In this document: piece after piece, positions 1 through 64,000 of the stretch
Position numbering within the stretch: the stretch's first letter is position 1
How the letters are laid out: the number at the start of each line of letters is the position of its first letter
Source of the DNA: an uncultured bacterium
GTDB taxonomy: Bacteria > Patescibacteriota > Patescibacteriia > Patescibacteriales > UBA12465
Length of the DNA: 64,000 nucleotides
Direction: 5' to 3'
NCBI GenBank assembly: GCA_938003925.1
Contig: CALKWQ010000023.1
Coordinates: forward strand, 18,885-82,884
Program-made: the position numbers and the translations under genes
Notes under the pieces: model-generated
The model's input: the letters and a program-made list of their open reading frames with translations, nothing else
Database searches by the model: none
Told to the model about the DNA's origin: nothing

Positions 1-13
1 GCGGCCTTGCTCA

Positions 14-1891
14 ATGAATTATTACGGACAGAAAATTAACGTCCCAGTTATGAAGACTAAAAAAATTACTATCATTATTATTGCCTCCTTATTGGTGGTT
101 TTTTTGTTTTTAGGCATCTTAGTCGCTTACGACCAAAAATCCAATCAAATACTACAAAAGAATTTATACTATGGCGATATCAACATCAGCGGCCTCAGTT
201 ATGAGGCGGCTATAGAGAAAATCACACGGCGGACGCAAGAAATGGAGGAACAAGGATTAAAATTAAGCTACGCTGATAATAAATTGGGGCTACCAGCTAT
301 AACCGCATCATTTGACACTGATTTGGCTTATCAATATTTCCGTTACAACAACGATAAATTAGCGGATAAACTAAAACCATACGGTCAAGCTAATTTTGCG
401 GGACAGTTATGGCAACAACTTAGCCAACGCCAAGCTGAAATAATTACCCCAGACTTTCAACTAGATGAAGAAAAAATAAAATCATTGGTTAGCGAGTCTT
501 TCCCGGAAAGTTATAAGCCAGCTACTGATGCCGTCTTTATACTTAATAATAACCAAGTAGAGATTGCCCCAGAAATACCAGGCAAGACAGTTAACTGGAA
601 AGAATTATTCGCTGACATTTCCAACCGACTCAGCACTTTCTCATCTGCAGAAATTAAAATCAAAACTCAAACAGAATACCCAATAATATATGCTAGAGAC
701 CTGGAAGGTTTAAATGAAGAAGCTAAGCGACTTAGCGCCACCCCTCTGGTTTTAACCTATAAAGACAAGGAATGGTCACCGGAAAGAAGTGATATTATTG
801 CTTGGCTAGCAGCTAGCCGCAGTGATAAGGAACTATCTTTATACTTCAGGCCTGAAAATATTGCCAAATATCTCACTGAAAAAATAGCTCCAGACGTTAA
901 TGTCGCTCCGGAAGACCCCCGCTTTGAAATTAAAGATAACAAAATATCTAGTTGGCAATTAGGTAAAGATGGCTATGAACTGGACGTAGCCGCTAGTGCT
1001 GAAAAAATTATTAACGATTATAAACAAACTGGCACTAGCACTAAGATTGAATTAATTATTAAAGTGACACCACCAGCAGAAGCTGAATCTTTTGATATCC
1101 GCGAAGTCATTGGTACTGGACACTCTAATTTTGCCGGTTCGTCTAAAAGTCGGCGCCACAATATCAGCGTCGGCGCAGCCGCTGTACATGGCTTAGTAAT
1201 AAAGCCGGGTGAAGAATTCTCTCTAATGGGCGCTCTGGGAGAGATTGATGAGCACAGTGGTTATTTACCAGAATTAGTTATTAAAAATAACAAAACCATC
1301 CCGGAATATGGCGGCGGCCTCTGCCAAATCGGCACTACAGTATTTCGAACTGCCTTAGCTTCTGGTCTGCCAATTACGGCCCGCCAAAACCACTCTTACC
1401 GTGTTTCTTATTATGAGCCCGCCGGCACCGACGCTACTATTTATGATCCCTGGCCAGATTTGCGCTTCATCAATGATACCGGTAAAAATATTTTAATTCA
1501 GAGCCGAATTGATAAAGATGATATCTATTTTGATTTCTGGGGCACTAAAGATGGTCGTATTGCCACTACAACCTATCCTGTAATTTACAACATCGTTAAG
1601 CCAGCGCCCACTAAAATTGTAGAGACAGACGACTTAAAGCCTGGAGAAAAAAAATGTACCGAAAAACCTCATAATGGCGCCGATGCTTATTTTGACTATA
1701 CTGTAATCTATCCAGAGGGATCAACTAGTACACCCTTGGAACAAACACGTCGTTTCCAGTCTCATTACGTGCCTTGGCAGGAAGTTTGCTTGGTGGGTAA
1801 GATACCCAGTGCCACCTCTACGCCGGACACAGCCAGTAGCACCCAGGAAACCGGTAACACCGCCTCTACTACTACCACTGTTACAGAATAA
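14..1891 (+). CDS. VanW domain-containing protein, membrane-anchored, Ser/Thr-rich C-terminal tail
   Basis: 625-aa ORF. N-terminal TM helix (ITIIIIASLLVVFLFLGILVAY). The core GGGLCQIGTTVFRTAL..RQNHSYRVSYYEPAGTDATIYDPWPDLRFIND matches the VanW family signature. An alternative start is at 50 (MKTKK). Confidence 0.8.
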   Translation: MNYYGQKINVPVMKTKKITIIIIASLLVVFLFLGILVAYDQKSNQILQKNLYYGDINISGLSYEAAIEKITRRTQEMEEQGLKLSYADNKLGLPAITASFDTDLAYQYFRYNNDKLADKLKPYGQANFAGQLWQQLSQRQAEIITPDFQLDEEKIKSLVSESFPESYKPATDAVFILNNNQVEIAPEIPGKTVNWKELFADISNRLSTFSSAEIKIKTQTEYPIIYARDLEGLNEEAKRLSATPLVLTYKDKEWSPERSDIIAWLAASRSDKELSLYFRPENIAKYLTEKIAPDVNVAPEDPRFEIKDNKISSWQLGKDGYELDVAASAEKIINDYKQTGTSTKIELIIKVTPPAEAESFDIREVIGTGHSNFAGSSKSRRHNISVGAAAVHGLVIKPGEEFSLMGALGEIDEHSGYLPELVIKNNKTIPEYGGGLCQIGTTVFRTALASGLPITARQNHSYRVSYYEPAGTDATIYDPWPDLRFINDTGKNILIQSRIDKDDIYFDFWGTKDGRIATTTYPVIYNIVKPAPTKIVETDDLKPGEKKCTEKPHNGADAYFDYTVIYPEGSTSTPLEQTRRFQSHYVPWQEVCLVGKIPSATSTPDTASSTQETGNTASTTTTVTE

Positions 1892-1908
1892 TAGACGCTA
1901 ATAAAAAA

Positions 1909-1936
1909 ACCTTCCTTTAAACGGGAAGGTTTTTTG
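1909..1936 (+). terminator. Intrinsic terminator after the VanW gene
   Basis: ACCTTCC / GGAAGGT stem with an 8-nt loop, followed by a T-run. Confidence 0.7.
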
Positions 1937-1941
1937 CAAAC

Positions 1942-2115
1942 AAAAAAAGACCATCTCAAACGGGTAGGCAAGAAAATTTCTTCTAGGAATTACCGAGCCC
2001 ACCACTGACACTTCGGTAGAAGTGGCAATGGTAGGCCCAAAAAACCCTAGCAAGAAAGTCCCCATGCTTGTCGTGCCTGACCCGTTTCAAATGGCCTTTT
2101 TCTTTTTTTAAGCAA
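1942..2115 (-). ncRNA. Candidate rod-like structured ncRNA (6S-RNA-like or other), about 170 nt
   Basis: No ORF. A minus-strand sigma70-like promoter lies just upstream. About 22 bp of pairing joins 2075-2096 and 1949-1970 (GGCCATTTGAAACGGGTCAGGCA / TGCCTACCCGTTTGAGATGGTC). There is an internal helix CTTTCTTGCTAGG / CCTAGAAGAAA and an apical hairpin CCATTGCCACTTC-TACC-GAAGTGTCAGTGGTGG. The RNA ends in a U-run. Confidence 0.4.
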
Positions 2116-2121
2116 CTGTTT

Positions 2122-2150
2122 AATATATCACATTAAAAATATCTTGTCAA
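2122..2150 (-). promoter_or_regulatory. Sigma70-type promoter (TTGACA-N17-TATATT) for the candidate ncRNA
   Basis: On the minus strand, TTGACA (2150-2145), a 17-nt spacer, then TATATT (2127-2122). A perfect DnaA-box-like TTATCCACA sits at 2156-2164, just upstream of the -35. Confidence 0.55.
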
Positions 2151-2180
2151 TGCCTTTATCCACAGGTCTAGCAACACAGA

Positions 2181-3014
2181 TTAAAAACCCAGACCTCTAT
2201 AATTAATTTTCTTATTATTAGCATAAAAAATAACTGAACCTTGCTCATCTGTACGCCACACTTTTATCCCCGCTACCCTCAAACTGTTAATAAGTTCGGG
2301 ATCGGGATGACCATAGGTATTATCAGCGCCAACGGAAATAACTACCACTGCCGGCTTGACTCGTGCTACAAAAGACGGATCATTAGAAGTATCTGCACCA
2401 TGATGCGAAGCTTTCAAAATCTGAGCCTGCCACAAAAAACCAGAAGACAACAGAGCAAGCTCTCTCCGTCTGTTGGCATCGCCAGCGGCGGCGAGGGATA
2501 AGCCGTCGCAATTAAAATGCAGAGCTAACGACCAATCATTTTCATCGTCTGTCTTTAAAAATTCGGCTGTGGGCGGAAAGATGCACAAACTACAAGCCGG
2601 TTCTAATTGCCAACAAGTTTCAGATTGAGGATAAATTATTGCTGTCCCCTGAGAACGTAGACCAGATAATAAGGTCTGGGCGGCGATGCCGGATAAACCG
2701 GAGGGCAGCAGGGCTTGTTTAATTTGATAACGAGTCACTAATTCTGGCAAAGCAGCCAGATGATCGCTGTGACCATGACTAATAATCAAAATATCTATTG
2801 TGCGCTTCCAGCCAAGCCAACGCCCCCAACCATATAAAGCTGATAAGTCTGGGCCGCCATCAACCGCTATTATTTTGCCTTGGGGCGTCTTAAGAGCAAA
2901 GGCATCTCCTTGCCCAACATCAAAAAAGACCACCTCTGCCCGTGAAACCACTGAAGAAGAAAAAAAATAAAGCGGTATAAATAAAAATAGTAGTATAAAA
3001 AATAAGCGATACAT
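2181..3014 (-). CDS. ComEC/Rec2-related metallo-beta-lactamase domain protein (stand-alone, signal/TM anchored)
   Basis: 277 aa. Hydrophobic N-terminus. VVFFDVGQGDAFAL..IIAVDGGP and ISHGHSDHLAALPEL (HxHxDH) match the C-terminal MBL domain of ComEC. Confidence 0.75.
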   Translation of the reverse strand: MYRLFFILLFLFIPLYFFSSSVVSRAEVVFFDVGQGDAFALKTPQGKIIAVDGGPDLSALYGWGRWLGWKRTIDILIISHGHSDHLAALPELVTRYQIKQALLPSGLSGIAAQTLLSGLRSQGTAIIYPQSETCWQLEPACSLCIFPPTAEFLKTDDENDWSLALHFNCDGLSLAAAGDANRRRELALLSSGFLWQAQILKASHHGADTSNDPSFVARVKPAVVVISVGADNTYGHPDPELINSLRVAGIKVWRTDEQGSVIFYANNKKINYRGLGF

Positions 3015-3073
3015 TAAACCAGCTTAACACAACCTCTTTAAACAAGAATTAAACACTATCTAAACTAACTATA

Positions 3074-3101
3074 CAAAAACCGCCCTTGCGGGCGGCTTTT
3101 G
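3074..3101 (-). terminator. Bidirectional-looking intrinsic terminator downstream of the Lys-rich gene
   Basis: CCGCCC-TTGC-GGGCGG hairpin flanked by an A-run and a T-run. Confidence 0.65.
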
Positions 3102-3131
3102 TATAATTTTCAAAATCAATAAAAACAAGTT

Positions 3132-3326
3132 TTATTTCTTTTTTGCGACCTTCTTAACGGCTGGTTTTTTAACAACTTTCTTCACAGCCTTCTTAACGGT
3201 CTTCTTAGGAGCCGCTTTTTTGACAGCCTTCTTAACAACTTTCTTCACAGCCTTTTTAACAGCCGGCTTCTTAGCGACTTTCTTCACAACTTTCTTAGTT
3301 TTTTTTGCAGTAGCCATATTGCTCAC
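3132..3326 (-). CDS. Lys/Ala-rich histone H1-like basic protein (probable nucleoid protein)
   Basis: 64 aa made almost entirely of KKAVKKVVKK-type repeats. The likely start is MATAKK (M4). A terminator follows and an AT-rich promoter region lies upstream. Confidence 0.6.
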   Translation of the reverse strand: MSNMATAKKTKKVVKKVAKKPAVKKAVKKVVKKAVKKAAPKKTVKKAVKKVVKKPAVKKVAKKK

Positions 3327-3515
3327 CTCCTTTCTGGGAAATTTCCCATTGATATTTTTTAAAAAAATTAAAATAATTTTTCTAAAAATAATTTTTTCTC
3401 TAATTAATAATATTATACTCCCTAAAGAATTTTATAGCAATAGTTTTTAACAAAAAATTTATAAAAACAAAAAAGAGCCGATGGCTCTAGTTTGTAAAAA
3501 ATATTTTTTAATCAA

Positions 3516-4892
3516 TTATAATTTATCACGAAAATAATTTATCATCTCATCGGCTTTAATTTTTGTTTGTTGCATGTTATCGCGCTCACGCACAGTCACA
3601 AATCCATTTTCCAAAGTATCGAAATCTACGGTCAAACAAAAAGGTGTACCAATTTCATCCTGACGGCGATAGCGCTTACCAATATTGCCGTTATCGTCAA
3701 ACTCGCATGCGTACAAAGAACGCAATTGCGCATAAATAGCACGCGCTCTATCAACTAATTCCGGTTTATTCTTCAACAAAGGAAAGATGGCGATTTTTAC
3801 CGGTGCTAATCGAGCAGGTAATTTTAAAACTACTCGCTCCTCGCCTGCACCCAATTGTTCTTCATGGTAAGCTGAATGTAACACTGCCAACAGAGCTCGA
3901 TCAACGCCAAAAGTTGGTTCCAAGACATGAGGCACAAAACGACGAGCAGATTGTTGATCGAAATACTCTAACTTTTCTCCAGAAAATTCTGCATGCTTGG
4001 TTAAATCAAAATCACCTCGATGCGCCAGGCCAAATAATTCTTTGGTACCAAAAGGAAAATTATATTCTATATCTACCGTCTTACGAGAATAATGAGACAA
4101 CTTTTCTTGCGGATGCTGATAGCGACGGCGCGATTCAGGAGATAAACCTAAATCCAGACAAAAAGCTTCTTGTTCTAAAAGTAATTGCTCAAACAAAGGT
4201 TCCCAGGGCTGTTCGGGATCAAAAAAATATTCTATCTCCATCTGTTCAAATTCACGAACACGGAAAATAAAATTACCAGTTACAATCTCGTTCCGAAAAG
4301 CTTTACCAATTTGAGCAATGCCAAAAGGAAGCTTGGGGCGCATCGTATCTAAGACATTATTGAATTCCACAAAGATAGCTCCGGCAGTTTCTGGACGAAG
4401 ATAAACCGGCTCATCAATGCCATTCATATCGGTTTTAAACATCAGGCTCAAGAATCTAGCCTCAGTCCAATCTTTAGCGCCACAAGCCGGGCAAGCAATG
4501 TCTTTACTCAAAGCTTCATTCAACTTATCCAAATCGCCTTCTAAATCTAAACCCGTGGCTTCCTCAACTATGTGGTCAGCGCGGAAACGCTTCTTACACT
4601 TTTTGCAATCAACCATGGCATCATTAAAACCAGAAGTGTGCCCACTAGCTTCCCATAGACGTGGGTGTAAAATGATTGGGCCATCAATGCCGAAAACATC
4701 ATCACGACTACTCACAAAACGCTGCCACCACAAAGCTTTAATATTATTTTTCAAAGCGACTCCATAGGGACCAAAGCTATAGCTGCTACCAAAGCCGCCA
4801 TAGATCTCGCAGGCTGGAAAAATAAAACCACGACGCTTAGCTAAAGAAACTATCTTCTCCATTGTCTGATCTGTTTCTTGATTATATCCCAT
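3516..4892 (-). CDS. glyQS: Glycine--tRNA ligase (class II, homodimeric GlyQS type)
   Basis: 458 aa. The run MEKIVSLAKRRGFIFPACEIYGG..YSFGPYG and the C-terminal anticodon-binding region are typical of GlyRS. The probable true start is M11 at 4862. Confidence 0.9.
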   Translation of the reverse strand: MGYNQETDQTMEKIVSLAKRRGFIFPACEIYGGFGSSYSFGPYGVALKNNIKALWWQRFVSSRDDVFGIDGPIILHPRLWEASGHTSGFNDAMVDCKKCKKRFRADHIVEEATGLDLEGDLDKLNEALSKDIACPACGAKDWTEARFLSLMFKTDMNGIDEPVYLRPETAGAIFVEFNNVLDTMRPKLPFGIAQIGKAFRNEIVTGNFIFRVREFEQMEIEYFFDPEQPWEPLFEQLLLEQEAFCLDLGLSPESRRRYQHPQEKLSHYSRKTVDIEYNFPFGTKELFGLAHRGDFDLTKHAEFSGEKLEYFDQQSARRFVPHVLEPTFGVDRALLAVLHSAYHEEQLGAGEERVVLKLPARLAPVKIAIFPLLKNKPELVDRARAIYAQLRSLYACEFDDNGNIGKRYRRQDEIGTPFCLTVDFDTLENGFVTVRERDNMQQTKIKADEMINYFRDKL

Positions 4893-4930
4893 ATCTTTAA
4901 AATAAATTAATTTATACCACCTTTTTAAAA

Positions 4931-6619
4931 CTACATCTCCTCCAAGTAAGAAAAGCCGAGTAAGCTAAAACCATTAGATAAAACTTGCCGCATTGATTGT
5001 AATAAAGCTAATCTAGCAGCAGCCAGCGACGACTCTGCCTTCAGAATGTTAACTTCATGATAATAATCATTGCAAACTTGAGCTAATTCAAACAAGTAGC
5101 GAGCAACGATGGAAGGGTCACGCTGTTGGCCAGATTTAATAACTATCTCTGGAAACTGCTCTAAACGCAGAGCTAAAGAAACTTCTTTTGGATGATTTAA
5201 ATTAGATAAATCTGCTCCAGTAGAATCAATAGTTGATTTACGCATGATGCTTGCTAAACGGGCCCCAGTATATTGAAGATAGGCAGCTGTATAGCCGTCA
5301 AAACGTAAGGCCTCGTCAACGTCAAAAGTAATTACCTTATCAGCGCTGACTTTAAGCATTTCAAATTTTAAAGCTGCAATAGCTAAAGCTTCAGAAGTTG
5401 ATTCAATTTTCTCTACCGGCCAATCTTCATGTCGGGCGGAAACTTCTTTATTGGCCCGAGAAATAGCTTCTTCTAAAATCTGGTCATAAGTAATTACGTT
5501 ACCGCTGCGAGAAGACATCATGCCATTTTTTAAAGTCACAAAATCATAACCAAGATGAGTAATTTGAAATTTCTCCCCGGCTAAAACAAAAATTTGAGCT
5601 AATTGGCGAAAGTGCAAGCCTTGTCTGACGTCAACTATATAAATAGATTCCTGCAAATTATACTGCCGAAACTTCTGCCTGGCTAAGGCTAAATCGGCCA
5701 CTGGATACAAAGCCGTACCATCAGAACGGATAATAGGCATCACTCCCAAACCATAGGCCTCCAAATCAGCAATCACCGCCCCCTGACTGCGTACGAAAAT
5801 GCCCCGCTGCAAAAACTCCTCTACAATACGTAATCCCTCCTCTATAACTTCGCTTTCGTAGAAAATATGATCAAATTTAATCCCTAAACGTTCATAAATT
5901 TCCGCAAAATAAGCAATGCTCCAAGATCTGGTTTCTTGCCAAAGTTGATAAGTTTCACCCTGGCGGCTCTCTATGGCCTTCATAGTTTCACTAACCTCAG
6001 CTTTGGCGGCCTCGTTATCGCCAAGTAAAGATGCGGCCTGGCTATAGCATTCGCCCAATAGTCTACCCTGGGGGCCTGTTTGCTGAACATAAGCAGGTGT
6101 TCGCTGCCAATGCCATAAAGTCTTGGCAACATGAATGCCAAAATCATTAATATACGAAACCGGAATCGCCTGATAACCATTAGCTGATAAAATCTTGGTG
6201 ACGGCATCGCCAAAAAACAAATTACGCAGATGTCCAACATGATATTCTTTATGTGTATTGGCGTTGGAGTATTCCAGCATTATACGTTCTGGCTTTTCCG
6301 TCTCAGCCCAACCAAATTTATTGCCCTCTCGGCTCACATCGTTAATAGCGCCAGCTACTAAGGACAGGGGTTCTAAGAAAAAATTTAAATAGGGCCCAAC
6401 CGCCTCCACTCGACTCACCAAATTTTTTAACTCGGGGACTACTTGTAAAGATTCGGCCTGTGTTTTTGCTAGTAGCGCCGGATTGACGCCACTGCTTTTA
6501 GCTGCAGCAAACATTGGCAAACTCAAATCACCTAAATCAGGCTGCAAAGGATACACAAAATCATCGGGACTAACTTGCAATAAAGTGGCTAATTTTTCTT
6601 TTAACAGTGAGAGATACAT
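4931..6619 (-). CDS. argS: Arginine--tRNA ligase
   Basis: 562 aa. A class I HIGH-type motif (NTHKEYHVGHLRN), an MSSR(S)G KMSKS-like motif, and the DALR anticodon-binding C-terminus ending in M. Confidence 0.9.
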   Translation of the reverse strand: MYLSLLKEKLATLLQVSPDDFVYPLQPDLGDLSLPMFAAAKSSGVNPALLAKTQAESLQVVPELKNLVSRVEAVGPYLNFFLEPLSLVAGAINDVSREGNKFGWAETEKPERIMLEYSNANTHKEYHVGHLRNLFFGDAVTKILSANGYQAIPVSYINDFGIHVAKTLWHWQRTPAYVQQTGPQGRLLGECYSQAASLLGDNEAAKAEVSETMKAIESRQGETYQLWQETRSWSIAYFAEIYERLGIKFDHIFYESEVIEEGLRIVEEFLQRGIFVRSQGAVIADLEAYGLGVMPIIRSDGTALYPVADLALARQKFRQYNLQESIYIVDVRQGLHFRQLAQIFVLAGEKFQITHLGYDFVTLKNGMMSSRSGNVITYDQILEEAISRANKEVSARHEDWPVEKIESTSEALAIAALKFEMLKVSADKVITFDVDEALRFDGYTAAYLQYTGARLASIMRKSTIDSTGADLSNLNHPKEVSLALRLEQFPEIVIKSGQQRDPSIVARYLFELAQVCNDYYHEVNILKAESSLAAARLALLQSMRQVLSNGFSLLGFSYLEEM

Positions 6620-6800
6620 AAAAATGTCTGCTTATCACCCAACGGCTCAGCGGCCAGCTACTCTCAGCTCTATCCGCAGCCATAAATACTTGGTAATAAT
6701 TTCTTAAATATGTTATAATAGTAGCAAACCTAGCTTAATTTTTCAATAAAAAAAGAGCAAAGTTTTAGCTTTATTATATTAGCCAAATTAACACAATTTT

Positions 6801-7772
6801 ATGTTCTCTTATCGTCTCTTTGTCAAACAAGCCTGGCGCATCACTAAAAACTATCGCCATCTTTGGTTTTTCGGTATTTTTGCCGCTTTTACTGCTCTTG
6901 GAGGAGAATACCAAATTATTACCCAGGGAATGAATAATGAGCCCGGCGGTAGCTTAGTGAGTTCCAGCCTATTCATTATCTACAGCCTGTTCAATCCTAG
7001 TTTTTGGTCAGGAATAGCAGAAATTGCCGCCACAAACCCAGCCGCACTCTGGTCATTAATTAGCGTCTTGCTTTTAGTTTTAGCCTTGGCTGCAGTCATG
7101 GCTTATCTGGCAATTATTTCCCAAGCAGCGTTGGTAGAACAAAGTGCGCGTATCAGTCTAAGCAAAAAAAAGAAAGAAAATTTAAGTATTAGCGAAGGCT
7201 TAATTGAAGGAAGACGTCATTTTTGGAGAGTCCTAGCTTTAAATATCAGCAGTCATATTATTATCACCTTCAGTTTCACTCTCATAAGTTTGCCTTTGGC
7301 TCTACTCCTAATTACCGATACTGGCGCCTTAACACTGGCCTACACTCTATTATTCGTAGTTTTCGTGCCCGTCTCTTTAGCTATTGCTTTTATCATTAAA
7401 TATGCCATCGCAGCTCAGGTTTTAGAGGGCTTGAGTTTTGTCTCGGCTCTAACTAAAGGCTGGAAAATTTTTAATAAAAATTGGCTAGTTAGCCTAGAAA
7501 TGGCATTAATCTTGTTTATCATCAACTTTGCGGTTGGCATTGTAACTTTAGCCGCTATTTTCCTATTCTTCTTACCCTTATTAATTTTGTCATTGCAATT
7601 ATACGCCCCCGTGCTAACTGCAGTTAGCGTCATCCTGACTCTAATCGCGATGGTTGTGGCCGCCTCTATCTTAAACACTTTCCAGATTTCCGCCTGGACT
7701 AGTCTATATTTACACCTGCAAGAAAAAAAAGGCTTGAGCAAACTGGAAAGAATCTTCAAGCGCAAGCGTTAA
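6801..7772 (+). CDS. Polytopic membrane protein of unknown function
   Basis: 323 aa with at least 6 predicted hydrophobic helices. I recognise no catalytic motif. Confidence 0.45.
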   Translation: MFSYRLFVKQAWRITKNYRHLWFFGIFAAFTALGGEYQIITQGMNNEPGGSLVSSSLFIIYSLFNPSFWSGIAEIAATNPAALWSLISVLLLVLALAAVMAYLAIISQAALVEQSARISLSKKKKENLSISEGLIEGRRHFWRVLALNISSHIIITFSFTLISLPLALLLITDTGALTLAYTLLFVVFVPVSLAIAFIIKYAIAAQVLEGLSFVSALTKGWKIFNKNWLVSLEMALILFIINFAVGIVTLAAIFLFFLPLLILSLQLYAPVLTAVSVILTLIAMVVAASILNTFQISAWTSLYLHLQEKKGLSKLERIFKRKR

Positions 7773-7850
7773 ATCAAAACTTCTTCCTAGCCGCAGCTCA
7801 GCCTGCCGATTATCGGCGGATGAACTGCGGCTATTAATAATTATTAAGCT

Positions 7851-10800
7851 ATGAGTGACGTAGCCTCAATTGAAAGTTTGATCAACCCAGAGTCAGCCGG
7901 AGATGAAGACAGTGTCCAGGGTAAATTTGCCAAAAAACAAACGGAAATCAAGCTCAAAGAAATTGAAAAGACCACTGAAAAGAGAGCCGGCGCTATCGGT
8001 CTACCTTATGTTAATCTTTTTTCCTTTCCTATCAGCCCAGAGGCGCTGTCACTAATCCCAGAAATACGAGCACGCGAGTTAAACGCTGTCTGTTTTTTTT
8101 ATGACGGCAAAAATGTACGTATAGCTTGTTTAGAACCAAATGAAGAAATCGCTGATGAAATTACTAGAATCAATGAACAATATTTTACTGACGCTAAATT
8201 ATATATTATTTCCCAAAATAGCTTAGAACAAGCTTTTGAGGCCTATAAAGCCATTCCTAAAATAAAAAAATATGATTCCGGCGTAGAGATAACGGAAGAG
8301 AATTTAGAGAAATTTAAACAAGATATTGCTAACTACAAAAGCCTCAACGATAAAATTAATGAAGTTAATGTCAGCGATATTGTCACGTTGATTCTGGCTA
8401 CAGCCATTAAGGTAGGATCTAGCGATATTCATATTGAAGCTGAAGAAAGTGGTGTTGTTATTCGTTTTCGTATCGATGGCGTTTTACAAGAAGCAGCAAC
8501 AGTAGACAGGGAAAAATGGAAAAAGATTGTTACTCGCATGAAAATATTGGCTAAAGTTAAGATTAATATTACCGGTAAACCGCAAGATGGCCGTTACACC
8601 ATTCATCTCAAAGATAGCAAAATTGATGTTCGTTCCTCCTTCCTGCCCACCGCTTTCGGTGAAAGTGTTGTAATGCGCCTTTTAAATTCTAAATCCGTAT
8701 CTTTAGAATTTGAAGGTTTAGGGATTAGGCCAGAGATATTAGAAACTCTGCGTCGTGAAATCCAAAAACCCAATGGCTTAGTCTTAACCACTGGTCCAAC
8801 TGGCTCAGGTAAAACAACTACTCTGTATGCCGTACTTAACAAGCTTAATTTACCAGGCACTAAAATTGTCACACTAGAAGATCCAATTGAATATCAGTTA
8901 GCAGGCATAAACCAGAGCCAAGTAGACGCTCATCGAGGCTACACTTTTTCCGACGGATTACGCTCAATTTTAAGACAAGACCCCAACATTATCATGGTTG
9001 GAGAAATTCGTGATTTAGAAACAGCTGAAATTGCCGTGCAGGCATCTCTGACTGGTCATTTGGTTTTATCTACCCTGCACACCAATGATGCGGCGGGAGT
9101 AATACCGCGTTTAATTGACATCGGCGTTAAACCATATTTCTTGGTACCGTCTATTAATGCTGTAATTGGCCAACGTCTAGTACGTAAACTTTGCCCACAC
9201 TGCCGAGTAGAACATCCATTAAATACTGATGAGATAGAAAAAGTGCAAAGAATTTTAGCGGTCATTTCGCCCAAGGCAAATATTAATATTCCTTCTAAGC
9301 TGCCGACCATGTACCGAGCAGGCGCTGGCTGCGAGCATTGTAATTTTATTGGTTATAAAGGGCGCTTAGGTATCTACGAAATCTTCACCATGGACGACAA
9401 CCTTAAACAACTAACTATTGACAAGGCCCCATCCTTTAAAATCTTGCAGCAAGCCATTGAAAACGGCATGATCACCATGTTGCAAGATGGAGTACTGAAA
9501 TGTCTTGAAGGCATCACTTCCCTAGAAGAAGTCTATCGTGTAATCGGTAATTTTGACTATGTAGACGAGCTGTATGATATTGTTATCTCCCAAACCATTG
9601 GTCGTGGTGTCAAAATTACAGCAGAAGAATATGGTCGCGCCCAAGCTATCATTACCAAAGTGGGGCAAGCTATTAATCTTAGTGACGTACCGTCTAAAGA
9701 ATTAATCAAGTTGATTATGAGTATGGCGAGCGCTAGCGATGCCGGGGATGTTCATATTGAACCGATTGAAAACGGCGTTAAGGTCCGCTTTCGCATTGAC
9801 GGTGTCATGCATGACATTTTAGATTTACCTAAAACTAGTTATTTGCCCATTTTGTCAGAAATGAAGATTTTGGCCGGCTTTGCCACTAATGTTAAAAGGG
9901 CGACTTTAGATGGACGCTTCAGTATTTATTTACCTGCCAGCAAAATAGACTGCCGCTTATCAATAATTTCCGGCGGCTACGGAGAAACTATCGTAGTGCG
10001 TCTGCTGTCCAATTCAGCCGCCTCTCTAGATTTAGAAAAACTTGGCATCACCTCGGTCGCCAAAAAAGCACTAGACCAAGCTATAACTAAAACTAAGGGT
10101 ATTATTATCACTACCGGTCCAACAGGGTCAGGTAAAACAACAACTCTTTACGGGATTTTAAACAAACTGAATAAATCCGATGTCAAAATTATCACTGTAG
10201 AAGACCCGATTGAATACCAACTACCGGGAGTCATGCAAACTCAGATAGATACCGAGCATGGCTATACTTTTGCCGCCGCCATGCGCTCCCTGCTACGCCA
10301 AAACCCTAATATCATGATGATTGGTGAAATTAGAGACGAAGAAACTGCTAAAATTGCGATTGAAGCAGCGCAAACCGGCCACTTAGTACTATCAACTATT
10401 CACGCCAACAGTGCAGCTGGAGCCATTTCTCGCTTCGCCGGTTTAGGAGTAGAAAAATCTTCTTTAGCCAACGCGATTGAATTCTCTATCGGGCAACGCC
10501 TAGCCCGTCGCATCTGTCCGCACTGCAAAACAATAGATACCCCTAGCGCCGAAGCTCTGCAGCGCGCCCAAGAAATACTTAATAGCATTAATAACAAAGA
10601 TATCAAAATTCCTAAAGAACTAAAATTCTATCGTGGTACCGGCTGTGACCAATGCAAGCAATTAGGATATAAAGGCCGCGTTGGTCTCTACGAAACTATC
10701 GCCACCAGTCAATCTATACAGAAACTAATACAACACGAAGACACTAATGATTATGATATCGAACAGGAGGCTATCAAAAATGGCACTGTTACTATTGCTC

Positions 10801-10865
10801 AAGATGGAATTTTAAAGGCTCTAGCTGGAGAGACTAGCTTAGAAGAAGTATTTCGTGTCATCTAA
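7851..10865 (+). CDS. Tandem-fused double GspE/PilB-type secretion/pilus assembly ATPase
   Basis: 1004 aa with two complete ATPase modules. Walker A is TGPTGSGKTTTLYAV and TGPTGSGKTTTLYGI. Asp/His boxes are VGEIRD..LSTLHTNDA and IGEIRD..LSTIHANSA. There are two tetra-Cys motifs (CPHC..CEHC and CPHC..CDQC). A T2SSE_N-like N-domain is present only at the extreme N-terminus. Confidence 0.85.
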   Translation: MSDVASIESLINPESAGDEDSVQGKFAKKQTEIKLKEIEKTTEKRAGAIGLPYVNLFSFPISPEALSLIPEIRARELNAVCFFYDGKNVRIACLEPNEEIADEITRINEQYFTDAKLYIISQNSLEQAFEAYKAIPKIKKYDSGVEITEENLEKFKQDIANYKSLNDKINEVNVSDIVTLILATAIKVGSSDIHIEAEESGVVIRFRIDGVLQEAATVDREKWKKIVTRMKILAKVKINITGKPQDGRYTIHLKDSKIDVRSSFLPTAFGESVVMRLLNSKSVSLEFEGLGIRPEILETLRREIQKPNGLVLTTGPTGSGKTTTLYAVLNKLNLPGTKIVTLEDPIEYQLAGINQSQVDAHRGYTFSDGLRSILRQDPNIIMVGEIRDLETAEIAVQASLTGHLVLSTLHTNDAAGVIPRLIDIGVKPYFLVPSINAVIGQRLVRKLCPHCRVEHPLNTDEIEKVQRILAVISPKANINIPSKLPTMYRAGAGCEHCNFIGYKGRLGIYEIFTMDDNLKQLTIDKAPSFKILQQAIENGMITMLQDGVLKCLEGITSLEEVYRVIGNFDYVDELYDIVISQTIGRGVKITAEEYGRAQAIITKVGQAINLSDVPSKELIKLIMSMASASDAGDVHIEPIENGVKVRFRIDGVMHDILDLPKTSYLPILSEMKILAGFATNVKRATLDGRFSIYLPASKIDCRLSIISGGYGETIVVRLLSNSAASLDLEKLGITSVAKKALDQAITKTKGIIITTGPTGSGKTTTLYGILNKLNKSDVKIITVEDPIEYQLPGVMQTQIDTEHGYTFAAAMRSLLRQNPNIMMIGEIRDEETAKIAIEAAQTGHLVLSTIHANSAAGAISRFAGLGVEKSSLANAIEFSIGQRLARRICPHCKTIDTPSAEALQRAQEILNSINNKDIKIPKELKFYRGTGCDQCKQLGYKGRVGLYETIATSQSIQKLIQHEDTNDYDIEQEAIKNGTVTIAQDGILKALAGETSLEEVFRVI

Positions 10866-10925
10866 ATTATTTATAAATACCTGCCGGAAGCTCAAATTCT
10901 GCCGGCCATAATAAAGACTACTTTT

Positions 10926-11501
10926 ATGATTAATACCGGATTCGTCAGTAAACTTAAAACCGACTATCGCCAACGTGAACAAGAAAGAAGACAAATTATT
11001 AGTCGCTCCAATGATGTTCTCTTTCAGGCCAAGAAGACTATTTTTGCCCTCCAAAGAGAAGAATTAGAAAGCGCAGAAGAAAAGCTAATTAGTATGGAGA
11101 CTATCTTAAAAAAGATGGAAAAAGATTTTGGTCCCACTAGACTGCGTGAAGAAGGCGCTTATCACGCTGCGGCGGAAGAGTATGTAGAAGCAAAAACTTT
11201 AGCTGCGGTGGTTGCAGGCAAGAAGATAACTCCGATTAAGGGCTTACATCTAGGTTATGATAGCTACTTGGGTGGATTCTGTGATCTTATCGGAGAAATG
11301 GTACGCCTTGCCACCAACCGTGCCGCCAAAGGTAAATATGAGAGCGTGGCTGAAATGAAAGATAAGGCTGAAGAAATTATGAACAGTCTGTTAGATTTTG
11401 ATTTAACCGGATATCTCCGCACTAAATATGACCAGGCTCGCGGGCATTTGCGTAAACTAGAACAAATGGCCTATGAAATACGTTTACGCAAGGACAAATA
11501 A
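10926..11501 (+). CDS. Translin/TRAX-family (C3PO-like) protein
   Basis: 191 aa. HLGYDSYLGGFCDLIGEMVRLATN..GKY..LLDFDL..LRTKYD..LRKLEQMAYEI aligns by eye with the C-terminal half of translin/TRAX. AAEEYVEAKT resembles the TRAX catalytic EYVEA segment. Confidence 0.6.
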   Translation: MINTGFVSKLKTDYRQREQERRQIISRSNDVLFQAKKTIFALQREELESAEEKLISMETILKKMEKDFGPTRLREEGAYHAAAEEYVEAKTLAAVVAGKKITPIKGLHLGYDSYLGGFCDLIGEMVRLATNRAAKGKYESVAEMKDKAEEIMNSLLDFDLTGYLRTKYDQARGHLRKLEQMAYEIRLRKDK

Positions 11502-11504
11502 ACT

Positions 11505-11999
11505 ATGTTAATAGCTATTGCCTCCGATCTACATGATAACTTGGCCAATTGGGCAAGCTGCCACAAATATCTACAACAGCAGGGTGTCTCCACCCTGCTT
11601 TTCTGTGGTGATCTGACGAGCGTCAACACTTTAAAAAAAATTGTTCAGGAATTCTCTGGCGACATCTTTATGATTGCTGGCAATGCTGAATTATATACAA
11701 AGGCTGACACTGATAAAATGCCGCGTTTACATTTTCTTGGTCGCTACGGACAAACCACTATAGCCGACCAAAAAATTGGCCTTATCCACGAACCAGCCTA
11801 TAAACAAGCACTGCTCAGAGAACATCCTAATCTTAAATATCTCTTTTACGGTCATACTCACAAACCCTGGATTAGTAATGAAAATGGAATAATTTATGCC
11901 AATCCTGGAAATCTAGGTGGACTTATTTATCCGGCCAGTTTTGCCGTCTTAGATACTGATAATGATAAATTGGAACTAAAAATATTGAACACACTCTGA
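11505..11999 (+). CDS. YfcE/MJ0936-family metallophosphoesterase
   Basis: 164 aa. SDLHDN, GDL, GNAE and GHTH motifs occur in the calcineurin-like phosphoesterase order. The start is 4 nt after the translin-like stop. Confidence 0.75.
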   Translation: MLIAIASDLHDNLANWASCHKYLQQQGVSTLLFCGDLTSVNTLKKIVQEFSGDIFMIAGNAELYTKADTDKMPRLHFLGRYGQTTIADQKIGLIHEPAYKQALLREHPNLKYLFYGHTHKPWISNENGIIYANPGNLGGLIYPASFAVLDTDNDKLELKILNTL

Positions 12000-12058
12000 G
12001 AATAAATCAAAAAATCCCTCCGTAAAACTGGAGGGATTTTAATATACAAAAAACAAGC

Positions 12059-14533
12059 TTAGATAAATAACTCGCGCAAATATTGACCGGTGACGCTGTC
12101 CGTAGCGCTAATAATATCTCGTGGAGTACCAGCGGCAACTATTCTCCCACCCCTTGCTCCGCCCTCAGGGCCAAGATCAATTACCCAATCAACCGCTTTG
12201 ATTACATCAAGATTATGCTCAATAATTAACACGGTATTACCCTGATCGACCAGCATATTTAAAACCTTGAGCAAGCGATCAATATCGGCAAAATGAAGAC
12301 CGGTAGTAGGTTCATCCAAAATATAGAGCGTGCGACCAGTAGCCCGACGCGATAATTCCGTAGCTAATTTAATGCGCTGAGCTTCGCCGCCGGAAAAAGT
12401 AGTAGCTGATTGACCCAAATGAATATAGCCTAAACCCACCTCGTCCAATGTGCTTAATTTTTGGCGTAAAGCTGATTGATCGTGAAAAAAATCTAAAGCT
12501 TCGCTGACGGTTAGATTTAAAACATCGTATATATTCTTGTCTTTGTACTTAATATCTAAAATCTTCTGCTGAAAACGCTGACCATGACAGGCTTCACAAG
12601 TTAAATAAACGTCGTTGAGAAACTGCATTTCCACCTTAATCATGCCATCGCCAGCACAGCGTTCACAGCGACCACCGGCAACGTTGAAAGAAAAGTGACC
12701 AGGGGTTAAACGCTTCAAACGCGCTTCTGGCAGTTCGGCAAACAAATCACGAATATATGTATATAGGCCGGTATAGGTGGCAGGGTTAGATCGTGGCGTG
12801 CGACCAATCGGAGACTGATCAATATCAATAACTTTATCAATATGTTCCAAGCCTTTAAGCTCGCGATGAGAACCAACCTCTGTTTTTGCCCGATAAAACT
12901 TCTTATTCAAAGCATTAGCTAAAATATCAGACATGAGCGTGGACTTGCCAGAACCGGACACGCCGGTAATAGCCACCAGTTTGCCCAGAGGAATGTGCAC
13001 GTCAATGTTTTTCAAATTATGCTCAGTAGCACCAATAACTGATAAGAATTGACCATTGCCGGAACGAAAAGAATCACGGTTTAAAATAGACTTAGCGCCT
13101 GACAAATAAGCACCGGTCAAAGACTGGCGACAATCCTTAATGTCAGAAGGAGAGCCGGCAAACAGAATTTTTCCTCCATGTTCGCCTGCACCGGGGCCAA
13201 CGTCAACTAAATAATCAGCCGCCTGCATCATCGCCGCATCATGCTCAACTACAATAACAGTATTACCATTATCTCGCAGATTCTTCAGCATGGTAATTAA
13301 TTTATCATTGTCACGTTGATGGAGGCCAACTGAAGGTTCATCCAAAACATAGAGTACGCCACTTAAAGTTGAGCCAACTTGAGCTGCCAATCGAATACGC
13401 TGGGCCTCACCGCCTGATAAACTAGCCGCTGGGCGATTAAGTGTCAGATAGGATAAACCAACTCGCTCTAAAAATTCCAAGTTTTTTACAATTTCTTTTA
13501 AAATCGGCTGCACAATAGCTTGAGCGCCGTTCCAAGCACCTTGTTCTAACCACTCAGACAATAAAGGGCGCAGAACGTCTACTGTCTTTTGACCCAAGCT
13601 TTCAATATTCAAATTTTTAATTTTTACAGCTAAATATTCTGGGCGCAGACGCGCGCCGGCGCAAGCCGGACAAACAGCTAAGCGCATGCACTTTTCAATC
13701 TCTTGCTTAACAAAATTAGATTTTGTCTCTTCATAACGAGACAACAGTTCGGCGTTTAACCCCTCCCATTGCTTATCGCCATTTAAAATGGCAGCACGTT
13801 GGCCAGCGTTAAGTGTGCCCAAGGGTGTTTCCAAAGTAAAGTCATAACGGTCACCTAAAGATTTTAGCTGTAGGAACAGACTACTATTTTGACTCAGATT
13901 GGCATGAGCCAATGGTTTAATAGCGCCCTGCAACAAACTCAACCTGAGGTTAAACACCAACTCAGGATCTATTTCTGTCCTTGTGCCCAGTCCACCGCAA
14001 TGAGAACAGGCTCCGTAGTTAGAATTAAAAGAAAAGTGACGAGGCTCTAACTCTGGCAAAACAAAACTACAACTAGCACAGGCATAGGGATAAGGATTCA
14101 GTGCCTTTTTCTTACTCTTATTACTGGCTGATTTTTCCGTCTTTTTTAAGCGAGTATGACAATGTGGGCAATAAGGCCAACCGACACGAGCATACAATAA
14201 ACGTAAATAATCATAAATTTCCGTAACAGTCCCTACCGTAGAACGAGGATTATTACCTACAGTGCGCTGATCAATGGCAATCGCCGGAGACAAGCCTTCA
14301 ATCAAATCAAAATCTGGCTTATCCATTAAGCCAACAAATTGGCGAGCATAGGCAGACAATGATTCTACGTAACGTCTTTGTCCCTCAGCATAAATAGTGT
14401 CAAAAGCTAGAGAAGACTTGCCGGAACCAGATAGCCCCGTAATTACAATCAATTGATTACGCGGCAAATCTAAATTGACGCTCTTTAAATTATGAGTACG
14501 AGCGCCACGGATTTTGATATTATTTTCAAGCAT
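12059..14533 (-). CDS. uvrA: UvrA-like excinuclease ABC subunit A lacking the UvrB-binding domain (class II-like)
   Basis: Two ABC ATPase modules ([24 protein letters not shown], two LSGGEAQR signatures). Only about 27 aa separate the first Zn-module cysteine pairs (CPHC...CASC). The insertion domain between CSHC and CPAC is present. I moved the start to [10 protein letters not shown] (14533), so the 14617 start is probably an ORF extension. Confidence 0.85.
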
Positions 14534-14633
14534 GGAAAGGTAAATAAATGATTTTTGAATAGTGTTCATTATACACGCAAATAAGCAAAAAAACAAGGGA
14601 GCCATTAAGCTCCCCAAACAACTAAAAGATTAC

Positions 14634-15671
14634 TTAGAAAAAAGGAAAGAAGAGGCGAAAAAACCACATTAACAAGCGACGATGCCAGCCTAAACGCTTA
14701 AAACTCAAATCGGACTGACGAGCACTTGCTTGCCAGCGACTAATAATTTTTTCTAACTCAGCCACCGCCTGTTTTTGCTCAAAGAAAACACCGATTTCTA
14801 AATTAAAATTAAAAGAGAGAATATCTAAATTTTGCGAACCAACTAAGGCTTCTCTGTTATCTATTAACATCACTTTGGCATGATTCATCGCAGGCGTGAA
14901 ATAAAACTTAACTCCCACCGAAGCTAAGCGAGCAGCATTGAAGTGATTGATTTTATTTAAAAACTTAATATCCGTATCTTCAGGAATAATAATCTCAACC
15001 CTAACACCTCTTCTAACCGCATCATCTAAAGAGGCCATTAGCCAGCGAGGAGGAAGTAGATACGGGGTAACGATTTTAATAGAAGTAACCGCTTCAGCTA
15101 ATTTCTGACGATAATAGTCATTTAAATTATACTGCTTATCACCAAACTCCCAAGTATCAATCACCCAAGACTTAATTTTTTTTACTAAAGGCAAACGGCT
15201 GTGTTTTAAAATATGCTCATTTTTACCACCACACTGCTGATAGGTATATGCGAAAGAGCGCAGTAAAGGCTTGAGCACTCTGCCTCGTAAACGGATATGT
15301 AAATCCTGCCAGTTCCTAATCTTATTTTCAATATTAACACCGCCAAAAAAAGCTAAACGATTATCAATAATTATCAACTTACGATGAGTTCTCTTCAGCC
15401 AACGAGAGAAATATATAAATTCAATGCCTGCTGCTTTTAAATCCGCTACCGTGGCTGATTTTAAACCTGAACTGCCGTAGGCATCAGCAATGATAACTAC
15501 TTCCAACCCGGCAACTGCTTTCTCCTTAAGCTTGCCAACAAAATCATGCGTCTGTCTGGTATCATCTAAAAAGATGTACATTTCAATATAAATAGAAACC
15601 TTAGCGCTATCGATAGAAGCTATGATGCCGTCCCAAGCCTTTTGTGAAGTTGTATAAAATTTATAACGCAT
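14634..15671 (-). CDS. Phospholipase D / cardiolipin synthase-like protein (two HKD motifs)
   Basis: HRKLIIIDNRLAFFGGVNI and HAKVMLIDNREALVGSQNL are HxK(x)4D motifs. The start is set to MRYKFY (15671) to avoid overlap with the upstream gene. Confidence 0.8.
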   Translation of the reverse strand: MRYKFYTTSQKAWDGIIASIDSAKVSIYIEMYIFLDDTRQTHDFVGKLKEKAVAGLEVVIIADAYGSSGLKSATVADLKAAGIEFIYFSRWLKRTHRKLIIIDNRLAFFGGVNIENKIRNWQDLHIRLRGRVLKPLLRSFAYTYQQCGGKNEHILKHSRLPLVKKIKSWVIDTWEFGDKQYNLNDYYRQKLAEAVTSIKIVTPYLLPPRWLMASLDDAVRRGVRVEIIIPEDTDIKFLNKINHFNAARLASVGVKFYFTPAMNHAKVMLIDNREALVGSQNLDILSFNFNLEIGVFFEQKQAVAELEKIISRWQASARQSDLSFKRLGWHRRLLMWFFRLFFPFF

Positions 15672-15732
15672 ATTACTATTATACCACGGATAAAGAAAAA
15701 AATGCTGACAAAAATGGGATGAAATCCCATTT

Positions 15733-16536
15733 TTAAGACAATAACATTTTTTTGATAGCCGGCAAGGCGCGCTTAGCCTCACGACGACCAACGTCAATTA
15801 AGGCTCGAGCGAGATCGGGATCAAAATATTTTTTATACTGATTAGCCTGGATAAAGGCTGAAGTATCCGGATTAAGTAACACATCAGCTGAACTTAAGGA
15901 ATAACTGGCTAAATTGTGCAAACCAATTTGTGCGGAACGAATAGCAATGGCAGAAAAAGAAAAGTGATGACCGATAAATTCATGTTGATGGTATAAATTA
16001 ACAGCAATCACTCTATCTGCTCCCTGATCTTTTAAAATACTAACCGGTACCGGATTACTTAAGCCACCATCAACTAATAAGCGACCCTTGTCTTTAAATG
16101 GCTCAAAGACTAAGGGCAAAGAAGTGCTAGCTCTAACAGCGCTAACTAGTGAACCAGACTTAATGATATGAGCTTGACCGCTAATTAGATCAGTAGCGAC
16201 AATCTGCAAAGGCACACGGCAATCTTGAAAAGTTTTTTGCTGTAACATGCGTTGCAAAAAAAGTTCGAATTTTTTACCAGAAACAAAACCGCCACGAAAG
16301 CCAAAGTCAAATAAGGCCGGCAGTTTATACTTTTTGTTCATGACAATTTCCGTTTCCAATAAACTAAGATCGGTATAAACAGAAAAATAAGCACCCACTA
16401 AGGCCCCGATAGAAGCGCCACTAACGTAATCAATGGGTATCGCATTTTCTTGCAACACTTGGATCACGCCGATATGAGCAAAACCGCGAAAGCCACCGCT
16501 ACCCAAAGCTAGACCGATTTTAGGAACCTGAGCCAT
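15733..16536 (-). CDS. Patatin-like phospholipase
   Basis: 267 aa with GSGGFRG (oxyanion), GASIG (GxSxG) and DGG motifs. Confidence 0.8.
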   Translation of the reverse strand: MAQVPKIGLALGSGGFRGFAHIGVIQVLQENAIPIDYVSGASIGALVGAYFSVYTDLSLLETEIVMNKKYKLPALFDFGFRGGFVSGKKFELFLQRMLQQKTFQDCRVPLQIVATDLISGQAHIIKSGSLVSAVRASTSLPLVFEPFKDKGRLLVDGGLSNPVPVSILKDQGADRVIAVNLYHQHEFIGHHFSFSAIAIRSAQIGLHNLASYSLSSADVLLNPDTSAFIQANQYKKYFDPDLARALIDVGRREAKRALPAIKKMLLS

Positions 16537-16659
16537 AAATTTAGTAGTTAAACCTACCCCTATTTTAACTCCTTTTTAGCGAAGGAGCAAACAAAGACAA
16601 GCCTATAAAAAAGCTGCAATGGTGAAATTGCAGCTTGTCCTACGTATAAACGAAGGGTT

Positions 16660-17679
16660 TTAGAACTTGACTATCGTGTACGCACTAAATGCGTTGTAGA
16701 GTAAATCATATCTCAGTTCCAAGATTATACGACCATGCTCAGTCTTGAAGTCTTTGTAGACCTCAAACGAGGGAGCGAATCTGAGGTTTGACCCCTGTTG
16801 CTCACCATTAATACCTATAGCAGCCGCTAAATTATTAGTGCCAATCTTTTTGCTCATAATGAGCTCGTGATTGGTAAGGCTGCCTGTACGCCGGCTGTCA
16901 AATTTCACCGCATAAGTACCTTTGGTGCTTATCGGCGAAAAATGTTTATAGAAAAAAATTGGCACCACCATGTAACTGGTAGCTTCAATATATAATTCCT
17001 GAGAGAAAAATCCCTGATTTATCTCCCCAAAACCGGCTTGGCTGCGGAACCAATAATCTCCATTGGGCTTCCAGTTTAAGAAAGTAAAACTACCAAAGTG
17101 TTTTAAATTCTTAGTGCCAGCAAAGGCCCAATATTGATCATCGGAGACGCCCAAGGACACGAAGGCGTGTTTGGGATGAAAGGCCACCCAAGCCATCAGG
17201 GCATCCTCCTTGTTCCACTGTTCGTGAAATGAATGATAGCCCAAGGCGTAAACTTCGGCTGTAAACAACCGGTTGGCAACTCTGGTACCTGCATAGTCCC
17301 AGGGGACAGCAGCGGGACTAATCATGCGCCCAACTTCCAACAAAACGCTGTAATCGCCATACTGTTTGGTTGCCCAAACATCAGCGATATACTGGTCTTT
17401 ATTATTGTTATCACCCATCTTGACCAGCATGGCACTGACGGTGGTCGTTGAATCTGAGTAGAGATCTGGGAGAGTAAGTCCCAGCACATCTGCTCCGTAC
17501 TTTTTATAGTCGTACTTGAGGTTCCATTTTTCTGCAACAACTTCAAGCCGTTGTACAGAAACTTCAGACACATTGGTGTCGATTTTTACAGTACTTTCCA
17601 GGTTCACGTTTTGACCGAAAGCTAAGGAGTTGGCAATCATAGCGATGATCATATACACCGCAACTTCTATTTTTTTCAT
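16660..17679 (-). CDS. Secreted beta-rich protein of unknown function with an OMP-like C-terminus
   Basis: Signal peptide MKKIEVAVYMIIAMIANSLAFGQ. Aromatic/Gly-rich alternating pattern. The protein ends ..NAFSAYTIVKF with a terminal Phe. The start is set to M18. Confidence 0.45.
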   Translation of the reverse strand: MKKIEVAVYMIIAMIANSLAFGQNVNLESTVKIDTNVSEVSVQRLEVVAEKWNLKYDYKKYGADVLGLTLPDLYSDSTTTVSAMLVKMGDNNNKDQYIADVWATKQYGDYSVLLEVGRMISPAAVPWDYAGTRVANRLFTAEVYALGYHSFHEQWNKEDALMAWVAFHPKHAFVSLGVSDDQYWAFAGTKNLKHFGSFTFLNWKPNGDYWFRSQAGFGEINQGFFSQELYIEATSYMVVPIFFYKHFSPISTKGTYAVKFDSRRTGSLTNHELIMSKKIGTNNLAAAIGINGEQQGSNLRFAPSFEVYKDFKTEHGRIILELRYDLLYNAFSAYTIVKF

Positions 17680-17761
17680 TATCTCTTTGTTTTTAATTAA
17701 TACTGAATACGGTAAATTTGGTGACCTCACTAAGTATACTGAAGTCGCCAGGCGACAAGTA

Positions 17762-18913
17762 TTAATTAAATAGAGGTACCGGGTCCAACGAGCGCTGATA
17801 TCCTGGTAACAGGCCTGGAGTTAATGAAGCAACTAGCGTCATCAAACTGGACTCAGGGGCAATAGAAATTAAGGCTGGCGGCAACATTGGTGCCGACCAA
17901 TCCCACTCCGACTGCAAAGTCGGTGGAGAGCTATTGCTATCCGCTATAGAGACTGACACTGATGGTACGCTGACAATATTATCATCAACGATGGTAGTGG
18001 CAGAGGCTAGCGACGGAATAAGCAAGGCGATGGTAACAACCATCATGACTGGCAATAGAGCGTGACGACGAGACAAACCGCGCTGATCTAACTCTTGTCG
18101 ATAATCAGTGAGACTGATACGGCTATGAGCAAACCGGCTCACTTCTGCCAATTCATTTGCAGAAAGCAAGGAAAAAATATCTATTTCTCTCCGTTGCCGC
18201 TCTACTCTGAAAGCAAAAGTTCTGACGCCTTCGTGCCAAATTTGATACCAAGTACGCATAATTACTATTGGATAGAAAGTGAGACAGATAAGAAAACTCA
18301 GGGGGTTGTTAATTCCCAATTTATTCTTATCTTGATACCACCATATCCAAAGTAGGATGAAGGCTAGCGGCAGATTCTTAACATAGAATCCGGCCAACCA
18401 GGTTAAAACTATCATCACTACCTGCTGCCAATAGCCGGGGCTTTGGCGACGAGCCTGATCAGCTAATACGCGCTGGGTACAGCCAGGATCAAGAGTCTCT
18501 TGACTAAGCTGCCGAGCTTGCGACAAGCGTTGCATAAAGAGATTGTATTCAGTCTCAGATAAATTACGCCGCGCTGCTTTTACGTTAGCGTCAAAAGTAG
18601 ATAATAATTGATTAACCGAGGAGCTAACTGCCAGAACAGCGAAACGATCAAAGTCGTTTTGTTGTTCTTTTAGTCTAATGGCCGTTAAATCGGCAAAATA
18701 CTCCTCTGGTCCATAGGCGGCGCCCAAACTCTGAGCACGCTGCACTTTTTCCTGTAAATACTGGATATCGCTCTTGCCTCCGTCCGCCTTTATAGGCGGC
18801 TGAGGGCCATCTTCTAAGTGAGAAAATAGAGCGAAAAAACCAATATTATAAAGAAAAAGTACGGCCAACAACAGTTTAATGCTGATTAACAACGACTTTT
18901 TCATTTTATTCAT
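17762..18913 (-). CDS. Membrane protein of unknown function
   Basis: 383 aa with an N-terminal TM, several central TM helices and a Ser/Pro-rich C-terminal part. Same strand as 16660-17679, 82 nt upstream of it. Confidence 0.4.
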   Translation of the reverse strand: MNKMKKSLLISIKLLLAVLFLYNIGFFALFSHLEDGPQPPIKADGGKSDIQYLQEKVQRAQSLGAAYGPEEYFADLTAIRLKEQQNDFDRFAVLAVSSSVNQLLSTFDANVKAARRNLSETEYNLFMQRLSQARQLSQETLDPGCTQRVLADQARRQSPGYWQQVVMIVLTWLAGFYVKNLPLAFILLWIWWYQDKNKLGINNPLSFLICLTFYPIVIMRTWYQIWHEGVRTFAFRVERQRREIDIFSLLSANELAEVSRFAHSRISLTDYRQELDQRGLSRRHALLPVMMVVTIALLIPSLASATTIVDDNIVSVPSVSVSIADSNSSPPTLQSEWDWSAPMLPPALISIAPESSLMTLVASLTPGLLPGYQRSLDPVPLFN

Positions 18914-19063
18914 TTTTTAAAGAATTTGCCCAATATCAGGCAACAAATTATTATATCATTTTTTATAAATTATGTCAATATATGCACTTTAGGGTTAAGA
19001 TTGGCTAATAATAAAAATAAGTAGCCAAAGCGACTACTTATACCGGGCCATTACCAATAATTA

Positions 19064-19720
19064 TCATATCTTTATATCACGATTAATTAAGCGCTGGTCG
19101 GGAATGTAAACGGGCAAATATTTAAAATTGGGCCGGGTTAATAACCCTCGTTTAACGGCCAGTAAGATATTTTGTCGATACCACCACGCCACGCGTTCAT
19201 CGTGCCAAATTGCGTCGCGAAAAGGATCTAATAAGACATAACCATGCTGTTTAAATATGGCCTGCCAGTATTCTGGCCACTGTTCATTAACGTGACCAAT
19301 GCCGACGTCGCCTTGGCCTGGCACCGCCGCACTAAAAACAATCACATCCGCCAAATCTACCAGATTAGTAATGAAGCTATCAGCTTTAGTTGCCGGCAAA
19401 TGTTCAGCCACCTCTAAACTTAAGGCTAAATCAAAACGTCTGCCTAAATTTAAAGGTGTAACTAAATCATGACTGAGAAAATTATGATGGTCTATATAAA
19501 GCTTGGCGCGGTCAATATAATCACCATCTACACCTAAAATTATACTAGCCCCTCGTTCTTGCCAGACTTTTAGCCAGGTACCTAGACCGCAACCAAGGTC
19601 TACCACGCTCTCCGGATTAATGATCTGCTGGATTAAGGGCACAATAATCTGAGCTGAAGCATAAGAGCCATCGACCTGGCGACGAAAAAAGTTATCATCG
19701 TAAATATTATTTTTAGTCAT
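19064..19720 (-). CDS. Class I SAM-dependent methyltransferase
   Basis: The VVDLGCGLGTW glycine-rich motif I and LEVAEHL are typical of the Methyltransf_11/23-type fold. Confidence 0.7.
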   Translation of the reverse strand: MTKNNIYDDNFFRRQVDGSYASAQIIVPLIQQIINPESVVDLGCGLGTWLKVWQERGASIILGVDGDYIDRAKLYIDHHNFLSHDLVTPLNLGRRFDLALSLEVAEHLPATKADSFITNLVDLADVIVFSAAVPGQGDVGIGHVNEQWPEYWQAIFKQHGYVLLDPFRDAIWHDERVAWWYRQNILLAVKRGLLTRPNFKYLPVYIPDQRLINRDIKI

Positions 19721-19848
19721 AAATTTAAATTAGCACTCTATCTACTATGACAATTGTTGGCCGCTGGGTCAAATTTAATAAAAAACGGCTTCATTGAGCC
19801 GTTAATGATAATTAACTTTCCAAGTTGATTAAGCTTAGATTAACGTAA

Positions 19849-20274
19849 CTAAATTAGATTATGCAAAAAGTTCCAGCGTAACGTCAAGCCAATTACCTCT
19901 TGCTGATCAAACCAGCGCAAATCTAAGGCTTGATCGTCCCGTTTTAACTCACCGCCAATAATATAACCTTCGAAAATTACTAATTCTACTTGGCTAGTAT
20001 CGTTTCTAGACCCCTTATACTCCTCTTTGGTGATAATGCCATGATAGAGACTGGGACCAAGCTTAATCTGATATCCACTCTCCTCTAAAGCCTCTCTGAT
20101 AGCTGCCTGTTCAAAAGACTCGCCAGCGTCAACGTGCCCACCTGGAAAGCACCAAGTTCCCAATGCCAAACGACCACCCTCTTGCAATAACAAAATTTTA
20201 TCGCCTTGTCGCAAGCGCACAAAGGAGACTTTAGTTAACCCTTGGTCTGCTGATATGGAATCTATCATATTCAT
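19849..20274 (-). CDS. NUDIX hydrolase
   Basis: Nudix box GGHVDAGESFEQAAIREALEESG. Confidence 0.8.
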   Translation of the reverse strand: MNMIDSISADQGLTKVSFVRLRQGDKILLLQEGGRLALGTWCFPGGHVDAGESFEQAAIREALEESGYQIKLGPSLYHGIITKEEYKGSRNDTSQVELVIFEGYIIGGELKRDDQALDLRWFDQQEVIGLTLRWNFLHNLI

Positions 20275-20378
20275 AAATATAACAATCTCTCTCTAAAAAA
20301 GCAAAAAATCACAATAAATTGTTTGACGAAGTTGTTTAAAGAGACTATCATATCAATATAAATTGATTATATAATTAT

Positions 20379-20696
20379 ATGAAGCCGAGATGCTGCACTA
20401 ATAAAAAATTAACACTGGAGTATAAAAATCTGGCTCAGTTTTTGAGAATTATTGGCGATGATAATCGTTTAAGAATCTTGTGCCTACTGAAAGATAGGCA
20501 GCGTTGTGTTTGTGAAATATATCCCAACCTAAATTTATCTCAAAATCTTGTTTCTAGCCATCTAAAAATTATGCTGAATTTTGGCCTATTAACAATTAGA
20601 CCAGAGTGGAAGAGAAATTACTACTCTATTAACCCAACAATTTTTAAAAAATATAATTCGTTACTAACTAATTTTTTAAAAAAATATGAGCAATAA
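20379..20696 (+). CDS. ArsR/SmtB-family transcriptional regulator
   Basis: LRIIGDDNRLRILCLL..RCVCEI..LSQNLVSSHLKIM is a winged-HTH with the CVC metal/metalloid motif. Confidence 0.75.
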   Translation: MKPRCCTNKKLTLEYKNLAQFLRIIGDDNRLRILCLLKDRQRCVCEIYPNLNLSQNLVSSHLKIMLNFGLLTIRPEWKRNYYSINPTIFKKYNSLLTNFLKKYEQ

Positions 20697-20991
20697 AATT
20701 AACAGCATCCAGGTTTTAGGATCTGGTTGTCCGAGCTGCAAAAGGTTGTTTAATCTCACGCAAACAGCTTTAAATCAATTAAATATTGAAGTCGGCGCGG
20801 AGTATATATCTGATATTCGAAAGATTATTGAGCTCGGTCTAATGTCTAGCCCTGTTTTAATTATTAATAATAAAGTGGTCTTAATGGGCCAATTACCTAA
20901 TCTAGAACAAATAAAAACGATCATTTCCTCCTACAAACAAGACTCGGCTAGCCCAGTGCGCGACACCCACACTCAAATTAACAAGTGTTAA
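20686..20991 (+). CDS. Small thioredoxin-fold redox-active disulfide protein
   Basis: IQVLGSGCPSCKRL CxxC motif. The size and position between ArsR and the permease are typical for this operon type. Confidence 0.7.
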   Translation: MSNKINSIQVLGSGCPSCKRLFNLTQTALNQLNIEVGAEYISDIRKIIELGLMSSPVLIINNKVVLMGQLPNLEQIKTIISSYKQDSASPVRDTHTQINKC

Positions 20992-20992
20992 T

Positions 20993-21973
20993 ATGAATAT
21001 ATTTTACCCAATACAATTATTTGCAGACATTATAAATAATATAACGGGACTGGACAAAGAATCTTATTTTGGAGGTACGATTAATTTTTTTGTATACGAT
21101 GCGATTAAAATAGGACTACTCTTGATAGTGATTAATTACATAATGGCAATCACACGTTACTACTTCCCCATAGAAAAAGCGCGAACTATTTTAACTAAAA
21201 AGCGTTGGCTTGGCGTAAACTATCTAATAGCAGCAATTTTGGGAATAATTACACCATTTTGTTCGTGTTCATCAACACCTTTATTTATAGGCTTCATGGG
21301 AGCGGGCATACCTCTAGGAATTACTTTTGCTTTTTTAATTAGCTCTCCGCTTATTAACGAGGCTTCTATTTATTTGTTTCCCGCCATGTTCGGATTAAAA
21401 GTTACAATTTTGTATAACTTGTTTGGCCTGGCTATTGCGATATTAGGAGGCATGTTAATACAGAAGCTTAAGCTTGAAAAATATGTCATTCCAGAATTAT
21501 TGAAGTTTAAATCTCGCACGCAAATTGAAATAGACGAGAGAGGTAAAAAAATAAGTGCCCGGCAATTAATCGTTTATTTTTGGCAAGACAGTGTGAGTAT
21601 TACTAAGAAGATTTTTCCTTATGTAGTTTTGGGGGTTGGCGTTGGCGCTATTATTCATGGTTTTGTGCCAAGTAGTTTGGTTGAGCATTATCTTTCCGTA
21701 AAAGCCTGGTGGACTGTACCTATGGCCGTATTGCTCGGCGCCCCCATCTACGCTAATTCTGTTAGCGTGCTTCCGATAATGGAAGTAATGATTGGAAAAG
21801 GCGCCCCTCTTGGCACAGTTTTGGCCTTCATGACAGCTATTGTGACTCTTTCTATTCCTGAAGCCCTAATCTTAAAAAAAGTAATGCGCTGGCAACTATT
21901 AACAATATTTTTTGGCATTACTACTGTCGGCATTATAATTATGGGTTATCTGTTTAATATAATAATAGCGTAA
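20993..21973 (+). CDS. Permease (ArsP/YraQ, DUF318-type)
   Basis: 326 aa, polytopic, with the TPFCSCSSTPLF cysteine motif characteristic of this permease family. Starts 2 nt after the upstream stop. Confidence 0.7.
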   Translation: MNIFYPIQLFADIINNITGLDKESYFGGTINFFVYDAIKIGLLLIVINYIMAITRYYFPIEKARTILTKKRWLGVNYLIAAILGIITPFCSCSSTPLFIGFMGAGIPLGITFAFLISSPLINEASIYLFPAMFGLKVTILYNLFGLAIAILGGMLIQKLKLEKYVIPELLKFKSRTQIEIDERGKKISARQLIVYFWQDSVSITKKIFPYVVLGVGVGAIIHGFVPSSLVEHYLSVKAWWTVPMAVLLGAPIYANSVSVLPIMEVMIGKGAPLGTVLAFMTAIVTLSIPEALILKKVMRWQLLTIFFGITTVGIIIMGYLFNIIIA

Positions 21974-22103
21974 ACAATTAGCGGCGCAATGCTTGAGACT
22001 TTTGAATAGTTGTAGTGTTAAAACTAGCGGAGGATAATAAAACCTAAGACTTAGTATCTATAGAAACAGAGCGAGCAACCACCTCCGCCGTTGTATTAAA
22101 ATG

Positions 22104-22137
22104 ACAAAAAAAGAACGAGATTAACTCGTTCTCTTTT
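22104..22137. terminator. Bidirectional terminator between the permease operon and tRNA-Glu
   Basis: AGAACGAG-ATTAA-CTCGTTCT hairpin flanked by an A-run and a T-run. Confidence 0.7.
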
Positions 22138-22142
22138 ATGTG

Positions 22143-22214
22143 TAGTCCCTAGGGGAGTCGAACCCCTGTTACCAGGATGAAAACCTGGTGTCCTAACCGT
22201 TAGACGAAGGGACC
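22143..22214 (-). tRNA. tRNA-Glu(UUC)
   Basis: 72-nt cloverleaf folded by hand. Acceptor GGTCCCT/AGGGACT, anticodon arm CCAGG-TTTTCAT-CCTGG, T-arm AGGGG-TTCGACT-CCCCT. Confidence 0.85.
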
Positions 22215-22362
22215 AAGATAAAAAAATAAGAAACTAAAGCGTTCTTAATTGCAAAAATATTGTATAGATATTTTTTTTCTTTGTCAAATTGTGTTACAGG
22301 TTTTGTTCGTCTACTATTACCTAATATTGCCTTTATTTTAAAAAACCTTACAATATCTATAT

Positions 22363-23400
22363 ATGTATATTTTAGGAATTGAGAGTAGTTGTGACGAAAG
22401 CGCCGCTTCCGTCTTGATAGGCTCTGGACAAAAAACCAAAATTTTGAGCAACGTAATTGCTTCTCAAATTGATATCCACGCCCAATATGGCGGGGTTATT
22501 CCTGAAATTGCTGCACGTGAACACGTGTTAAATATCCTGCCCACTATAGAGACGGCGCTAAAAACAGCCGGTATTACCAAAAAACAACTTAAGGCGATTG
22601 CCGTCACCCAAGGACCTGGTCTTATCACCTCTTTAATCGCTGGCGTAGAAACAGCTAAAGCGTTAGCCTTGGTGTGGAATAAGCCACTTATTCCCGTTCA
22701 TCATATTATTGGTCATATCTACGCCAATTTTATTAATACCCCAATAACTCCTCGTTTCCCCTTGCTGGCCCTAGTTGTTTCCGGCGGACATAGTAACTTG
22801 ATTTTAATGAACGAGCACTACCAGTTTAAAATTATCGGCGAAACTCGCGACGATGCAGCTGGTGAGGCTTATGATAAGGCGGCTAAGATGTTAGGCTTAT
22901 CTTACCCAGGCGGCCCCATCATCGCCCAACACGCCCAAGCTTTTAGAGAGAGCGGACGGAATTGCTCCATTATCTTGCCACGGCCTATGCTAAATTCACC
23001 TGATTTGGACTTTTCTTTTTCAGGACTAAAAACCGCCCTACTATACCACTTACAAAAAGATGCTAAGTGGCGCCAGCGTCTAGACGAATACTGTTTTGCC
23101 TTTGAACAAGCAGTCATCGAGACGTTGATCCACAAAACTTTGAAAGCAGCTAAGTCTACTAATCCCCGTAGCATTATTCTAGCTGGCGGAGTAGCGGCCA
23201 ATACGGCGCTCAGACAACAACTGAAGGAACAAATAGCTCTAAAATTACCAAAAATAAAGTTATTTCTACCTGAAAAACAATATACTACCGACAATGCCGC
23301 CATGATTGCTGCTGCCGGATATTTTAGCTATTATAAGAAAAAAGAAGCTGCTTTTTTGCCTTATCAGCGCTTGCGTGCACGTTGCGATTTAAAAATGTAG
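22363..23400 (+). CDS. tsaD: tRNA N6-adenosine threonylcarbamoyltransferase
   Basis: The MYILGIESSCDESAASV start, HH metal site (IPVHHIIGHI), GGVAAN and the ASKHA fold pattern match Kae1/TsaD. Confidence 0.9.
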   Translation: MYILGIESSCDESAASVLIGSGQKTKILSNVIASQIDIHAQYGGVIPEIAAREHVLNILPTIETALKTAGITKKQLKAIAVTQGPGLITSLIAGVETAKALALVWNKPLIPVHHIIGHIYANFINTPITPRFPLLALVVSGGHSNLILMNEHYQFKIIGETRDDAAGEAYDKAAKMLGLSYPGGPIIAQHAQAFRESGRNCSIILPRPMLNSPDLDFSFSGLKTALLYHLQKDAKWRQRLDEYCFAFEQAVIETLIHKTLKAAKSTNPRSIILAGGVAANTALRQQLKEQIALKLPKIKLFLPEKQYTTDNAAMIAAAGYFSYYKKKEAAFLPYQRLRARCDLKM

Positions 23401-23451
23401 TCAAGTAGTTGCTTTTTTACTGCCAATCCTTTAAAATATGGATATTCAACT

Positions 23452-23525
23452 GGCTCGATGGTGAAGTGGTCTAACACTGCAGTTTGCAAAACTGCCATTC
23501 GTGGGTTCGACTCCCACTCGAGCCT
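23452..23525 (+). tRNA. tRNA-Cys(GCA)
   Basis: Acceptor GGCTCGA/TCGAGCC with discriminator U, anticodon arm GCAGT-TTGCAAA-ACTGC, T-arm GTGGG-TTCGACT-CCCAC. Confidence 0.85.
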
Positions 23526-23749
23526 CAATAAAAATAAAAAGGCTTTAGTCTAATATATGCTAGACTAAAGCCTTTTTAAGTAATTACGACCTTAAATTAA
23601 AGTGAAATATCTGTGGATAACTTGTGTTTTCTGTGTATAAAAATTTAATTTTAGTCCAGAAAAGTCTAGACTTAAAATAAATAAATACCTCATATTTTTG
23701 CTATTATTAGACAATATATCTAATGTTTGCTAGAAAATATCACTAAGTC

Positions 23750-23778
23750 TTGCCTTATCCCCAGATACATGCTATAAT
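23750..23778 (+). promoter_or_regulatory. Sigma70-type promoter with extended -10 (TTGCCT-N17-TGcTATAAT)
   Basis: TTGCCT at 23750-23755, a 17-nt spacer, TG at 23770-71, TATAAT at 23773-23778. Confidence 0.55.
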
Positions 23779-23784
23779 ATTAAT

Positions 23785-24143
23785 AGTTAAATAAAGTTCT
23801 CTACACTAATCTCTTGATTACTACCGGCGCTAGTACGGTAAAGAAGAGCTAAAAATAGCTCAAGGAGCAGGAAACGTGCTAATCAAAAAGAAGAAGAAAG
23901 CTTAATAGAGTCTAAAAAAGAAATTTTATCAAGCTTTTATCTGAAAATTAGCAAAATCAATTAAAATAAACATCCCTGCAAAGAATTGGTAAGAGAATAA
24001 AGCTTTAAAACTAGCAGAAGCTCTAAATAATCCTGGCGATTATTCTTTAAAACAAAGAAGCTAGGATTGGAGCTCAGACGTTGGCCTATTATTTATATAC
24101 TTTATATATTTTATAAAGAGGGGCCCGTTCTGGGCTCCTTTTT
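23785..24143 (+). ncRNA. Candidate roughly 360-nt non-coding transcript of unknown class
   Basis: The unit is bounded by the promoter above and an intrinsic terminator (AGGGGCCC-GTTCT-GGGCTCCT plus T-run, 24119-24143). The interval has no ATG and all frames contain many stops. Local hairpins are present, for example GAGCTA-AAAA-TAGCTC. Confidence 0.3.
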
Positions 24144-24229
24144 ATTTAACAAAATAACTCACCTTAATTGCTTTTTCCCTCTAAACCTGATAAATAAGTA
24201 GTAGTCTAATAAATCTTTAGTTAAACCCT

Positions 24230-25294
24230 ATGCCCCTATCTATCGGCATCGTTGGTTTGCCTAACGTCGGCAAATCAACCCTATTCAATATCCTCACCAA
24301 AAAAAGCGTGGAAGCGGCTAATTACCCTTTCTGCACCATTGATCCTAACGTGGGAGTGGTTAAAGTGCCGGATAAGCGCTTAGAACAGCTCGCAGCAGTG
24401 TCTAAACCGGCCAAGATTATCCCTACCGCTATTGAGTTTGTCGATATCGCCGGACTAGTCGCTGGCGCTAGCAAGGGAGAGGGTCTAGGCAATCAATTTC
24501 TTGCTCACATACGTGAATGTGACGCTATCTGCGAAGTGGTACGTAATTTTCAAGACAAAAATATTATCCATGTAAGCGGGGCAGTCGATCCCAAATCCGA
24601 CAAAGAAACTATCAATTTAGAGCTAATTCTGGCTGATTTAGGCAGTATAGAAAAAAGATTGGATAAAACACGCAAGGAAAGTCGCAGTGGTAATAAAGAA
24701 TTAATCTGGCAAACAGCCATACTGGATAAAATCTACCAACATCTAGAGGCTGGTCTGGCGGCTAGAGCGCTCTCGTTTGAGGAAGAAGAGTGGCCTTTTG
24801 TAAGAAGCTTAAATCTGCTTACCATCAAACCTATTATTTATCTCTTAAATGCCGATGATTTAGACAACTTACCAGACTTGGGTGAAATGGACGGAGAGGT
24901 AATTGCGGTCAATGTCAAAATGGAGGCAGAAATTGCCGCCCTACCAGAAGAGGAACAAGTAGAATACATCCAAGAATTAGGATTAAAGCAAAGCGGTTTA
25001 GACAAACTGATTTCAACCTCCTATAAACTACTGGGTTTAGATACTTTCTTTACCACCGGCCCAGACGAAACCAGAGCCTGGACTATTAAACATGGAACTA
25101 AAGGACCAGAAGCTGCCGGCGTCATTCACACCGATTTTATCAAGGGTTTTATCCGAGCAGAGGTGATCAATTGGCAACAACTGGTAACCCTAGGCAGCGA
25201 GTCTAAAGCCAGAGAACAGGGATTAATTCGGACTGAAGGTAAGGATTATATCGTCCAAGATGGTGACGTTTGCAATTTTCTAGTCAATAGATAA
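24230..25294 (+). CDS. ychF: Redox-regulated ribosome-binding ATPase YchF
   Basis: [16 protein letters not shown]-loop, [10 protein letters not shown], and a TGS-like C-terminus (DGDVCNF). Confidence 0.9.
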
Positions 25295-25354
25295 ATTGAG
25301 ATAAAAAAAATCCGGCTGCAAAGTCGGATTTTTTATTAGCAATTCATTAAACTA

Positions 25355-25903
25355 TTATTTAGCCAACGGCATCATCGATGAATGACTAGCGCTTTTAGGG
25401 CCACTAGCTAAACCATGATTGTCGGCACGCTCACGAACCTGAGAAATAGATACAAACGGACGATTAACTGGCCCGGGCAGATTAGGTGAGGCCACACCAC
25501 TTAAGCCCGAGTTATTGACTAAAGTTGTTTGACCGGCTAAATGTGCTTTTTCTAGAGGCTTATTATCATCTAAAGCGCGCACTATCCGTGGCCTTGCCAC
25601 CGGCTGGCTTTTGCCTAGATGGGCTAACATCTTTTTAACTGTATTCTTAGCAGGAGAACTTAGGGGCGCTTCTTTGCTAATCTGACGCAAAGCCGAATTA
25701 CGCTGACTAACACCAAATTTGCCTTCGCGAATCAAGCTTTCGTATTTGCGCACTGCTTTAATAATAGACTCTTGATTATCAGATAAAGAGCGTAAAGAGC
25801 TGTTATATTTAATAGCTGATTTGAGCTTGTCTTTAAAACTGCTAGAACCGCCAGTGGCATGAAATTTATCACCCCCTACCGGCAACCTATCAATTACCCC
25901 CAT
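25355..25903 (-). CDS. Hypothetical protein (low-complexity, Ser/Pro/Lys-rich)
   Basis: 182-aa ORF starting 4 nt downstream of the preceding gene's stop on the same strand. I recognise no motif. Confidence 0.35.
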   Translation of the reverse strand: MGVIDRLPVGGDKFHATGGSSSFKDKLKSAIKYNSSLRSLSDNQESIIKAVRKYESLIREGKFGVSQRNSALRQISKEAPLSSPAKNTVKKMLAHLGKSQPVARPRIVRALDDNKPLEKAHLAGQTTLVNNSGLSGVASPNLPGPVNRPFVSISQVRERADNHGLASGPKSASHSSMMPLAK

Positions 25904-25907
25904 ATAA

Positions 25908-27086
25908 TTATTTTTCTAAAATTATTAGTTCTCGCCACACTCGCTGGCCTTCACGATGATATAAGATGGTATCACGATAACTTAACTGCACCCAGGGTAA
26001 ATGAGCAAACTTTTCCGGCACTGCTTTAATTTGTCGCCACTGATCCAGGGCTGGCTTAATAAATTCATGACCAAAAAACACGGGCCACACCATTGCCACC
26101 CTTCCGCCTGGCTTCAGAATCTGATAAAAATTATTCAAAGCTTGAGTATAGAGAGTCTGTAATTCCGATTTAACTGCTTCTATATCATTAAGACCGCGTT
26201 GCGGCCCAAGATAAGGCTCCGTCACAATTAAATCAACGCTATTGGGCTTTAAAAACTGATGCAAACGGGTAGCGTTCTTGAGATGAAATTTGGGTTTCAT
26301 GGTTAACCCGTATAATTCTCTGATCCATTCAGCATTAACCCGACTGTCTTTAACAGCCTTTTCGGACAAATCAATGCCTAAAAGATTTTCATAACCCAGC
26401 AACATGGCTTCAGTAATAATTGTACCTGAACCGCAAAAAGGATCTAAAAGCAGGTCTTGGCGACTATGCGCCCCCGCGCAATTAATCAAGATTTGTGCCA
26501 ACTTAGGTGGCAACATACCCGAATGATCATCGCGTGCCGGCCGGCCGAAGTCACGTCGCGATAAATCTTTATAAGGCTGAATCGCTAGGGTGCGCACGAT
26601 AAATAAATCTTGACCATGCCGGAAAAAAATTAATTCCGCTCCTTTGCTTAACAACTTATTCTGACCAACTACTACACTAGATAATTCTTTTTCCTTACTA
26701 GTAACGAGACGTGAGGAAATACCCAGAACCTTAAGCTCTTTCTTAATCTGTAAACCCAGCTTATCAGCAGCGAAACGACCGCCCACGCCGTGATCAGACA
26801 ATCCAAACACTAATTTACCCTCTCCTCTCGAGCCTTTAGCCACCAAGAGTCGAGCGCATTGCTTAGCTAATTGCGGGAAGGGCGTGTTAATGGGAACAAA
26901 AGCTTCAATTGCGCCAATCTTGAGAGTGCCTCCCAACTGTTTAATCAAGCTCTCGGCCGCCAAGCTGGCATCTTTTTTAATTAAAATACGCTCATTTTCC
27001 CAAAACAAGCCAGATTCGCCCAAAACAGCAGCAATTTCTGCCACCGACCAGGACGGGTGCGTTCCTAAAATAAAAGCATAATCCAT
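25908..27086 (-). CDS. Putative RNA (guanine-N2-type, UPF0020/Trm11-like) SAM-dependent methyltransferase
   Basis: LLDPFCGSGTIITEAMLLG (motif I) and VTEPYLG (a motif IV variant of DPPY), with an N-terminal non-catalytic domain. Confidence 0.55.
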   Translation of the reverse strand: MDYAFILGTHPSWSVAEIAAVLGESGLFWENERILIKKDASLAAESLIKQLGGTLKIGAIEAFVPINTPFPQLAKQCARLLVAKGSRGEGKLVFGLSDHGVGGRFAADKLGLQIKKELKVLGISSRLVTSKEKELSSVVVGQNKLLSKGAELIFFRHGQDLFIVRTLAIQPYKDLSRRDFGRPARDDHSGMLPPKLAQILINCAGAHSRQDLLLDPFCGSGTIITEAMLLGYENLLGIDLSEKAVKDSRVNAEWIRELYGLTMKPKFHLKNATRLHQFLKPNSVDLIVTEPYLGPQRGLNDIEAVKSELQTLYTQALNNFYQILKPGGRVAMVWPVFFGHEFIKPALDQWRQIKAVPEKFAHLPWVQLSYRDTILYHREGQRVWRELIILEK

Positions 27087-27196
27087 ATGTATCCATAATG
27101 CCCTAACTCTTGCTTTTTTTCAAGCTTTATGATAAGTTGGGATTACAAAAAAATATTTAACATATCTTTCCCATATCCTCGCCTTAGTGCCAGGAT

Positions 27197-27273
27197 AATT
27201 CCGTCACCTTAAAACAACGGAATTAAAGGTATTCCTAGGAAACCCAAATTCTGAAGAATACTTGGGTTTTTGT
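27197..27273 (+). promoter_or_regulatory. Structured leader / attenuator-like element upstream of rpsF-ssb-rpsR
   Basis: Hairpin AATTCCG..CGGAATT (27197-27224), then a terminator-like hairpin AACCCAA-ATTC-TGAA-GAAT-AC-TTGGGTT plus T-run (27241-27273). This lies 68 nt before the rpsF ATG, and there is no plus-strand ORF upstream. Confidence 0.4.
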
Positions 27274-27340
27274 TTAATTAAGGGGTTTAAAAAAATGTTA
27301 AGTACAACTTACATCGTTTTTAAGCTCATCATGTTACATT

Positions 27341-27850
27341 ATGTCTAAAAGCAAAGCCTCTGGACCGAGCCGCTACGAGCTGCTCTTCATTGTTCCCAAC
27401 AATTATACCGAAGATGAAGCTAAAGTTATTATCACTAAAGCAGAAGCAGCTATTAGTGAACAAGGCGCTCAGATTGTCTATCGTGAATTCTGGGGCAAAA
27501 AGAAATTAGCCTATGTTATTAAGCAAAATCACTATGGCTACTACAACTTATGCGAGTTTGACGCGGAGCCAGCTTCTATTCTGAAAATTGACCGCAATTT
27601 GCGTCTATCTAAAGAAATTTTACGACACCAGATTATTAGCATCCCTGTAGTCACTGACGCAGAGAGGGCTGCTATCAAAGAAAAGCAGAACCAAGCCTCT
27701 GCTAAGACTGATAAAAAAGAGGAAAAAACAGTCAAGGAAAAAATGATTAAACCGGCTGTAAAGGCTGAAAAAAATGACAGCAACAAAGCCGAGCTCAAAG
27801 ACTTAGACGAAAAGTTGGAAGGCATCTTAAACGCCAAAGACCTTGTATAA
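27341..27850 (+). CDS. rpsF: 30S ribosomal protein bS6 with a long Lys/Glu-rich C-terminal extension
   Basis: YELLFIV..EFWGKKKLAYVI..GYYNL core. The gene order rpsF-ssb-rpsR supports the call. Confidence 0.85.
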   Translation: MSKSKASGPSRYELLFIVPNNYTEDEAKVIITKAEAAISEQGAQIVYREFWGKKKLAYVIKQNHYGYYNLCEFDAEPASILKIDRNLRLSKEILRHQIISIPVVTDAERAAIKEKQNQASAKTDKKEEKTVKEKMIKPAVKAEKNDSNKAELKDLDEKLEGILNAKDLV

Positions 27851-27901
27851 ACTAAATGCTTAATTTTATAAGCGCGTTTATAAAGTTAAGTTCCTAAATT
27901 T

Positions 27902-28360
27902 ATGAACTTAAACAAAGCCATGGTTATCGGCAATTTAACCCGCGACCCCGAGATGCGCACCACTCCTTCTGGACAAAATGTTGCTTCCTTTAGTGTTGCC
28001 ACTAGCCTTACTTGGACCGATAATGCCGGTCAACAACAAAAGAAGACGGAATTCCACAACATTGTTGCTTGGCGCAAGCTGGCTGACATTTGCGGTCAAT
28101 ATCTCAAGAAGGGCTCCAAAGTCTATCTAGAAGGCCGCTTACAGACTACCGACTGGACCGGACAAGACGGGGTCAAAAGATACCGCACGGAAATAGTGGC
28201 GGAAAATATGATCATGTTGGACCGAGCTGGCAACAGCGACGGTTTCAGTGGTGGCAATTTCAACGCCGGACAAGCTAATCCTAGAGCTGCGGCCGAAGAA
28301 CTGCCGACTATCAATGCTGACGAAGAGGAAGAAATCCGCGTAGAAAATATTCCTTTCTAA
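27902..28360 (+). CDS. ssb: Single-stranded DNA-binding protein
   Basis: MNLNKAMVIGNLTRDPEMRTTPSG OB-fold start, a Gly-rich linker, and an acidic tip EEEIRVENIPF. Confidence 0.9.
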   Translation: MNLNKAMVIGNLTRDPEMRTTPSGQNVASFSVATSLTWTDNAGQQQKKTEFHNIVAWRKLADICGQYLKKGSKVYLEGRLQTTDWTGQDGVKRYRTEIVAENMIMLDRAGNSDGFSGGNFNAGQANPRAAAEELPTINADEEEEIRVENIPF

Positions 28361-28387
28361 AAATTTAAAGACCAAAAAAAATATTAT

Positions 28388-28600
28388 ATGAATAATAAAA
28401 AACAAAAAGATTGCTTTTATTGCGTCAATCAACTAGACGTAGACTACAAGGATGTGCGTGCTTTACGCCGCTTTGTTAACTTCTACATGAAAATTTTACC
28501 AGGTGATCGTACCGGCATCTGTGCTTGGCACCAACGTAAGCTCACTCAGGCCATCAAGCGCGCCAGAGTTATGGCCTTACTCGCCCCAACCCACAAATAA
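28388..28600 (+). CDS. rpsR: 30S ribosomal protein bS18
   Basis: DYKDVRALRRFVN..TGICAWHQRKLTQAIKRARVMALL. Confidence 0.9.
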   Translation: MNNKKQKDCFYCVNQLDVDYKDVRALRRFVNFYMKILPGDRTGICAWHQRKLTQAIKRARVMALLAPTHK

Positions 28601-28628
28601 TCACTCTAAATTTTAAGCAGCGTAAACT

Positions 28629-29192
28629 ATGTTGAACTTTAACGAAATCAAAATCGGTAAGGTGATTCTATTAAACAATGAGCCCTATGTCATTGTCAAA
28701 ACCGATCACCATAAGATGGGTCGCGGTGGCGCCGTCTTAAAAGTAAAGTGTCGCAATCTAATCAACGGTAATATCTTGGAACGAACTTATCAGGGAGCTG
28801 AAAAAGCGGAAGAAGCGGAAACCGAAAAGAAAAAGGCCAACTTTATGTACAAAGATAAAGATGAGGCCTACTTCATGGACAATGAGAGCTACGAACAATT
28901 TAACCTACATGTAGACGAGATTGGCGACAAAGTCTTATTCTTAAAAGAAGGCACTGACGTCAATGTCCTTTATTTCAACGGCAAACCGGTAGCCATCGAC
29001 TTGCCTATTAAAATGGAATTCAAAGTTGTCAGCGCTCCTCCGGGTGTGAAAGGGAATTCTGCTGGTAACGTTAACAAGCAAGTAGAGTTAGAAACTGGCG
29101 CCATTATCAGTGTGCCCATGTTTATCGAAGAGGGCGATATGATTCGTCTCAACACCGATACTGGTGAATATGTAGAAAGAGTCAACCAATAA
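28629..29192 (+). CDS. efp: Elongation factor P (Arg at the tip of the modification loop)
   Basis: 187 aa with the three-domain EF-P pattern. The loop HHKMGRGGAV aligns with E. coli VKPGKGQAF and places Arg at the K34 position. Confidence 0.9.
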   Translation: MLNFNEIKIGKVILLNNEPYVIVKTDHHKMGRGGAVLKVKCRNLINGNILERTYQGAEKAEEAETEKKKANFMYKDKDEAYFMDNESYEQFNLHVDEIGDKVLFLKEGTDVNVLYFNGKPVAIDLPIKMEFKVVSAPPGVKGNSAGNVNKQVELETGAIISVPMFIEEGDMIRLNTDTGEYVERVNQ

Positions 29193-29305
29193 TTATCACC
29201 ACCTCCTAAGACCGCCCCCGGTTTGGCTACGCCTCTGCGGGGCGGTTTTGTATCCTGACTCCTAAGTTACTGGCCGCCGACCGATTCATGCTATAATCAA
29301 AATAT

Positions 29306-30667
29306 ATGGAAATTTTGCTTATCCTCGGCCTGATATTTTTTACCATCATTGCCAGCTGGCGACTAGACTGGGCTCTTTTTATTGTTTTGGCGAGCTTGCC
29401 TACTTACCTACTACGCTTCAATCTAGGCCCTCTACCCATGACTATGTTGGAGGCAATGATTCTCATAGTCTTTACGGCGTGGTTTTTTCAAAATCGTCCT
29501 TGGCAGCGACTACAGAAAAAAGACTGGCAGGGGCGCAGACAAAAATATCCTTATCACTGGGAAATTATCGGCGTCTTATTAGCAGCTTGGGCAGGCTTAG
29601 CAGTCGCTGGTTTTCACAATAGTGCTTTGGGGATTTTTAAAGCCTATTTCTTAGAACCAATCATGCTCTATCTGGTCATCATTAACCGTGGGCAAGGTCA
29701 GGAAAGAAAATGGCTGTGGCCTCTGGCCATATCGGCTATGGTAATCAGTGGTGTAGCTATCTTTCAGCAACTAACCGGCTTATTCATCTTCAATGATTTT
29801 TGGGCCCAGTTATCCCAGCGTCGCGTCACTTCCGTTTTTGCCTATCCTAATGCAGTGGGACTCTATCTAGGCCCCATCATACCGCTGCTCATCGCTCTGT
29901 TCTATAGCTATCCTCGACGCAGTTCGCTGTTAGTAGCCAGCAAGAAACTAGTGCTACTATTAATTACAGTCGCCTCGCTGCTCGCTATCATCTTTGCTCG
30001 CTCCGAAGGAGCCTTGGTTGGTTTAGCCGGAGCGGCGTTTATCGTAGCAATGCTCGCCCATAAAAAACTCCGCTTAGCCGCGCTCGCACTAGCTACACTG
30101 AGCATGATTATCTTTAGCGTCTACGCTCCTGCCTGGCAATATCTCAGCAAGAAAGCTACTCTTATGGATTTAAGTGGGCAGATTCGCCAACAACAATGGC
30201 GAGAAACTATGCAGATGTTAACGGCTGGACGTTTAATAAGCGGCGCTGGACTTAGTAGTTATCAAACAGCGGTCGCCCCCTTTCATCAAGAAGGTATTTT
30301 TGTAAAAAATGATGATCCAGACTGGTATCGTAAAGTGGTCTGGAATGAAGAATATAAGAAAAAAGTCTGGCAGCCGGTAGAAGTCTACTTCTATCCTCAT
30401 AATATTTTTCTAAATTTCTGGTCAGAAATTGGTCTCTACGGTGCCCTTCTGTTTGTCTGGCTTATTGGCCGCTACTACTACGATGCTCTGCGCTTGCTAA
30501 AAAAAACTGAACCGAGATTAAGAGCTATAGTCCTGGGCTTAATCGGAGCCATGAGTACTATTGTTATCCACGGCTTAGTTGATGTTCCCTATTTTAAAAA
30601 TGATTTAGCTATACTCTTCTGGTTGTTGATAGCCGTATTGGGTATCATAAAGTTGAAAAATAAATAA
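29306..30667 (+). CDS. O-antigen ligase/polymerase-like (Wzy_C family) membrane protein
   Basis: 453 aa, at least 10 TM helices, a large loop with AYPNAVGLYL, and a typical Wzy_C-like architecture. Confidence 0.6.
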   Translation: MEILLILGLIFFTIIASWRLDWALFIVLASLPTYLLRFNLGPLPMTMLEAMILIVFTAWFFQNRPWQRLQKKDWQGRRQKYPYHWEIIGVLLAAWAGLAVAGFHNSALGIFKAYFLEPIMLYLVIINRGQGQERKWLWPLAISAMVISGVAIFQQLTGLFIFNDFWAQLSQRRVTSVFAYPNAVGLYLGPIIPLLIALFYSYPRRSSLLVASKKLVLLLITVASLLAIIFARSEGALVGLAGAAFIVAMLAHKKLRLAALALATLSMIIFSVYAPAWQYLSKKATLMDLSGQIRQQQWRETMQMLTAGRLISGAGLSSYQTAVAPFHQEGIFVKNDDPDWYRKVVWNEEYKKKVWQPVEVYFYPHNIFLNFWSEIGLYGALLFVWLIGRYYYDALRLLKKTEPRLRAIVLGLIGAMSTIVIHGLVDVPYFKNDLAILFWLLIAVLGIIKLKNK

Positions 30668-30672
30668 AAATT

Positions 30673-31383
30673 ATGATTTATCTAACTAAATATCTCGCAC
30701 AGGCTGGTGTAGCTAGCCGCCGACAAGCAGAACAGCTAATCCGCACTGGCAAAGTGACAGTGGACGGCGAGTTAGCAGCTCTAGGAGCAATGGTCACTGG
30801 CAGCGAAGATGTGCGAGTTCGTGGCAAAGTGGTAAGTAATGCAGCGGCAGCCACTCGTTTGGTTATTGCCTTTAACAAACCGGTAGGCTACACTTGCACC
30901 ACTCGTAATTTTGCCGGAGAAGATAATATTTTCAGTCTCTTGCCAGAACCATATCGCAACTTGATTATCGCCGGACGCTTAGACAAAGAAAGTCGCGGTT
31001 TGATTTTGTTAACCAATGATGGTAATCTAGCTAATCAGATTACCCATCCTCGCTACGAACATAACAAGAAGTATTTAGTGCGTTTTGCCGGTGAAGACCG
31101 CATGGAATTATCTGAACGCGAGCTCTATGCTCGCGCTAAAGATGGCATCCGCTCCGAAGATGGTGAGATTCTGACAGCTAAAAGTATTCGTAAAGAAGAA
31201 GGGCGCTGGGCGGTAACTTTAAGTGAAGGCAAGAAAAGACATATCCGCCGTCTATTCGCCGGTATGGGTCTAAAAGTGATTGACTTACAGCGCGTTAATA
31301 TTGGTGAGTTGGGCCTAGGAGGATTGCCTCAGGGTAAATATCGCATCTTGAACGACAAAGATATCCAGAAAATTCTTAGATAA
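30673..31383 (+). CDS. Pseudouridine synthase, RsuA/RluB family
   Basis: N-terminal S4 domain (LTKYLAQAGVASRRQAEQLI) and the catalytic GRLDKESRGLILLTNDG motif. Confidence 0.85.
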   Translation: MIYLTKYLAQAGVASRRQAEQLIRTGKVTVDGELAALGAMVTGSEDVRVRGKVVSNAAAATRLVIAFNKPVGYTCTTRNFAGEDNIFSLLPEPYRNLIIAGRLDKESRGLILLTNDGNLANQITHPRYEHNKKYLVRFAGEDRMELSERELYARAKDGIRSEDGEILTAKSIRKEEGRWAVTLSEGKKRHIRRLFAGMGLKVIDLQRVNIGELGLGGLPQGKYRILNDKDIQKILR

Positions 31384-31390
31384 TAAACCA

Positions 31391-31477
31391 GGAGAGGTGG
31401 CTGAGTGGTTGAAAGCACCGCTCTCGAAAAGCGGCAAGGGTGAAAGCCCTTCGGGAGTTCGAATCTCCCCCTCTCCG
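31391..31477 (+). tRNA. tRNA-Ser(CGA)
   Basis: 87-nt type II tRNA. Acceptor GGAGAGG/CCTCTCC, anticodon arm CCGCT-CTCGAAA-AGCGG, a long variable arm, T-arm GGGAG-TTCGAAT-CTCCC. Confidence 0.85.
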
Positions 31478-31487
31478 CAGATTAAAA

Positions 31488-31510
31488 ATAGCCCTAAATA
31501 GGGCTATTTT
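31488..31510 (+). terminator. Intrinsic terminator after tRNA-Ser(CGA)
   Basis: ATAGCCC..GGGCTAT hairpin plus T-run. Confidence 0.7.
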
Positions 31511-31554
31511 GATAGGTAGTTTATCGCTTTAGAACGGCATGTTATAATTTAAAT

Positions 31555-32316
31555 ATGAAAAATATTAATCTTACAATTCTAGGGTCTGGTTCAATGATCC
31601 CGACAAAGGATCGCAATCCGGCTGGTTTTTTATTAGAAATTGGTAATTATAAAATATTATTAGATTGTGGACATGGTATTATTAGACGCCTGATCGATTA
31701 TGGTTATAATTTACAAGATATTAATTTGACTTTTATTTCTCATTTTCATACAGATCACTGCGGAGATGCCTTCAACTTAATTCATTCGCGTTTTGTAGAT
31801 GATATGTACAATAAGCGCGAGCATAAAAAATTGTTATACCTATGTCCAATAAATACGGGGGCGCATTTTAAATCATGGCGAAAAATATTTTGGCCGGAAT
31901 GTAATGAAAAATACCCTGTAAAATTTAAAGAAGGTGTTAGCCGGTTAGTTATTGGGGATATTAAAATCGAAACTTTTGCGGTTAAGCATGTGAAATGGTT
32001 TCAATCAATCGGCTTAGTGATCAAATATAAGAATAAGAAATTGGTGTATACTGGGGATATTGGCTCAGATCATGATTTTAACGATTTGATTAAAAAAACT
32101 GATGGGGCGGATTTACTGATTACTGAAGCTTCTTATGAGAAACCGACCCCCAATCATTTCACCGTAGAACAAGTAAAAGATTTAAAACAAAAGGCAAATG
32201 TGAAAAAAGTTTTAATATTCCATTTTCGTCCCCAAACTGAAAAGAGAATTAAACACCTCCTTAGTCGACAGGAAGACTTTATTATTAAAAAAGACGGAGA
32301 CACGTTGTTTATTTAG
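31555..32316 (+). CDS. MBL-fold metallo-hydrolase (RNase Z/BN-like)
   Basis: HFHTDHCGD (HxHxDH) motif with later GD and H motifs. The gene is visibly more AT-rich than its neighbours. Confidence 0.7.
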   Translation: MKNINLTILGSGSMIPTKDRNPAGFLLEIGNYKILLDCGHGIIRRLIDYGYNLQDINLTFISHFHTDHCGDAFNLIHSRFVDDMYNKREHKKLLYLCPINTGAHFKSWRKIFWPECNEKYPVKFKEGVSRLVIGDIKIETFAVKHVKWFQSIGLVIKYKNKKLVYTGDIGSDHDFNDLIKKTDGADLLITEASYEKPTPNHFTVEQVKDLKQKANVKKVLIFHFRPQTEKRIKHLLSRQEDFIIKKDGDTLFI

Positions 32317-32325
32317 GTTTTTTAG

Positions 32326-32362
32326 GGGAATATCGTTCCCGGCGCGCCCCACCCTCTCCGCA
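32326..32362 (+). repeat. tRNA-Ser 3'-end-like fragment (att-like scar)
   Basis: T-arm-like hairpin GGGAA-TATCG-TTCCC, then CCCTCTCCGCA, which is identical to 31469-31479 at the 3' end of tRNA-Ser(CGA). The following TAAAAATA resembles the tRNA flank. Confidence 0.55.
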
Positions 32363-32447
32363 CTAATTTAAAAATAAAGAAAAAACATTATTTTTATATT
32401 TTGCTAAATAAATGGTATAATTTTGATATAAATAATAATTTTTTGGT

Positions 32448-32765
32448 ATGAAAAACTATACGCTCATCCGCTGGGGCGCCCTTAACGCTCTAGGCGTACT
32501 CACCTATGTAATCTTGCTCGCCTCATTTTTTAGTCGCGCCAATCAATGGTTTGGCGAAACGGATAAAGAAATTTTTACTCCAGCCGCCGCTATCATGCTG
32601 TTTATTTTTTCCGCCTTGCTCACTGGAGGCTTAGTACTAGCTAAACCCTTAATGCTCTACATTGATGGGAAGAAAAAAGATGGCTTAAAACTATTCTTGT
32701 TTACCGGTATTAGCCTCTTCGTCTTCACCTTTTTATTATTTACAATATTACTAATAATAAAATAG
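32448..32765 (+). CDS. Small membrane protein (3 TM helices)
   Basis: 105-aa hydrophobic ORF. No motif recognised. Confidence 0.4.
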   Translation: MKNYTLIRWGALNALGVLTYVILLASFFSRANQWFGETDKEIFTPAAAIMLFIFSALLTGGLVLAKPLMLYIDGKKKDGLKLFLFTGISLFVFTFLLFTILLIIK

Positions 32766-32823
32766 TAAAAATAAATTAATATATCAAAAATAGCCCCGGC
32801 AGGGGCTATTTTAGTGAGGTTTT

Positions 32824-33390
32824 TTAAACTAAATGCTGCTTAATGAGGGCATAGACTTCAGCAATACTTAGCTCTCCGTCTATTTCCACCAGCTTATTAC
32901 GAGAGCGATAATAATCCATCAGCACTGCTGATTCTTGGTTAAAAACTCCCATCCTATTGTTAACAGCCGAAGCATCCTTATCATCAGCGCGGCCACCAAA
33001 TTCTGAGCGGGCAGCAATTCTTCTTAAAGCCTCGGCTGGAGAAATCTTGAGATAAAAAAAGTAGTCTACAGACAAGCCTAGACCAGCGGTGATTTCATCT
33101 AACATACCTGCTTGAGAAATAATTCTGGGAAAACCATCAAAGACAATGCCTTTTTCTTTAATATCAGAACCAACGCTTTTAATAACCTCCGACATCAGGT
33201 CGTCGGTAATTAAAGTACCGGCGTCAACATAAGATTTAATCTGCTTACCTAGCTCAGAACCAGAGGCGATTTCAGCACGCAAGCGATCACCCATGCCGAA
33301 TTGAATTAAACCCAACTCTTGAGCCAATAATTCTGCTTGGGTAGTTTTGCCGGCGGCCGGCAGACCATACAAACTAATGATTTTAGACAT
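32824..33390 (-). CDS. adk: Adenylate kinase (short type, no zinc lid)
   Basis: GLPAAGKTTQAELLA P-loop, GDRLR, and the FDGFPR motif. Confidence 0.85.
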   Translation of the reverse strand: MSKIISLYGLPAAGKTTQAELLAQELGLIQFGMGDRLRAEIASGSELGKQIKSYVDAGTLITDDLMSEVIKSVGSDIKEKGIVFDGFPRIISQAGMLDEITAGLGLSVDYFFYLKISPAEALRRIAARSEFGGRADDKDASAVNNRMGVFNQESAVLMDYYRSRNKLVEIDGELSIAEVYALIKQHLV

Positions 33391-33548
33391 ATAATAAATA
33401 GTTTAACTGAAGAAGCATCTATTATAGGAAAAATTTATATCTTTGGCAATGGTTTTAAAAATCTAACAACTAAACATGTTCATAAGTGTATTATTTCCAA
33501 CTGAATTGATATAATTAAGTTATCGGTAAAAATTAGCTTATCACTCCT

Positions 33549-34349
33549 ATGGGCAAAGTATTTAAAATTACCTATATAGTATTAATGGTGCTGTTTCTAA
33601 TCGCCTGGAGAAAAACTAGCCAACTGCCTACACCTGAATTAATGCACCCAGAGCTCTGGCAAGCACCTCGGCAAACCTATCATACCGCCAGTACAAGTTT
33701 GGAACTAAGCTATCGCGACCGAGAATACATCGTAGAACCATTAGCGGATTACGAAATCTGGGGCTTAGTTGTTTCGCATAATAATATTAATGCCTGGTAT
33801 AACTACTACCATAATGAAAATTCAGTTAACCTTAAAGATGTGTGCGTGGTCTGGGGTGACAATATCAAAAATGGCGCCTACCTGCAGGATAACTTAAAAT
33901 TTTATAGTGGCGAATGGACCTGCTATTACCGCTGGCAGGGTTATTTAAATAAGCCTTTTGATCCTCGACAGTTATCAAATAACCATTTGCTGGCACAAGA
34001 TGTTGCCATTCAAAAAATTATTAGACAGGTTAACGTGGGCGACCAGATACACCTACAAGGGGCATTGGTTGATTATCGAGAAAAAGGAGAGACCTGGAAG
34101 CGTCAAACCAGTCTCTCACGCACCGATGAAAATAGCACCTCCCGCAGTGGCGGCGCCTGTGAAATTATGCTGGTAGAAAAAATTGATATACTGGCTCGTC
34201 ACCAAGTTTGGTGGAATAGAATCTACGATCAAAAAGGCAAAATCTTGGGCAGCGTAATTATACTTAACCTTCTGTGGTTTTTATGGCCTAGTCATAAACG
34301 ACCCAGGATTCAGCCGAAGGGATTTGAACCTACAATAACGGTTAAATAG
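33549..34349 (+). CDS. Hypothetical membrane-anchored protein
   Basis: 266 aa with N- and C-terminal hydrophobic helices and a Trp/Tyr-rich central domain. No motif recognised. Confidence 0.4.
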   Translation: MGKVFKITYIVLMVLFLIAWRKTSQLPTPELMHPELWQAPRQTYHTASTSLELSYRDREYIVEPLADYEIWGLVVSHNNINAWYNYYHNENSVNLKDVCVVWGDNIKNGAYLQDNLKFYSGEWTCYYRWQGYLNKPFDPRQLSNNHLLAQDVAIQKIIRQVNVGDQIHLQGALVDYREKGETWKRQTSLSRTDENSTSRSGGACEIMLVEKIDILARHQVWWNRIYDQKGKILGSVIILNLLWFLWPSHKRPRIQPKGFEPTITVK

Positions 34350-34451
34350 AAAAAGACTAAAGTTATATTTTTACTTACTATAAACGCTGCCCGCAAGAGC
34401 AGCGTTTTTCTTAACCTACAAAAAACCGCCTCCAGGGCGGTATTTTATTAA

Positions 34452-34871
34452 TCAGTGTGATTTTTTTCTTGTTCGACGCAAATGGTACAGCTCTTTAGAT
34501 TTACGGGTAATAACTAAGATGGTTAACACAGCGATGTAAGAAGAAATAACCGAACCAGGCAGGTGGTAGGCGTCACCATAAGCAAAATCTAACAACAGTA
34601 AACCGATTACTAGAGCAGACCAAATGATAACGAAAATCTCCCCCGGATGACTTTCTTGGTGATGATCATACCAACGCTCAAATTCTTTGTTACTCACATA
34701 AATCGCCAAGATACTCATATAAATAGTGGCGATAGCGTTTAACACTTCCTCATATAAATTACCGTGTAAAAAATCCAAGATAATTAGAGCGAAGAAGATG
34801 AATGACCAGACGTTAATTAGTTGTCTCCAAAAACGGAAGTCATTCTTGAGTATGGTTTTTTTCATAATCAT
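34452..34871 (-). CDS. Small polytopic membrane protein
   Basis: 139 aa with 4 hydrophobic helices. Abuts the upstream gene (34872). Confidence 0.4.
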   Translation of the reverse strand: MIMKKTILKNDFRFWRQLINVWSFIFFALIILDFLHGNLYEEVLNAIATIYMSILAIYVSNKEFERWYDHHQESHPGEIFVIIWSALVIGLLLLDFAYGDAYHLPGSVISSYIAVLTILVITRKSKELYHLRRTRKKSH

Positions 34872-35378
34872 TTAGAGTCCGAGTAATTTCAACATCGGTG
34901 CCGCCAAAGGATCAGCGGCCGTGCCATAGACCATTACTCCGCCCAGCAGCCCGGTAATGGCAATCAAGACTGCACCCACTAAAGCCAATAATCGAAATAA
35001 CCAAGGAGATAGCAGTTGCTTAGTCCTCATCAACAAAGTCTGAAAACGACGACCAGTCTCATTGTTAAGCCATTGCGGCGGAATGAAAATAATTAACTCT
35101 AGGATTAATAACACAAAGTAAAGATTAACTGAAGCGCCAGCAAAACCCTCATGCATTTCTACCAAGGCATGATTCGGCCGCACTAAATCGCTCGCTATTT
35201 CACCGGTGACATTGGCCAACCAAGCGCCCAAAAGACCGACTATAAGAAGAATGATGCGCGGGAGACGCCAGTCAACTGCTGGTAGTTTTTGGGGCCAAGG
35301 AAAAAGGCGTAATAAAGAGTATAAAAGGAAGAAGGCAATAGGAAAGTGGACAAAGATGGGATGGAGATTGTAATTCAT
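34872..35378 (-). CDS. DUF2231-like membrane protein
   Basis: The MNYNLHPIFVHFPIAFFLL start is typical of the DUF2231 family. It lies downstream of the peroxiredoxin gene on the same strand. Confidence 0.5.
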   Translation of the reverse strand: MNYNLHPIFVHFPIAFFLLYSLLRLFPWPQKLPAVDWRLPRIILLIVGLLGAWLANVTGEIASDLVRPNHALVEMHEGFAGASVNLYFVLLILELIIFIPPQWLNNETGRRFQTLLMRTKQLLSPWLFRLLALVGAVLIAITGLLGGVMVYGTAADPLAAPMLKLLGL

Positions 35379-35484
35379 ATGGTTATTATATGATTAAAGC
35401 ATAGCATAAGCACTAGGGATATTACCAGCTAAACAAAAAGACCTCTAACTAAGAGGCTTTTTGATTTTACAGTATACAATTTAA

Positions 35485-36009
35485 TTAGGCTTTACCTAAA
35501 GTCTGCTCGCCATCATGCCATTCTAGTGGGCAAAGCTCACCGCTCTGCACTGCCTTTAAGACACGCAGGGTTTCAGTAACCGAGCGGCCGACTGAACCAG
35601 CGGAGACAACAATATACTTAATTTGTCCTTCAGGATTGATAATGAATAAACCACGGTCAGCCGAACCATCTTGTTCATTTAATACCCCGTAAGCCTTAGC
35701 TAGGCTTTGGGTGGTATCGGCCAGGATTGGGTATTTCACTTCGGGAAGGTCTTGTTCAAACCAATTCTTATGTGACCATTCTGAATCTGTAGAAGCGGCC
35801 AGAATGTCACAGTTTAAAGCTTTAAAGTCAGCTTCATGCTTGGCAAACCCCCGCAGTTCCGTCGGACAGACGAAAGTAAAATCGCGAGGATAAAAGAATA
35901 GAATTAACCAACGACCAGTATAATCGGTGAGGCTAACCTCTTTGAATTCGCCTTGATGATAGGCTTTAAGCCCCTTAAAATCAGGAGCGGCTTGATTGAT
36001 ATTCAACAT
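35485..36009 (-). CDS. Peroxiredoxin (typical 2-Cys AhpC/Prx1 type)
   Basis: FFYPRDFTFVCPTE peroxidatic Cys motif and a C-terminal resolving Cys (GELCP). Confidence 0.85.
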   Translation of the reverse strand: MLNINQAAPDFKGLKAYHQGEFKEVSLTDYTGRWLILFFYPRDFTFVCPTELRGFAKHEADFKALNCDILAASTDSEWSHKNWFEQDLPEVKYPILADTTQSLAKAYGVLNEQDGSADRGLFIINPEGQIKYIVVSAGSVGRSVTETLRVLKAVQSGELCPLEWHDGEQTLGKA

Positions 36010-36021
36010 AATTTTTATAAT

Positions 36022-36435
36022 TTATAAATAATAAGTCAGGTGGATTTGCTTCACGTGCTTCCCTTGCAACTCTAAAGGTGCAGGTAGCTGTGGCGAAAAA
36101 TCTAAATCGTAGACGCGGCCTAAAGCGGTATCAACCGCGTGGCCATGAGTATCTAACTTGGCATCATAACGAGAATTTCCTCCCGGAATCGGGATTTCCA
36201 TAATTACACCCAGGTCCCTAAATTTCTTCAGATTCTTATACACCGTAGCCAGAGAGATGTTAGTAAACTCCTCCTTAACGCGGTCGTAGATGTCGGTGAC
36301 GCTGGGATGAGAACAAGAAGAGGCTAATGTCCGGAAAATCGCTAATTTCTGCGGGGTAAGGGGCAACTTATGCTGCCGGCTCACTTGTTTAAAATTTTCT
36401 AGGCGCTGATTTAACTCCTGTTCACTGACCATCAT
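36022..36435 (-). CDS. Fur-family transcriptional regulator (PerR-like by context)
   Basis: LTPQKLAIFRTL..HPSVTDIYDRV..ISLATVYKNLKKFRDLGVI winged helix of the Fur family. Located directly upstream of the peroxiredoxin. No CxxC pairs. Start set to MMVSEQ. Confidence 0.7.
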   Translation of the reverse strand: MMVSEQELNQRLENFKQVSRQHKLPLTPQKLAIFRTLASSCSHPSVTDIYDRVKEEFTNISLATVYKNLKKFRDLGVIMEIPIPGGNSRYDAKLDTHGHAVDTALGRVYDLDFSPQLPAPLELQGKHVKQIHLTYYL

Positions 36436-36575
36436 AAAATAATTAATAATATTTATTAATGGATAACTATTATCCATTATAGAGAAGGCGGCAAATAATG
36501 TCAAGACCTCTGAGAACGACGCCGGTCAACTTGCCAAAACACTAGGCCTTACTTATAATTAAACCGATAAGCAGC

Positions 36576-36647
36576 GCCTCCATAGTTTAATGGATAGAAC
36601 GCAAGCTTCCGGAGCTTGTAGTAGGGGTTCGATTCCCTTTGGGGGCA
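36576..36647 (+). tRNA. tRNA-Arg(CCG)
   Basis: Acceptor GCCTCCA/TGGGGGC (one G-U pair), anticodon arm CAAGC-TTCCGGA-GCTTG, T-arm AGGGG-TTCGATT-CCCTT. Confidence 0.8.
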
Positions 36648-36728
36648 CTAAGATTTCAGCAAAGAAAAGCTTTACAAGCTAAAATCTTTTTGCTAAGATT
36701 TTTCCTGTACCGCTCTTAGCGGTATTAT

Positions 36729-36802
36729 CTTAACATCTGGATCGGTAGCTCAGCTGGTTAGAGCGCTGCCCTGTCACGGCAGAGGTCGCGGGTTCGAGTC
36801 CC
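36729..36802 (+). tRNA. tRNA-Asp(GUC)
   Basis: Anticodon arm CTGCC-CTGTCAC-GGCAG and T-arm GCGGG-TTCGAGT-CCCGT. The acceptor GGATCGG/CCGTTCC has one mismatch. A hairpin terminator follows (AATCGCT..AGCGATT plus T-run). Confidence 0.85.
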
Positions 36803-36859
36803 GTCCGTTCCGCAACTAAAAAAATCGCTCCTATAGCGATTTTTTGTTAATATAAGATT

Positions 36860-37651
36860 ATGAAGGTATTATCACTCAACACTTGGTGTGGCCAAATTTT
36901 TGCCCCACTACTCCAGTTTATCAGTGAAAAAGCCACGGAGATAGATGTTTTTTGTTTCCAAGAAGTCATGAGCACTGACACTGAGATTAAAGAAAGTCAC
37001 GCCTGCCGCATGAATCTGTTTGAAGAGTTGCAACAAGTATTACCTAATCATCACGGCTATTTTGCAGTAGCTCAAGATGGAGTAGATATTGAGGGTCCGG
37101 TTGATTTCCAAACTTCTTTTGGCCTCGCCATGTTCATTCGCAAAGACCTAAAGGTAAATAAGGTGGGAGACGTCTTCGTCTTTCGTCATAAAAATGCCTG
37201 TCAGTTTAACAATGCCGACCAACATGCCGCTGTCACGATGGGCAGAAATATGCAGTATGCAGAAATTGAAACTGCTCAGGGATTATATACTATTTGCAAT
37301 CTACATGGTCTATGGAATGGGCAAGGGAAAAGTGACAGCCCCGACCGCATCCAGCAATCACACCAGATAACCTCTTTTTTACAACAAGCGCTGGGCAAAA
37401 AAATCTTGGGTGGTGATTTTAACCTTTCGCCAGAAACTGAAAGTCTGCAAATCATCAAAACCGGCTTAATTGACCTTATTGATCAATATAATATTCAGTC
37501 TACTCGCTCTCATTATTACCGCCATTACGGAGAAAAGGATTCAAATTTTGCCGACTACATGCTGGTCTCCCCAGATATTATAGTACAAGACTTTAGGGTT
37601 TTACCTGACGTCGTTTCTGATCACTTGCCCCTATATTTAGATTGTGTGTAG
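36860..37651 (+). CDS. Endonuclease/exonuclease/phosphatase (EEP) family protein
   Basis: MKVLSLNTW.., DVFCFQEV, GDFN and a C-terminal SDHLPL motif. Confidence 0.7.
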   Translation: MKVLSLNTWCGQIFAPLLQFISEKATEIDVFCFQEVMSTDTEIKESHACRMNLFEELQQVLPNHHGYFAVAQDGVDIEGPVDFQTSFGLAMFIRKDLKVNKVGDVFVFRHKNACQFNNADQHAAVTMGRNMQYAEIETAQGLYTICNLHGLWNGQGKSDSPDRIQQSHQITSFLQQALGKKILGGDFNLSPETESLQIIKTGLIDLIDQYNIQSTRSHYYRHYGEKDSNFADYMLVSPDIIVQDFRVLPDVVSDHLPLYLDCV

Positions 37652-37722
37652 GCGGGTAAACTTATACAATAAATATGTCCCGCTTGCCTTTTTATTCAAA
37701 ATCCGTAAAAATATAAAAATCA

Positions 37723-37809
37723 GGAGAGGTGCCAGAGTGGTCTAATGGAACGGTCTTGAAAACCGTCGCTGGTGAAAGCCGGCCCAGGGTTCGAATCCCT
37801 GCCTCTCCG
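37723..37809 (+). tRNA. tRNA-Ser(UGA)
   Basis: 87-nt type II tRNA. Acceptor GGAGAGG/CCTCTCC, anticodon arm ACGGT-CTTGAAA-ACCGT, T-arm CAGGG-TTCGAAT-CCCTG. Its own terminator is at 37821-37847. Confidence 0.85.
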
Positions 37810-37866
37810 CAGATTGACAAAAGTATACTAATATGGTATACTTTTTTGTTATTAAAAAATATAAAT

Positions 37867-38631
37867 ATGCCAAGTCTTTTAAGTACAGAACGTAAATATA
37901 ACCAAAAATATTATCATTATATATCGCAAGCATTTATTCTGTTAGCGATAATGCTAATTTTGATTTTCATAACTATATCAGCGTGGATTACAAATAATCA
38001 TATAATGATATGGAATTTCATTTCTTTTCTATATATTACCTTTTTTGCATTTTATATATCCTTTTTAAGTAAAGAGGCTGAAAAAAATCATAATAGCTGG
38101 GGGACTGGTTATATGGTAGAAGAGCTAGTGGGGACTAAATTAGCTGCACTGGGAGATAATTTTAGAGTAATTCATGATATTTCAAAGGGAAGAAATAAGG
38201 AAAATATAGATCATATTGTGATTGGCCCGACTGGTATTTTTGTAATTGAATCCAAGGCTAATAAAAACGCAATGGTCTATTATAAAGATTATCAAAGAAG
38301 AATTAGTAAACTTGGCACAAAATTCATGAATCAGGCTGCTCGTAACGCCTGTTGGATACGTGAAACTATAAAAGAAAACTTGGAACAGAACGAATTTATA
38401 CATGGAATTATTGTAAGACCACTAAATGATAACGGAAAGATAGATATGTATAGCTCTAATAGGGTTTGCGTTATGGATGGTAATACTGTTTATGACCACA
38501 TCAAAAATTTTAATGGAAATTTAAGCCAAAAAACTATAGATCAGATATACTTTAAACTCTGCGAAATAAAAAGGGCTAATGATAAAGCAAACAGAACTTC
38601 AATACAAAAAACTTTGTCCTTTTTTCTTTAA
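37867..38631 (+). CDS. NERD (nuclease-related domain) protein with N-terminal TM helices
   Basis: IDHIVIGPTGIFVIESK is the NERD core motif. The ORF-track start (37729) overlaps the tRNA, so the start is moved to MPSLLS. Confidence 0.7.
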   Translation: MPSLLSTERKYNQKYYHYISQAFILLAIMLILIFITISAWITNNHIMIWNFISFLYITFFAFYISFLSKEAEKNHNSWGTGYMVEELVGTKLAALGDNFRVIHDISKGRNKENIDHIVIGPTGIFVIESKANKNAMVYYKDYQRRISKLGTKFMNQAARNACWIRETIKENLEQNEFIHGIIVRPLNDNGKIDMYSSNRVCVMDGNTVYDHIKNFNGNLSQKTIDQIYFKLCEIKRANDKANRTSIQKTLSFFL

Positions 38632-38838
38632 AAGCATTCCAACTACGTCCCACTCTCCCCGCCAAAACAATTTAGTATCGGATAGACCAACAAAGCCTCG
38701 TAAATACGGGGCTTTTTGGTTGGTTATAAAAACCTACTTACCCCGAGGTAAACAGGATAGCGAGCTCTCTAATTTATTTATTACCATGTTTATGCTAAAA
38801 TTCTTAAGTATTTAATGTTTTTATTAAGTTAATCTTTT

Positions 38839-39627
38839 ATGGAACAATACCTAGAATTTGCAAAAAATTTGGCAAAAGAAGCAGAGGGCATAGCTTTAAA
38901 ATATTTTAACTTTGAAGTTGAAACTATTATAAAAGAAGATAATACACCCCTTACAAAAGCTGACACAGAGATAAACGATTTAGTGATAAAAAGAATAAAT
39001 GAAGTATACCCAGAACACAGTATTTATGGAGAGGAAAAAAGTGAGTTAAAAGAAAACTCAAAATATATTTGGGTTTGCGACCCTATAGATGGAACCATGC
39101 CGTTTTCAAATGGATTGCCAATTTTTACATTTTCTATTGCCCTAGTTGACCAATCGAATGGACAGCCAATATTAGGCGTAATTAATGATCCGGCAATGAA
39201 AAATATGTATTGGGCGATGAAAAATGGTGGATCATACAGAAACGGACAAAGAATAGAGGTATTAAAGACAGATAGTTTACTAAATACTTATTTAAATACA
39301 GATGCATCTGGTAAGGCTGTAGGTTTTTCAAATTTACCACTAATTAAAACTTTAAGCGAAAAGAAATGTGCAGTTATGAGATTTCTTTCTTTTATCTATG
39401 GAGGGGTTCAGGTTGCCAATGGTAAATTTATCGGGGCAGTATTTTATAATCCATATGGACACGATGTTGCCGCTTTAAAAATTATCACCGAAGAAGCTGG
39501 CGGCAAGGTTACCGATTTAAATGGCAACGAAAGAAGATATGATCGAGACGGTATTGGCTGTATTGTTTCTAACGGCATACTTCATGAAAAATTATTAGAA
39601 ATAGTTCAGTTGGGGAAAATAAAATAG
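38839..39627 (+). CDS. Inositol monophosphatase-family (SuhB/CysQ-like) phosphatase
   Basis: IYGEE.., WVCDPIDGTMPF, and the later G..AA motifs of the IMPase fold. Confidence 0.8.
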   Translation: MEQYLEFAKNLAKEAEGIALKYFNFEVETIIKEDNTPLTKADTEINDLVIKRINEVYPEHSIYGEEKSELKENSKYIWVCDPIDGTMPFSNGLPIFTFSIALVDQSNGQPILGVINDPAMKNMYWAMKNGGSYRNGQRIEVLKTDSLLNTYLNTDASGKAVGFSNLPLIKTLSEKKCAVMRFLSFIYGGVQVANGKFIGAVFYNPYGHDVAALKIITEEAGGKVTDLNGNERRYDRDGIGCIVSNGILHEKLLEIVQLGKIK

Positions 39628-39730
39628 CTGATTAATGTAAGACAAAAAAGTTTCTAAACTACTCACTTACTCTACAGATTTAAAAATATTATTTTCGCGC
39701 TATTTTTGCTGTATAAATTTAATAAAAAAT

Positions 39731-40093
39731 ATGATAAATTTTGAAGATTTTTCAAACAAAATGGAAAATTCACCTCAAATTAAAAATCTAGATGAATTAT
39801 CAACAACAATGAAGTATGTTGCGTCGGAGTGGTTAAAAATAACCAACATTGATGAGCACGGTTTAAGATTAAAGGAGGCGGCTATTCTTGAGGCTCTACA
39901 GACCTTAAGGATAACTGAAGAATGGAAGGCTCAAAATGTTGACTTGGCTGTAAATTTTATACAATTAGCTGATACTAAAAATTTGATAGATGAAATAAAA
40001 AGATTGTTTTTTTTGAACTCTGTTCCTGATAGCACAATCTCTGCCAGACAAACATTTGATAAAATAAATTTTATGAAAAATATAGAAAATTAA
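39731..40093 (+). CDS. Hypothetical protein
   Basis: 120-aa AT-rich ORF. No motif recognised. Confidence 0.3.
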   Translation: MINFEDFSNKMENSPQIKNLDELSTTMKYVASEWLKITNIDEHGLRLKEAAILEALQTLRITEEWKAQNVDLAVNFIQLADTKNLIDEIKRLFFLNSVPDSTISARQTFDKINFMKNIEN

Positions 40094-40124
40094 CAATTTT
40101 ACAACACAACTAAGCGCTATTATT

Positions 40125-40164
40125 TCCGCAGTTTTTAAATAGCCCTAAACAAGGGCTATTTTTG
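40125..40164 (+). repeat. Copy of the tRNA-Ser 3' end plus flanking terminator
   Basis: TCCGCAGTTTTTAAATAGCCCTAAACAAGGGCTATTTTTGAT versus TCCGCAGATTAAAAATAGCCCTAAATAGGGCTATTTTGAT at 31474-31513. The copy also works as a hairpin terminator. Confidence 0.6.
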
Positions 40165-40246
40165 ATACAAGATTTATTACTTCTGTACAAAATGCTATAA
40201 TATATAAGTAGCCACTGTTAATCTAAAAGTAATTAACAATAAAAAT

Positions 40247-40933
40247 ATGAAAAGAAATCAACTCTACCTATCAATTGGAGCCTTAACCATCATGCTAGCA
40301 TTAACTGGCTGCGGACATAAACCTGACAACAGTCAGCCCGCTAACACTGAAAAGCCGGCAGGCGCTCAAGAAAGCATGTCCGACAACCAAGAAGAGTCGT
40401 ACTTTTCGGAAAAGATCGTAGACATGTTTAAAAAAGGTAAGCCTTTAGTCTGTACAACGGAAATGGAGAGTGAAGAAGGATTAATGACGGCTGTCTATTA
40501 CTTTGACAACGCCAACGAACGTCTCCGAGTAGATATGAAAATGGTAGGTAAAGGCGATGGCGTTAACGTTAACACCACCAGCATCTCTAAAGATGGTTGG
40601 GATTATTTTTGGGATGATTTAATGAACAAAGATGGTTTAAAGGTAAAAATTGAAGAGGATAATGATACCGCGGAAACAGGCTCACCAGTTGACAACGAAG
40701 AAAAATTTGAATTCCGCTGCCGGCCCTGGCAGGTAGAAGTAGACAAATTTGAGTTGCCCGCTGACAAATCTTTTAAAGATATTTCTGATTTAGGCCAAAT
40801 CGGTGGCACTATGCCGGTTACCACTGAGACCACAGTTACAACAGAGGCAACCGGTAGCGCGCCTGATGTGTGCTCGTTTTGTAATATGATTCCAGCTGGA
40901 CCAGAAAGGGATGAATGCTTAAGCTCTTGCTAA
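40247..40933 (+). CDS. Lipoprotein of unknown function
   Basis: Lipobox LALTGC, a low-complexity linker, and Cys pairs at the C-terminus. Confidence 0.5.
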   Translation: MKRNQLYLSIGALTIMLALTGCGHKPDNSQPANTEKPAGAQESMSDNQEESYFSEKIVDMFKKGKPLVCTTEMESEEGLMTAVYYFDNANERLRVDMKMVGKGDGVNVNTTSISKDGWDYFWDDLMNKDGLKVKIEEDNDTAETGSPVDNEEKFEFRCRPWQVEVDKFELPADKSFKDISDLGQIGGTMPVTTETTVTTEATGSAPDVCSFCNMIPAGPERDECLSSC

Positions 40934-41104
40934 CAGAAAAGTCAAAAATAACAACAACTCTACAAGCGCCCTATATAATTGCTAGGGCGCTTTATATTTC
41001 AATCACCGCTAAATGGAGCAACTCTTAAACTTGACAATTATAGTATAAAATATTATTATAGAAAGATAAATTAGTACCTTTCACCTCATCAAAAAACCCC
41101 GAAC

Positions 41105-41575
41105 ATGAAAAAAGCAAGTATTCTGATTACACTCTTAGTAATATTACTGAGCTGTGAGAAACAAACAAATGACATTGAGAAATTGCAGTTTCTCCCCTTG
41201 CGCGAGCAAACTACCAATCTCTTCGTCACCGACGATTCAGTAGCGCAAACAACTACGGTAACCAGCGATGGCGCCGTAATTATGCAGGAAAAATGGCAGC
41301 ACGGCGTCTACTCTGGCCCAATTATGCCAACACGTCTCCTTAGCACCAAGACCGCGGCCGGAACTGAATTTATACTACAGGGCAATAACGACCTGTTTTA
41401 TAACCGTTTAATTGTTATCCAACCGGGCTCAGTTGTTAGCTATTTTGACATCTCTTGTGTGAAAATTATAGCCGCAGAGCTAAGAGAAGATAAATTTATC
41501 TGGCTGAAATACAACAACTCCTGGACGAGAACCGGCCCCCTGCCGGATCAACAAATTACCATCGGGCTAAATTGA
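41105..41575 (+). CDS. Putative lipoprotein of unknown function
   Basis: Signal peptide with ILLSC lipobox-like cleavage. No other motif. Confidence 0.45.
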   Translation: MKKASILITLLVILLSCEKQTNDIEKLQFLPLREQTTNLFVTDDSVAQTTTVTSDGAVIMQEKWQHGVYSGPIMPTRLLSTKTAAGTEFILQGNNDLFYNRLIVIQPGSVVSYFDISCVKIIAAELREDKFIWLKYNNSWTRTGPLPDQQITIGLN

Positions 41576-41705
41576 TAGCCCTGAAAACCTCAACCTCTTA
41601 GACCAAGAATTTTCTTGGTCTCTTTTTTACTTAACAACTAAATAAGTGGCAAAATATAGGTTTTTCCACCACAACTTGGTATAATTAACACATACCTTTA
41701 AATTT

Positions 41706-42383
41706 ATGGAATTAAGTCACCAAGCAGACATCCACTGGGGCCTCTCTCTAAAAAAAGACGGACCGATGAAGTCACACATTAGCAATCGTACTGCTTTTTT
41801 GCAAAGACAGGGCTTGAGCGACAAGCTAGTAGCCTCTGCTAATCTAGCCCACGGAGCCAGAGTGGCTGCAGTAAAAAAGATTACCGCCTCCAGCATTTTC
41901 CCTGCTTGTGATGCCCTAATTACTCAAGAAAATAATTGCATATTAACAATCACCGTGGCTGACTGTCTACCAATTTATTTTTATGACACCAAACAAAAAG
42001 TAGTCGCTCTGGCACATGCCGGCTGGCGGGGAATTGTAGCCAACCTAATTCCGGCGACAATCAAAGCTTTTATTGATAACTATCATTCTCGAGCCAGCGA
42101 CATTATTGTCGACGTTGGCCCTCATATCCAAGCCTGTCATTTTGAAATTAAAAAAGATATTTTTGGCCAATTTGCCGCTGACGACCTCAGTACTCGCGAG
42201 GGGCATGTCTACGCCAAGCTATCTGCTGTAGTGCGTAAACAACTGCTAGCCTTAGGTGTCAAACCCGATAATCTAAAAATTAGCTCGGAGTGCACCTATT
42301 GCGCCAGCGAGAAATACTTTTCCTGCCGACGTGACCGTCATCAAACCCTAGAAACAATGCTCGCTTATATCGGCTTAAAATAA
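41706..42383 (+). CDS. pgeF: YfiH/PgeF (DUF152, laccase-domain) purine nucleoside phosphorylase-like protein
   Basis: ADCLPIYFYD, the HAGWRG motif and a C-terminal C..C/H pattern. The start may be internal (MKSHIS). Confidence 0.8.
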   Translation: MELSHQADIHWGLSLKKDGPMKSHISNRTAFLQRQGLSDKLVASANLAHGARVAAVKKITASSIFPACDALITQENNCILTITVADCLPIYFYDTKQKVVALAHAGWRGIVANLIPATIKAFIDNYHSRASDIIVDVGPHIQACHFEIKKDIFGQFAADDLSTREGHVYAKLSAVVRKQLLALGVKPDNLKISSECTYCASEKYFSCRRDRHQTLETMLAYIGLK

Positions 42384-42390
42384 TAAATAT

Positions 42391-42828
42391 ATGCTTCAAG
42401 AAAAAAACTTAGCACCAAACTTCCAAGCACCAGACCAAAACGGGCAAGTACATGAATTAAAACAATATCGAGGTCAGTGGGTTTTATTATATTTTTATCC
42501 CCGTGATAATACCCCTGGTTGCACTAAAGAAGCCTGTGCACTACGTGATCAACACCCCGCCTTTCAACAAGTTAAAGCTGTGGTTTTGGGTGTCAGTTCA
42601 GACTCAGTGGCTAGCCACGCTAAATTTGCTGCTAAATGGCAATTGCCATTCACTTTATTAGCCGACCCCGATAAAAAAATTATCACCGCCTATCAAGCTA
42701 ACGGACTATTTCGCCGTATTTCTTATCTCATTAACCCAGAAGGAATAATTGCAAAAACCTATCCCCGCGTTAAACCAGCAGAACACGCAGAGACGGTGAA
42801 ACAAGATTTAATTAATTTACAAAAATAA
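42391..42828 (+). CDS. bcp: Thiol peroxidase Bcp (peroxiredoxin Q type)
   Basis: FYPRDNTPGCTKEAC motif. Confidence 0.85.
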   Translation: MLQEKNLAPNFQAPDQNGQVHELKQYRGQWVLLYFYPRDNTPGCTKEACALRDQHPAFQQVKAVVLGVSSDSVASHAKFAAKWQLPFTLLADPDKKIITAYQANGLFRRISYLINPEGIIAKTYPRVKPAEHAETVKQDLINLQK

Positions 42829-42976
42829 TTATCTAACCATAAGTTCCAAAACCACCATATTAGAACCAAAAAATTTAATATTAGCAAAATCTTGCCAAAA
42901 TCTATATTTTTGCTATAATTTAAGTATAAGGAACCGGCAAGGTTTTATTTTAATTTGACTAAGAATAAATAAGAAT

Positions 42977-43360
42977 ATGGAAAACACTTTAGACCCTAAA
43001 GTCCTAGAAAAAATCAAAAAAGAATTATTGGCCCGTAAGCAACAGCTATTAGACAGCATAGCTGATATCGCCCAGAAAGATCCGCACGAGGCGGATAATT
43101 TGTCATCCAAATTTCCAGAATATGGTGACAAGCCCGATGAGAATGCTCAAGAAATCAGCGACTATACCGCTAATTCAGCCGCGGAAAAAGTTTTAGAAAA
43201 AACCCTAGCTGATATTGACGGTGCTTTAAAGCGTATTGCCAATGGTACTTACGGTATTTGTAAATATTGCGGTCAACCAATTGCACCTAAGCGCCTGCAA
43301 GCACGTCCAGTAGCTAGCGCTTGCATTGCTTGTAAAACAGAGCTTCAAGAAAATGAGTAA
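42977..43360 (+). CDS. DksA/TraR-family C4 zinc-finger protein
   Basis: C-terminal CKYCGQPI...CIACK four-Cys finger preceded by a coiled coil. Confidence 0.75.
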   Translation: MENTLDPKVLEKIKKELLARKQQLLDSIADIAQKDPHEADNLSSKFPEYGDKPDENAQEISDYTANSAAEKVLEKTLADIDGALKRIANGTYGICKYCGQPIAPKRLQARPVASACIACKTELQENE

Positions 43361-43826
43361 AACCTGGCGGTGCACAACAAATCTATTAGACATAGCTGGG
43401 CTGATGGTCATAGCTATGTTTTTTATATTAGACCGAGGACTCAAACAGGCAGCCCTAGCTCAAGGGCCAGACCAAGCCCTACAACTCATTGGTTCTTGGT
43501 TGAGTTTTAAACTAACCTTTAACCCTTACATCGCCTTTTCTTTGCCGGTATCCGGGCACCTACTGAATGCCTTAATCAGCCTAATTGTCTTATCTCTGTT
43601 TCTGAGAATAATTTACTTAATAATAAACAAAAAAAAGGCTAAGACCTATATTATACCCTTGACATTTCTTTTATTTGGTGCTATAAGTAATCTACTAGAC
43701 CGATATCTATATGACGCCGTGGTTGATTATCTAGATCTCCGTTACTTTACCGTTTTTAACATAGCCGATATCATGATTAGTGGTAGCGTCATCTTTATTC
43801 TCATTAAACAATTACGTAATAATTAA
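43353..43826 (+). CDS. lspA: Lipoprotein signal peptidase (signal peptidase II)
   Basis: NLLDR.. and VVDYLDL..FNIADIMIS motifs and 4 TM helices. Its ATG overlaps the dksA-like stop (ATGAGTAA). Confidence 0.75.
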   Translation: MSKTWRCTTNLLDIAGLMVIAMFFILDRGLKQAALAQGPDQALQLIGSWLSFKLTFNPYIAFSLPVSGHLLNALISLIVLSLFLRIIYLIINKKKAKTYIIPLTFLLFGAISNLLDRYLYDAVVDYLDLRYFTVFNIADIMISGSVIFILIKQLRNN

Positions 43827-43829
43827 TTT

Positions 43830-44591
43830 ATGTTCAAACAGGGATTTTTTGAAAATAGCTTTGAAAATCGCGGCACTGTCTTAGAACAGGAATATTTTCA
43901 CAGCGTTAACAAACATACCTATGGCAACCTGATGGATGCTTATGAGCACCCAGAACATCAAGAACTCCGCACAGCTGCAGACATAGAAAGAGCCTTAATG
44001 CGCAAATACGCAGACAAACCTGAGTATACCGACAGTTTTAAACAAGACTCCTACATTAACTTTAAAGACGCCATGAAGCTGGTAGAAAAATGTCAGCCCG
44101 GTAATCCAGAAAAACCTCAAGCTTTTTTTGCCCGCGCTTTAAACGAAGAAATCTCAGTCCTGTTCGGTAAAAGTTATCAGAGTAAATTCTTTACGGCTGT
44201 AGGTTCACATTTAGATACTAAACATGGCATTGATGCCTTTATAAAATTATATGATGACCAGGGTAAAGAGTTAGCTTATGTCACTTTAGATATTTCTACC
44301 TGGAATAAAGGACAAAGCAAAGCTGATCATCTTATTGTCATTGATCGTGACAACCGTGATCATTATGATCCCAGCTCATCTGTTTTTGATAAAAAAGAAT
44401 TTAATGATAGAATTAAGGCCGAAGCAAACACTTTAGTCGCTTTACTACAAGAAAAAATTAAAAAACAAACCAAAAAAATCGGAGATGAAAAAAAAGTTAC
44501 TGGGGGCAATAACCATCATGCCGGCCCAGACCGTCAACGCCCCCGCCTTAATAAGCCAGAGGCAATTGCGAAAACCACTGGAATGGCCTAA
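43830..44591 (+). CDS. Hypothetical protein
   Basis: 253-aa ORF with no recognised motif. Its 3' end overlaps an alternative-frame Cys-rich ORF after an A-run (see findings). Confidence 0.4.
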   Translation: MFKQGFFENSFENRGTVLEQEYFHSVNKHTYGNLMDAYEHPEHQELRTAADIERALMRKYADKPEYTDSFKQDSYINFKDAMKLVEKCQPGNPEKPQAFFARALNEEISVLFGKSYQSKFFTAVGSHLDTKHGIDAFIKLYDDQGKELAYVTLDISTWNKGQSKADHLIVIDRDNRDHYDPSSSVFDKKEFNDRIKAEANTLVALLQEKIKKQTKKIGDEKKVTGGNNHHAGPDRQRPRLNKPEAIAKTTGMA

Positions 44592-44814
44592 GGCAGTCAC
44601 CCGCTGCGCCTGTGCTCAGTGTGGCAGTATCAAAGAAATCAACCAACAACACGCAGATTTATTCCTGCAAATAATTAAAAAACCAGCCCCTGCGGCCGGT
44701 CTGAAAAATTTCTATTTTCGGGTTAGTTTTTGCGAGTACTGTCAGCAACAACCGCTAGTAATTCATTTGCTAGCTCTGTAAAACCACGAGGACTCTCACC
44801 AGAGGCCTCTTTTT

Positions 44815-45249
44815 TTAGGCTACAACTATTTCTCGCTCTTCAGGGCCTATTAATTTCAAAGTTATACGCCAGCAATCAGGGGGCAACAAATCGGCGGTCT
44901 TTTCGGCCCACTCTACCGCACTAATAGTGTCAGCAGCGCCCAGATAATCACCAGCACCAATAGCCACTAAATCACGAGCATCGTGTAAGCGATAGGCGTC
45001 AATGTGACAAAATTGCTTGACCATATCTCGGCGCAAAGCATATAACTTCATAATCGTAAAAGTCGGACTGTTTACCTTAGTCTTAACACCTAAACCAGCC
45101 GCGATGCCCTGAACCAGGGCGGTTTTGCCAGCACCCAAATCGCCAAATAAAGCGATGACATCGCCACCACGTAAAGACGCGGCCAGCCTTTGACCAAAAG
45201 CAAAGGTATCAGCCGGACTGGAACTAAAATGGGTTTGAGGAAGTTTCAT
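44815..45249 (-). CDS. tsaE: tRNA threonylcarbamoyladenosine biosynthesis ATPase TsaE
   Basis: GDLGAGKTALVQGIA P-loop, SPTF, and HIDAYRL motifs of YjeE. Confidence 0.8.
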   Translation of the reverse strand: MKLPQTHFSSSPADTFAFGQRLAASLRGGDVIALFGDLGAGKTALVQGIAAGLGVKTKVNSPTFTIMKLYALRRDMVKQFCHIDAYRLHDARDLVAIGAGDYLGAADTISAVEWAEKTADLLPPDCWRITLKLIGPEEREIVVA

Positions 45250-45296
45250 ATTCTTATTCTAAAGGATAAAGACAGGAAAATAAAGAGGCGGCCACC

Positions 45297-45339
45297 TTGA
45301 CAATAATGCGCCAGAGTAATATAATTAGATATATATCTA
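45297..45339 (+). promoter_or_regulatory. Consensus sigma70 promoter plus palindromic operator
   Basis: TTGACA (45297-45302), 17 nt, TATAAT (45320-45325), followed immediately by the perfect 14-bp palindrome TAGATATATATCTA (45326-45339). Confidence 0.7.
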
Positions 45340-45350
45340 AATATCAAACT

Positions 45351-45629
45351 ATGCTATTTAATCGCACCTTTGCGGCCCTAGCTGACCCTAATCGTCAAGC
45401 CATCCTCCAAACCCTTAAACAGGGCGAACAGCCGGTAGCGGCTATTGCTGAAAATTTAGATATCACCCTGGCCACCCTGTCACATCACTTGGATATCCTA
45501 AAGCGAGCTGACTTGATAAGTGCGCGCCGATCAGGAAGACAAATTTTTTACAATCTCAACATGAGTGTTTTAGAAGAACTCAGTGAAGCCTTACTAAAAT
45601 TTATCGGTCCTAAAAAACCGAAAAAATAA
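45351..45629 (+). CDS. ArsR-family autorepressor (SdpR-like)
   Basis: FAALADPNRQAILQTL..ATLSHHLDILKRADLI winged HTH. Start moved to the ATG at 45351, because the TTG at 45297 is the -35 box. Confidence 0.75.
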   Translation: MLFNRTFAALADPNRQAILQTLKQGEQPVAAIAENLDITLATLSHHLDILKRADLISARRSGRQIFYNLNMSVLEELSEALLKFIGPKKPKK

Positions 45630-45633
45630 TCAT

Positions 45634-46290
45634 ATGCCTAATATCACTTTCAAAACCGAATGGCGAGCTTTATTAATTCTTATAGCTACAGCCGCCCTAA
45701 GTTATTGGTCCTATCCTCAATTACCGGCCAGAGTAGCGTCTCATTGGAATTTTCAAGGACAAGTAGACGGCTGGACCAATAGCACTTTCCACGCCTTATT
45801 TTTCCCGGGTTTATTATTGGTGATGTATCTAGTATTTTTAATCATGCCCTACTTCGACCCTAAAAAAGAGCGTTACGCTGAATTTGCCAAAGCTTACCGA
45901 CTCATGCGTGACGCAATTCTATTTGTACTCTTAGGCGTATTTGCTACAGCTACGTTTTATAACTTAGACTATCAACTTAATGTCGGTGCAATTGTAGCCG
46001 GCTTAATCGGCTTATTGCTCATGGTGCTTGGTAATTACTTCGGCAAATTGAAGCGTAATTGGTTTATTGGCATTCGCACGCCCTGGACCCTATCCTCGGA
46101 AAATGTTTGGAACAAAACTCATCGTCTTGGCGGCCGCTTCTTTATGTTATGGGGTTTAGGATTAGCTCTAGCCCCCTGGCTAAACTTTCAATTAGCCATG
46201 ATTATCTTACTCAGCGGCGTTGCGATCATTGTTATTGGGATTAATCTTTATTCTTATTTGTTATACCGCAAAGAAAAGCAGGGTAAATAG
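45634..46290 (+). CDS. SdpI/YhfL-family membrane protein (DUF1648 + SdpI domains)
   Basis: VASHWNFQGQVDGW (DUF1648-like) and NWFIGIRTPWTLSSENVWNKTHR (SdpI-like), with multiple TM helices. Confidence 0.7.
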   Translation: MPNITFKTEWRALLILIATAALSYWSYPQLPARVASHWNFQGQVDGWTNSTFHALFFPGLLLVMYLVFLIMPYFDPKKERYAEFAKAYRLMRDAILFVLLGVFATATFYNLDYQLNVGAIVAGLIGLLLMVLGNYFGKLKRNWFIGIRTPWTLSSENVWNKTHRLGGRFFMLWGLGLALAPWLNFQLAMIILLSGVAIIVIGINLYSYLLYRKEKQGK

Positions 46291-46310
46291 TTTTAACTCC
46301 TAATAATAAA

Positions 46311-46337
46311 AAGACAGGCACTAAACCTGTCTTTTTA
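46311..46337 (+). terminator. Intrinsic terminator after the sdpI-like gene
   Basis: AAGACAGG-CACTAAA-CCTGTCTT plus T-run, ending 6 nt before the island repeat. Confidence 0.7.
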
Positions 46338-46343
46338 TTATAT

Positions 46344-46366
46344 GGGTGGGCGCACAAGGATTCGAA
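46344..46366. repeat. Distal att direct repeat (copy of the tRNA-Val 3' end)
   Basis: GGGTGGGCGCACAAGGATTCGAA, identical to 58686-58708. Confidence 0.9.
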
Positions 46367-46481
46367 ACATAAGGCACGAATATTTGAAACCCAATAAAAT
46401 TAAGGCAATCGCTGTAAATACAGGATATAACGGTTTTGCAGGCTTAGTCAACCTTAACCAAAAAATACTCCATTTACCACC

Positions 46482-46505
46482 TTTTGGACACAATATGGAC
46501 ACAGT
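46482..46505 (+). promoter_or_regulatory. Putative integrase arm-type binding site (left arm)
   Basis: TTTTGGACACAATATGGACACAGT matches 58561-58584 at 23 of 24 positions and contains a tandem TGGACACA. It lies 116 nt inside the left core repeat. Confidence 0.5.
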
Positions 46506-46582
46506 CCTTATTATGGCGATGCGGAAAGGTGAAAAATGGTTTATAATTTGCTGTGTAAAGAAAAGTAAAGTATAATATCAAT

Positions 46583-46780
46583 ATGAAAATCCAAAATGAA
46601 GATAATTTAAAATTTCACATTGAAAGCGATGATTATTTTGGCACTTTAGCCACAGTGTTAAGCCTACAAGAACAAAACTTATCAGAATATAAGAGATTTA
46701 AAGTGTCTGAAATATTAAAAAACAAGATTGATGAACTTATGTACTTGCAAAAGAACTATAAGATAATCAAAAAAGTATGA
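46583..46780 (+). CDS. Hypothetical small protein (first gene of the RM operon)
   Basis: 65-aa ORF whose stop overlaps the next start (ATGA). Confidence 0.3.
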   Translation: MKIQNEDNLKFHIESDDYFGTLATVLSLQEQNLSEYKRFKVSEILKNKIDELMYLQKNYKIIKKV

Positions 46781-46959
46781 ACGAAGAAAAAAAACAATTT
46801 TACACTGCCCAAGAATTAGCCGAACTACTTGGCTTTAATATAATGACCATTTATCGATATATTAAATCTGGTAAGCTAAAAGCCTACAAATTTGGTAAAG
46901 ATTTTCGGATTGACAACGCCGAGTTTCAATCTTTCTTAAAAAAAGTAAAAATAAAGTAA
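46777..46959 (+). CDS. Excisionase-family (MerR-type HTH_17) DNA-binding protein, possible RM controller
   Basis: YTAQELAELLGFNIMTIYRYIKSGKLKAYKFGKDFRI matches the excisionase-type HTH pattern. The gene ends 1 nt before the RM gene. Confidence 0.6.
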   Translation: MNEEKKQFYTAQELAELLGFNIMTIYRYIKSGKLKAYKFGKDFRIDNAEFQSFLKKVKIK

Positions 46960-46960
46960 T

Positions 46961-48901
46961 ATGCCAAAAACAACTAAGAGCCTGACTCAAGAAATTTTAA
47001 TCAAGATTTTTAAAAATCCGGAGCAAGATCTTTTAATGTTTAACGACTTAAATAAAATTGATATTTACGAAAAGGATGAGGGTAAATTTTATATTAAGGC
47101 GATTTCTAAATCAGACGAAGAGAAGCTTGTATACAATACAAAAACCGGAAAATCCGCTCCGGAAGAAATCGTGAGACAGCTTTATCTCGTTCAATTAACA
47201 AAAAATTATAAGTATCCTAAAAATTTAATTGAACTTGAAAAACACGTTAATTTTGGAAGAGAAATAAAAAGAGCAGATATCGTCGTATATAGACCAGATG
47301 GAGTTACTCCAAAAATCATTATAGAAGTAAAAGCTCCAGGCGAAGAAAACGATGTTCAACAATTAAAATCATATTTAAACGCCGAGGGTGCGCCGGTTGG
47401 CGTTGCGGTAAATGGTAAAACAAGACTTATCCTATACCGTCCATACCCAAAAGATTTTGATGACACATTAGATGACATCCCTGCTTACGATGAGGAGGTT
47501 GAAGATGTTTTAGCAAAAAGAAAGACCTTAAATGATCTTAGAGAGGATGATCTCAAACAAACAATCCAAACACTTGAAGAATTAGTTTTAGCAAATTCAG
47601 GTCATGATAGTTTTGATGAAATTTTTAAACTTATTTACGCAAAACTTTACGATGAAAGAGAAGCTCTTTCTAGACCTAATGAGGAGCTTCACTTTAGAAA
47701 AAGTCCCACAGGAAAACCAGAGGAAACTAAACGTATAATTGATGAACTATTTGATGAAGCAAAAGCTGAGTGGTCTGATGTTTTTGAAAAAACAGATAAA
47801 ATAAAATTAAGCCCTGAACACTTATCAGTATGCGTTGGAGAGCTTCAGGACGTGCGTCTTTTTGGCTCAAATTTACGTATTATTGACGAAGCTTTCGAAT
47901 ATTTACTTCCAGATGTAGCTAAAGGCAAAAAAGGGCAATATTTCACACCACGTATTGTTATAGATATGTGCGTTCAAATGCTTAACCCACAAAAAAAAGA
48001 ATATGTTGTTGATACAGCCTGTGGAAGCGCTGGCTTCTTAGTCCATGCCATGCAATATGTTTGGAAAAATTTACCTACGGTCGAAGCACGAAAAGACTAC
48101 GCAAGCAGATATCTTTTCGGTATAGATTTTGATGAAAAATCAACAAAAATTAGTAGAGCTATTATGCTCATTGCTGGCGATGGAAAAAGCCACATCTACA
48201 AAACATCATCGCTTGATACTAGGGAGTGGTCAGATCGCTTTATAAGCGAGCTTAAAGAATTAAAGCTAGTTAAAGAATTTGATGACTTTGAAACAAATAG
48301 ACATAATCAAGAAACACTTCAACACCTTGACTTTGACGTTCTTCTTGCTAACCCTCCATTTGCAGGCGAAATAAAAGAAAAACATTTATTAGCTCAGTAT
48401 ACGCTTGGTAAAAACTCTAAGGGAAAAATGCAAAAAAAAGTAGAGAGACATTTACTATTTATAGAAAGAAATCTGGATTTTGTAAAAGCAGGTGGTCGGT
48501 TAGCTGTTGTTTTGCCACAAGGCATTTTCAATAACACAAGCGACGAATATGTTAGAAAACATATAATGGAAAAAGCTCGCATCCTTGCTGTTGTTGGGCT
48601 TCACGGCAACTCTTTTAAACCACACACTGGAACAAAAACCTCAATCATATTTCTACAAAAATGGACAGAGAATGAACTTGATAAAAGCGGTAGCCCAAAA
48701 GTTACCGACTATCCAATTTTCTTTGCAACTCAAAAAAAATCTTTTAAAGATAACAGCGGGAATTATGTCTTTCAAAAAGATAGCGACGGGCAGTTAATTA
48801 AAGATGAAGATAATAATCCGGAATATCTAAGTGATCTTGGAGAAATTGCTGAAGCTTTTGTATCCTGGGGAAAGGAGCAAAATTTAACCTTTTTAAAATA
48901 A
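46961..48901 (+). CDS. Fused PD-(D/E)xK (HSDR_N-like) nuclease domain + gamma-class N6-adenine DNA methyltransferase (BcgI-A / type IIB-IIG-like)
   Basis: The N-terminal RADIVVYRPDG..KIIIEVKAPG is a D...ExK pattern typical of the HSDR_N domain. Methyltransferase motif I is VVDTACGSAGFLV and motif IV is LANPPFAG. No separate HsdR gene is present. Confidence 0.75.
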   Translation: MPKTTKSLTQEILIKIFKNPEQDLLMFNDLNKIDIYEKDEGKFYIKAISKSDEEKLVYNTKTGKSAPEEIVRQLYLVQLTKNYKYPKNLIELEKHVNFGREIKRADIVVYRPDGVTPKIIIEVKAPGEENDVQQLKSYLNAEGAPVGVAVNGKTRLILYRPYPKDFDDTLDDIPAYDEEVEDVLAKRKTLNDLREDDLKQTIQTLEELVLANSGHDSFDEIFKLIYAKLYDEREALSRPNEELHFRKSPTGKPEETKRIIDELFDEAKAEWSDVFEKTDKIKLSPEHLSVCVGELQDVRLFGSNLRIIDEAFEYLLPDVAKGKKGQYFTPRIVIDMCVQMLNPQKKEYVVDTACGSAGFLVHAMQYVWKNLPTVEARKDYASRYLFGIDFDEKSTKISRAIMLIAGDGKSHIYKTSSLDTREWSDRFISELKELKLVKEFDDFETNRHNQETLQHLDFDVLLANPPFAGEIKEKHLLAQYTLGKNSKGKMQKKVERHLLFIERNLDFVKAGGRLAVVLPQGIFNNTSDEYVRKHIMEKARILAVVGLHGNSFKPHTGTKTSIIFLQKWTENELDKSGSPKVTDYPIFFATQKKSFKDNSGNYVFQKDSDGQLIKDEDNNPEYLSDLGEIAEAFVSWGKEQNLTFLK

Positions 48902-48902
48902 T

Positions 48903-50297
48903 ATGAACTGGCAAACAATAGCTCAAAATCATGATCTTAATATATCAACAATAAATCTTTCAGAAATTGAAGGCGCATTTAGACTTGATGCGGATTATTA
49001 CCAACAAAAATTCTACAACATTATAACTAAAATAAAATCAAAAAAATACGATACACTTTCTAATCTCGTAAGTAATAAAACTAAAAAATTTGATAAGAAA
49101 GAAAGTGGATATTTTAATTATTTAGAAATATCTAATATAAACACAACGACGGGGGGCTATAAATTTGAATTGCTTCCCATTGAAGAAGCTCCTTCAAGAG
49201 CACAAAAAAAACTAAACAAAAACGATGTTGTTATTTCGACAGTTCGACCAAACAGAAATGCAGTAGCAATAATTGAAGATGAAAAAGATAAAATGATTGC
49301 TTCTTCTGGTTTTTGCGTTTTAAAATCAAAAAATATAAATCCTTATTTTTTATTTACATTTTTTAAAACTAAACCAATTATAGATTTACTGATTAGAAAA
49401 ACCACAGCCACAATGTACCCAGCAGTTTCTGAGCAGGATATATTAAATCTGCCAATTCCATTGCCGAGTTCATTTTTTGAAAAAGAAATTGAAAAAATTA
49501 TAAAAAATGTAAAAGATTTTCAGGAAAAAGCCGAATTAGAATATCAAGAAGCGGAACAATCATTTATTAAAGAGATAAATCTCGATGGTTATATTACAAA
49601 AGACAATAATATTTCAATACGAAATCTCAAAGAATGCCTTAATGATAACCGTTTTGATGCCGAGTATTGGCAACCAAAATATGATGAAATAGAAAATAAA
49701 GTTTCTTTCATAAAACAAGAAAAACTTGAAGATATGGTGTCTATCAAGAAAGGTGTTGAAACCGGAAGCGAGGCTTACAGTGAAGAAGGTAATCTTTTTT
49801 TCAGAGTTTCTGATTTTTCAATTTATGGATTTGACGAGGGAGAAAAAAGGATATCGGAAGAATTATATGAGAAATTAAAGAAAAATTTTAAACCATTAAA
49901 AGAGGAGATACTTTTTACAAAAGATGGAACTATTGGCATCTCTTTCGCTCTGCATGAAGATGTTGATGCAATTATAAGCAGTGCCTTTTTAAGATTAAAG
50001 CCTAAGACAAAAATAAATAATGATTATCTCGCTCTAGCTTTAAATTCATCTTACTGTAAAGCTCAAATCGAGAGAATGTCTGGTGGCGCCATTATCGCAC
50101 ATCTTAAGCCGGATAATGTAATAAAAATAAAAATACCAATACTAACGGATGAAAAACAAGAGAATATTGCTCACAAAGTATCGAATGCTTTTCGGCTAAG
50201 AAACGAGGCAAAGAATATGCTTGAAAAGGCAAAAAAAACTGTTGAACTTTTTATTGAACAAGACGAGGAAGAAGCTTTAAAATACTTAAAATCGTAA
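48903..50297 (+). CDS. Restriction-modification specificity subunit (HsdS-like, two target-recognition domains)
   Basis: 464 aa with two TRD halves, each followed by conserved helices (DYYQQKF.. / DAEYWQPKY..) and STVRPNRNAV-type motifs. Starts 1 nt after the upstream stop. Confidence 0.8.
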   Translation: MNWQTIAQNHDLNISTINLSEIEGAFRLDADYYQQKFYNIITKIKSKKYDTLSNLVSNKTKKFDKKESGYFNYLEISNINTTTGGYKFELLPIEEAPSRAQKKLNKNDVVISTVRPNRNAVAIIEDEKDKMIASSGFCVLKSKNINPYFLFTFFKTKPIIDLLIRKTTATMYPAVSEQDILNLPIPLPSSFFEKEIEKIIKNVKDFQEKAELEYQEAEQSFIKEINLDGYITKDNNISIRNLKECLNDNRFDAEYWQPKYDEIENKVSFIKQEKLEDMVSIKKGVETGSEAYSEEGNLFFRVSDFSIYGFDEGEKRISEELYEKLKKNFKPLKEEILFTKDGTIGISFALHEDVDAIISSAFLRLKPKTKINNDYLALALNSSYCKAQIERMSGGAIIAHLKPDNVIKIKIPILTDEKQENIAHKVSNAFRLRNEAKNMLEKAKKTVELFIEQDEEEALKYLKS

Positions 50298-50333
50298 AAT
50301 GTTTAATTGCTCTAATAAAAATATTTACACAAT

Positions 50334-50359
50334 AAAAACAGGCGATTTTGCCTGTTTTT
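50334..50359 (+). terminator. Intrinsic terminator separating the two RM-like operons
   Basis: ACAGGC-GATTTT-GCCTGT plus T-run. Confidence 0.65.
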
Positions 50360-50528
50360 ATGTAACATTTTATATATCTATAAACATTACGATGCTTATT
50401 TTATATTAGTTTAACATATTATTTTTAATAAGAAGAGTAAACCCTTAAAAAATAAGGGGATGAGCTAACTATGGATCTTTATTTCTAGAAGTGCTATTAT
50501 TTAAGTAGATAAATTAAATTATAAATAT

Positions 50529-51827
50529 ATGGAAAAGCTACAAATAAATGCTGACCCAAGTAAAAAATTTTTTATTGAAATGTTGACAAGGGATATCAGT
50601 TTAATTGACTGTATTCTTGATTTAATCGACAACTCTGTTGATAGCATAATAAAAGCCGCAAAGTTTGACCCGATGAAAGGACTGTATGGTAAAGAAAAAC
50701 CATTAGATGCTTATAAAATATCTGTAAATTTTAACAAAACTACATTTTCTATTGTTGATAATTCAATCGGCATTACTAAGAGTGACGCTGAAAATAAAGT
50801 ATTTAGATTTGGGTCTAATCAAGAAGAAGGAAATGAAGCTGGTCTTAGTGTATATGGAATCGGAATGAAACGATCTTTCTTAAAAATAGGAAGAGAAATA
50901 AATTTTAAAACAAAAAATAAAAAAGAGACAATTGAAGTAGACATTGATGTGTTAAAATGGCTAAAAAGCGCCGACTGGGACTTCAGCGGAAAAGTTAATA
51001 CTTCAAGCGGTGCAACGGGGACGGTCATAAAAGTGTCAAATTTGTACGATAATATAATTTCTAATTTTAAAGATCAAACTTTTGAAAATAGATTATTAGA
51101 TAAAATAAATGAAGTTTATGGTATTTTTTTATTAAACAAGTTAAAAATTGAAGTAAACGGGAAAAAGGCTACTCCAGTAATTCCAAAAATTGCGGTTTCA
51201 GCTAAGATAAAACCATCCATTGACTCTTTTGATGTAAAAGGAGTGCATGTAAAAATTATAGCGGGATTAACCCATGAAGATTCGAAAAGCTTAAACGGTT
51301 GGTATGTGTTTTGTAATGGCAGACTTATTTTAAGTGGCGACAAGACAGATCGAACTGGATGGGGTGGTGCTAATTTAAGACAATTCCACTCTAGCGTAAA
51401 CCGTTTTGTTGGTTTCGCCTATTTTGAAAGCTCAAAAGTGTCATTACTACCATGGACAACAACTAAAGATGGAGTAAACTTTGACTCTGTTATTTATCAA
51501 TACGCATTAAACGAAATGGTAAAAACCGCTCAACCAATAGTTTCATATTTAACTAACTTATATAAAACAGATAAAAATCTTGAGGGTTTAAGAAGCGCTA
51601 TAAATATAAGCAATGAAACTCCGTTAAACGACATTAAGATAAACAAGCAATCTTTTTCAGCACCAAGCATTATTGAATCGAGAACAAAAGATGAAAGAGA
51701 AAAAATATCCTACACAGTATCTATTGAAGATATGAAAAAAATAAGAAAAATAATAGGAAACAACAAAATATCAAATACTAAAATAGGAGAAAAAACATTT
51801 TACTACTTTATTGAATACGAATCTTAA
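50529..51827 (+). CDS. GHKL-superfamily ATPase (HATPase_c_3 / MORC-MutL-like)
   Basis: N-box ILDLIDNSVDS, G1 box VDNSIGIT, G2 box GLSVYGIGMKRS, G3-like GTVIKVSNL, and a later GWYVFCNGRLI segment typical of prokaryotic MORC-like ATPases. Confidence 0.7.
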   Translation: MEKLQINADPSKKFFIEMLTRDISLIDCILDLIDNSVDSIIKAAKFDPMKGLYGKEKPLDAYKISVNFNKTTFSIVDNSIGITKSDAENKVFRFGSNQEEGNEAGLSVYGIGMKRSFLKIGREINFKTKNKKETIEVDIDVLKWLKSADWDFSGKVNTSSGATGTVIKVSNLYDNIISNFKDQTFENRLLDKINEVYGIFLLNKLKIEVNGKKATPVIPKIAVSAKIKPSIDSFDVKGVHVKIIAGLTHEDSKSLNGWYVFCNGRLILSGDKTDRTGWGGANLRQFHSSVNRFVGFAYFESSKVSLLPWTTTKDGVNFDSVIYQYALNEMVKTAQPIVSYLTNLYKTDKNLEGLRSAINISNETPLNDIKINKQSFSAPSIIESRTKDEREKISYTVSIEDMKKIRKIIGNNKISNTKIGEKTFYYFIEYES

Positions 51828-51831
51828 TTAT

Positions 51832-52815
51832 ATGAAAAGTAGAAAGCTAAATTATATAACAAGACCATCAAAGCATATCGAAAGAAAAATATTCGTAGAT
51901 GTTTTAAGATGTTTATCAAAAATTGGATATAATATCCCTAAATATCATTATGTAGGTTTTGGTAGTTATTATTACGCCGATTTTATTCTTTTTAATAGGC
52001 ACTTATCTATAACTGACATGACATGCTTAGAAAATGATAAAGATATAAAGAAAAGAATGGAATTTAATAAACCCTTCAAATTTATTGATTTAAAAATTGA
52101 AGATTGTGGGAAATTTATTACAAAAATTGATAAAAGTAAACGATATATTGTCTGGCTGGATTTTGAAAAAAAATTAAATAAAACAATTTTAGTAAATATA
52201 AAATCTTTAATTCACTCTTTAAAAGATGGGAGTTTATTTATTATTACTGTGAATGCTGATTCCAAAGAAATGTCCGGTTTAGAATTCGCTAACGAAGCAA
52301 TCTCTAGTGAATTTAACAAAAAACAAATTGACCTGCTATATCAAAAAAGTAGTGAGGAATTAAACCCCTTTTGTGGCGAAATCAAAAGAAATGATGTATC
52401 TCCAAAAAATCTTCCTAGTTTATACTCCAAAACTATAAAAAACGCCATTATAAACGCACTGATAGCCCGATCAGGGGAATCATCCTTCTATCAACTTTTT
52501 AATTACATTTACCAAGATGGCGCAAGAATGTTAACATTCGGCGGAATCATAGATAGTAATAATAAAGAAACGATAATAAATGAGTCACTGAGTGGTATAA
52601 AAAAATATATAAATTATGATGAAATACCTACAAAGATAGAATTACCGTCTTTAACGTTAAAAGAAAAAATATATTTAGATCAAAATATTGAAAAGAATGA
52701 CAAAATAAAAGGTGGCTTAAGCGGGCTACCCTTTGAGTTGAGTTCAGAGGAACTTCTCAACTATTTAAAATTTTCAAAACACTATCCTACTTTCTACGAA
52801 ACCATCATAAACTAA
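51832..52815 (+). CDS. Unknown 327-aa protein, translationally coupled partner of the GHKL ATPase
   Basis: Its ATG is 4 nt after the GHKL stop, and its stop is 1 nt before the MTase ATG. The alternating strand/helix pattern (YVGFGSYYYADF, CLENDKD, YIVWLDFE, LFIITVNAD) is weakly reminiscent of a Rossmann-like fold. No known motif recognised. Confidence 0.4.
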   Translation: MKSRKLNYITRPSKHIERKIFVDVLRCLSKIGYNIPKYHYVGFGSYYYADFILFNRHLSITDMTCLENDKDIKKRMEFNKPFKFIDLKIEDCGKFITKIDKSKRYIVWLDFEKKLNKTILVNIKSLIHSLKDGSLFIITVNADSKEMSGLEFANEAISSEFNKKQIDLLYQKSSEELNPFCGEIKRNDVSPKNLPSLYSKTIKNAIINALIARSGESSFYQLFNYIYQDGARMLTFGGIIDSNNKETIINESLSGIKKYINYDEIPTKIELPSLTLKEKIYLDQNIEKNDKIKGGLSGLPFELSSEELLNYLKFSKHYPTFYETIIN

Positions 52816-52816
52816 A

Positions 52817-53701
52817 ATGAAAGACAAAATTATATTAAAAAGCAAGGCAAAATATATTCTCTATGAGGGGGATTGTCTTAACTTAATAAAAAATATTCCT
52901 GACAATTCAATTGATCTTGTTGTTACATCGCCACCTTATTGTATGGGTAAGGAATATGATAAATCATGCGAAGTTGATTATTTTATAAATTTACATGAAA
53001 AAATATTTCCAGATGTTGTTAGAGTTTTGAAGCCTGGAGGTAGCTTGTGTTGGCAAATTGGTTATTATGTAAATAATGGTGATGTAATCCCACTGGATTA
53101 CCTAATTTATGATTTATTAAAAGAACAAAAAGAGTTGTTTCTAAAAAATAGAATTATATGGCATTATGGGCATGGCTTTCATAGCTCTAAAAGATTTAGT
53201 GGTAGACACGAGGTTGTGCTATGGTTTACTAAAGGAAAAGATTCATACAAGTTTAATCTCGATAATGTAAGGGTGCCTCAAAAATATCCCGGCAAAACTT
53301 ATTATAAGGGAAAAAGAAAAGGAGAATTTAGTGGTAATCCTTTAGGGAAAAACCCTGCTGATATATGGGAAATTCCAAATGTCAACGCAAACCACATGGA
53401 AAAAACTGAACACCCTTGTCAATTTCCAGTAGCTTTAATACAGAGGTTAGTGTTAGCACTTACTAACAAAGGTGATATCGTTTTAGACCCATTTATGGGC
53501 TCAGGGAGCGCTGGTATAGCGACTATTGTGGAAGGAAGAAGATTTATTGGATTCGATAATGATAAAAAATACTACAAGATAGCCAAAAAAAGATGTGAGG
53601 AATCAGTGGCTGGTAAAATTAAATTTAGAGCATATGATAAACCCATAATGGAGCCGAATCAGAAAATGGCAGTAGCCAGAAAGCCAGCATCATTTAAATA
53701 A
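52817..53701 (+). CDS. Beta-class N4-cytosine/N6-adenine DNA methyltransferase (N6_N4_Mtase family)
   Basis: Motif IV DLVVTSPPYC comes before motif I LDPFMGSGSAGIA..GFDND, which is the beta-class order. SPPY is more common in m4C enzymes. Confidence 0.85.
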   Translation: MKDKIILKSKAKYILYEGDCLNLIKNIPDNSIDLVVTSPPYCMGKEYDKSCEVDYFINLHEKIFPDVVRVLKPGGSLCWQIGYYVNNGDVIPLDYLIYDLLKEQKELFLKNRIIWHYGHGFHSSKRFSGRHEVVLWFTKGKDSYKFNLDNVRVPQKYPGKTYYKGKRKGEFSGNPLGKNPADIWEIPNVNANHMEKTEHPCQFPVALIQRLVLALTNKGDIVLDPFMGSGSAGIATIVEGRRFIGFDNDKKYYKIAKKRCEESVAGKIKFRAYDKPIMEPNQKMAVARKPASFK

Positions 53702-53702
53702 T

Positions 53703-53731
53703 AAAAAAAAGACGTTGACCACGTCTTTTTT
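53703..53731. terminator. Bidirectional terminator between convergent genes
   Basis: AGACGT-TGACC-ACGTCT flanked by an A-run and a T-run. Confidence 0.7.
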
Positions 53732-53753
53732 GAAAATATATAAATTAAAAACC

Positions 53754-54578
53754 TTATTTAATATCCACGCCTACTGGTGTTGCTTTTTTATTACCGCCAT
53801 CCTCTAAACAGTATAATATTTCATAGCTACTTCCGTCATTAGACTGATATGAATACAAAAAATTATACTTATTCAATGGATCCTTGGGTAAATTAGACAT
53901 ATAAACAACTCCAGAGTCTTTTGTGATTATCTTTGACAAATCTTCAATATTACTAGCTATCGGATACAAATTGTTATCATTGTAATAAAGCTCTAAGGCT
54001 GTTTGTAGTTGCTTAATGTCAGATATTCTCCTTGCATCTCGTGCTTTTTTTCTCGCTGAATTTAAAGCCACTGCGGACAAGGTTGATAATACAGCTGTTA
54101 TAAACACAACTGTAATAATAATTATATATAAAGGAACTGCCATTTTAGATAAGAACGGTATTGCATTATATAAAAACGCAAAAAGGTTAATAACAAGCAA
54201 CCAACTCATTAAAGACTGAAAATATTTAAAAGGACTCTTGAAGAGACGAAATCTATAATCATCAGAATTTGCTTTTAAAAATATTTGACTAATTTGATTT
54301 CGAACATCTTCATAATATTCGTATTGAATTGAAATTTTATTTAAAGAGAAATTTACTACATAGCCAAAAAGCAATAGCGGTAACAAAAGAAACCATGTCA
54401 TTAAGACGTTGGTGTTATTATAAATTTTGTAGTTAATTAGCGTTACTACGATGGTTGATATAGCGAATATAGTAGTAAAATAGAATTTGATTAAATCGAT
54501 TTGTATATCATTAAGTTTTTGCGACTTTAAATCACACTGCTTAAGCTCTTCTAGCAAATATGTCTTATATGCATCCAT
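53754..54578 (-). CDS. Polytopic membrane protein with a C-terminal type IV pilin/pseudopilin-like domain
   Basis: The N-terminal about 165 aa have 4-5 TM helices. Then ..LNSARKKARDARRISDIKQLQTALELYYNDNNLYP...PKDP..Y.Y...G..Y.L matches the post-helix region of CPR-type pilins. There is no prepilin G/FTLIE cleavage motif. Confidence 0.5.
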   Translation of the reverse strand: MDAYKTYLLEELKQCDLKSQKLNDIQIDLIKFYFTTIFAISTIVVTLINYKIYNNTNVLMTWFLLLPLLLFGYVVNFSLNKISIQYEYYEDVRNQISQIFLKANSDDYRFRLFKSPFKYFQSLMSWLLVINLFAFLYNAIPFLSKMAVPLYIIIITVVFITAVLSTLSAVALNSARKKARDARRISDIKQLQTALELYYNDNNLYPIASNIEDLSKIITKDSGVVYMSNLPKDPLNKYNFLYSYQSNDGSSYEILYCLEDGGNKKATPVGVDIK

Positions 54579-54686
54579 GGCTTTATATTTATTTATTGAA
54601 GTTTAATATAATAATATTACAACTTAAATAAGCGAAAATCAATTTATAATCTTAATACTTTTTAATTTTTATAACCCCGGTAATAA

Positions 54687-54715
54687 TTGGACTTTAATTC
54701 AAAAATATGATAAAT
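54687..54715 (+). promoter_or_regulatory. Promoter with extended -10 (TTGGAC-N17-TGATAAAT)
   Basis: TTGGAC at 54687-92, a 17-nt spacer ending in TG, then ATAAAT at 54710-15. Confidence 0.5.
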
Positions 54716-54722
54716 TTTCATT

Positions 54723-54868
54723 GACTACCTACAATTATTAGTAATAAAAGCACGAACAGACTGCTCAGTCTTTGCCGTTTTACGGACAGAAATGGGCAGT
54801 TGACCTCCGCAAAACGGTAGCTTCGTGCTATTGCTAATAGTGGGTAGTCTGGTTGACTGCCCTTTTTT
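54723..54868 (+). ncRNA. Candidate structured RNA of unknown class (about 145 nt) carried by the island
   Basis: The closing helix pairs 54723-54756 with 54822-54849. Internal hairpins are CCGTTTT..AAAACGG and AGACTG..CAGTCT. GGGCAGTTGACC (54794-54805) can pair with GGTTGACTGCCC (54851-54862). The RNA ends in T6. No ORF. Confidence 0.4.
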
Positions 54869-55247
54869 GTTTGCCTAATTAACAAATTCCTAGTCAATAG
54901 AGTCTTAAAAAGATGCGGAATATTGCGGATTTTAAAAATATCTTTTTTCTTTAAAACGGCAACTAAACTACCTATACTTAATTCAATAAAGCCAATATTT
55001 ACAAGGTTTTTATATAAGGATTGACCAACTTACGCAGAGAGGATTAGCCAAAACACAAAAATAAAAATCCGCATCCACAAAAAATCATTCTTATTCCAAC
55101 AAAAAGACAAGGCTCAACTATTTATTTTCTAAATATTAAAAGCTAGCTATTAGTGGAAACCTGGAGTATGATGCTGTTGAAAAAAATAATGAGCCACCAT
55201 AAACAATATTATGTATTTTAAATTATTAAAACGATAATTATAAATTT

Positions 55248-55667
55248 ATGCCAGAAAAGCGCCCAAATAACAAAATTAAGTGGATCGTTGGCTTAACCTT
55301 GTTTTTCATTTTTGTCATTATTATTTCCATGACAAGCGAAGGCACGCCATCAAAAGAAACGACACATAAAGAGATTAGTAATATGACCTCTTTGCAAAAA
55401 ATGACTATTGCCTTTGATGGCGGTTATTCGGAAAAAGAGATTAAAGACAAAATCACTGAAGCTATGGTTTTATATAACATGCCAATAACGGAAGAAGATT
55501 ACAGTCGCGCCGGCAGTGTATTGGTTGCACTAAAACAACAAGAAAAAATAGAAGAAATGCTTATTTTGGATTATATGATCAATAAATTATATACCCCAAA
55601 CATTAACCTAACCTTTCCTGGAGCCGCAGCTCTATCTGTTACGATTTTAAAAACCGGAGCCAATTAA
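55248..55667 (+). CDS. Hypothetical membrane-anchored protein
   Basis: 139 aa with a single N-terminal TM helix. No motif. Confidence 0.35.
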   Translation: MPEKRPNNKIKWIVGLTLFFIFVIIISMTSEGTPSKETTHKEISNMTSLQKMTIAFDGGYSEKEIKDKITEAMVLYNMPITEEDYSRAGSVLVALKQQEKIEEMLILDYMINKLYTPNINLTFPGAAALSVTILKTGAN

Positions 55668-55731
55668 AAACACCGTCTTCAACATTATCAAAAAAGTTGC
55701 TAAACTCTAACTAAGAGTTTATAGCAATTAT

Positions 55732-56421
55732 ATGAAAAAAATTGAAAAATTAAAATGGGACTTTTTTTGCGAACTAGATAAAGTTTCTAAGGAACATGAA
55801 AATAGAGCATTTAAAATCGGGCTATATAACAATCTGGATGATCCAAAAGATTTTAAATGTGATCTGATTGATAATTTGCATAGAAATGGTGCAATAGAAA
55901 TATTAGACGAATATTTTGGAAACGCTACACACAAGGGGAAGCCAGTAAACATTGCTAAAGGAGCTAATCTAAGAATGTTTGGCTATAAGCCGATTGAAAT
56001 GACTGTGAGGTTGAAATATGGACAGTTCAAAAGATTCTATGACGACCAACAGGACATAATTAAAACCAACGGGAAAACATTGGTGTCCTGTAAATATAAT
56101 GGCGACAAAGGCTCTGTACTAAACATAAGCGATACACATTTAAGGTTCAAGGGGAGAACGTCTATGATTTTGTATTATTTATATCAGGCAAGAAAAGCAG
56201 ACAATCTACAAACATACATCACATATAATGACTTTATAAAAACAGAACACCCTAACGATAAACACTATGTCGGCTCAATATTATTTGGGCAGGCAGTAGA
56301 AGATATAAATAAACGAGTAAAAAAAGAAGACGGTAACTATATAAATTCTGTTGTTGATATAATCCAAAACGGCAACCAATGTAATACATACAAATGGAAC
56401 CCTAAGATATTAAAAAAATAA
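55732..56421 (+). CDS. Hypothetical protein
   Basis: 229-aa ORF followed by a hairpin terminator (56451-56478). No motif. Confidence 0.35.
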   Translation: MKKIEKLKWDFFCELDKVSKEHENRAFKIGLYNNLDDPKDFKCDLIDNLHRNGAIEILDEYFGNATHKGKPVNIAKGANLRMFGYKPIEMTVRLKYGQFKRFYDDQQDIIKTNGKTLVSCKYNGDKGSVLNISDTHLRFKGRTSMILYYLYQARKADNLQTYITYNDFIKTEHPNDKHYVGSILFGQAVEDINKRVKKEDGNYINSVVDIIQNGNQCNTYKWNPKILKK

Positions 56422-56823
56422 CCAACTGGGTAGATGTTAATAAATCCCAACAAACTAGCTAAAAAGGCTAGTTTTTTGTTATTAAACATCTAGTTTATCA
56501 AAATATATAAAAGAGCGATAATATACTCACAGTCGTGCCCATAGCTACACGAGCGAAACAGAGCGACTATAAATAATTTGTGTGGAAACGTGAACAAGCG
56601 GATACCTGATCGACGTGGTTGCGATAACCATATTCATAACCCAGTATTTTTAAAACATTTCATTCTATCTCCTACTATATCTTCTTATAAATCTTCCACT
56701 ATAAGGATAAGGTCAAGGGTAAGGAAAACGATAGACTAGTAACCACAGAGACAGGACAACGCATTGGCAATTGGGGTTTAGTATGACAAAGGTATTACAA
56801 ATTTAAAATAATATAACAAAACT

Positions 56824-56988
56824 ATGCATGATAAACATTATCCGCTTGTTTCATACCGGCTGAGCGAAAAAACTATAAATAAAATTAAAATGCTCCACAA
56901 AGAAACTGGACTCACTTATAATCTACTTTTTGTGGAAATAATAAAAAGATACATAAGAAAAATAGCTCGTGATACCAAGAAATTGTAA
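56824..56988 (+). CDS. Possible small ribbon-helix-helix-like protein (54 aa, below the ORF-track cutoff)
   Basis: Hand translation gives MHDKHYPLVSYRLSEKTINKIKMLHKETGLTYNLLFVEIIKRYIRKIARDTKKL. The strand-helix-helix pattern (VSYRLSEKT / INKIKML / TYNLLFVEIIKRY) resembles CopG/Arc-type proteins. Confidence 0.3.
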   Translation: MHDKHYPLVSYRLSEKTINKIKMLHKETGLTYNLLFVEIIKRYIRKIARDTKKL

Positions 56989-57303
56989 TACAAAATTATA
57001 TCTACTGAACTCGGATTTACTCGGATTTTAAAAAAATTCCAAAAGACAAAAAATGGTCAAATATACTCATTGTTATTAGTAAAAAATGCCCATTTTTACT
57101 GCTTAATAACAGTTATCAACTTCAATAATGTATTACTGATAATTTAAAAAATAGAGTTCAAAATCCGAATACAGAAAAATATACAAAGTTACCCCTAACT
57201 TATCCCCTAAATAAACTGGATAATATACCTAAAAAGTAATAGAGTGGTGTTGTCCAAATGTGTCTTAGTGGGGCACATTCCGCACCGCTCTTTAACAAAT
57301 TAA

Positions 57304-57513
57304 ATGCAACTAGGTTCAAGCGAACACAACCAAATATCAAGCCTTATCACGCCTAAAGATTTAGCAGTTTTGTTGAAGGTTTCTAATACAACTATTTACC
57401 GGATAATAGAGGGTCGTAAGATATCGTTTTATAAAATAAACGGAAGTATTAGATTTAGACAGGCAGATGTTGAGGCTTACATGAAAGTAAACCGCTTTGA
57501 ACCGCTAAAGTAA
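57304..57513 (+). CDS. Excisionase-family HTH DNA-binding protein (Xis-like)
   Basis: ITPKDLAVLLKVSNTTIYRIIEGRKISFYKINGSIRFRQADVEAY. The gene ends 4 nt before the integrase start. Confidence 0.65.
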   Translation: MQLGSSEHNQISSLITPKDLAVLLKVSNTTIYRIIEGRKISFYKINGSIRFRQADVEAYMKVNRFEPLK

Positions 57514-57517
57514 CTTT

Positions 57518-58657
57518 ATGAGTATATTTAAGCGTGGAAATAAATATTGGATAAGTATCAGGCATAATAAGCAAAGATATAGACTATCCAGCCCCGCCAA
57601 CACTTTGACAGGAGCTAAAGCCTATGAAGCCTCCTTAAGGGGGAAATTAGCCCTAGGACAGCCAATTATAGACGAGCAAAAAGAATCCATAAACTTCACC
57701 CAATTTGCCGATAAGTGGTTTAGCACTTACGTAATAACTAATAATAAACCGTCGGAACAGTTAAACAAGAAGATGGCTATAAAGAACCACTTAAAGCCAT
57801 TCTTCGGAAAAATGGACATTGATAAAATCACTCCCCTAAATATTGAGGAATTTAAGGCTAAGAAACAAGCCGAGGGCAAATGTAATAAAAGTATAAACAA
57901 TTACCTCGGTATGCTAGGCAAATGTTTAAACTGTGCCGAAGAGTGGGGTTTATTAGATAAAGTACCGAGAATAAAACCGTTAAAAATTCCACCTCAAAAA
58001 TTTCGCTTCTTTACTGAAGCAGAATACAACCAGTTACTAGAGGAGGCAAAAAAAATTAACCAAGAATTTTATGAGATGGTTTTATTTACCCTAAGAACAG
58101 GGGTCAGGGTGGGAGAACTTAAAGCCCTTATGTGGGAAGATATAGATTTTAAGAATAAGAAAGTTACCATTAAAAGATCTATAGTAAACGGAATTATCGG
58201 CTCACCAAAGAGCAATAAAATAAGAAAGATACCTCTAACAAACGATACAGTTGAGATGTTAAATGCAAAAAAACGGGTTTCTGCCGACTTCTATATATTT
58301 AATCACGAAAAGAGCCGTTTCTCACTTAATAGGTCGCTAAAACGAGCTTGTAAAAATTTGGGGTTAAAAGTTGGCGGTTGGCACGATTTAAGACACACCT
58401 TTGCCTCAAAACTATCTAACAACGGAGTAGCACTTCAAGTTATTCAGGTATTACTCGGTCACTCTGATTTAAAGATGACTCAACGTTACGCACACTTAGA
58501 ACCACTAACACTAAGCGACGCGATTAAGACACTAGAACCTAAAGAACCACTAGATTCTAATTTTGGACACAATGTGGACACAGTTCCAGAAAGTCCAATC
58601 ATTTCCGAGGTTAAAAATATTCCTATAAACAGTAATTTTGTGCTTACTATAAAATAA
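57518..58657 (+). CDS. int: Tyrosine-type site-specific integrase
   Basis: N-terminal SAM-like domain. Catalytic region LRTGVRVGEL..., HDLRHTFAS, LLGHSDLKMTQRYAHL (R..HxxR..Y). Confidence 0.9.
   Translation: MSIFKRGNKYWISIRHNKQRYRLSSPANTLTGAKAYEASLRGKLALGQPIIDEQKESINFTQFADKWFSTYVITNNKPSEQLNKKMAIKNHLKPFFGKMDIDKITPLNIEEFKAKKQAEGKCNKSINNYLGMLGKCLNCAEEWGLLDKVPRIKPLKIPPQKFRFFTEAEYNQLLEEAKKINQEFYEMVLFTLRTGVRVGELKALMWEDIDFKNKKVTIKRSIVNGIIGSPKSNKIRKIPLTNDTVEMLNAKKRVSADFYIFNHEKSRFSLNRSLKRACKNLGLKVGGWHDLRHTFASKLSNNGVALQVIQVLLGHSDLKMTQRYAHLEPLTLSDAIKTLEPKEPLDSNFGHNVDTVPESPIISEVKNIPINSNFVLTIK
58561..58584 (+). promoter_or_regulatory. Putative integrase arm-type binding site (right arm, inside the int 3' end)
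   Basis: TTTTGGACACAATGTGGACACAGT, 102 nt from the right core repeat, paired with 46482-46505. Confidence 0.5.
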
Positions 58658-58685
58658 AAACAGGTATTAACCTGTTTTTATATAA

Positions 58686-58708
58686 GGGTGGGCGCACAAG
58701 GATTCGAA
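58686..58708. repeat. Proximal att direct repeat (3' end of tRNA-Val)
   Basis: GGGTGGGCGCACAAGGATTCGAA, identical to 46344-46366. Confidence 0.9.
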
Positions 58709-58762
58709 CCCTGGACCCCTTCGGTGTAAACGAAGTGCTCTAACCAGCTGAGCTATGCGCCC
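58689..58762 (-). tRNA. tRNA-Val(UAC)
   Basis: 74 nt. Acceptor GGGCGCA/TGCGCCC, discriminator A, anticodon arm CTTCG-TTTACAC-CGAAG, T-arm CAGGG-TTCGAAT-CCTTG. Confidence 0.9.
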
Positions 58763-58778
58763 TATAATTAAGGGTTAG

Positions 58779-58862
58779 TGGGCGAAAGAGGATTTGAACC
58801 TCCACAGCCTTGCGGCCACAAGCCCCTCAAGCTTGCGTGTCTACCAATTTCACCATTCGCCC
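58779..58862 (-). tRNA. tRNA-Leu(GAG)
   Basis: 84-nt type II tRNA. Acceptor GGGCGAA/TTCGCCC, anticodon arm CAAGC-TTGAGGG-GCTTG, a long variable arm, T-arm GGAGG-TTCAAAT-CCTCT. Confidence 0.85.
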
Positions 58863-58913
58863 TTCAAGAAAGAGGCGTGAAGCCTCTTTGCTTTATTTGC
58901 TAAATTGTTATTA

Positions 58914-59273
58914 TTAACGGATAACTTTTTCAGTCAAGCGCTTCTTGTAACCGCGCTTAAGGAAATATAGTTTTGCCCGACGAACTTCAGCAATCTTTTT
59001 TACCTCAATCTTAGTAATAGTTGGGAGATTTAAGGGGAAAATCTTTTCCACGCCAATACCGTCAGAAACTTTACGCACAGTAATAGTGCCACCAATTTCC
59101 TTATTATGCTTACGGGCGATAATCATGCCTTCAAAATATTGAATGCGCTCTTTTTCTTCGCCTTTAGAATTAAGCTCCTTAATTTTCTGATGAATTCTGA
59201 CCGTCATACCAGGCTTTAAGTCCAGCTCCGCAGTCTTCTTCTCATCCTTAGGGTCATTTTTTTTCTCTGACAT
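58914..59273 (-). CDS. rplS: 50S ribosomal protein bL19
   Basis: PGMTVRIHQKI..ERIQYFEGMIIA..TITVRKVS.GIGVEKIFPL..P.I.KIEV..RRAKLYFLK matches the bL19 pattern. Confidence 0.85.
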   Translation of the reverse strand: MSEKKNDPKDEKKTAELDLKPGMTVRIHQKIKELNSKGEEKERIQYFEGMIIARKHNKEIGGTITVRKVSDGIGVEKIFPLNLPTITKIEVKKIAEVRRAKLYFLKRGYKKRLTEKVIR

Positions 59274-59360
59274 ATTTGTTAGCTAAAAAACCAGAAACGA
59301 GAGTTTTCACTCCTCGCTCGGTCTAAATTACTTAAGTCTTGTCTAATATTATAATCAAAA

Positions 59361-59924
59361 TTAACGGTTGTCAAGGTGGGGGAGCACAAAGGCGTAAACC
59401 TGATCAAAGACCTGATCAGGACTTAAGTTGGTAGTATTTAAATAAAAATCATAATTTTCTGGATGATACACATCAATACCATAATACTTCTGATAACGCA
59501 AGTTGTCACTCAATAAGCGTCTAGCCAAACTAGCCTTAACCGCTTGCACGCTATTCAGGTCGTCGCCTTCATTCCTTTGATTTTTTTGCTGTAAATGGCT
59601 AAAAATACGCCTAGCACCTTCTTCCTCATCTACGTCTAGATAAATTTTTAGGGAATGGGGAATAAAATACCAAGAAGTTCTGCCTTCAATCACAAAATTA
59701 TCCTCATTTTTCCCCAGCTCACGCTGATATTCATCTACTTCACGGTCGGTAGCGGGGTCGTTTTCACCTAATTGATTATACTCAGCCAAAGTCAGACCTT
59801 TTTTGGCGGCAGCCTCTCTCCGCAAGCCGCCAATATAGTAATGCGGCCAACCTAACATCGCTGCCAACCGTTGAGCAATGGTAGATTTACCGGAGCCATG
59901 AGCGCCACTGAAAGAAATAATCAT
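59361..59924 (-). CDS. Archaeal-type cytidylate kinase-like P-loop kinase
   Basis: MIISFSGAHGSGKSTIAQRLA P-loop, GGLRREAA, and a D..VIEGR pattern like the Cytidylate_kin2 family. Start moved to M13 (59924), which removes the overlap with the smc upstream region. Confidence 0.6.
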   Translation of the reverse strand: MIISFSGAHGSGKSTIAQRLAAMLGWPHYYIGGLRREAAAKKGLTLAEYNQLGENDPATDREVDEYQRELGKNEDNFVIEGRTSWYFIPHSLKIYLDVDEEEGARRIFSHLQQKNQRNEGDDLNSVQAVKASLARRLLSDNLRYQKYYGIDVYHPENYDFYLNTTNLSPDQVFDQVYAFVLPHLDNR

Positions 59925-60091
59925 AAAAAATAAAAAGTGTGCCCTCAGCGAGTCAAACACACACTTATCACCTAATAAATTATCATTTTACTTTTACCCC
60001 TAAATTATACTATAATAATACCATATTTAAGATAAGGAGCAAGCTAAAAATATGCTTGCCAGCCAATAATTCCGCGCCAGCGCGCTTTTTT

Positions 60092-63000
60092 ATGTATTTA
60101 GAAAAATTAGAAATCCAAGGCTTTAAATCTTTTGCCAATAAAAACAAACTGGTTTTTTCCAGCACCGTAGATCAAAACGGACGTCGCGGCCTCACCGCCG
60201 TGGTTGGACCTAATGGTTCGGGTAAATCTAATATTGCTGACGCTATCCGCTGGGTTTTAGGCGAGCAGAGTCTTAAAACTCTGCGTGGCAAAAAAAGTGA
60301 AGATGTAATTTTCTCTGGCTCAGATCAAAAAAGTCAACTAAGCATGGCCGAAGTTTCTCTATATCTCAACAATGCAGACCATAAATTAGTACCGGTAATC
60401 AGCGATCCCGTAACTGAAAACGCCCCAGAAACCGACGCTTCTGGACGTTCGCTCTCACCTTTTGATTATGATGAAGTGGTAATCACGCGCCGCTTATTCC
60501 GTAATGGCGATAGCGAGTATTTACTCAACGGCAATCGAGTACGTCTCGCTGATATTCAAATTCTACTCGCTAAAGCTAACGTTGGACAAAAGACATACAG
60601 CGTCATTGGACAGGGCATGGTAGAAAATTTTCTTAACAGCGGCGCAGCTGAACGTAAAGATTTTTTTGATGAAGCTACTGGCGTTAAACAATTTCAAATC
60701 AAGCGTGACATTTCTTTAAATAAGTTAGAAAATAGCTATGAGAATCTCAATCAAGTAGAGATGCTGCTTAATGAAATTCGCCCGCGCTTAAAGATGCTAA
60801 CCAGACAAGTAGATAAATTGAAGAAGCGCGGACAACTGGAAATGGAATTAGCGGGCCATCAACACCATTACTACTTCCATCTCTGGCAAGATATCAACGA
60901 AAAATTCAGCCGCGCTAATCAGGGGTTGATAGCCTTAGAAAAGGAAGAGCGCGAACAAGCCGGACGTTTGGCTAAAATAAATGCGGAGCTAGAACAGATT
61001 AAAAGTAATGATGACAGTCTAACCGTCACTGGATTACAAGATAAAATTCGCCAAGCTCAACATGAACGCACAGAGATTATTAAAGACATTGCCCGTTTAA
61101 ACGCAGAATTAGAACTCCAACTAGAGGCTCAAGGGCAGTTTGATGTAGCCTGGCTAAATAATAAGCAAGAGGAATTGAAAAGCGAACAGCAGCGATTACA
61201 ACAACTTATTCAGAGACTAGATGGACGTACGGCCAGCAACCAGGAAGCCGATTTACGTGCCCGCCTGCAAAGCCTAGGCGAAGAAATTAGTCGTCGTGAA
61301 AGCTTTAAACAACAATATAACCAACAGCAAGAAACTAAAAACCAACTCCTAAAGCAGTTGGCTCGTTTAGATGCTGTACTGGAAGCTAACTTAGAAGCTC
61401 AAGGTCAGTTTGATGTAGCCTGGCTAAACAATAAGCAAGAGGAATTGAATCGGGCATTAGCTAAACTCAATCAAGAAATTACAGATATTAATTTGGAATC
61501 AGCCCGTAGTGCGATTAGCGATTTAGAGGCTAAACGATCCTCTTTAGACAGCTTAATTGCTCGCGGCAACAATGAATTACAACAGATTAACCGAGAATTA
61601 AGAGCTAGCGGCAAACCAGCTGCTGGACGTGAAGAAATTAATCAAAGCATCGATGCCTTCCTGCAACGACTGGACGCTATTAAATTAGAACAGGATTTGA
61701 ATAAAATAAAAGCCCTAATCGAAGAGGCAAAACACGAATTTCAACAACAGATCCGCTCCTTAATTGACGGAGAGAATGCTGCTAAACTGGAAAAGGTCAA
61801 AAATTTACAAGCTGAAATTATTCAACACAGCGAAGCAAGACAAAACTTGATGGCTGAAATTAATGAACTGCGCCTTGACTTGTCTACCCGTCAAGAAAGA
61901 CGACGCCTCCTAGATTTACAGCACGGCCAAGCCCTCAGAGAAATCAAGGATATTAATGACAAGCTGGCTAAGAGCCAAATAAAATTTGATGCAGACAAAA
62001 TCAATCAAGAAAAAATAACTTTAAACAAAGAATTACAATCGTTAGAAATTTTACTGCAACAAACAGCCGCCAAGAGCCAAACCGATCACCTGTTAACGGA
62101 AAGACAGCAGCTGGTTAATGCCCTTAACGAATGTCGCCTACTTATCGCTGCCAATCAGGATCAACTACGGCGCTATCAAGAACAGCAACGACAAAATGAC
62201 AAAGAAATACAGGATATTAAAGATAAACTGGCCAAAAGCCAAATAAAATTTGACGCCGGCAAGTTAGAAGATGATAAAAATAAACTTAATCATCAATTAG
62301 AATTATTGGATAAAAATCTTAACTCCTGGCAAGAGGAACTAACCTTAATTAATGCTAGCAAGGAAGAAGAAAAGAGGCTTTTATTTGCCTATCAAACACA
62401 AAGCCAAAACCTGCAGACTGAAATTAACCGCACTTCCAGCCAATTAAACGAGCTCAAAATTGAAGCTGCCCGTCAAGAAACTCGCTTGGAAGATCTGGAA
62501 AACAATATCCGTGATGACGGCCTAGAGCTAGCAGCCATTAAAAGCTATTCGGCTGATAACGACGAAGTGATAGAAGAAGAGCGTCTACGCAAACGCATTA
62601 ACGAATTAAAAAGCCAACTAGAAATGATTGGCGGCATTGACCCAGAAACAGAAAAAGAATTTACTGAAACCAGCGAGCGCTATCAGTTTTTAGATAAACA
62701 GACGACAGACCTAAACGCTGCTATTCAATCTCTAGAAAAAGTAATCGCCGAGCTAGATAATAATATTAAAGAACGCTTTGAAAAAGAATTTAAAGTTATC
62801 TCGGAAAAATTCAGCGAATATTTTAAAATATTATTTAATGGCGGCAGCGCCCGTGTTTATAAACTAGAAGCAAGCGACAGCGCTGAAGAAACAACTGGCT
62901 CAGACAACAGTAATAATACCGTTGAAGACTACCGCTTTAAAAGACTTAAGCAATTACGCAAGCACAATGCTCTTGGTCTGGCTGGCATAGAAATTCAAGC

Positions 63001-63334
63001 CACGCCGCCAGGTAAAAAAATTCAAACTGTAGCGATGTTGTCCGGCGGCGAACGCGCCCTAACCGCTATCGCCTTAATTTGCGCTATTATAAGCGCTAAT
63101 CCATCGCCATTTGTCATCTTGGACGAAGTAGATGCCGCATTAGATGAGGCTAACTCTGAGCGCCTAGCCCAAATCCTTGATGATTTATCTGCTAAAACTC
63201 AATTTGTAACTATTACTCATAATCGTGCTTCCATGAAAAGGGCTAGTATCATTTACGGCGTCACCATGAAAGCCGATGGCGTTAGCCAACTACTAAGCAT
63301 CCGACTAGACGATATTGGTGCTTTCCGCAACTAA
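60092..63334 (+). CDS. smc: SMC-family chromosome segregation ATPase without a recognisable hinge domain
   Basis: Head motifs are [49 protein letters not shown] and [12 protein letters not shown]. About 730 aa of continuous heptad-like sequence lie between the head halves. Start moved to the ATG at 60092. Confidence 0.85.
61088..61449 (+). repeat. Intragenic duplication in the SMC N-terminal coiled-coil arm (period 270 bp)
   Basis: 61124-61179 and 61394-61449 are near-identical (..CTCAAGGKCAGTTTGATGTAGCCTGGCTAAAYAATAAGCAAGAGGAATTGAA). Protein: [19 protein letters not shown] appears twice. Confidence 0.85.
61941..62264 (+). repeat. Intragenic duplication in the SMC C-terminal coiled-coil arm (period 264 bp)
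   Basis: [20 protein letters not shown] (from 61941) and [20 protein letters not shown] (from 62205). At the DNA level both share AGCCAAATAAAATTTGA. Confidence 0.8.
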
Positions 63335-63351
63335 AATATCAAATACGATAA

Positions 63352-63376
63352 AACCGCCAAACTCAAGGCGGTTTTA
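63352..63376 (+). terminator. Intrinsic terminator after smc
   Basis: AACCGCC-AAACTCAA-GGCGGTT plus T-run. Confidence 0.7.
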
Positions 63377-63504
63377 TTAATAAATCCACTTAATTAATTA
63401 AAAATACCTAAAAAATTAAATTTACTTTATCCCTATTTTTCTGTTATAATAACAGTAATCGCCTTAATCTAAAATTGGCGTGTGCATTTTAGTAAATCAT
63501 CTTA

Positions 63505-64000
63505 TGTACAAGAAAATAATTTCTTTAGCTTTATTAGCTATTTTCGTGCTTGGTTCTGGTTTTGGTTGTAAAACAGTAGACAAAGAAACTAAAGCGGCCA
63601 TGGAGCCACTTACTCTCACTTATTGGAGGGTTTTTGACGGTCCCGACGCTTTTCAAGAAATTATTGATAAGTACAAGGTTATTCACCCTAATATTACCAT
63701 CAACTACCGCAAACTGCGCTACGAAGAATACGAGGCTGAATTGCTCAATGCCTTTGCCGAAGATCGCGGTCCTGACATTCTTTCGCTGCACAACACCTGG
63801 CTGCCTAAGTACCAAAATAAACTGACGCCAATGCCAGAAAGCATTACTATGGCCTATCCAGTGGAAAAAGGCTCCATCAAAAAGGAAGTCATACCTGAGC
63901 TAAGGACAGTTAGAAGTCTGAGCTTAAAAGATTTGAGAGATAAATTTGTAGACGCTGTATACAGCGATGTCGTACTAGAAGATGGCAAAATATACGGCCT
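63505..64000 (+). CDS. ABC-transporter extracellular solute-binding lipoprotein (5' partial, runs off the window)
   Basis: Hand translation gives MYKKIISLALLAIFVLGSGFGCKTV.. (lipobox GFGC), then LTLTYWRVFDGPDAFQEIIDKYKVIHPNITINYRKL.YEEYE.ELLNAFAEDRGPDILSLHNTW, typical of family-1 sugar-binding SBPs. The frame is open to 64000, and the gene is absent from the ORF track because it has no stop. Confidence 0.6.

Follow-up and report, generated by a model that had tools for sequence, protein, structure and literature searches.

The window, a 64,000-nucleotide stretch of DNA that was analyzed as a whole, carries a forward-strand gene for a 1004-residue ATPase of the PilB/GspE family, preceded by a membrane-protein gene and followed by two further genes. 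The ATPase chain runs from one N1 domain through a first N2D–CTD pair and a conserved, predicted-helical linker to a second N2D–CTD pair. The features are as follows:

6801–7772, + strand: 323-aa polytopic membrane protein of unknown family with ~6–7 TM segments, co-directional with and upstream of the ATPase
7851–10865, + strand: two-module PilB/GspE-family ATPase, whole ORF, ATG start, 1004 aa plus stop codon
7998–8249, + strand: N1 domain (T2SSE_N/MshEN-like), residues 50–133, single copy (Pfam PF05157, E = 1.5e-8)
8280–9545, + strand: motor module 1, residues 144–565, with N2D at ~144–290 and CTD at ~291–565 (Pfam T2SSE at 174–563)
8793–8816, + strand: Walker A of module 1, GPTGSGKT, residues 315–322, each position conserved in 98% or more of 83 orthologs, S319 in 89%
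9000–9014, + strand: atypical Walker B of module 1, GEIRD, residues 384–388 (E385 corresponds to GmPilB E395)
9192–9341, + strand: tetracysteine zinc motif region of module 1, C448, C451, C494, and C497, each Cys 98% conserved
9546–9605, + strand: inter-module linker, residues 566–585, GNFDYVDELYDIVISQTIGR, predicted helical
9606–10862, + strand: motor module 2, residues 586–1004, with N2D at ~586–731 and CTD at ~732–1004
10116–10139, + strand: Walker A of module 2, GPTGSGKT, residues 756–763, 98–100% conserved
10323–10337, + strand: atypical Walker B of module 2, GEIRD, residues 825–829 (E826 corresponds to GmPilB E395)
10515–10655, + strand: tetracysteine zinc motif region of module 2, C889, C892, C932, and C935, each Cys 98% conserved
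10926–11501, + strand: Translin-like gene, downstream (the Pfam Translin match is on the orthologous genes)
11505–11999, + strand: YfcE-type phosphoesterase gene, downstream (NCBIfam YfcE match)

The sequence-only reading had proposed two full PilB/GspE modules in one polypeptide, with the sole N-terminal domain placed before the first module. Both points held. The single unbroken ORF of 1004 codons was matched twice by Pfam T2SSE (PF00437; E = 3.1e-234, 776.8 bits against a cut-off of 24.9), and MshEN matched the whole protein once, at residues 50–133. Modules 1 (144–565) and 2 (586–1004) are 46% identical over ~420 residues (E = 6e-129), which is far above chance. The c-di-GMP-binding motif of MshEN is RLGxx(L/V/I)(L/V/I)xxG(L/V/I)(L/V/I)xxxxLxxxLxxQ; despite the Pfam fold match, neither the strict nor the relaxed regular expression found it in the N1 domain. 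AAA families of Pfam gave only faint matches to the 1004-aa protein.

A fused ORF could reflect an assembly or frameshift error joining two neighboring pilB genes. The junction (nt 9500–9680), which takes in the stretch of about 9500–9650 marked earlier for checking, showed a continuous frame with no stop, no frameshift, and no slippery run, and it is the best-conserved part of the protein. In all 84 related loci, the ORF was unbroken, spanned 1004 codons or more, and encoded two Walker A motifs; the orthologs measured 1003–1005 aa at 71–98% identity. The two-module architecture was identical in the best 120 of more than 120 protein clusters, mostly from Patescibacteria, and in the best 80 species-level genomes (at least 80 in total). 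It was also present in 49 of the 51 metagenome loci found independently through the neighboring membrane-protein gene, and hundreds of independent assemblies from NCBI, JGI, ENA, and Logan contain the same fused ORF. The intact junction and the recurrence across clusters, genomes, and metagenome loci rule out an artefact, the probability of which is negligible. Selection maintains 7851–10865 as a real gene, which encodes a concatenated motor ATPase of the PilB/GspE type. The fused form is also the standard one across a large clade of the ultrasmall Patescibacteria, as the earlier reading had allowed for in its caveat on novelty, and it is deposited there with no other label than ‘GspE/PulE family protein’. 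We found no description of a tandem, fused, or duplicated PilB in the literature searched, which comprised papers accessible without subscription, and no tandem chain in the PDB. The two-motor PilB architecture has apparently never been described.

Both modules are of the PilB/GspE type and not of the PilT type, according to the NCBIfam scores (503 bits for GspE, 486 for PilB, and 183 for PilT in module 1; 427, 414, and 163, respectively, in module 2) and to the two CxxC pairs in each (448/494 in module 1, 889/932 in module 2). With Cys4 motifs in both halves, a PilB–PilT fusion was excluded. The best whole-protein match was TIGR02533 (GspE). The whole-protein scores of 888.7 and 917 pass the cut-offs of TIGR02538 and TIGR02533 only because the two modules sum; taken singly, the modules remain below the PilB equivalog TIGR02538 (486 and 414 against 675.65) and the GspE equivalog TIGR02533 (503 and 427 against 630.25). 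The closest solved structures of both modules are PilB, GspE, and PilF. Foldseek aligned module 1 to Geobacter PilB chains with TM values of 0.87–0.92, and phmmer matched module 2 to Geobacter PilB with E values of about 1e-89 to 1e-91.

The N1, N2D, and CTD layout is shared with Geobacter metallireducens PilB (PDB 5TSG/5TSH/6OLJ) and Myxococcus PilB (3JC8). Each module is 44–45% identical to Geobacter PilB (TM up to 0.92), every mechanistically assigned residue of which is conserved in both modules. We counted motif conservation in 83 orthologs and checked the residue mapping to GmPilB in 38 of them. The catalytic and zinc motifs were intact in both halves, in agreement with the sequence-only reading: Walker A, Asp box (at 342 and 783), GEIRD, His box (at 408 and 849), and two CxxC pairs each, at a conservation of 98% or more apart from S319. 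GmPilB R257/R271/R286, T327, E357, E395, E400, T411/H413/H420, and R455 all correspond to conserved residues in both modules. The three N2D arginines (R257, R271, and R286 in GmPilB; R248/R261/R276 in module 1 and R689/R702/R717 in module 2) were invariant in the 38 orthologs, and the mapped arginines, pore glutamate, and His-box residues as a set were invariant or at least 90% conserved. The catalytic motifs stay invariant even in tandem families that are merely 40–47% identical. Conservation shows that both modules keep everything apparently needed to bind and hydrolyze ATP and to signal to the neighboring module.

The two modules do not evolve alike. Identity to the orthologs was 69% for module 2 and 77% for module 1, module 2 being the faster. 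Single PilBs have 72 near-invariant positions, of which module 1 keeps 68 and module 2 keeps 58; the relaxation at 14 positions is concentrated in the N2D, and S632G, D687E, and D818N are examples. The faster evolution and the relaxed positions suggest that the modules may be functionally unequal. By analogy with the alternation of alpha and beta in F1-ATPase, module 1 could be the working motor of an asymmetric ring, and module 2 could be mainly regulatory or structural, binding nucleotide and hydrolyzing it slowly. The pace of module 2 and its count of retained PilB positions are in line with this. Free single-module PilBs also score as module-1-like (+29 ± 21 bits), and no full-length free-standing protein of the module-2 type was evident among the single-module sequences compared. 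We nevertheless regard a mainly regulatory module 2 as rather unlikely, because it keeps the Walker A Lys, the Asp-box Glu, the Walker B Glu, the His-box His/Thr, the three N2D arginines, and the pore Glu, all of them both across the orthologs and across families that are ~40% identical.

No segment of the protein is more conserved than the linker, which has a mean consensus frequency of 0.89 in 83 orthologs as compared with 0.66–0.84 elsewhere; a homologous motif occurs in tandem families that are merely 40–50% identical. AF2 placed a helix at residues 569–584 with low pLDDT; its hydrophobic moment is unremarkable (68th percentile). The full-length AF2 model gave good individual domains with no confident domain arrangement (pTM = 0.47). 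Prediction of the CTD1–linker–N2D2 segment, in which we looked for a packing unit in cis, yielded a pTM of 0.41 and a pLDDT of 55.

According to PMC5424180, PilB-family rings are hexamers with packing units, where the N2D of one chain sits against the CTD of the next and so forms the nucleotide site. For the tandem protein, the most likely assembly is one in which three chains close into a ring of six modules and act as a PilB hexamer does, so that the trimer of dimers suggested by the sequence-only reading is plausible. Concatenation within one ring is made plausible by the independent tandems and by a three-module protein (P0271), as one, two, and three all divide six. With ATP turnover circling the ring, the packing units of N2D and CTD would both push and rotate a membrane platform and in this way polymerize pilin-like subunits. 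Such a ring would hold three N1 anchoring domains only, and its alternate sites would be chemically non-equivalent.

This arrangement would suit the PulE6:PulF3 model, where every internally duplicated platform protein touches two neighboring ATPase N2 domains. In that model (PMC10790770), each Cyto domain of the platform pairs with one N2D, and the ring meets the duplicated platform protein with adjacent ATPase subunits non-equivalent. Covalent pairing of the modules would make a non-equivalence of this kind permanent. GspE/EpsE/PulE belong to the same family as the tandem protein; the tandem architecture is, however, unknown in GspE, and the present gene has no gspF or gspL nearby. Patescibacteria are also reported to have no secretin PilQ and apparently no Gram-negative envelope (PMC6744442). 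The working symmetry of the PilB family (C2, C3, or C6) and the platform stoichiometry are still debated (PMC5424180, PMC6858323, and PMC10790770).

Paired or alternating modules also give built-in site non-equivalence in KaiC (CI–CII), in type II AAA+ proteins (ClpB, p97, NSF), and in F1 (alpha3beta3). These are of another fold family, the tandem protein being a PilT/VirB11-like secretion ATPase. Tandem P-loop ATPases such as KaiC and type II AAA+ form stacked rings, and by analogy six chains of the two-motor PilB could build a pair of stacked hexamers, one of module 1 and one of module 2, with 12 ATPase sites altogether. The tandem arrangement by itself permits this, AF2 showed no confident inter-module packing (pTM = 0.47), and the connection from CTD1 to the N2D2 core is long enough for other geometries (~48 residues, from 565 to ~613 in AF2). 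A tandem chain can, however, meet the packing of N2D on the neighboring CTD directly inside one ring, and the three-module variant and the short, unrelated linkers of other tandems suit the division of one six-site ring better. No stacked PilB ring was present among the solved structures retrieved. We consider stacking improbable, and the analogy with KaiC and type II AAA+ would more likely end at a single six-module ring.

Multiplication of a domain within a PilB-family chain has a precedent in Thermus thermophilus PilF (PDB 6F8L, 5IT5, 5OIU), the motor core of which is close to both modules. In PilF, the N-terminal GSPII regulatory domains are reportedly multiplied and the motor is single, whereas the tandem protein has two motors and one N-terminal domain. 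Relative to single-module PilB, the tandem protein has two N2D–CTD motors per chain with one N1, as well as the conserved 20-residue predicted-helical linker that single PilBs lack. It also differs from single-module type IVa PilB in its position outside a pilus cluster and in per-module scores below the TIGR02538 cut-off.

PilB-family motors are central in pili, competence, and secretion. A natural concatemer with both sites kept through long divergence fixes the register of neighboring sites. It would halve the number of N1 anchors and open a way to mutate one module and spare the other, something difficult to achieve cleanly in a homohexamer. The two-motor PilB offers a natural test of how six-part ring motors operate.

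The gene neighborhood points to a membrane partner. A homolog of the 323-aa membrane protein lay directly 5' of the tandem gene in 84 of 84 loci of the window clade. When loci were seeded with the membrane protein alone, all complete downstream ORFs (51/51) were PilB-type ATPases, and a homolog is likewise found upstream of single-module relatives. The membrane protein matched nothing above threshold in Pfam and NCBIfam, where DUF7544 appeared below threshold. The best promoter-like site of the region (6690–6719) is upstream of its gene. In this clade, the conservation of the gene pair singles the protein out as the foremost candidate for an anchor of the ATPase or for its direct partner in the membrane. 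Moranbacteria-type tandem loci lack the pairing and have a DHH protein upstream instead. On the other side, the order of the Translin-like and YfcE genes is kept in orthologous loci, and a terminator-like site appears only after 11999; both genes probably share a transcription unit with the ATPase gene.

We hold it reasonably probable that the whole picture applies jointly, that is, a real concatenated motor gene, two competent modules, a three-chain six-module ring, and the 323-aa protein as the membrane partner. In a bolder version, which we put forward tentatively and think more likely wrong than right, the tandem ATPase and the strictly co-encoded 6–7-helix membrane protein would constitute an unrecognized two-gene machine of Patescibacteria. 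Its obligate (AB)3 ring would have two permanently differentiated modules, in an alpha3beta3-like manner, and would dock either on a membrane partner other than PilC or, in a 1:1 ratio, on a trimeric platform. The machine would drive filament assembly or the transport of DNA or another substrate by a C3-type mechanism, not by the C2 mechanism proposed for PilB. If this were true, the series of one, two, and three modules would show that the ring, not the chain, is under selection.

A role in pilus assembly is inferred from homology alone, as neither in the window nor in any of ~15 annotated contexts does pilC, pilM, pilT, or a pilin gene lie next to the ATPase gene. The absence of flanking pilC, pilM, and pilT, noted earlier for this locus, was upheld: none was present among the ORFs of the 64-kb window read by eye or in the Pfam-annotated orthologous flanks. 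Within 8–10 kb in ~15 annotated related loci, we found no platform protein (PilC/GspF), PilM/N/O, pilins, or PilT. The HMM scan of the 64-kb window detected no further T2SSE-family ATPase, and the scan for the prepilin signal motif gave no match there. The protein might then be no pilus motor; together with the membrane protein, or with the DHH and ruvB neighborhood elsewhere, it could drive DNA uptake or processing or some other export. The gene's absence from pilus operons (in the window and in ~15 annotated contexts), its strict pairing with an uncharacterized polytopic membrane protein, and the per-module scores under the PilB and GspE equivalog cut-offs all lean this way. So does the recurring order of DHH, PilB, and RuvB(-YebC-RuvC), which single and tandem relatives have alike. 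The nearest structures of both modules are, however, bona fide PilB, GspE, and PilF, and both modules keep the glutamate of the pore that is E400 in GmPilB, a residue counted by McCallum et al. (PMC5424180) among those in the pore that may interact with PilC. Synteny in small compact genomes may also be historical and not functional. Genes for PilC, PilM/N/O, and pilins are widespread at other sites in CPR genomes (PMC6744442), which makes a trans-encoded motor possible. On balance, a role outside pili seems doubtful.

Pili of Patescibacteria are thought to be central to host attachment and DNA uptake. As a conserved single-locus component with a conserved, uncharacterized, putative membrane partner, the gene is a concrete target in the few genetically tractable Patescibacteria.

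As to the origin of the fusion, the sequence-only reading had left recent tandem duplication and fusion of paralogues to be separated by phylogeny. A recent event did not stand; on the question of origin itself, the neighbor-joining (NJ) trees of the modules were star-like, with 172 as well as with 89 module sequences. Recent tandem duplication in this lineage was rejected, the two modules being 46% identical, yet the orthologous modules of P0121 60–70%. Identity of module 1 to free-standing single-module PilBs reaches 55%, higher than the 46% that it shares with module 2 of the same chain. NJ bootstrap recovered monophyly of the core module 2 sequences in 29 of 100 replicates and a clan of modules 1 and 2 in 0 of 100. 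Because the trees were star-like, we turned to the shared linker and to leave-one-out HMMs, which assigned module 1 to the module 1 model and module 2 to the module 2 model in 18 of 21 cases. The linker motif and the HMMs suggest that the fusion is old and that the core family has a single origin.

Concatenation also occurred elsewhere. Sisterhood of a protein's own modules was restricted to P0128, P0129, and P0135 (bootstrap 99/100, 100/100, and 100/100, respectively), which mark independent tandem duplications; the linkers of the independent tandems are short and unrelated. P0271 is the one three-module protein that we found. The repeated, independent concatenation of two and once three modules informs the evolution of ring ATPases. 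The closest relatives of module 1 are the single-module ‘orphan’ PilBs P0136, P0139, P0140, and P0143 (48–55% identity). These have one motor module, and their chain stops directly behind the CTD, where no trace of a linker is left. Their neighborhoods match those of the tandem genes, with either the homologous membrane protein upstream or DHH upstream and RuvB downstream. The tandem protein thus falls within a Patescibacteria group of ‘orphan’ PilB-like ATPases outside pilus operons, with one, two, or (once) three motor modules per chain. Among the five clearly module-2-like ‘singles’, four (P0137, P0138, P0197, and P0258) were judged to be tandem fragments by their lengths and match ranges.

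The tandem ATPase gene and the gene directly upstream of it occupy the following positions:

6801-7772 (+), 323-aa polytopic membrane protein
7851-10865 (+), tandem ATPase, ATG start, 1004 uninterrupted codons

The sequence-only reading had described the latter as two complete PilB/GspE modules in one 1004-aa chain, and domain searches confirmed this. Pfam matched T2SSE twice (E = 3.1e-234) and an MshEN-type N-terminal domain (N1) once, at residues 50-133, so that the sole N-terminal domain sits in the first half, as had been proposed. The MshEN c-di-GMP motif was not found in N1. The top NCBIfam models were GspE and PilB, with two matched stretches each. Residues 144-565 (module 1) and 586-1004 (module 2) are 46% identical (E = 6e-129), and a motif scan located every motif claimed for each half.

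Motifs in the tandem ATPase (residues in module 1; module 2)
Walker A: 315; 756
Asp box: 342; 783
GEIRD: 384; 825
His box: 408; 849
CxxC pairs: 448/494; 889/932

The junction DNA between the modules, where a stop or frameshift had been a concern, was free of stops, homopolymer runs and slippery sequences. This clean junction and the same fused form in many assemblies ruled out an assembly or frameshift artefact; the fusion is genuine. The best 120 clusters (90% identity; NCBI, JGI, ENA and Logan) were nearly all 1001-1007 aa long, with 100% query coverage and 71-98% identity; the two exceptions had 932 aa (93% coverage) and 994 aa (98% coverage). We confirmed 190 relatives in GTDB contigs (one genome per species). 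The best 80 of these cover essentially the whole protein (77 reach residue 1004), with Falkowbacteria, Parcubacteria or Patescibacteria labels on many. Each of the 84 loci retrieved had two Walker A motifs in one unbroken ORF of 1004 codons or more. A search of 1.84 billion 50%-identity representatives placed 14 full-length two-module proteins among the top matches (P0121-P0133, 40-64% identity, and P0135), with single-module PilBs ranking next. A profile built from distant tandem forms added more two-module proteins, found in Moranbacteria and in other lineages of the Parcubacteria group. The fused form is thus the norm for this gene in a large Patescibacteria clade. That it might be the clade's standard annotated form had been foreseen, and is borne out, though under a generic name: the best 120 clusters are called only 'GspE/PulE family protein' or 'PilB'. 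We found no PDB chain with the two-module architecture, and full-text literature searches and term look-ups returned no description of it; the fused form should interest pilus-motor researchers.

Many GTDB loci (L001, L003, L006 and L007 among them) bear the title 'uncultured Gammaproteobacteria bacterium' (TPA_asm MAGs). These contigs are clearly Patescibacteria, with orthologs 64-88% identical and synteny kept. Other relatives are titled Planctomycetota (locus L052) or Bacillota (protein P0035). All these titles probably serve as placeholders or were wrongly assigned.

In 83 distinct orthologs, both modules keep their catalytic motifs and the full set of eight cysteines at 98% conservation or higher, and these residues are still invariant in tandem families at only 40-47% identity. 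The tandem ATPase was also aligned to Geobacter PilB (GmPilB), with residue roles taken from McCallum et al. (PMC5424180).

Counterparts of GmPilB residues (GmPilB; module 1; module 2)
N2D arginines: R257/R271/R286; R248/R261/R276; R689/R702/R717
Walker A Thr: T327; T317; T758
Asp-box Glu, Mg-binding: E357; E347; E788
Walker B Glu: E395; E385; E826
Pore Glu: E400; E390; E831
His box: T411/H413/H420; T401/H403/H410; T842/H844/H851
Inter-unit contact: R455; R445; R886

In an alignment of 38 orthologs, every counterpart is either invariant or conserved at 90% or more. This includes the residue matching R455, which McCallum et al. describe as binding the backbone of T411 in the neighbouring packing unit. 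Both modules therefore look catalytically competent, as the sequence-only reading had held. Scored separately, they reached ~414-503 bits as PilB/GspE versus 163-183 bits as PilT, which excluded a PilB-PilT fusion and, by sequence, makes the protein a PilB-PilB concatenation. Each module by itself falls below the curated PilB and GspE equivalog cut-offs. Conservation is somewhat looser in module 2, which is 69% identical to its orthologs (module 1, 77%) and keeps 58 of the 72 positions near-invariant in 129 single PilBs (module 1, 68), its losses lying mainly in N2D. Module 2 may be functionally specialised, a less likely reading that these losses favour and the retained catalytic residues speak against.

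The fusion in the window clade is not recent: module 1 is closer to free single-module PilBs (up to 55% identity) than to its own module 2 (46%). In leave-one-out HMM searches, 18 of 21 diverse tandem proteins had module 1 assigned to the module 1 model and module 2 to the module 2 model; this result and the shared linker indicate that the core family arose once, long ago. It is module 1 that free single PilBs resemble. A neighbour-joining tree of module sequences was star-like in its deep branches, and the original event may have been either duplication in place or the joining of two paralogues. Of the two origins proposed earlier, a recent duplication can thus be set aside, while the tree leaves duplication and paralogue fusion side by side. 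In P0128 (L088:10001-12985), P0129 and P0135, the two modules of each protein are sisters (99-100/100 bootstrap; 70% identical in P0129) and the linkers are unrelated; these proteins are independent, lineage-specific tandem duplications of the motor module. Module 1 of P0135 is without a canonical Walker A. A three-module relative, P0271 (L086:10001-14383; JGI 3300022698 Ga0248662_100121; 1460 aa), is known from one cluster on one contig. It comprises three complete modules of PilB type (Walker A motifs at 314, 761 and 1211; three GEIRD and three His boxes) with mutual identities of 44-57%. Linkers of the core type connect them, and the gene shares its genomic context with the two-module relatives. 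The P0136 family of single-module 583-aa PilBs (L090:10001-11752, L091:10001-11749) grouped with window-clade module 1 (63/100 bootstrap), its chain ending exactly at the CTD, and may reflect secondary loss of module 2.

PilB-family ATPases are hexamers in which each N2D packs against the CTD of the neighbouring chain, with the nucleotide sites located between the resulting N2D/CTD packing units (PMC5424180). A two-module chain could make one of these contacts internally, in cis, and another with the next chain, in trans, so that three chains would form a ring of six sites, alternately non-equivalent, carrying three N1 domains. Such a ring would fit the PulE6:PulF3 model, where each internally duplicated platform protein contacts two adjacent N2Ds (PMC10790770). 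The chains could instead form a stacked double ring. That chains carry one, two or three modules, and that concatenation has arisen several times independently, leads us to favour, with some reserve, tandem chains dividing a single six-site ring. The full-length AF2 model had a pTM of 0.47, and a separate model of CTD1-linker-N2D2 was poor. The linker (residues 566-585, GNFDYVDELYDIVISQTIGR) is the most conserved part of the protein (mean consensus frequency 0.89) and has recognisable homologs in tandem families at 40-50% identity, those of Moranbacteria type among them (R-V-x-G-x-x-[DE]-[YF]-[LIV]-[ED]-x-[LI]-Y ... Q-[ST]-[LF]-x-R-[GA]). AF2 predicted a low-confidence helix at 569-584. Being conserved yet unpacked in the monomer model, the linker may serve as an interface once the complex has assembled.

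The window-clade order is tRNA synthetases, 323-326-aa membrane protein, tandem ATPase, Translin-like, YfcE phosphoesterase. The membrane-protein gene directly precedes the ATPase in 84 of 84 loci, its product diverging quickly (32-75% identity), and homologs also precede the closest single-module relatives (P0136 and P0143 families). When metagenome contigs were searched with the membrane protein alone, the complete downstream ORF was a PilB-type ATPase in 51/51 loci, two-module in 49. The protein has ~6-7 hydrophobic segments and basic termini, and matched no Pfam or NCBIfam family significantly; as a conserved candidate partner, it merits attention. No pilC, pilM, pilT or second T2SSE gene was found within the 64-kb window, extending the absence first noted for the flanks. 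Moranbacteria-type tandem loci and other single-module relatives show the order (TsaE) DHH, ATPase, RuvB (-YebC-RuvC), as in L085 (8743-15114), L087, L088, L089, L171 and L173. This order occurs with both single- and two-module relatives, often with TsaE or TsaD adjacent; the window holds no DHH or RuvB homolog. From these neighbourhoods, the tandem ATPase is an 'orphan' PilB lineage amid housekeeping genes, in which chains differ in module number. A role outside pili, exercised together with the membrane protein, is a less likely alternative to a pilus motor; the gene pairing speaks for it and the PilB-type modules against it.

Elsewhere, a low-GC stretch (GC 0.29-0.34 versus ~0.40 outside it) looks like an integrated mobile element with a restriction-modification system. 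Its features, the methylase, specificity-subunit and integrase genes being read by eye, are:

46900-58800, low-GC island
46961-48901, DNA N6-methylase-like gene
48903-50297, specificity subunit-like gene
52817-53701, second methylase-like gene
53754-54578 (-), 274-aa ORF with several hydrophobic segments
57518-58657, tyrosine integrase-like gene, abutting tRNA-Val (58687-58762) and tRNA-Leu

The C-terminal part of the 274-aa ORF has a pilin-like stretch (ARDARRISDIKQLQTALELYY) and weakly matches the GspG pseudopilin model, below the cut-off (E = 2.4e-7); a search for a prepilin cleavage motif gave no hit. A stand-alone metallo-beta-lactamase (MBL)-fold gene at 2181-3014 (-) is conserved in synteny, and its orthologs in L081 and L083 match Pfam Lactamase_B. 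Judged by eye, its sequence resembles the MBL domain fused to ComEC in other bacteria.

Follow-up and report, generated by a model that had tools for sequence, protein, structure and literature searches.

A structured RNA family with a loop-tail pseudoknot upstream of membrane-protein genes in integrating elements of Patescibacteria

We describe a real, previously undescribed family of structured RNAs that is supported by covariation, is carried with two unrelated kinds of integrase and lies before genes for membrane or secreted proteins. RNAs of this kind, structured leaders or small RNAs of a mobile-element cassette, are already known; the RNA family itself is undescribed, and its unusual part appears to be a pseudoknot between a hairpin loop and the 3' tail that, judging by predicted pairing, replaces the terminator hairpin in two clades. 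The RNA is most likely a gate, with a putative terminator built as a pseudoknot, before a membrane-protein gene. To our knowledge, gene regulation in the tiny genomes of Patescibacteria (CPR), whether by the hosts or by their mobile elements, is almost unstudied, and very few structured RNAs specific to these bacteria have been described. If the RNA gates transcription, it would show in compact form how RNA alone can control a 'moron' cassette of a prophage or island, and would add an unusual terminator design. The family is rare, and its general importance would be modest unless the mechanism is new.

Setting and distribution of the RNA

The RNA was found in the window (the whole stretch of 64,000 nucleotides that was analysed), inside a 12.3-kb element of low G+C content that is integrated at tRNA-Val and bounded by att repeats of 24–34 nt (Table 1). 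At the left of the element is an HsdM/HsdS-type restriction-modification pair, made up of an N6 DNA methylase and a specificity subunit, with no HsdR seen; next come a GHKL ATPase, a Methyltransf_35 protein, an N6/N4 DNA methylase, a pilin-like gene that is atypical and lies on the - strand, and then the RNA. To the right of the RNA lie a 139-aa membrane-anchored protein, a 229-aa protein, a 54-aa ORF, an Xis-like ORF, the tyrosine integrase and tRNA-Val. The genes to the left vary by locus, and the RNA and the genes that follow it are conserved, so that the RNA is part of a backbone cassette rather than cargo. A sequence-only reading of this DNA had suggested that the RNA could serve neighbouring cargo; we place it instead in the right-hand backbone formed by the membrane-protein ORF, the 229-aa ORF, Xis and the integrase. 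The pilin-like gene and the restriction-modification cargo, on the left, lie outside this conserved module, and the RNA does not belong with them.

Table 1. Positions in the window of the RNA, its parts, its promoter and the surrounding element.
Feature	Position	Strand	Remarks
-35 element TTGGAC	54687..54692	+	TTGGACT identical in window, L007, L009, L003, L101, L102
Extended -10 block TATGATAAATT	54706..54716	+	invariant in 8/8 clade A and B promoters recovered
Structured RNA, 146 nt, first P1 base to end of U6 run	54723..54868	+	fold z = -6.1; covariance model matches
Closing helix, 5' strands: P1 54723-54732, P1b 54736-54745, P2 54749-54756	54723..54756	+	folding
Closing helix, 3' strands: P2 54822-54829, P1b 54830-54839, P1 54840-54849	54822..54849	+	
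P3, short hairpin AGACU GCUC AGUCU	54758..54771	+	100% of cells paired; two-sided changes in 2/5 pairs
P4 hairpin; 19-nt apical loop 54787-54805	54774..54818	+	
Pseudoknot loop strand GGGCAGUUGACC (DNA GGGCAGTTGACC)	54794..54805	+	12/12 pairs kept in nine sequences; duplex about -22 kcal/mol
Pseudoknot 3' tail strand GGUUGACUGCCC (DNA GGTTGACTGCCC)	54851..54862	+	
Alternative local terminator hairpin GGGUAGUC-UGGUU-GACUGCCC	54842..54862	+	competes with P1
U run UUUUUU, then GU (T6 in DNA)	54863..54868	+	
Degenerate partial copies of RNA segments: P4 3'-strand-like AAAACGGCAACT, then P1 5'-strand-like ACTACCTATACTTA	54943..54994	+	
139-aa ORF: N-terminal membrane anchor and helical domain	55248..55667	+	directly after the RNA in L003, L007, L009, L101, L108-L111
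229-aa ORF of the conserved backbone	55732..56421	+	three homologues, all in the same RNA-to-integrase module
HTH_17-type Xis-like ORF	57304-57513		by eye and by analogy with L002, not Pfam
Tyrosine integrase of the element	57518..58657	+	
Left att repeat, copy of tRNA-Val 3' end	46341..46366	.	
Right att repeat inside tRNA-Val (58687-58762, - strand)	58683..58708	.	

The backbone proteins themselves gave few leads. Neither the 139-aa nor the 229-aa protein has a match in Pfam, PADLOC or PHROGs, AlphaFold models of the two (pLDDT 84 and 73, respectively) show no fold match in the PDB, and neither P0001 nor the neighbouring proteins gave a record on exact look-up. A search among 5.8 billion proteins returned only three relatives of the 229-aa protein. 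We also considered whether a TGGGCRC motif (GGGCAC) just past the U run was the left att core, in which case the RNA would fall outside the element; the true att repeats lie at 46341 and 58683, and the motif varies together with the RNA tail between clades, as the pairing partner of that tail.

Searches with the 229-aa protein, the integrase, the 139-aa protein, the promoter pattern and the conserved loop motif recovered at least 15 loci in four sequence clades, comprising nine full-length copies, five that are truncated at the 5' end and one that is decayed. Clade A holds the full-length copies of the window, L007, L009, L010 and L108, along with L001, L002, L109, L110 and L111, which are cut off at contig ends; clade B holds L003 and L101 at full length and the decayed L102; clades C1 and C2 hold one full-length copy each (L112 and L114). 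Two of the copies were added by the loop-motif scan, both on one IMG/VR contig. All copies lie in integrating elements, either tRNA-Val islands with a tyrosine integrase or a prophage-like contig with serine recombinases. The elements of clades A and B sit at tRNA-Val, beside tRNA-Leu and an rplS-like gene, in Patescibacteria/Paceibacterota metagenome-assembled genomes, and the clade C copies adjoin large serine recombinases, ParB-methylases and small-terminase-like genes. A covariance model (R1) scores 150–180 bits on the four other full-length copies of clade A and 180.2 bits on the window itself; although built on clade A only, it still picks up the very different clade B copies, with about 20 bits, the correct strand and full-length coverage.

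No known family claims the RNA. Rfam 15 at gathering thresholds gave no match for the window, L112 or L114, Rfam searches with the window, L003, L112 and L114 matched no family, and at E <= 10 the best hits were noise, with 9–19.5 bits against cut-offs of 39–96 bits. Distant-mode blastn of the RNA against phage and plasmid collections likewise returned no match, and exact scans of viral contigs with RNA segments gave 0 matches. In agreement with the sequence-only reading, no tRNA was detected in the RNA and Tandem Repeats Finder came back empty over 54500–55300. The same reading had reported no ORF, which is right in that the locus is non-coding; the - strand does hold a 59-codon ORF with a TTG start. 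This ORF is broken in three homologues (L009, L010 and L108), ruling out a small protein or type I toxin on that strand.

Upstream of the RNA, six promoters share the block TTGGACT-N12-TATGATAAATT without change, weaker -35 elements are found in L010, L108, L112 and L114, and the promoter-like sequence of clade C differs at similar spacing. All copies have exactly 6 nt between the -10 block and the first base of P1, from which transcription is expected to start at about 54723. An extended -10 promoter with a 17-nt spacer had been proposed for this site; the spacing of 17 nt holds when counted to the hexamer ATAAAT, but is 15 nt to TGATAAAT (54708-54715). When the promoter pattern alone was used as a query, all matches in viral contigs and two of the four in metagenomes were due to chance.

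Contigs from five metagenomes break inside the RNA. A recombination site was considered as the cause, and coexisting variants that share the RNA body are a simpler one: in SRR7589087, the only sample that offered two such contigs for comparison, L001 and L109 diverge at one base, and their contig break falls at this single-base difference.

Fold and covariation

The + strand of the RNA folds at -57.2 kcal/mol, as compared with -34.1 ± 3.8 kcal/mol for shuffled sequences (z = -6.1; 0 of 200 shuffles as good), and its G+C content is 44% against 29% in the surrounding island. A closing helix pairing 54723-54756 with 54822-54849, as the sequence-only reading had drawn it, is present, and so are the two hairpins that it was said to enclose (P3 and P4). 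The 12-nt complementarity claimed between loop and tail also holds, GGGCAGTTGACC and GGTTGACTGCCC pairing at 12 of 12 positions, two of them G.U. The loop-tail duplex has a free energy of -21.3 kcal/mol versus -10.9 ± 2.0 kcal/mol in dinucleotide shuffles of the upstream part (0/1000), and the loop-tail helix beats every shuffle in two clades (0/1000). A local 8-bp terminator hairpin followed by a T run was detected in the window as well. In the minimum free energy (MFE) fold of the window, the loop strand pairs instead with 54759-54767; this inner pairing is without support in L108 and in clades B and C and was dropped as a consensus, and the shared fold costs only about 5 kcal/mol over the window MFE, with the pseudoknot uncounted.

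Folded separately, each clade adopts the same architecture, consisting of a long closing helix (P1 and P2, with P1b in clade A), a three-way junction, the short P3 and a longer P4 with an apical loop of 19–23 nt. The closing-helix sequences are almost wholly different between clades, with pairing kept. In a gap-free helix alignment of nine sequences (A8), which was hand-built across clades from separate MFE folds, so that its counts lean towards structure, and which represents effectively four independent lineages, 98.3% of cells pair and 23 of 46 pairs show two-sided changes. None of 500 shuffles reaches these covariation values, and sliding the partners by 1–3 columns lowers pairing to 36–44%. 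Two-sided changes fall on 13 of the 18 pairs of P1 and P2 across clades, and within clade A compensatory changes in P2 convert C-G to U-A in L010 and G-C to A-U in L108. The pseudoknot keeps all its 12 pairs in the nine sequences, three of them with two-sided changes; its columns and those of P4 are the most trustworthy, being anchored by conserved flanks. A seven-sequence version of the alignment gives the same picture. By sequence only (MAFFT with RNAalifold), P1–P3 were not alignable across clades, and an N-padded manual alignment was partly shifted by MAFFT, so the helix-block alignment A8 was used. The homologous islands thus do show conservation and covariation and, together with the lack of an Rfam family, this supports the core of the sequence-only reading, in which a structured RNA of unknown class runs from promoter to terminator and contains a pseudoknot or, alternatively, mutually exclusive terminator pairing.

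The covariation also bears on whether the conserved feature is DNA rather than RNA, with 8-nt motifs serving as operator or arm-type protein sites, or with inverted repeats forming an origin or transfer site when the DNA is single-stranded. GGGYAGTY in clade A and CGGAYAYY in clades B and C are indeed repeated in both orientations near recombinase genes, and the - strand also folds better than shuffles, if more weakly (z = -5.0). We nevertheless regard a DNA-level feature as extremely improbable, because the sequences of P1 and P2 change fully between clades and still pair, and because the many G.U pairs on the + strand become A-C mismatches on the other. In clade B, moreover, the segment past the U run that pairs with the tail does so only through G.U. 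A transcript of the + strand is also indicated by the conserved promoter, by the constant position at which P1 begins and by the U run.

Sequence conservation is concentrated elsewhere than in the helices. Within the RNA, no sequence of the family is as well conserved as the P4 loop motif ACAGRAAYGGRCAKUY(N)GACC; the tail is conserved too, and is followed by UUUUUGU in 14 of 14 loci. Only the P4 loop and the tail are conserved, and the junction strands vary in length and sequence between clades. This is not what would be expected of a metabolite or ion riboswitch in which the three-way junction is the aptamer and the tail and alternative helices form the expression platform. Such a riboswitch could be read into the junction, into the closing P1 3' strand that overlaps the terminator hairpin in clade A, and into mutually exclusive pairings in the position of a 5' leader; the downstream genes, however, encode variable membrane or secreted proteins of mobile elements with no common metabolic or transport function, and searches of Rfam gave no riboswitch match, making this a very improbable reading.

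Pairing of the tail and the downstream gene

The tail can pair with three partners. The first is the P4 loop, in a helix of 12–13 bp and about -22 to -24 kcal/mol that is kept in all nine sequences through changes of G-C to A-U, G-C to U.G, GA to AG against UU, and G.U to G-C. The second is a segment in or beside the 3' strand of the closing helix. The outcome in clade A is an 8-bp canonical terminator of -14 kcal/mol that competes with P1; in clades B and C, where the partner lies 23 nt upstream of the tail, 9 bp form around a loop of 23 nt. The third is a segment just past the U run, giving a hairpin with the U run in its loop; its sequence is GGGCA in clade A, AUGGGCGCUCG in clade B and ACGGACAU... 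in clade C. Shuffled sequences match this third pairing in 0–2 of 2000 cases for clades B and C, which is significant, and in 52–133 of 2000 for clade A, which is marginal; the partner is absent in the window.

A canonical intrinsic terminator, with a G+C-rich hairpin, a 3–8-nt loop and a U run, is accordingly present in clade A and absent in clades B and C. In the latter two no local terminator hairpin was found; the helices ahead of the U run are all long-range, and among them only the loop-tail pseudoknot is strong. If the U run terminates transcription in these clades, a long-range helix must therefore act. A hairpin formed after the U run cannot itself decide termination, which counts against reading the RNA as a leader.

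The same set of helices can be laid over a stability or processing element, either an exonuclease-blocking 5' structure or a self-cleaving ribozyme, with a topology like that of flavivirus exoribonuclease-resistant RNAs (xrRNAs). The closing helix, two hairpins and an apical loop that pairs 3' of the closing helix would fit, as would a position at the extreme 5' end of the inferred transcript. A pseudoknot of 12–13 bp is much longer than those of xrRNAs, though, no ribozyme or xrRNA match was found in Rfam and the conserved U run would be left unexplained, and we consider such an element quite improbable.

The RNA lies close to the gene that follows it in nearly all loci. In 13 of 14 loci the ORF starts 31–47 nt past the U run, the window being the exception with 379 nt. 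The downstream protein differs by locus: one of 139 aa has a membrane anchor, one of 359 aa a signal peptide, one of 197 aa a zinc ribbon together with a membrane segment, and one of 138 aa a membrane segment. In every case the protein is predicted to be membrane-anchored or secreted. Tyrosine-integrase islands and the serine-recombinase prophage-like contig carry the same RNA-plus-ORF cassette. Between the U run and the ORF a simple scan found no consensus promoter; the scan is crude, having also missed the conserved promoter of the RNA, and a separate ORF promoter could still lie in the AT-rich spacer. Genes in the window's genome generally go without Shine-Dalgarno sequences, so that a missing one at the downstream ORF is uninformative. 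The 379-nt spacer of the window contains degenerate fragments of RNA segments and a stretch resembling an att arm, which are signs of past rearrangement. The fragments lie within a window-specific stretch of about 340 nt (repeat families D3 and D6; inverted repeat I1).

The RNA is intact in the window though 379 nt separate it from the ORF; it thus persists when uncoupled, which fits a stand-alone RNA equally well. Under that reading, a trans-acting small RNA of the immunity, exclusion or antitoxin type would have its own terminator, the ORF would have its own promoter, and the pseudoknot would serve as a compact, nuclease-resistant fold. A strong conserved promoter and a U run agree with it, as do the constancy of the RNA while the downstream gene changes (139, 359, 197 and 138 aa), the contig breaks, which fit an RNA body common to coexisting element variants, and the precedents of P4 CI RNA and RCd22 for action in trans. 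Against it, the only complement of the loop in the 64-kb window is the RNA's own tail, which would fill the loop in the terminated RNA; a search of the window for a trans target of the loop found none above chance. The conserved partner of the tail past the U run implies that read-through matters, and the distance of 31–47 nt to the ORF is tight and conserved. We regard the stand-alone reading as possible but doubtful; it and the leader reading are not mutually exclusive. Among the roles suggested earlier, a regulatory or RNA-antitoxin-like one remains the best reading, and a guide-like one is unsupported, given the lack of any other loop complement in the window.

Proposed mechanism and comparison with known systems

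The reading we favour, with chances about even, is that the RNA acts as a promoter-proximal leader or attenuator of a small cassette in integrating elements of Patescibacteria, one that would also yield a short terminated RNA. Conservation, fold, covariation, the alternative pairings of the tail and the linkage to the downstream gene are observed; where transcripts begin and stop, whether the polymerase terminates or reads through, and what flips the gate are inferred. In such a leader, transcription would start from the conserved strong promoter at the first base of P1, and the nascent RNA would fold into the long closing helix and three-way junction, presenting a P4 apical loop complementary to the tail that emerges just before the U run. 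Capture of the tail by the loop would form the long-range helix of 12–13 bp at the U run, upon which transcription would, as the default outcome, end and a stable RNA of about 146–153 nt would be released. In clades A and C, the tail may alternatively invade the 3' strand of the closing helix, giving a second terminator conformation. Were a factor or a second RNA to cover the loop, the polymerase would read through, the tail would pair with the segment past the U run and the membrane-protein ORF 31–47 nt downstream would be expressed. The short RNA may also work in trans, as RCd22 and IsrK do.

A more speculative version, which we think unlikely, extends the leader to an RNA-only transcription gate that senses superinfection. 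Here the loop of the pre-folded junction domain would capture the nascent tail to form the pseudoknot terminator, the released RNA or the transcript of a related incoming element would compete for the loop, and a membrane exclusion or defence protein would be switched on. If true, this would represent RNA-based immunity of CPR integrating elements and prophages, with a logic like that of P4 CI and an unrelated structure.

Several known RNA classes have a comparable layout. In type III toxin-antitoxin systems (ToxI, CptI, TenpI), a promoter, a non-coding RNA, a terminator and a protein gene follow one another on a mobile or defence element; ToxI-like antitoxin RNAs consist of tandem direct repeats of about 34–45 nt, with a ToxN/AbiQ-type endoribonuclease toxin encoded downstream. 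The gene order is common to both, with a hairpin or pseudoknot and a U run preceding the ORF by 31–47 nt in 13 of 14 loci here, but our RNA lacks tandem repeats, and the downstream proteins have no ToxN-like, PADLOC or Pfam match.

RNA-only control is also exerted by the P4 CI and P1 C4 antisense RNAs (RF01695), in which a loop pairs with leader sites and causes premature termination before the genes of the element; RNAs of this class are matured by RNase P and act in trans. A loop complementary to a later leader site near the putative termination point is likewise seen here (12–13 bp, 0/1000 shuffles, nine sequences). The RNA has no RF01695 match, however, it shows one intramolecular loop-tail pair only, and the types of host and element differ.

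Terminator/antiterminator leaders include purine-type riboswitch platforms and the countertranscript attenuation of pT181 and pIP501. As in these, one strand serves twice in clade A, as the 3' side of the closing helix and as the 5' side of the terminator hairpin, and three similar strands compete for two complements; unlike them, the RNA has no conserved ligand-binding core, and clades B and C have a long-range pseudoknot instead of a local hairpin before the U run. A promoter scan found no antisense promoter at the RNA. As for retron msr-msd RNAs, no neighbouring ORF contains an RT domain. Beyond general layout, the RNA has no defining feature of type III antitoxin, abiF-motif, C4/CI or retron RNAs, or of riboswitches.

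Two prophage RNAs come close in organisation. IsrK, from the Gifsy-1 prophage of Salmonella, is an island-encoded small RNA that exists in a terminated form and within a read-through mRNA, with alternative pairings to downstream sequence setting its activity, and it controls translation of orf45 and anrP (PMC4825925). The two-isoform layout can be likened to that proposed here; there is no sequence or structural homology, and the pairings in our RNA centre on the strand beside the U run. In the RCd22/AbiF cassette of the C. difficile phi027 prophage, a promoter is followed by an ncRNA of about 100–130 nt, a Rho-independent terminator and an ORF with no intervening promoter, and RCd22 gives rise to short terminated and long read-through transcripts and acts both in cis on transcription and in trans (PMC12373285). 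This layout resembles that of our RNA-plus-ORF cassette. The window RNA, in contrast, has no match to the abiF motif (RF03085), and its downstream protein is a small membrane-anchored one rather than Abi_2/AbiF. RCd22 is made up of two abiF hairpin motifs, whereas the RNA described here combines a three-way junction with a loop-tail pseudoknot.

Boundaries of the island at tRNA-Val

The low-G+C 'defence island' around the RNA is, in its entirety, a single integrative element at tRNA-Val or several such elements combined. A direct repeat of 24–34 nt, a copy of the tRNA-Val 3' end, encloses a 12.3-kb low-G+C integrated element in the window. A second, near-identical 24-nt repeat is shared by the island's left end and the 3' end of the tyrosine integrase gene; its left copy sits within a 77-aa ORF containing FGHNMDTV, the integrase counterpart being NFGHNVDTV, and looks like the remnant integrase C-terminus of a former tandem element.

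Two clade B loci, L101 and L102, carry an att fragment (tRNA-Val 3' end, then ACATAA...) that lies between a further element and either the RNA/integrase element or a decayed copy of the RNA, an arrangement indicating tandem arrays of elements at tRNA-Val. The RNA copy in L102 is degenerate, and the integrase module has been lost there.

Coordinates of features in the window and in related loci
Feature	Locus	Position	Counterpart
Direct repeat, tRNA-Val 3' end	window	46341-46366	58683-58708
Near-identical 24-nt repeat	window	46482-46505	58561-58584
GHKL/HATPase_c_3 (432 aa), Methyltransf_35 (334 aa) and N6/N4 DNA methylase (294 aa), same direction	window	50529-53701	
'Pilin-like' gene	window	53754-54578 (-)	
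Spacer, RNA to 139-aa gene	window	54869-55247	
Partial duplicate of stretch directly 5' of 139-aa ORF	window	54919-54965	55205-55240
Degenerate RNA-segment copies in spacer	window	54953-54964, 54967-54980	
att-arm-like stretch in spacer	window	54985-55019	58653-58687
att fragment	L101	~4660 (-)	
att fragment	L102	~1405 (-)	
DUF3800 gene and ~140-aa gene	L003	461-1174	
DUF3800 gene and ~140-aa gene	L102	1699-2412	
RNA copy	L112	2802-2954	
RNA copy	L114	5685-5836	

Genes and spacer flanking the RNA

Left of the RNA lie three genes in the same direction, of which PADLOC recognised the methylase alone; the trio may represent an uncharacterised modification or defence module. The neighbouring 'pilin-like' gene is atypical, in that its T2SSG pilin-type match is confined to residues 176–261 and is preceded by an N-terminal region of ~170 aa with several hydrophobic segments. 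An equal-length homologue of this gene is found left of the RNA in L009, another clade A locus. In two clade B loci, a DUF3800 gene and a ~140-aa gene, divergent, are located directly upstream of the RNA; an Rfam search matched none of the DUF3800-associated motifs to the L003 copy.

On the other side, the spacer between the RNA and the gene for the 139-aa membrane-anchored protein is ~379 nt long and window-specific, compared with 31–47 nt in the other loci. Within it are an att-arm-like stretch, RNA segments copied in degenerate form, and part of the stretch directly preceding the ORF in duplicate.

Across 18 ORFs of the window, a Shine-Dalgarno sequence is recognisable at almost no gene start, with A/U-rich upstream regions present instead.

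RNA copies on other contigs

Five clade A contigs (L001, L002, L109, L110 and L111) all start within the 3' half of the RNA. Four of the five derive from separate sequencing runs; L001 and L109 have one run in common and diverge at a single base. These starts likely reflect assembly-graph branching, since the RNA body is common to coexisting element variants. The L007 record (CAZYNT010000008.1) is labelled 'uncultured Gammaproteobacteria'; it shares tRNA-Val/tRNA-Leu synteny, the RNA and an 84%-identical integrase with the Patescibacteria loci, and the contig is probably mis-binned.

The clade C copies, L112 and L114, both lie on one predicted viral contig (IMG/VR UViG_3300042286_000458), are diverged from each other and are separated by ~23 kb. 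Their flanks have a common gene set, comprising a large serine recombinase, a 138-aa membrane protein, a small-terminase-like protein and ParB-methylases, and a 38-nt block upstream of the RNA (GTAGGTAAACTGTTGGTAACTAAACTTTACTTTTAGG) is identical in both. The region represents either two related tandem prophages or one large duplication.
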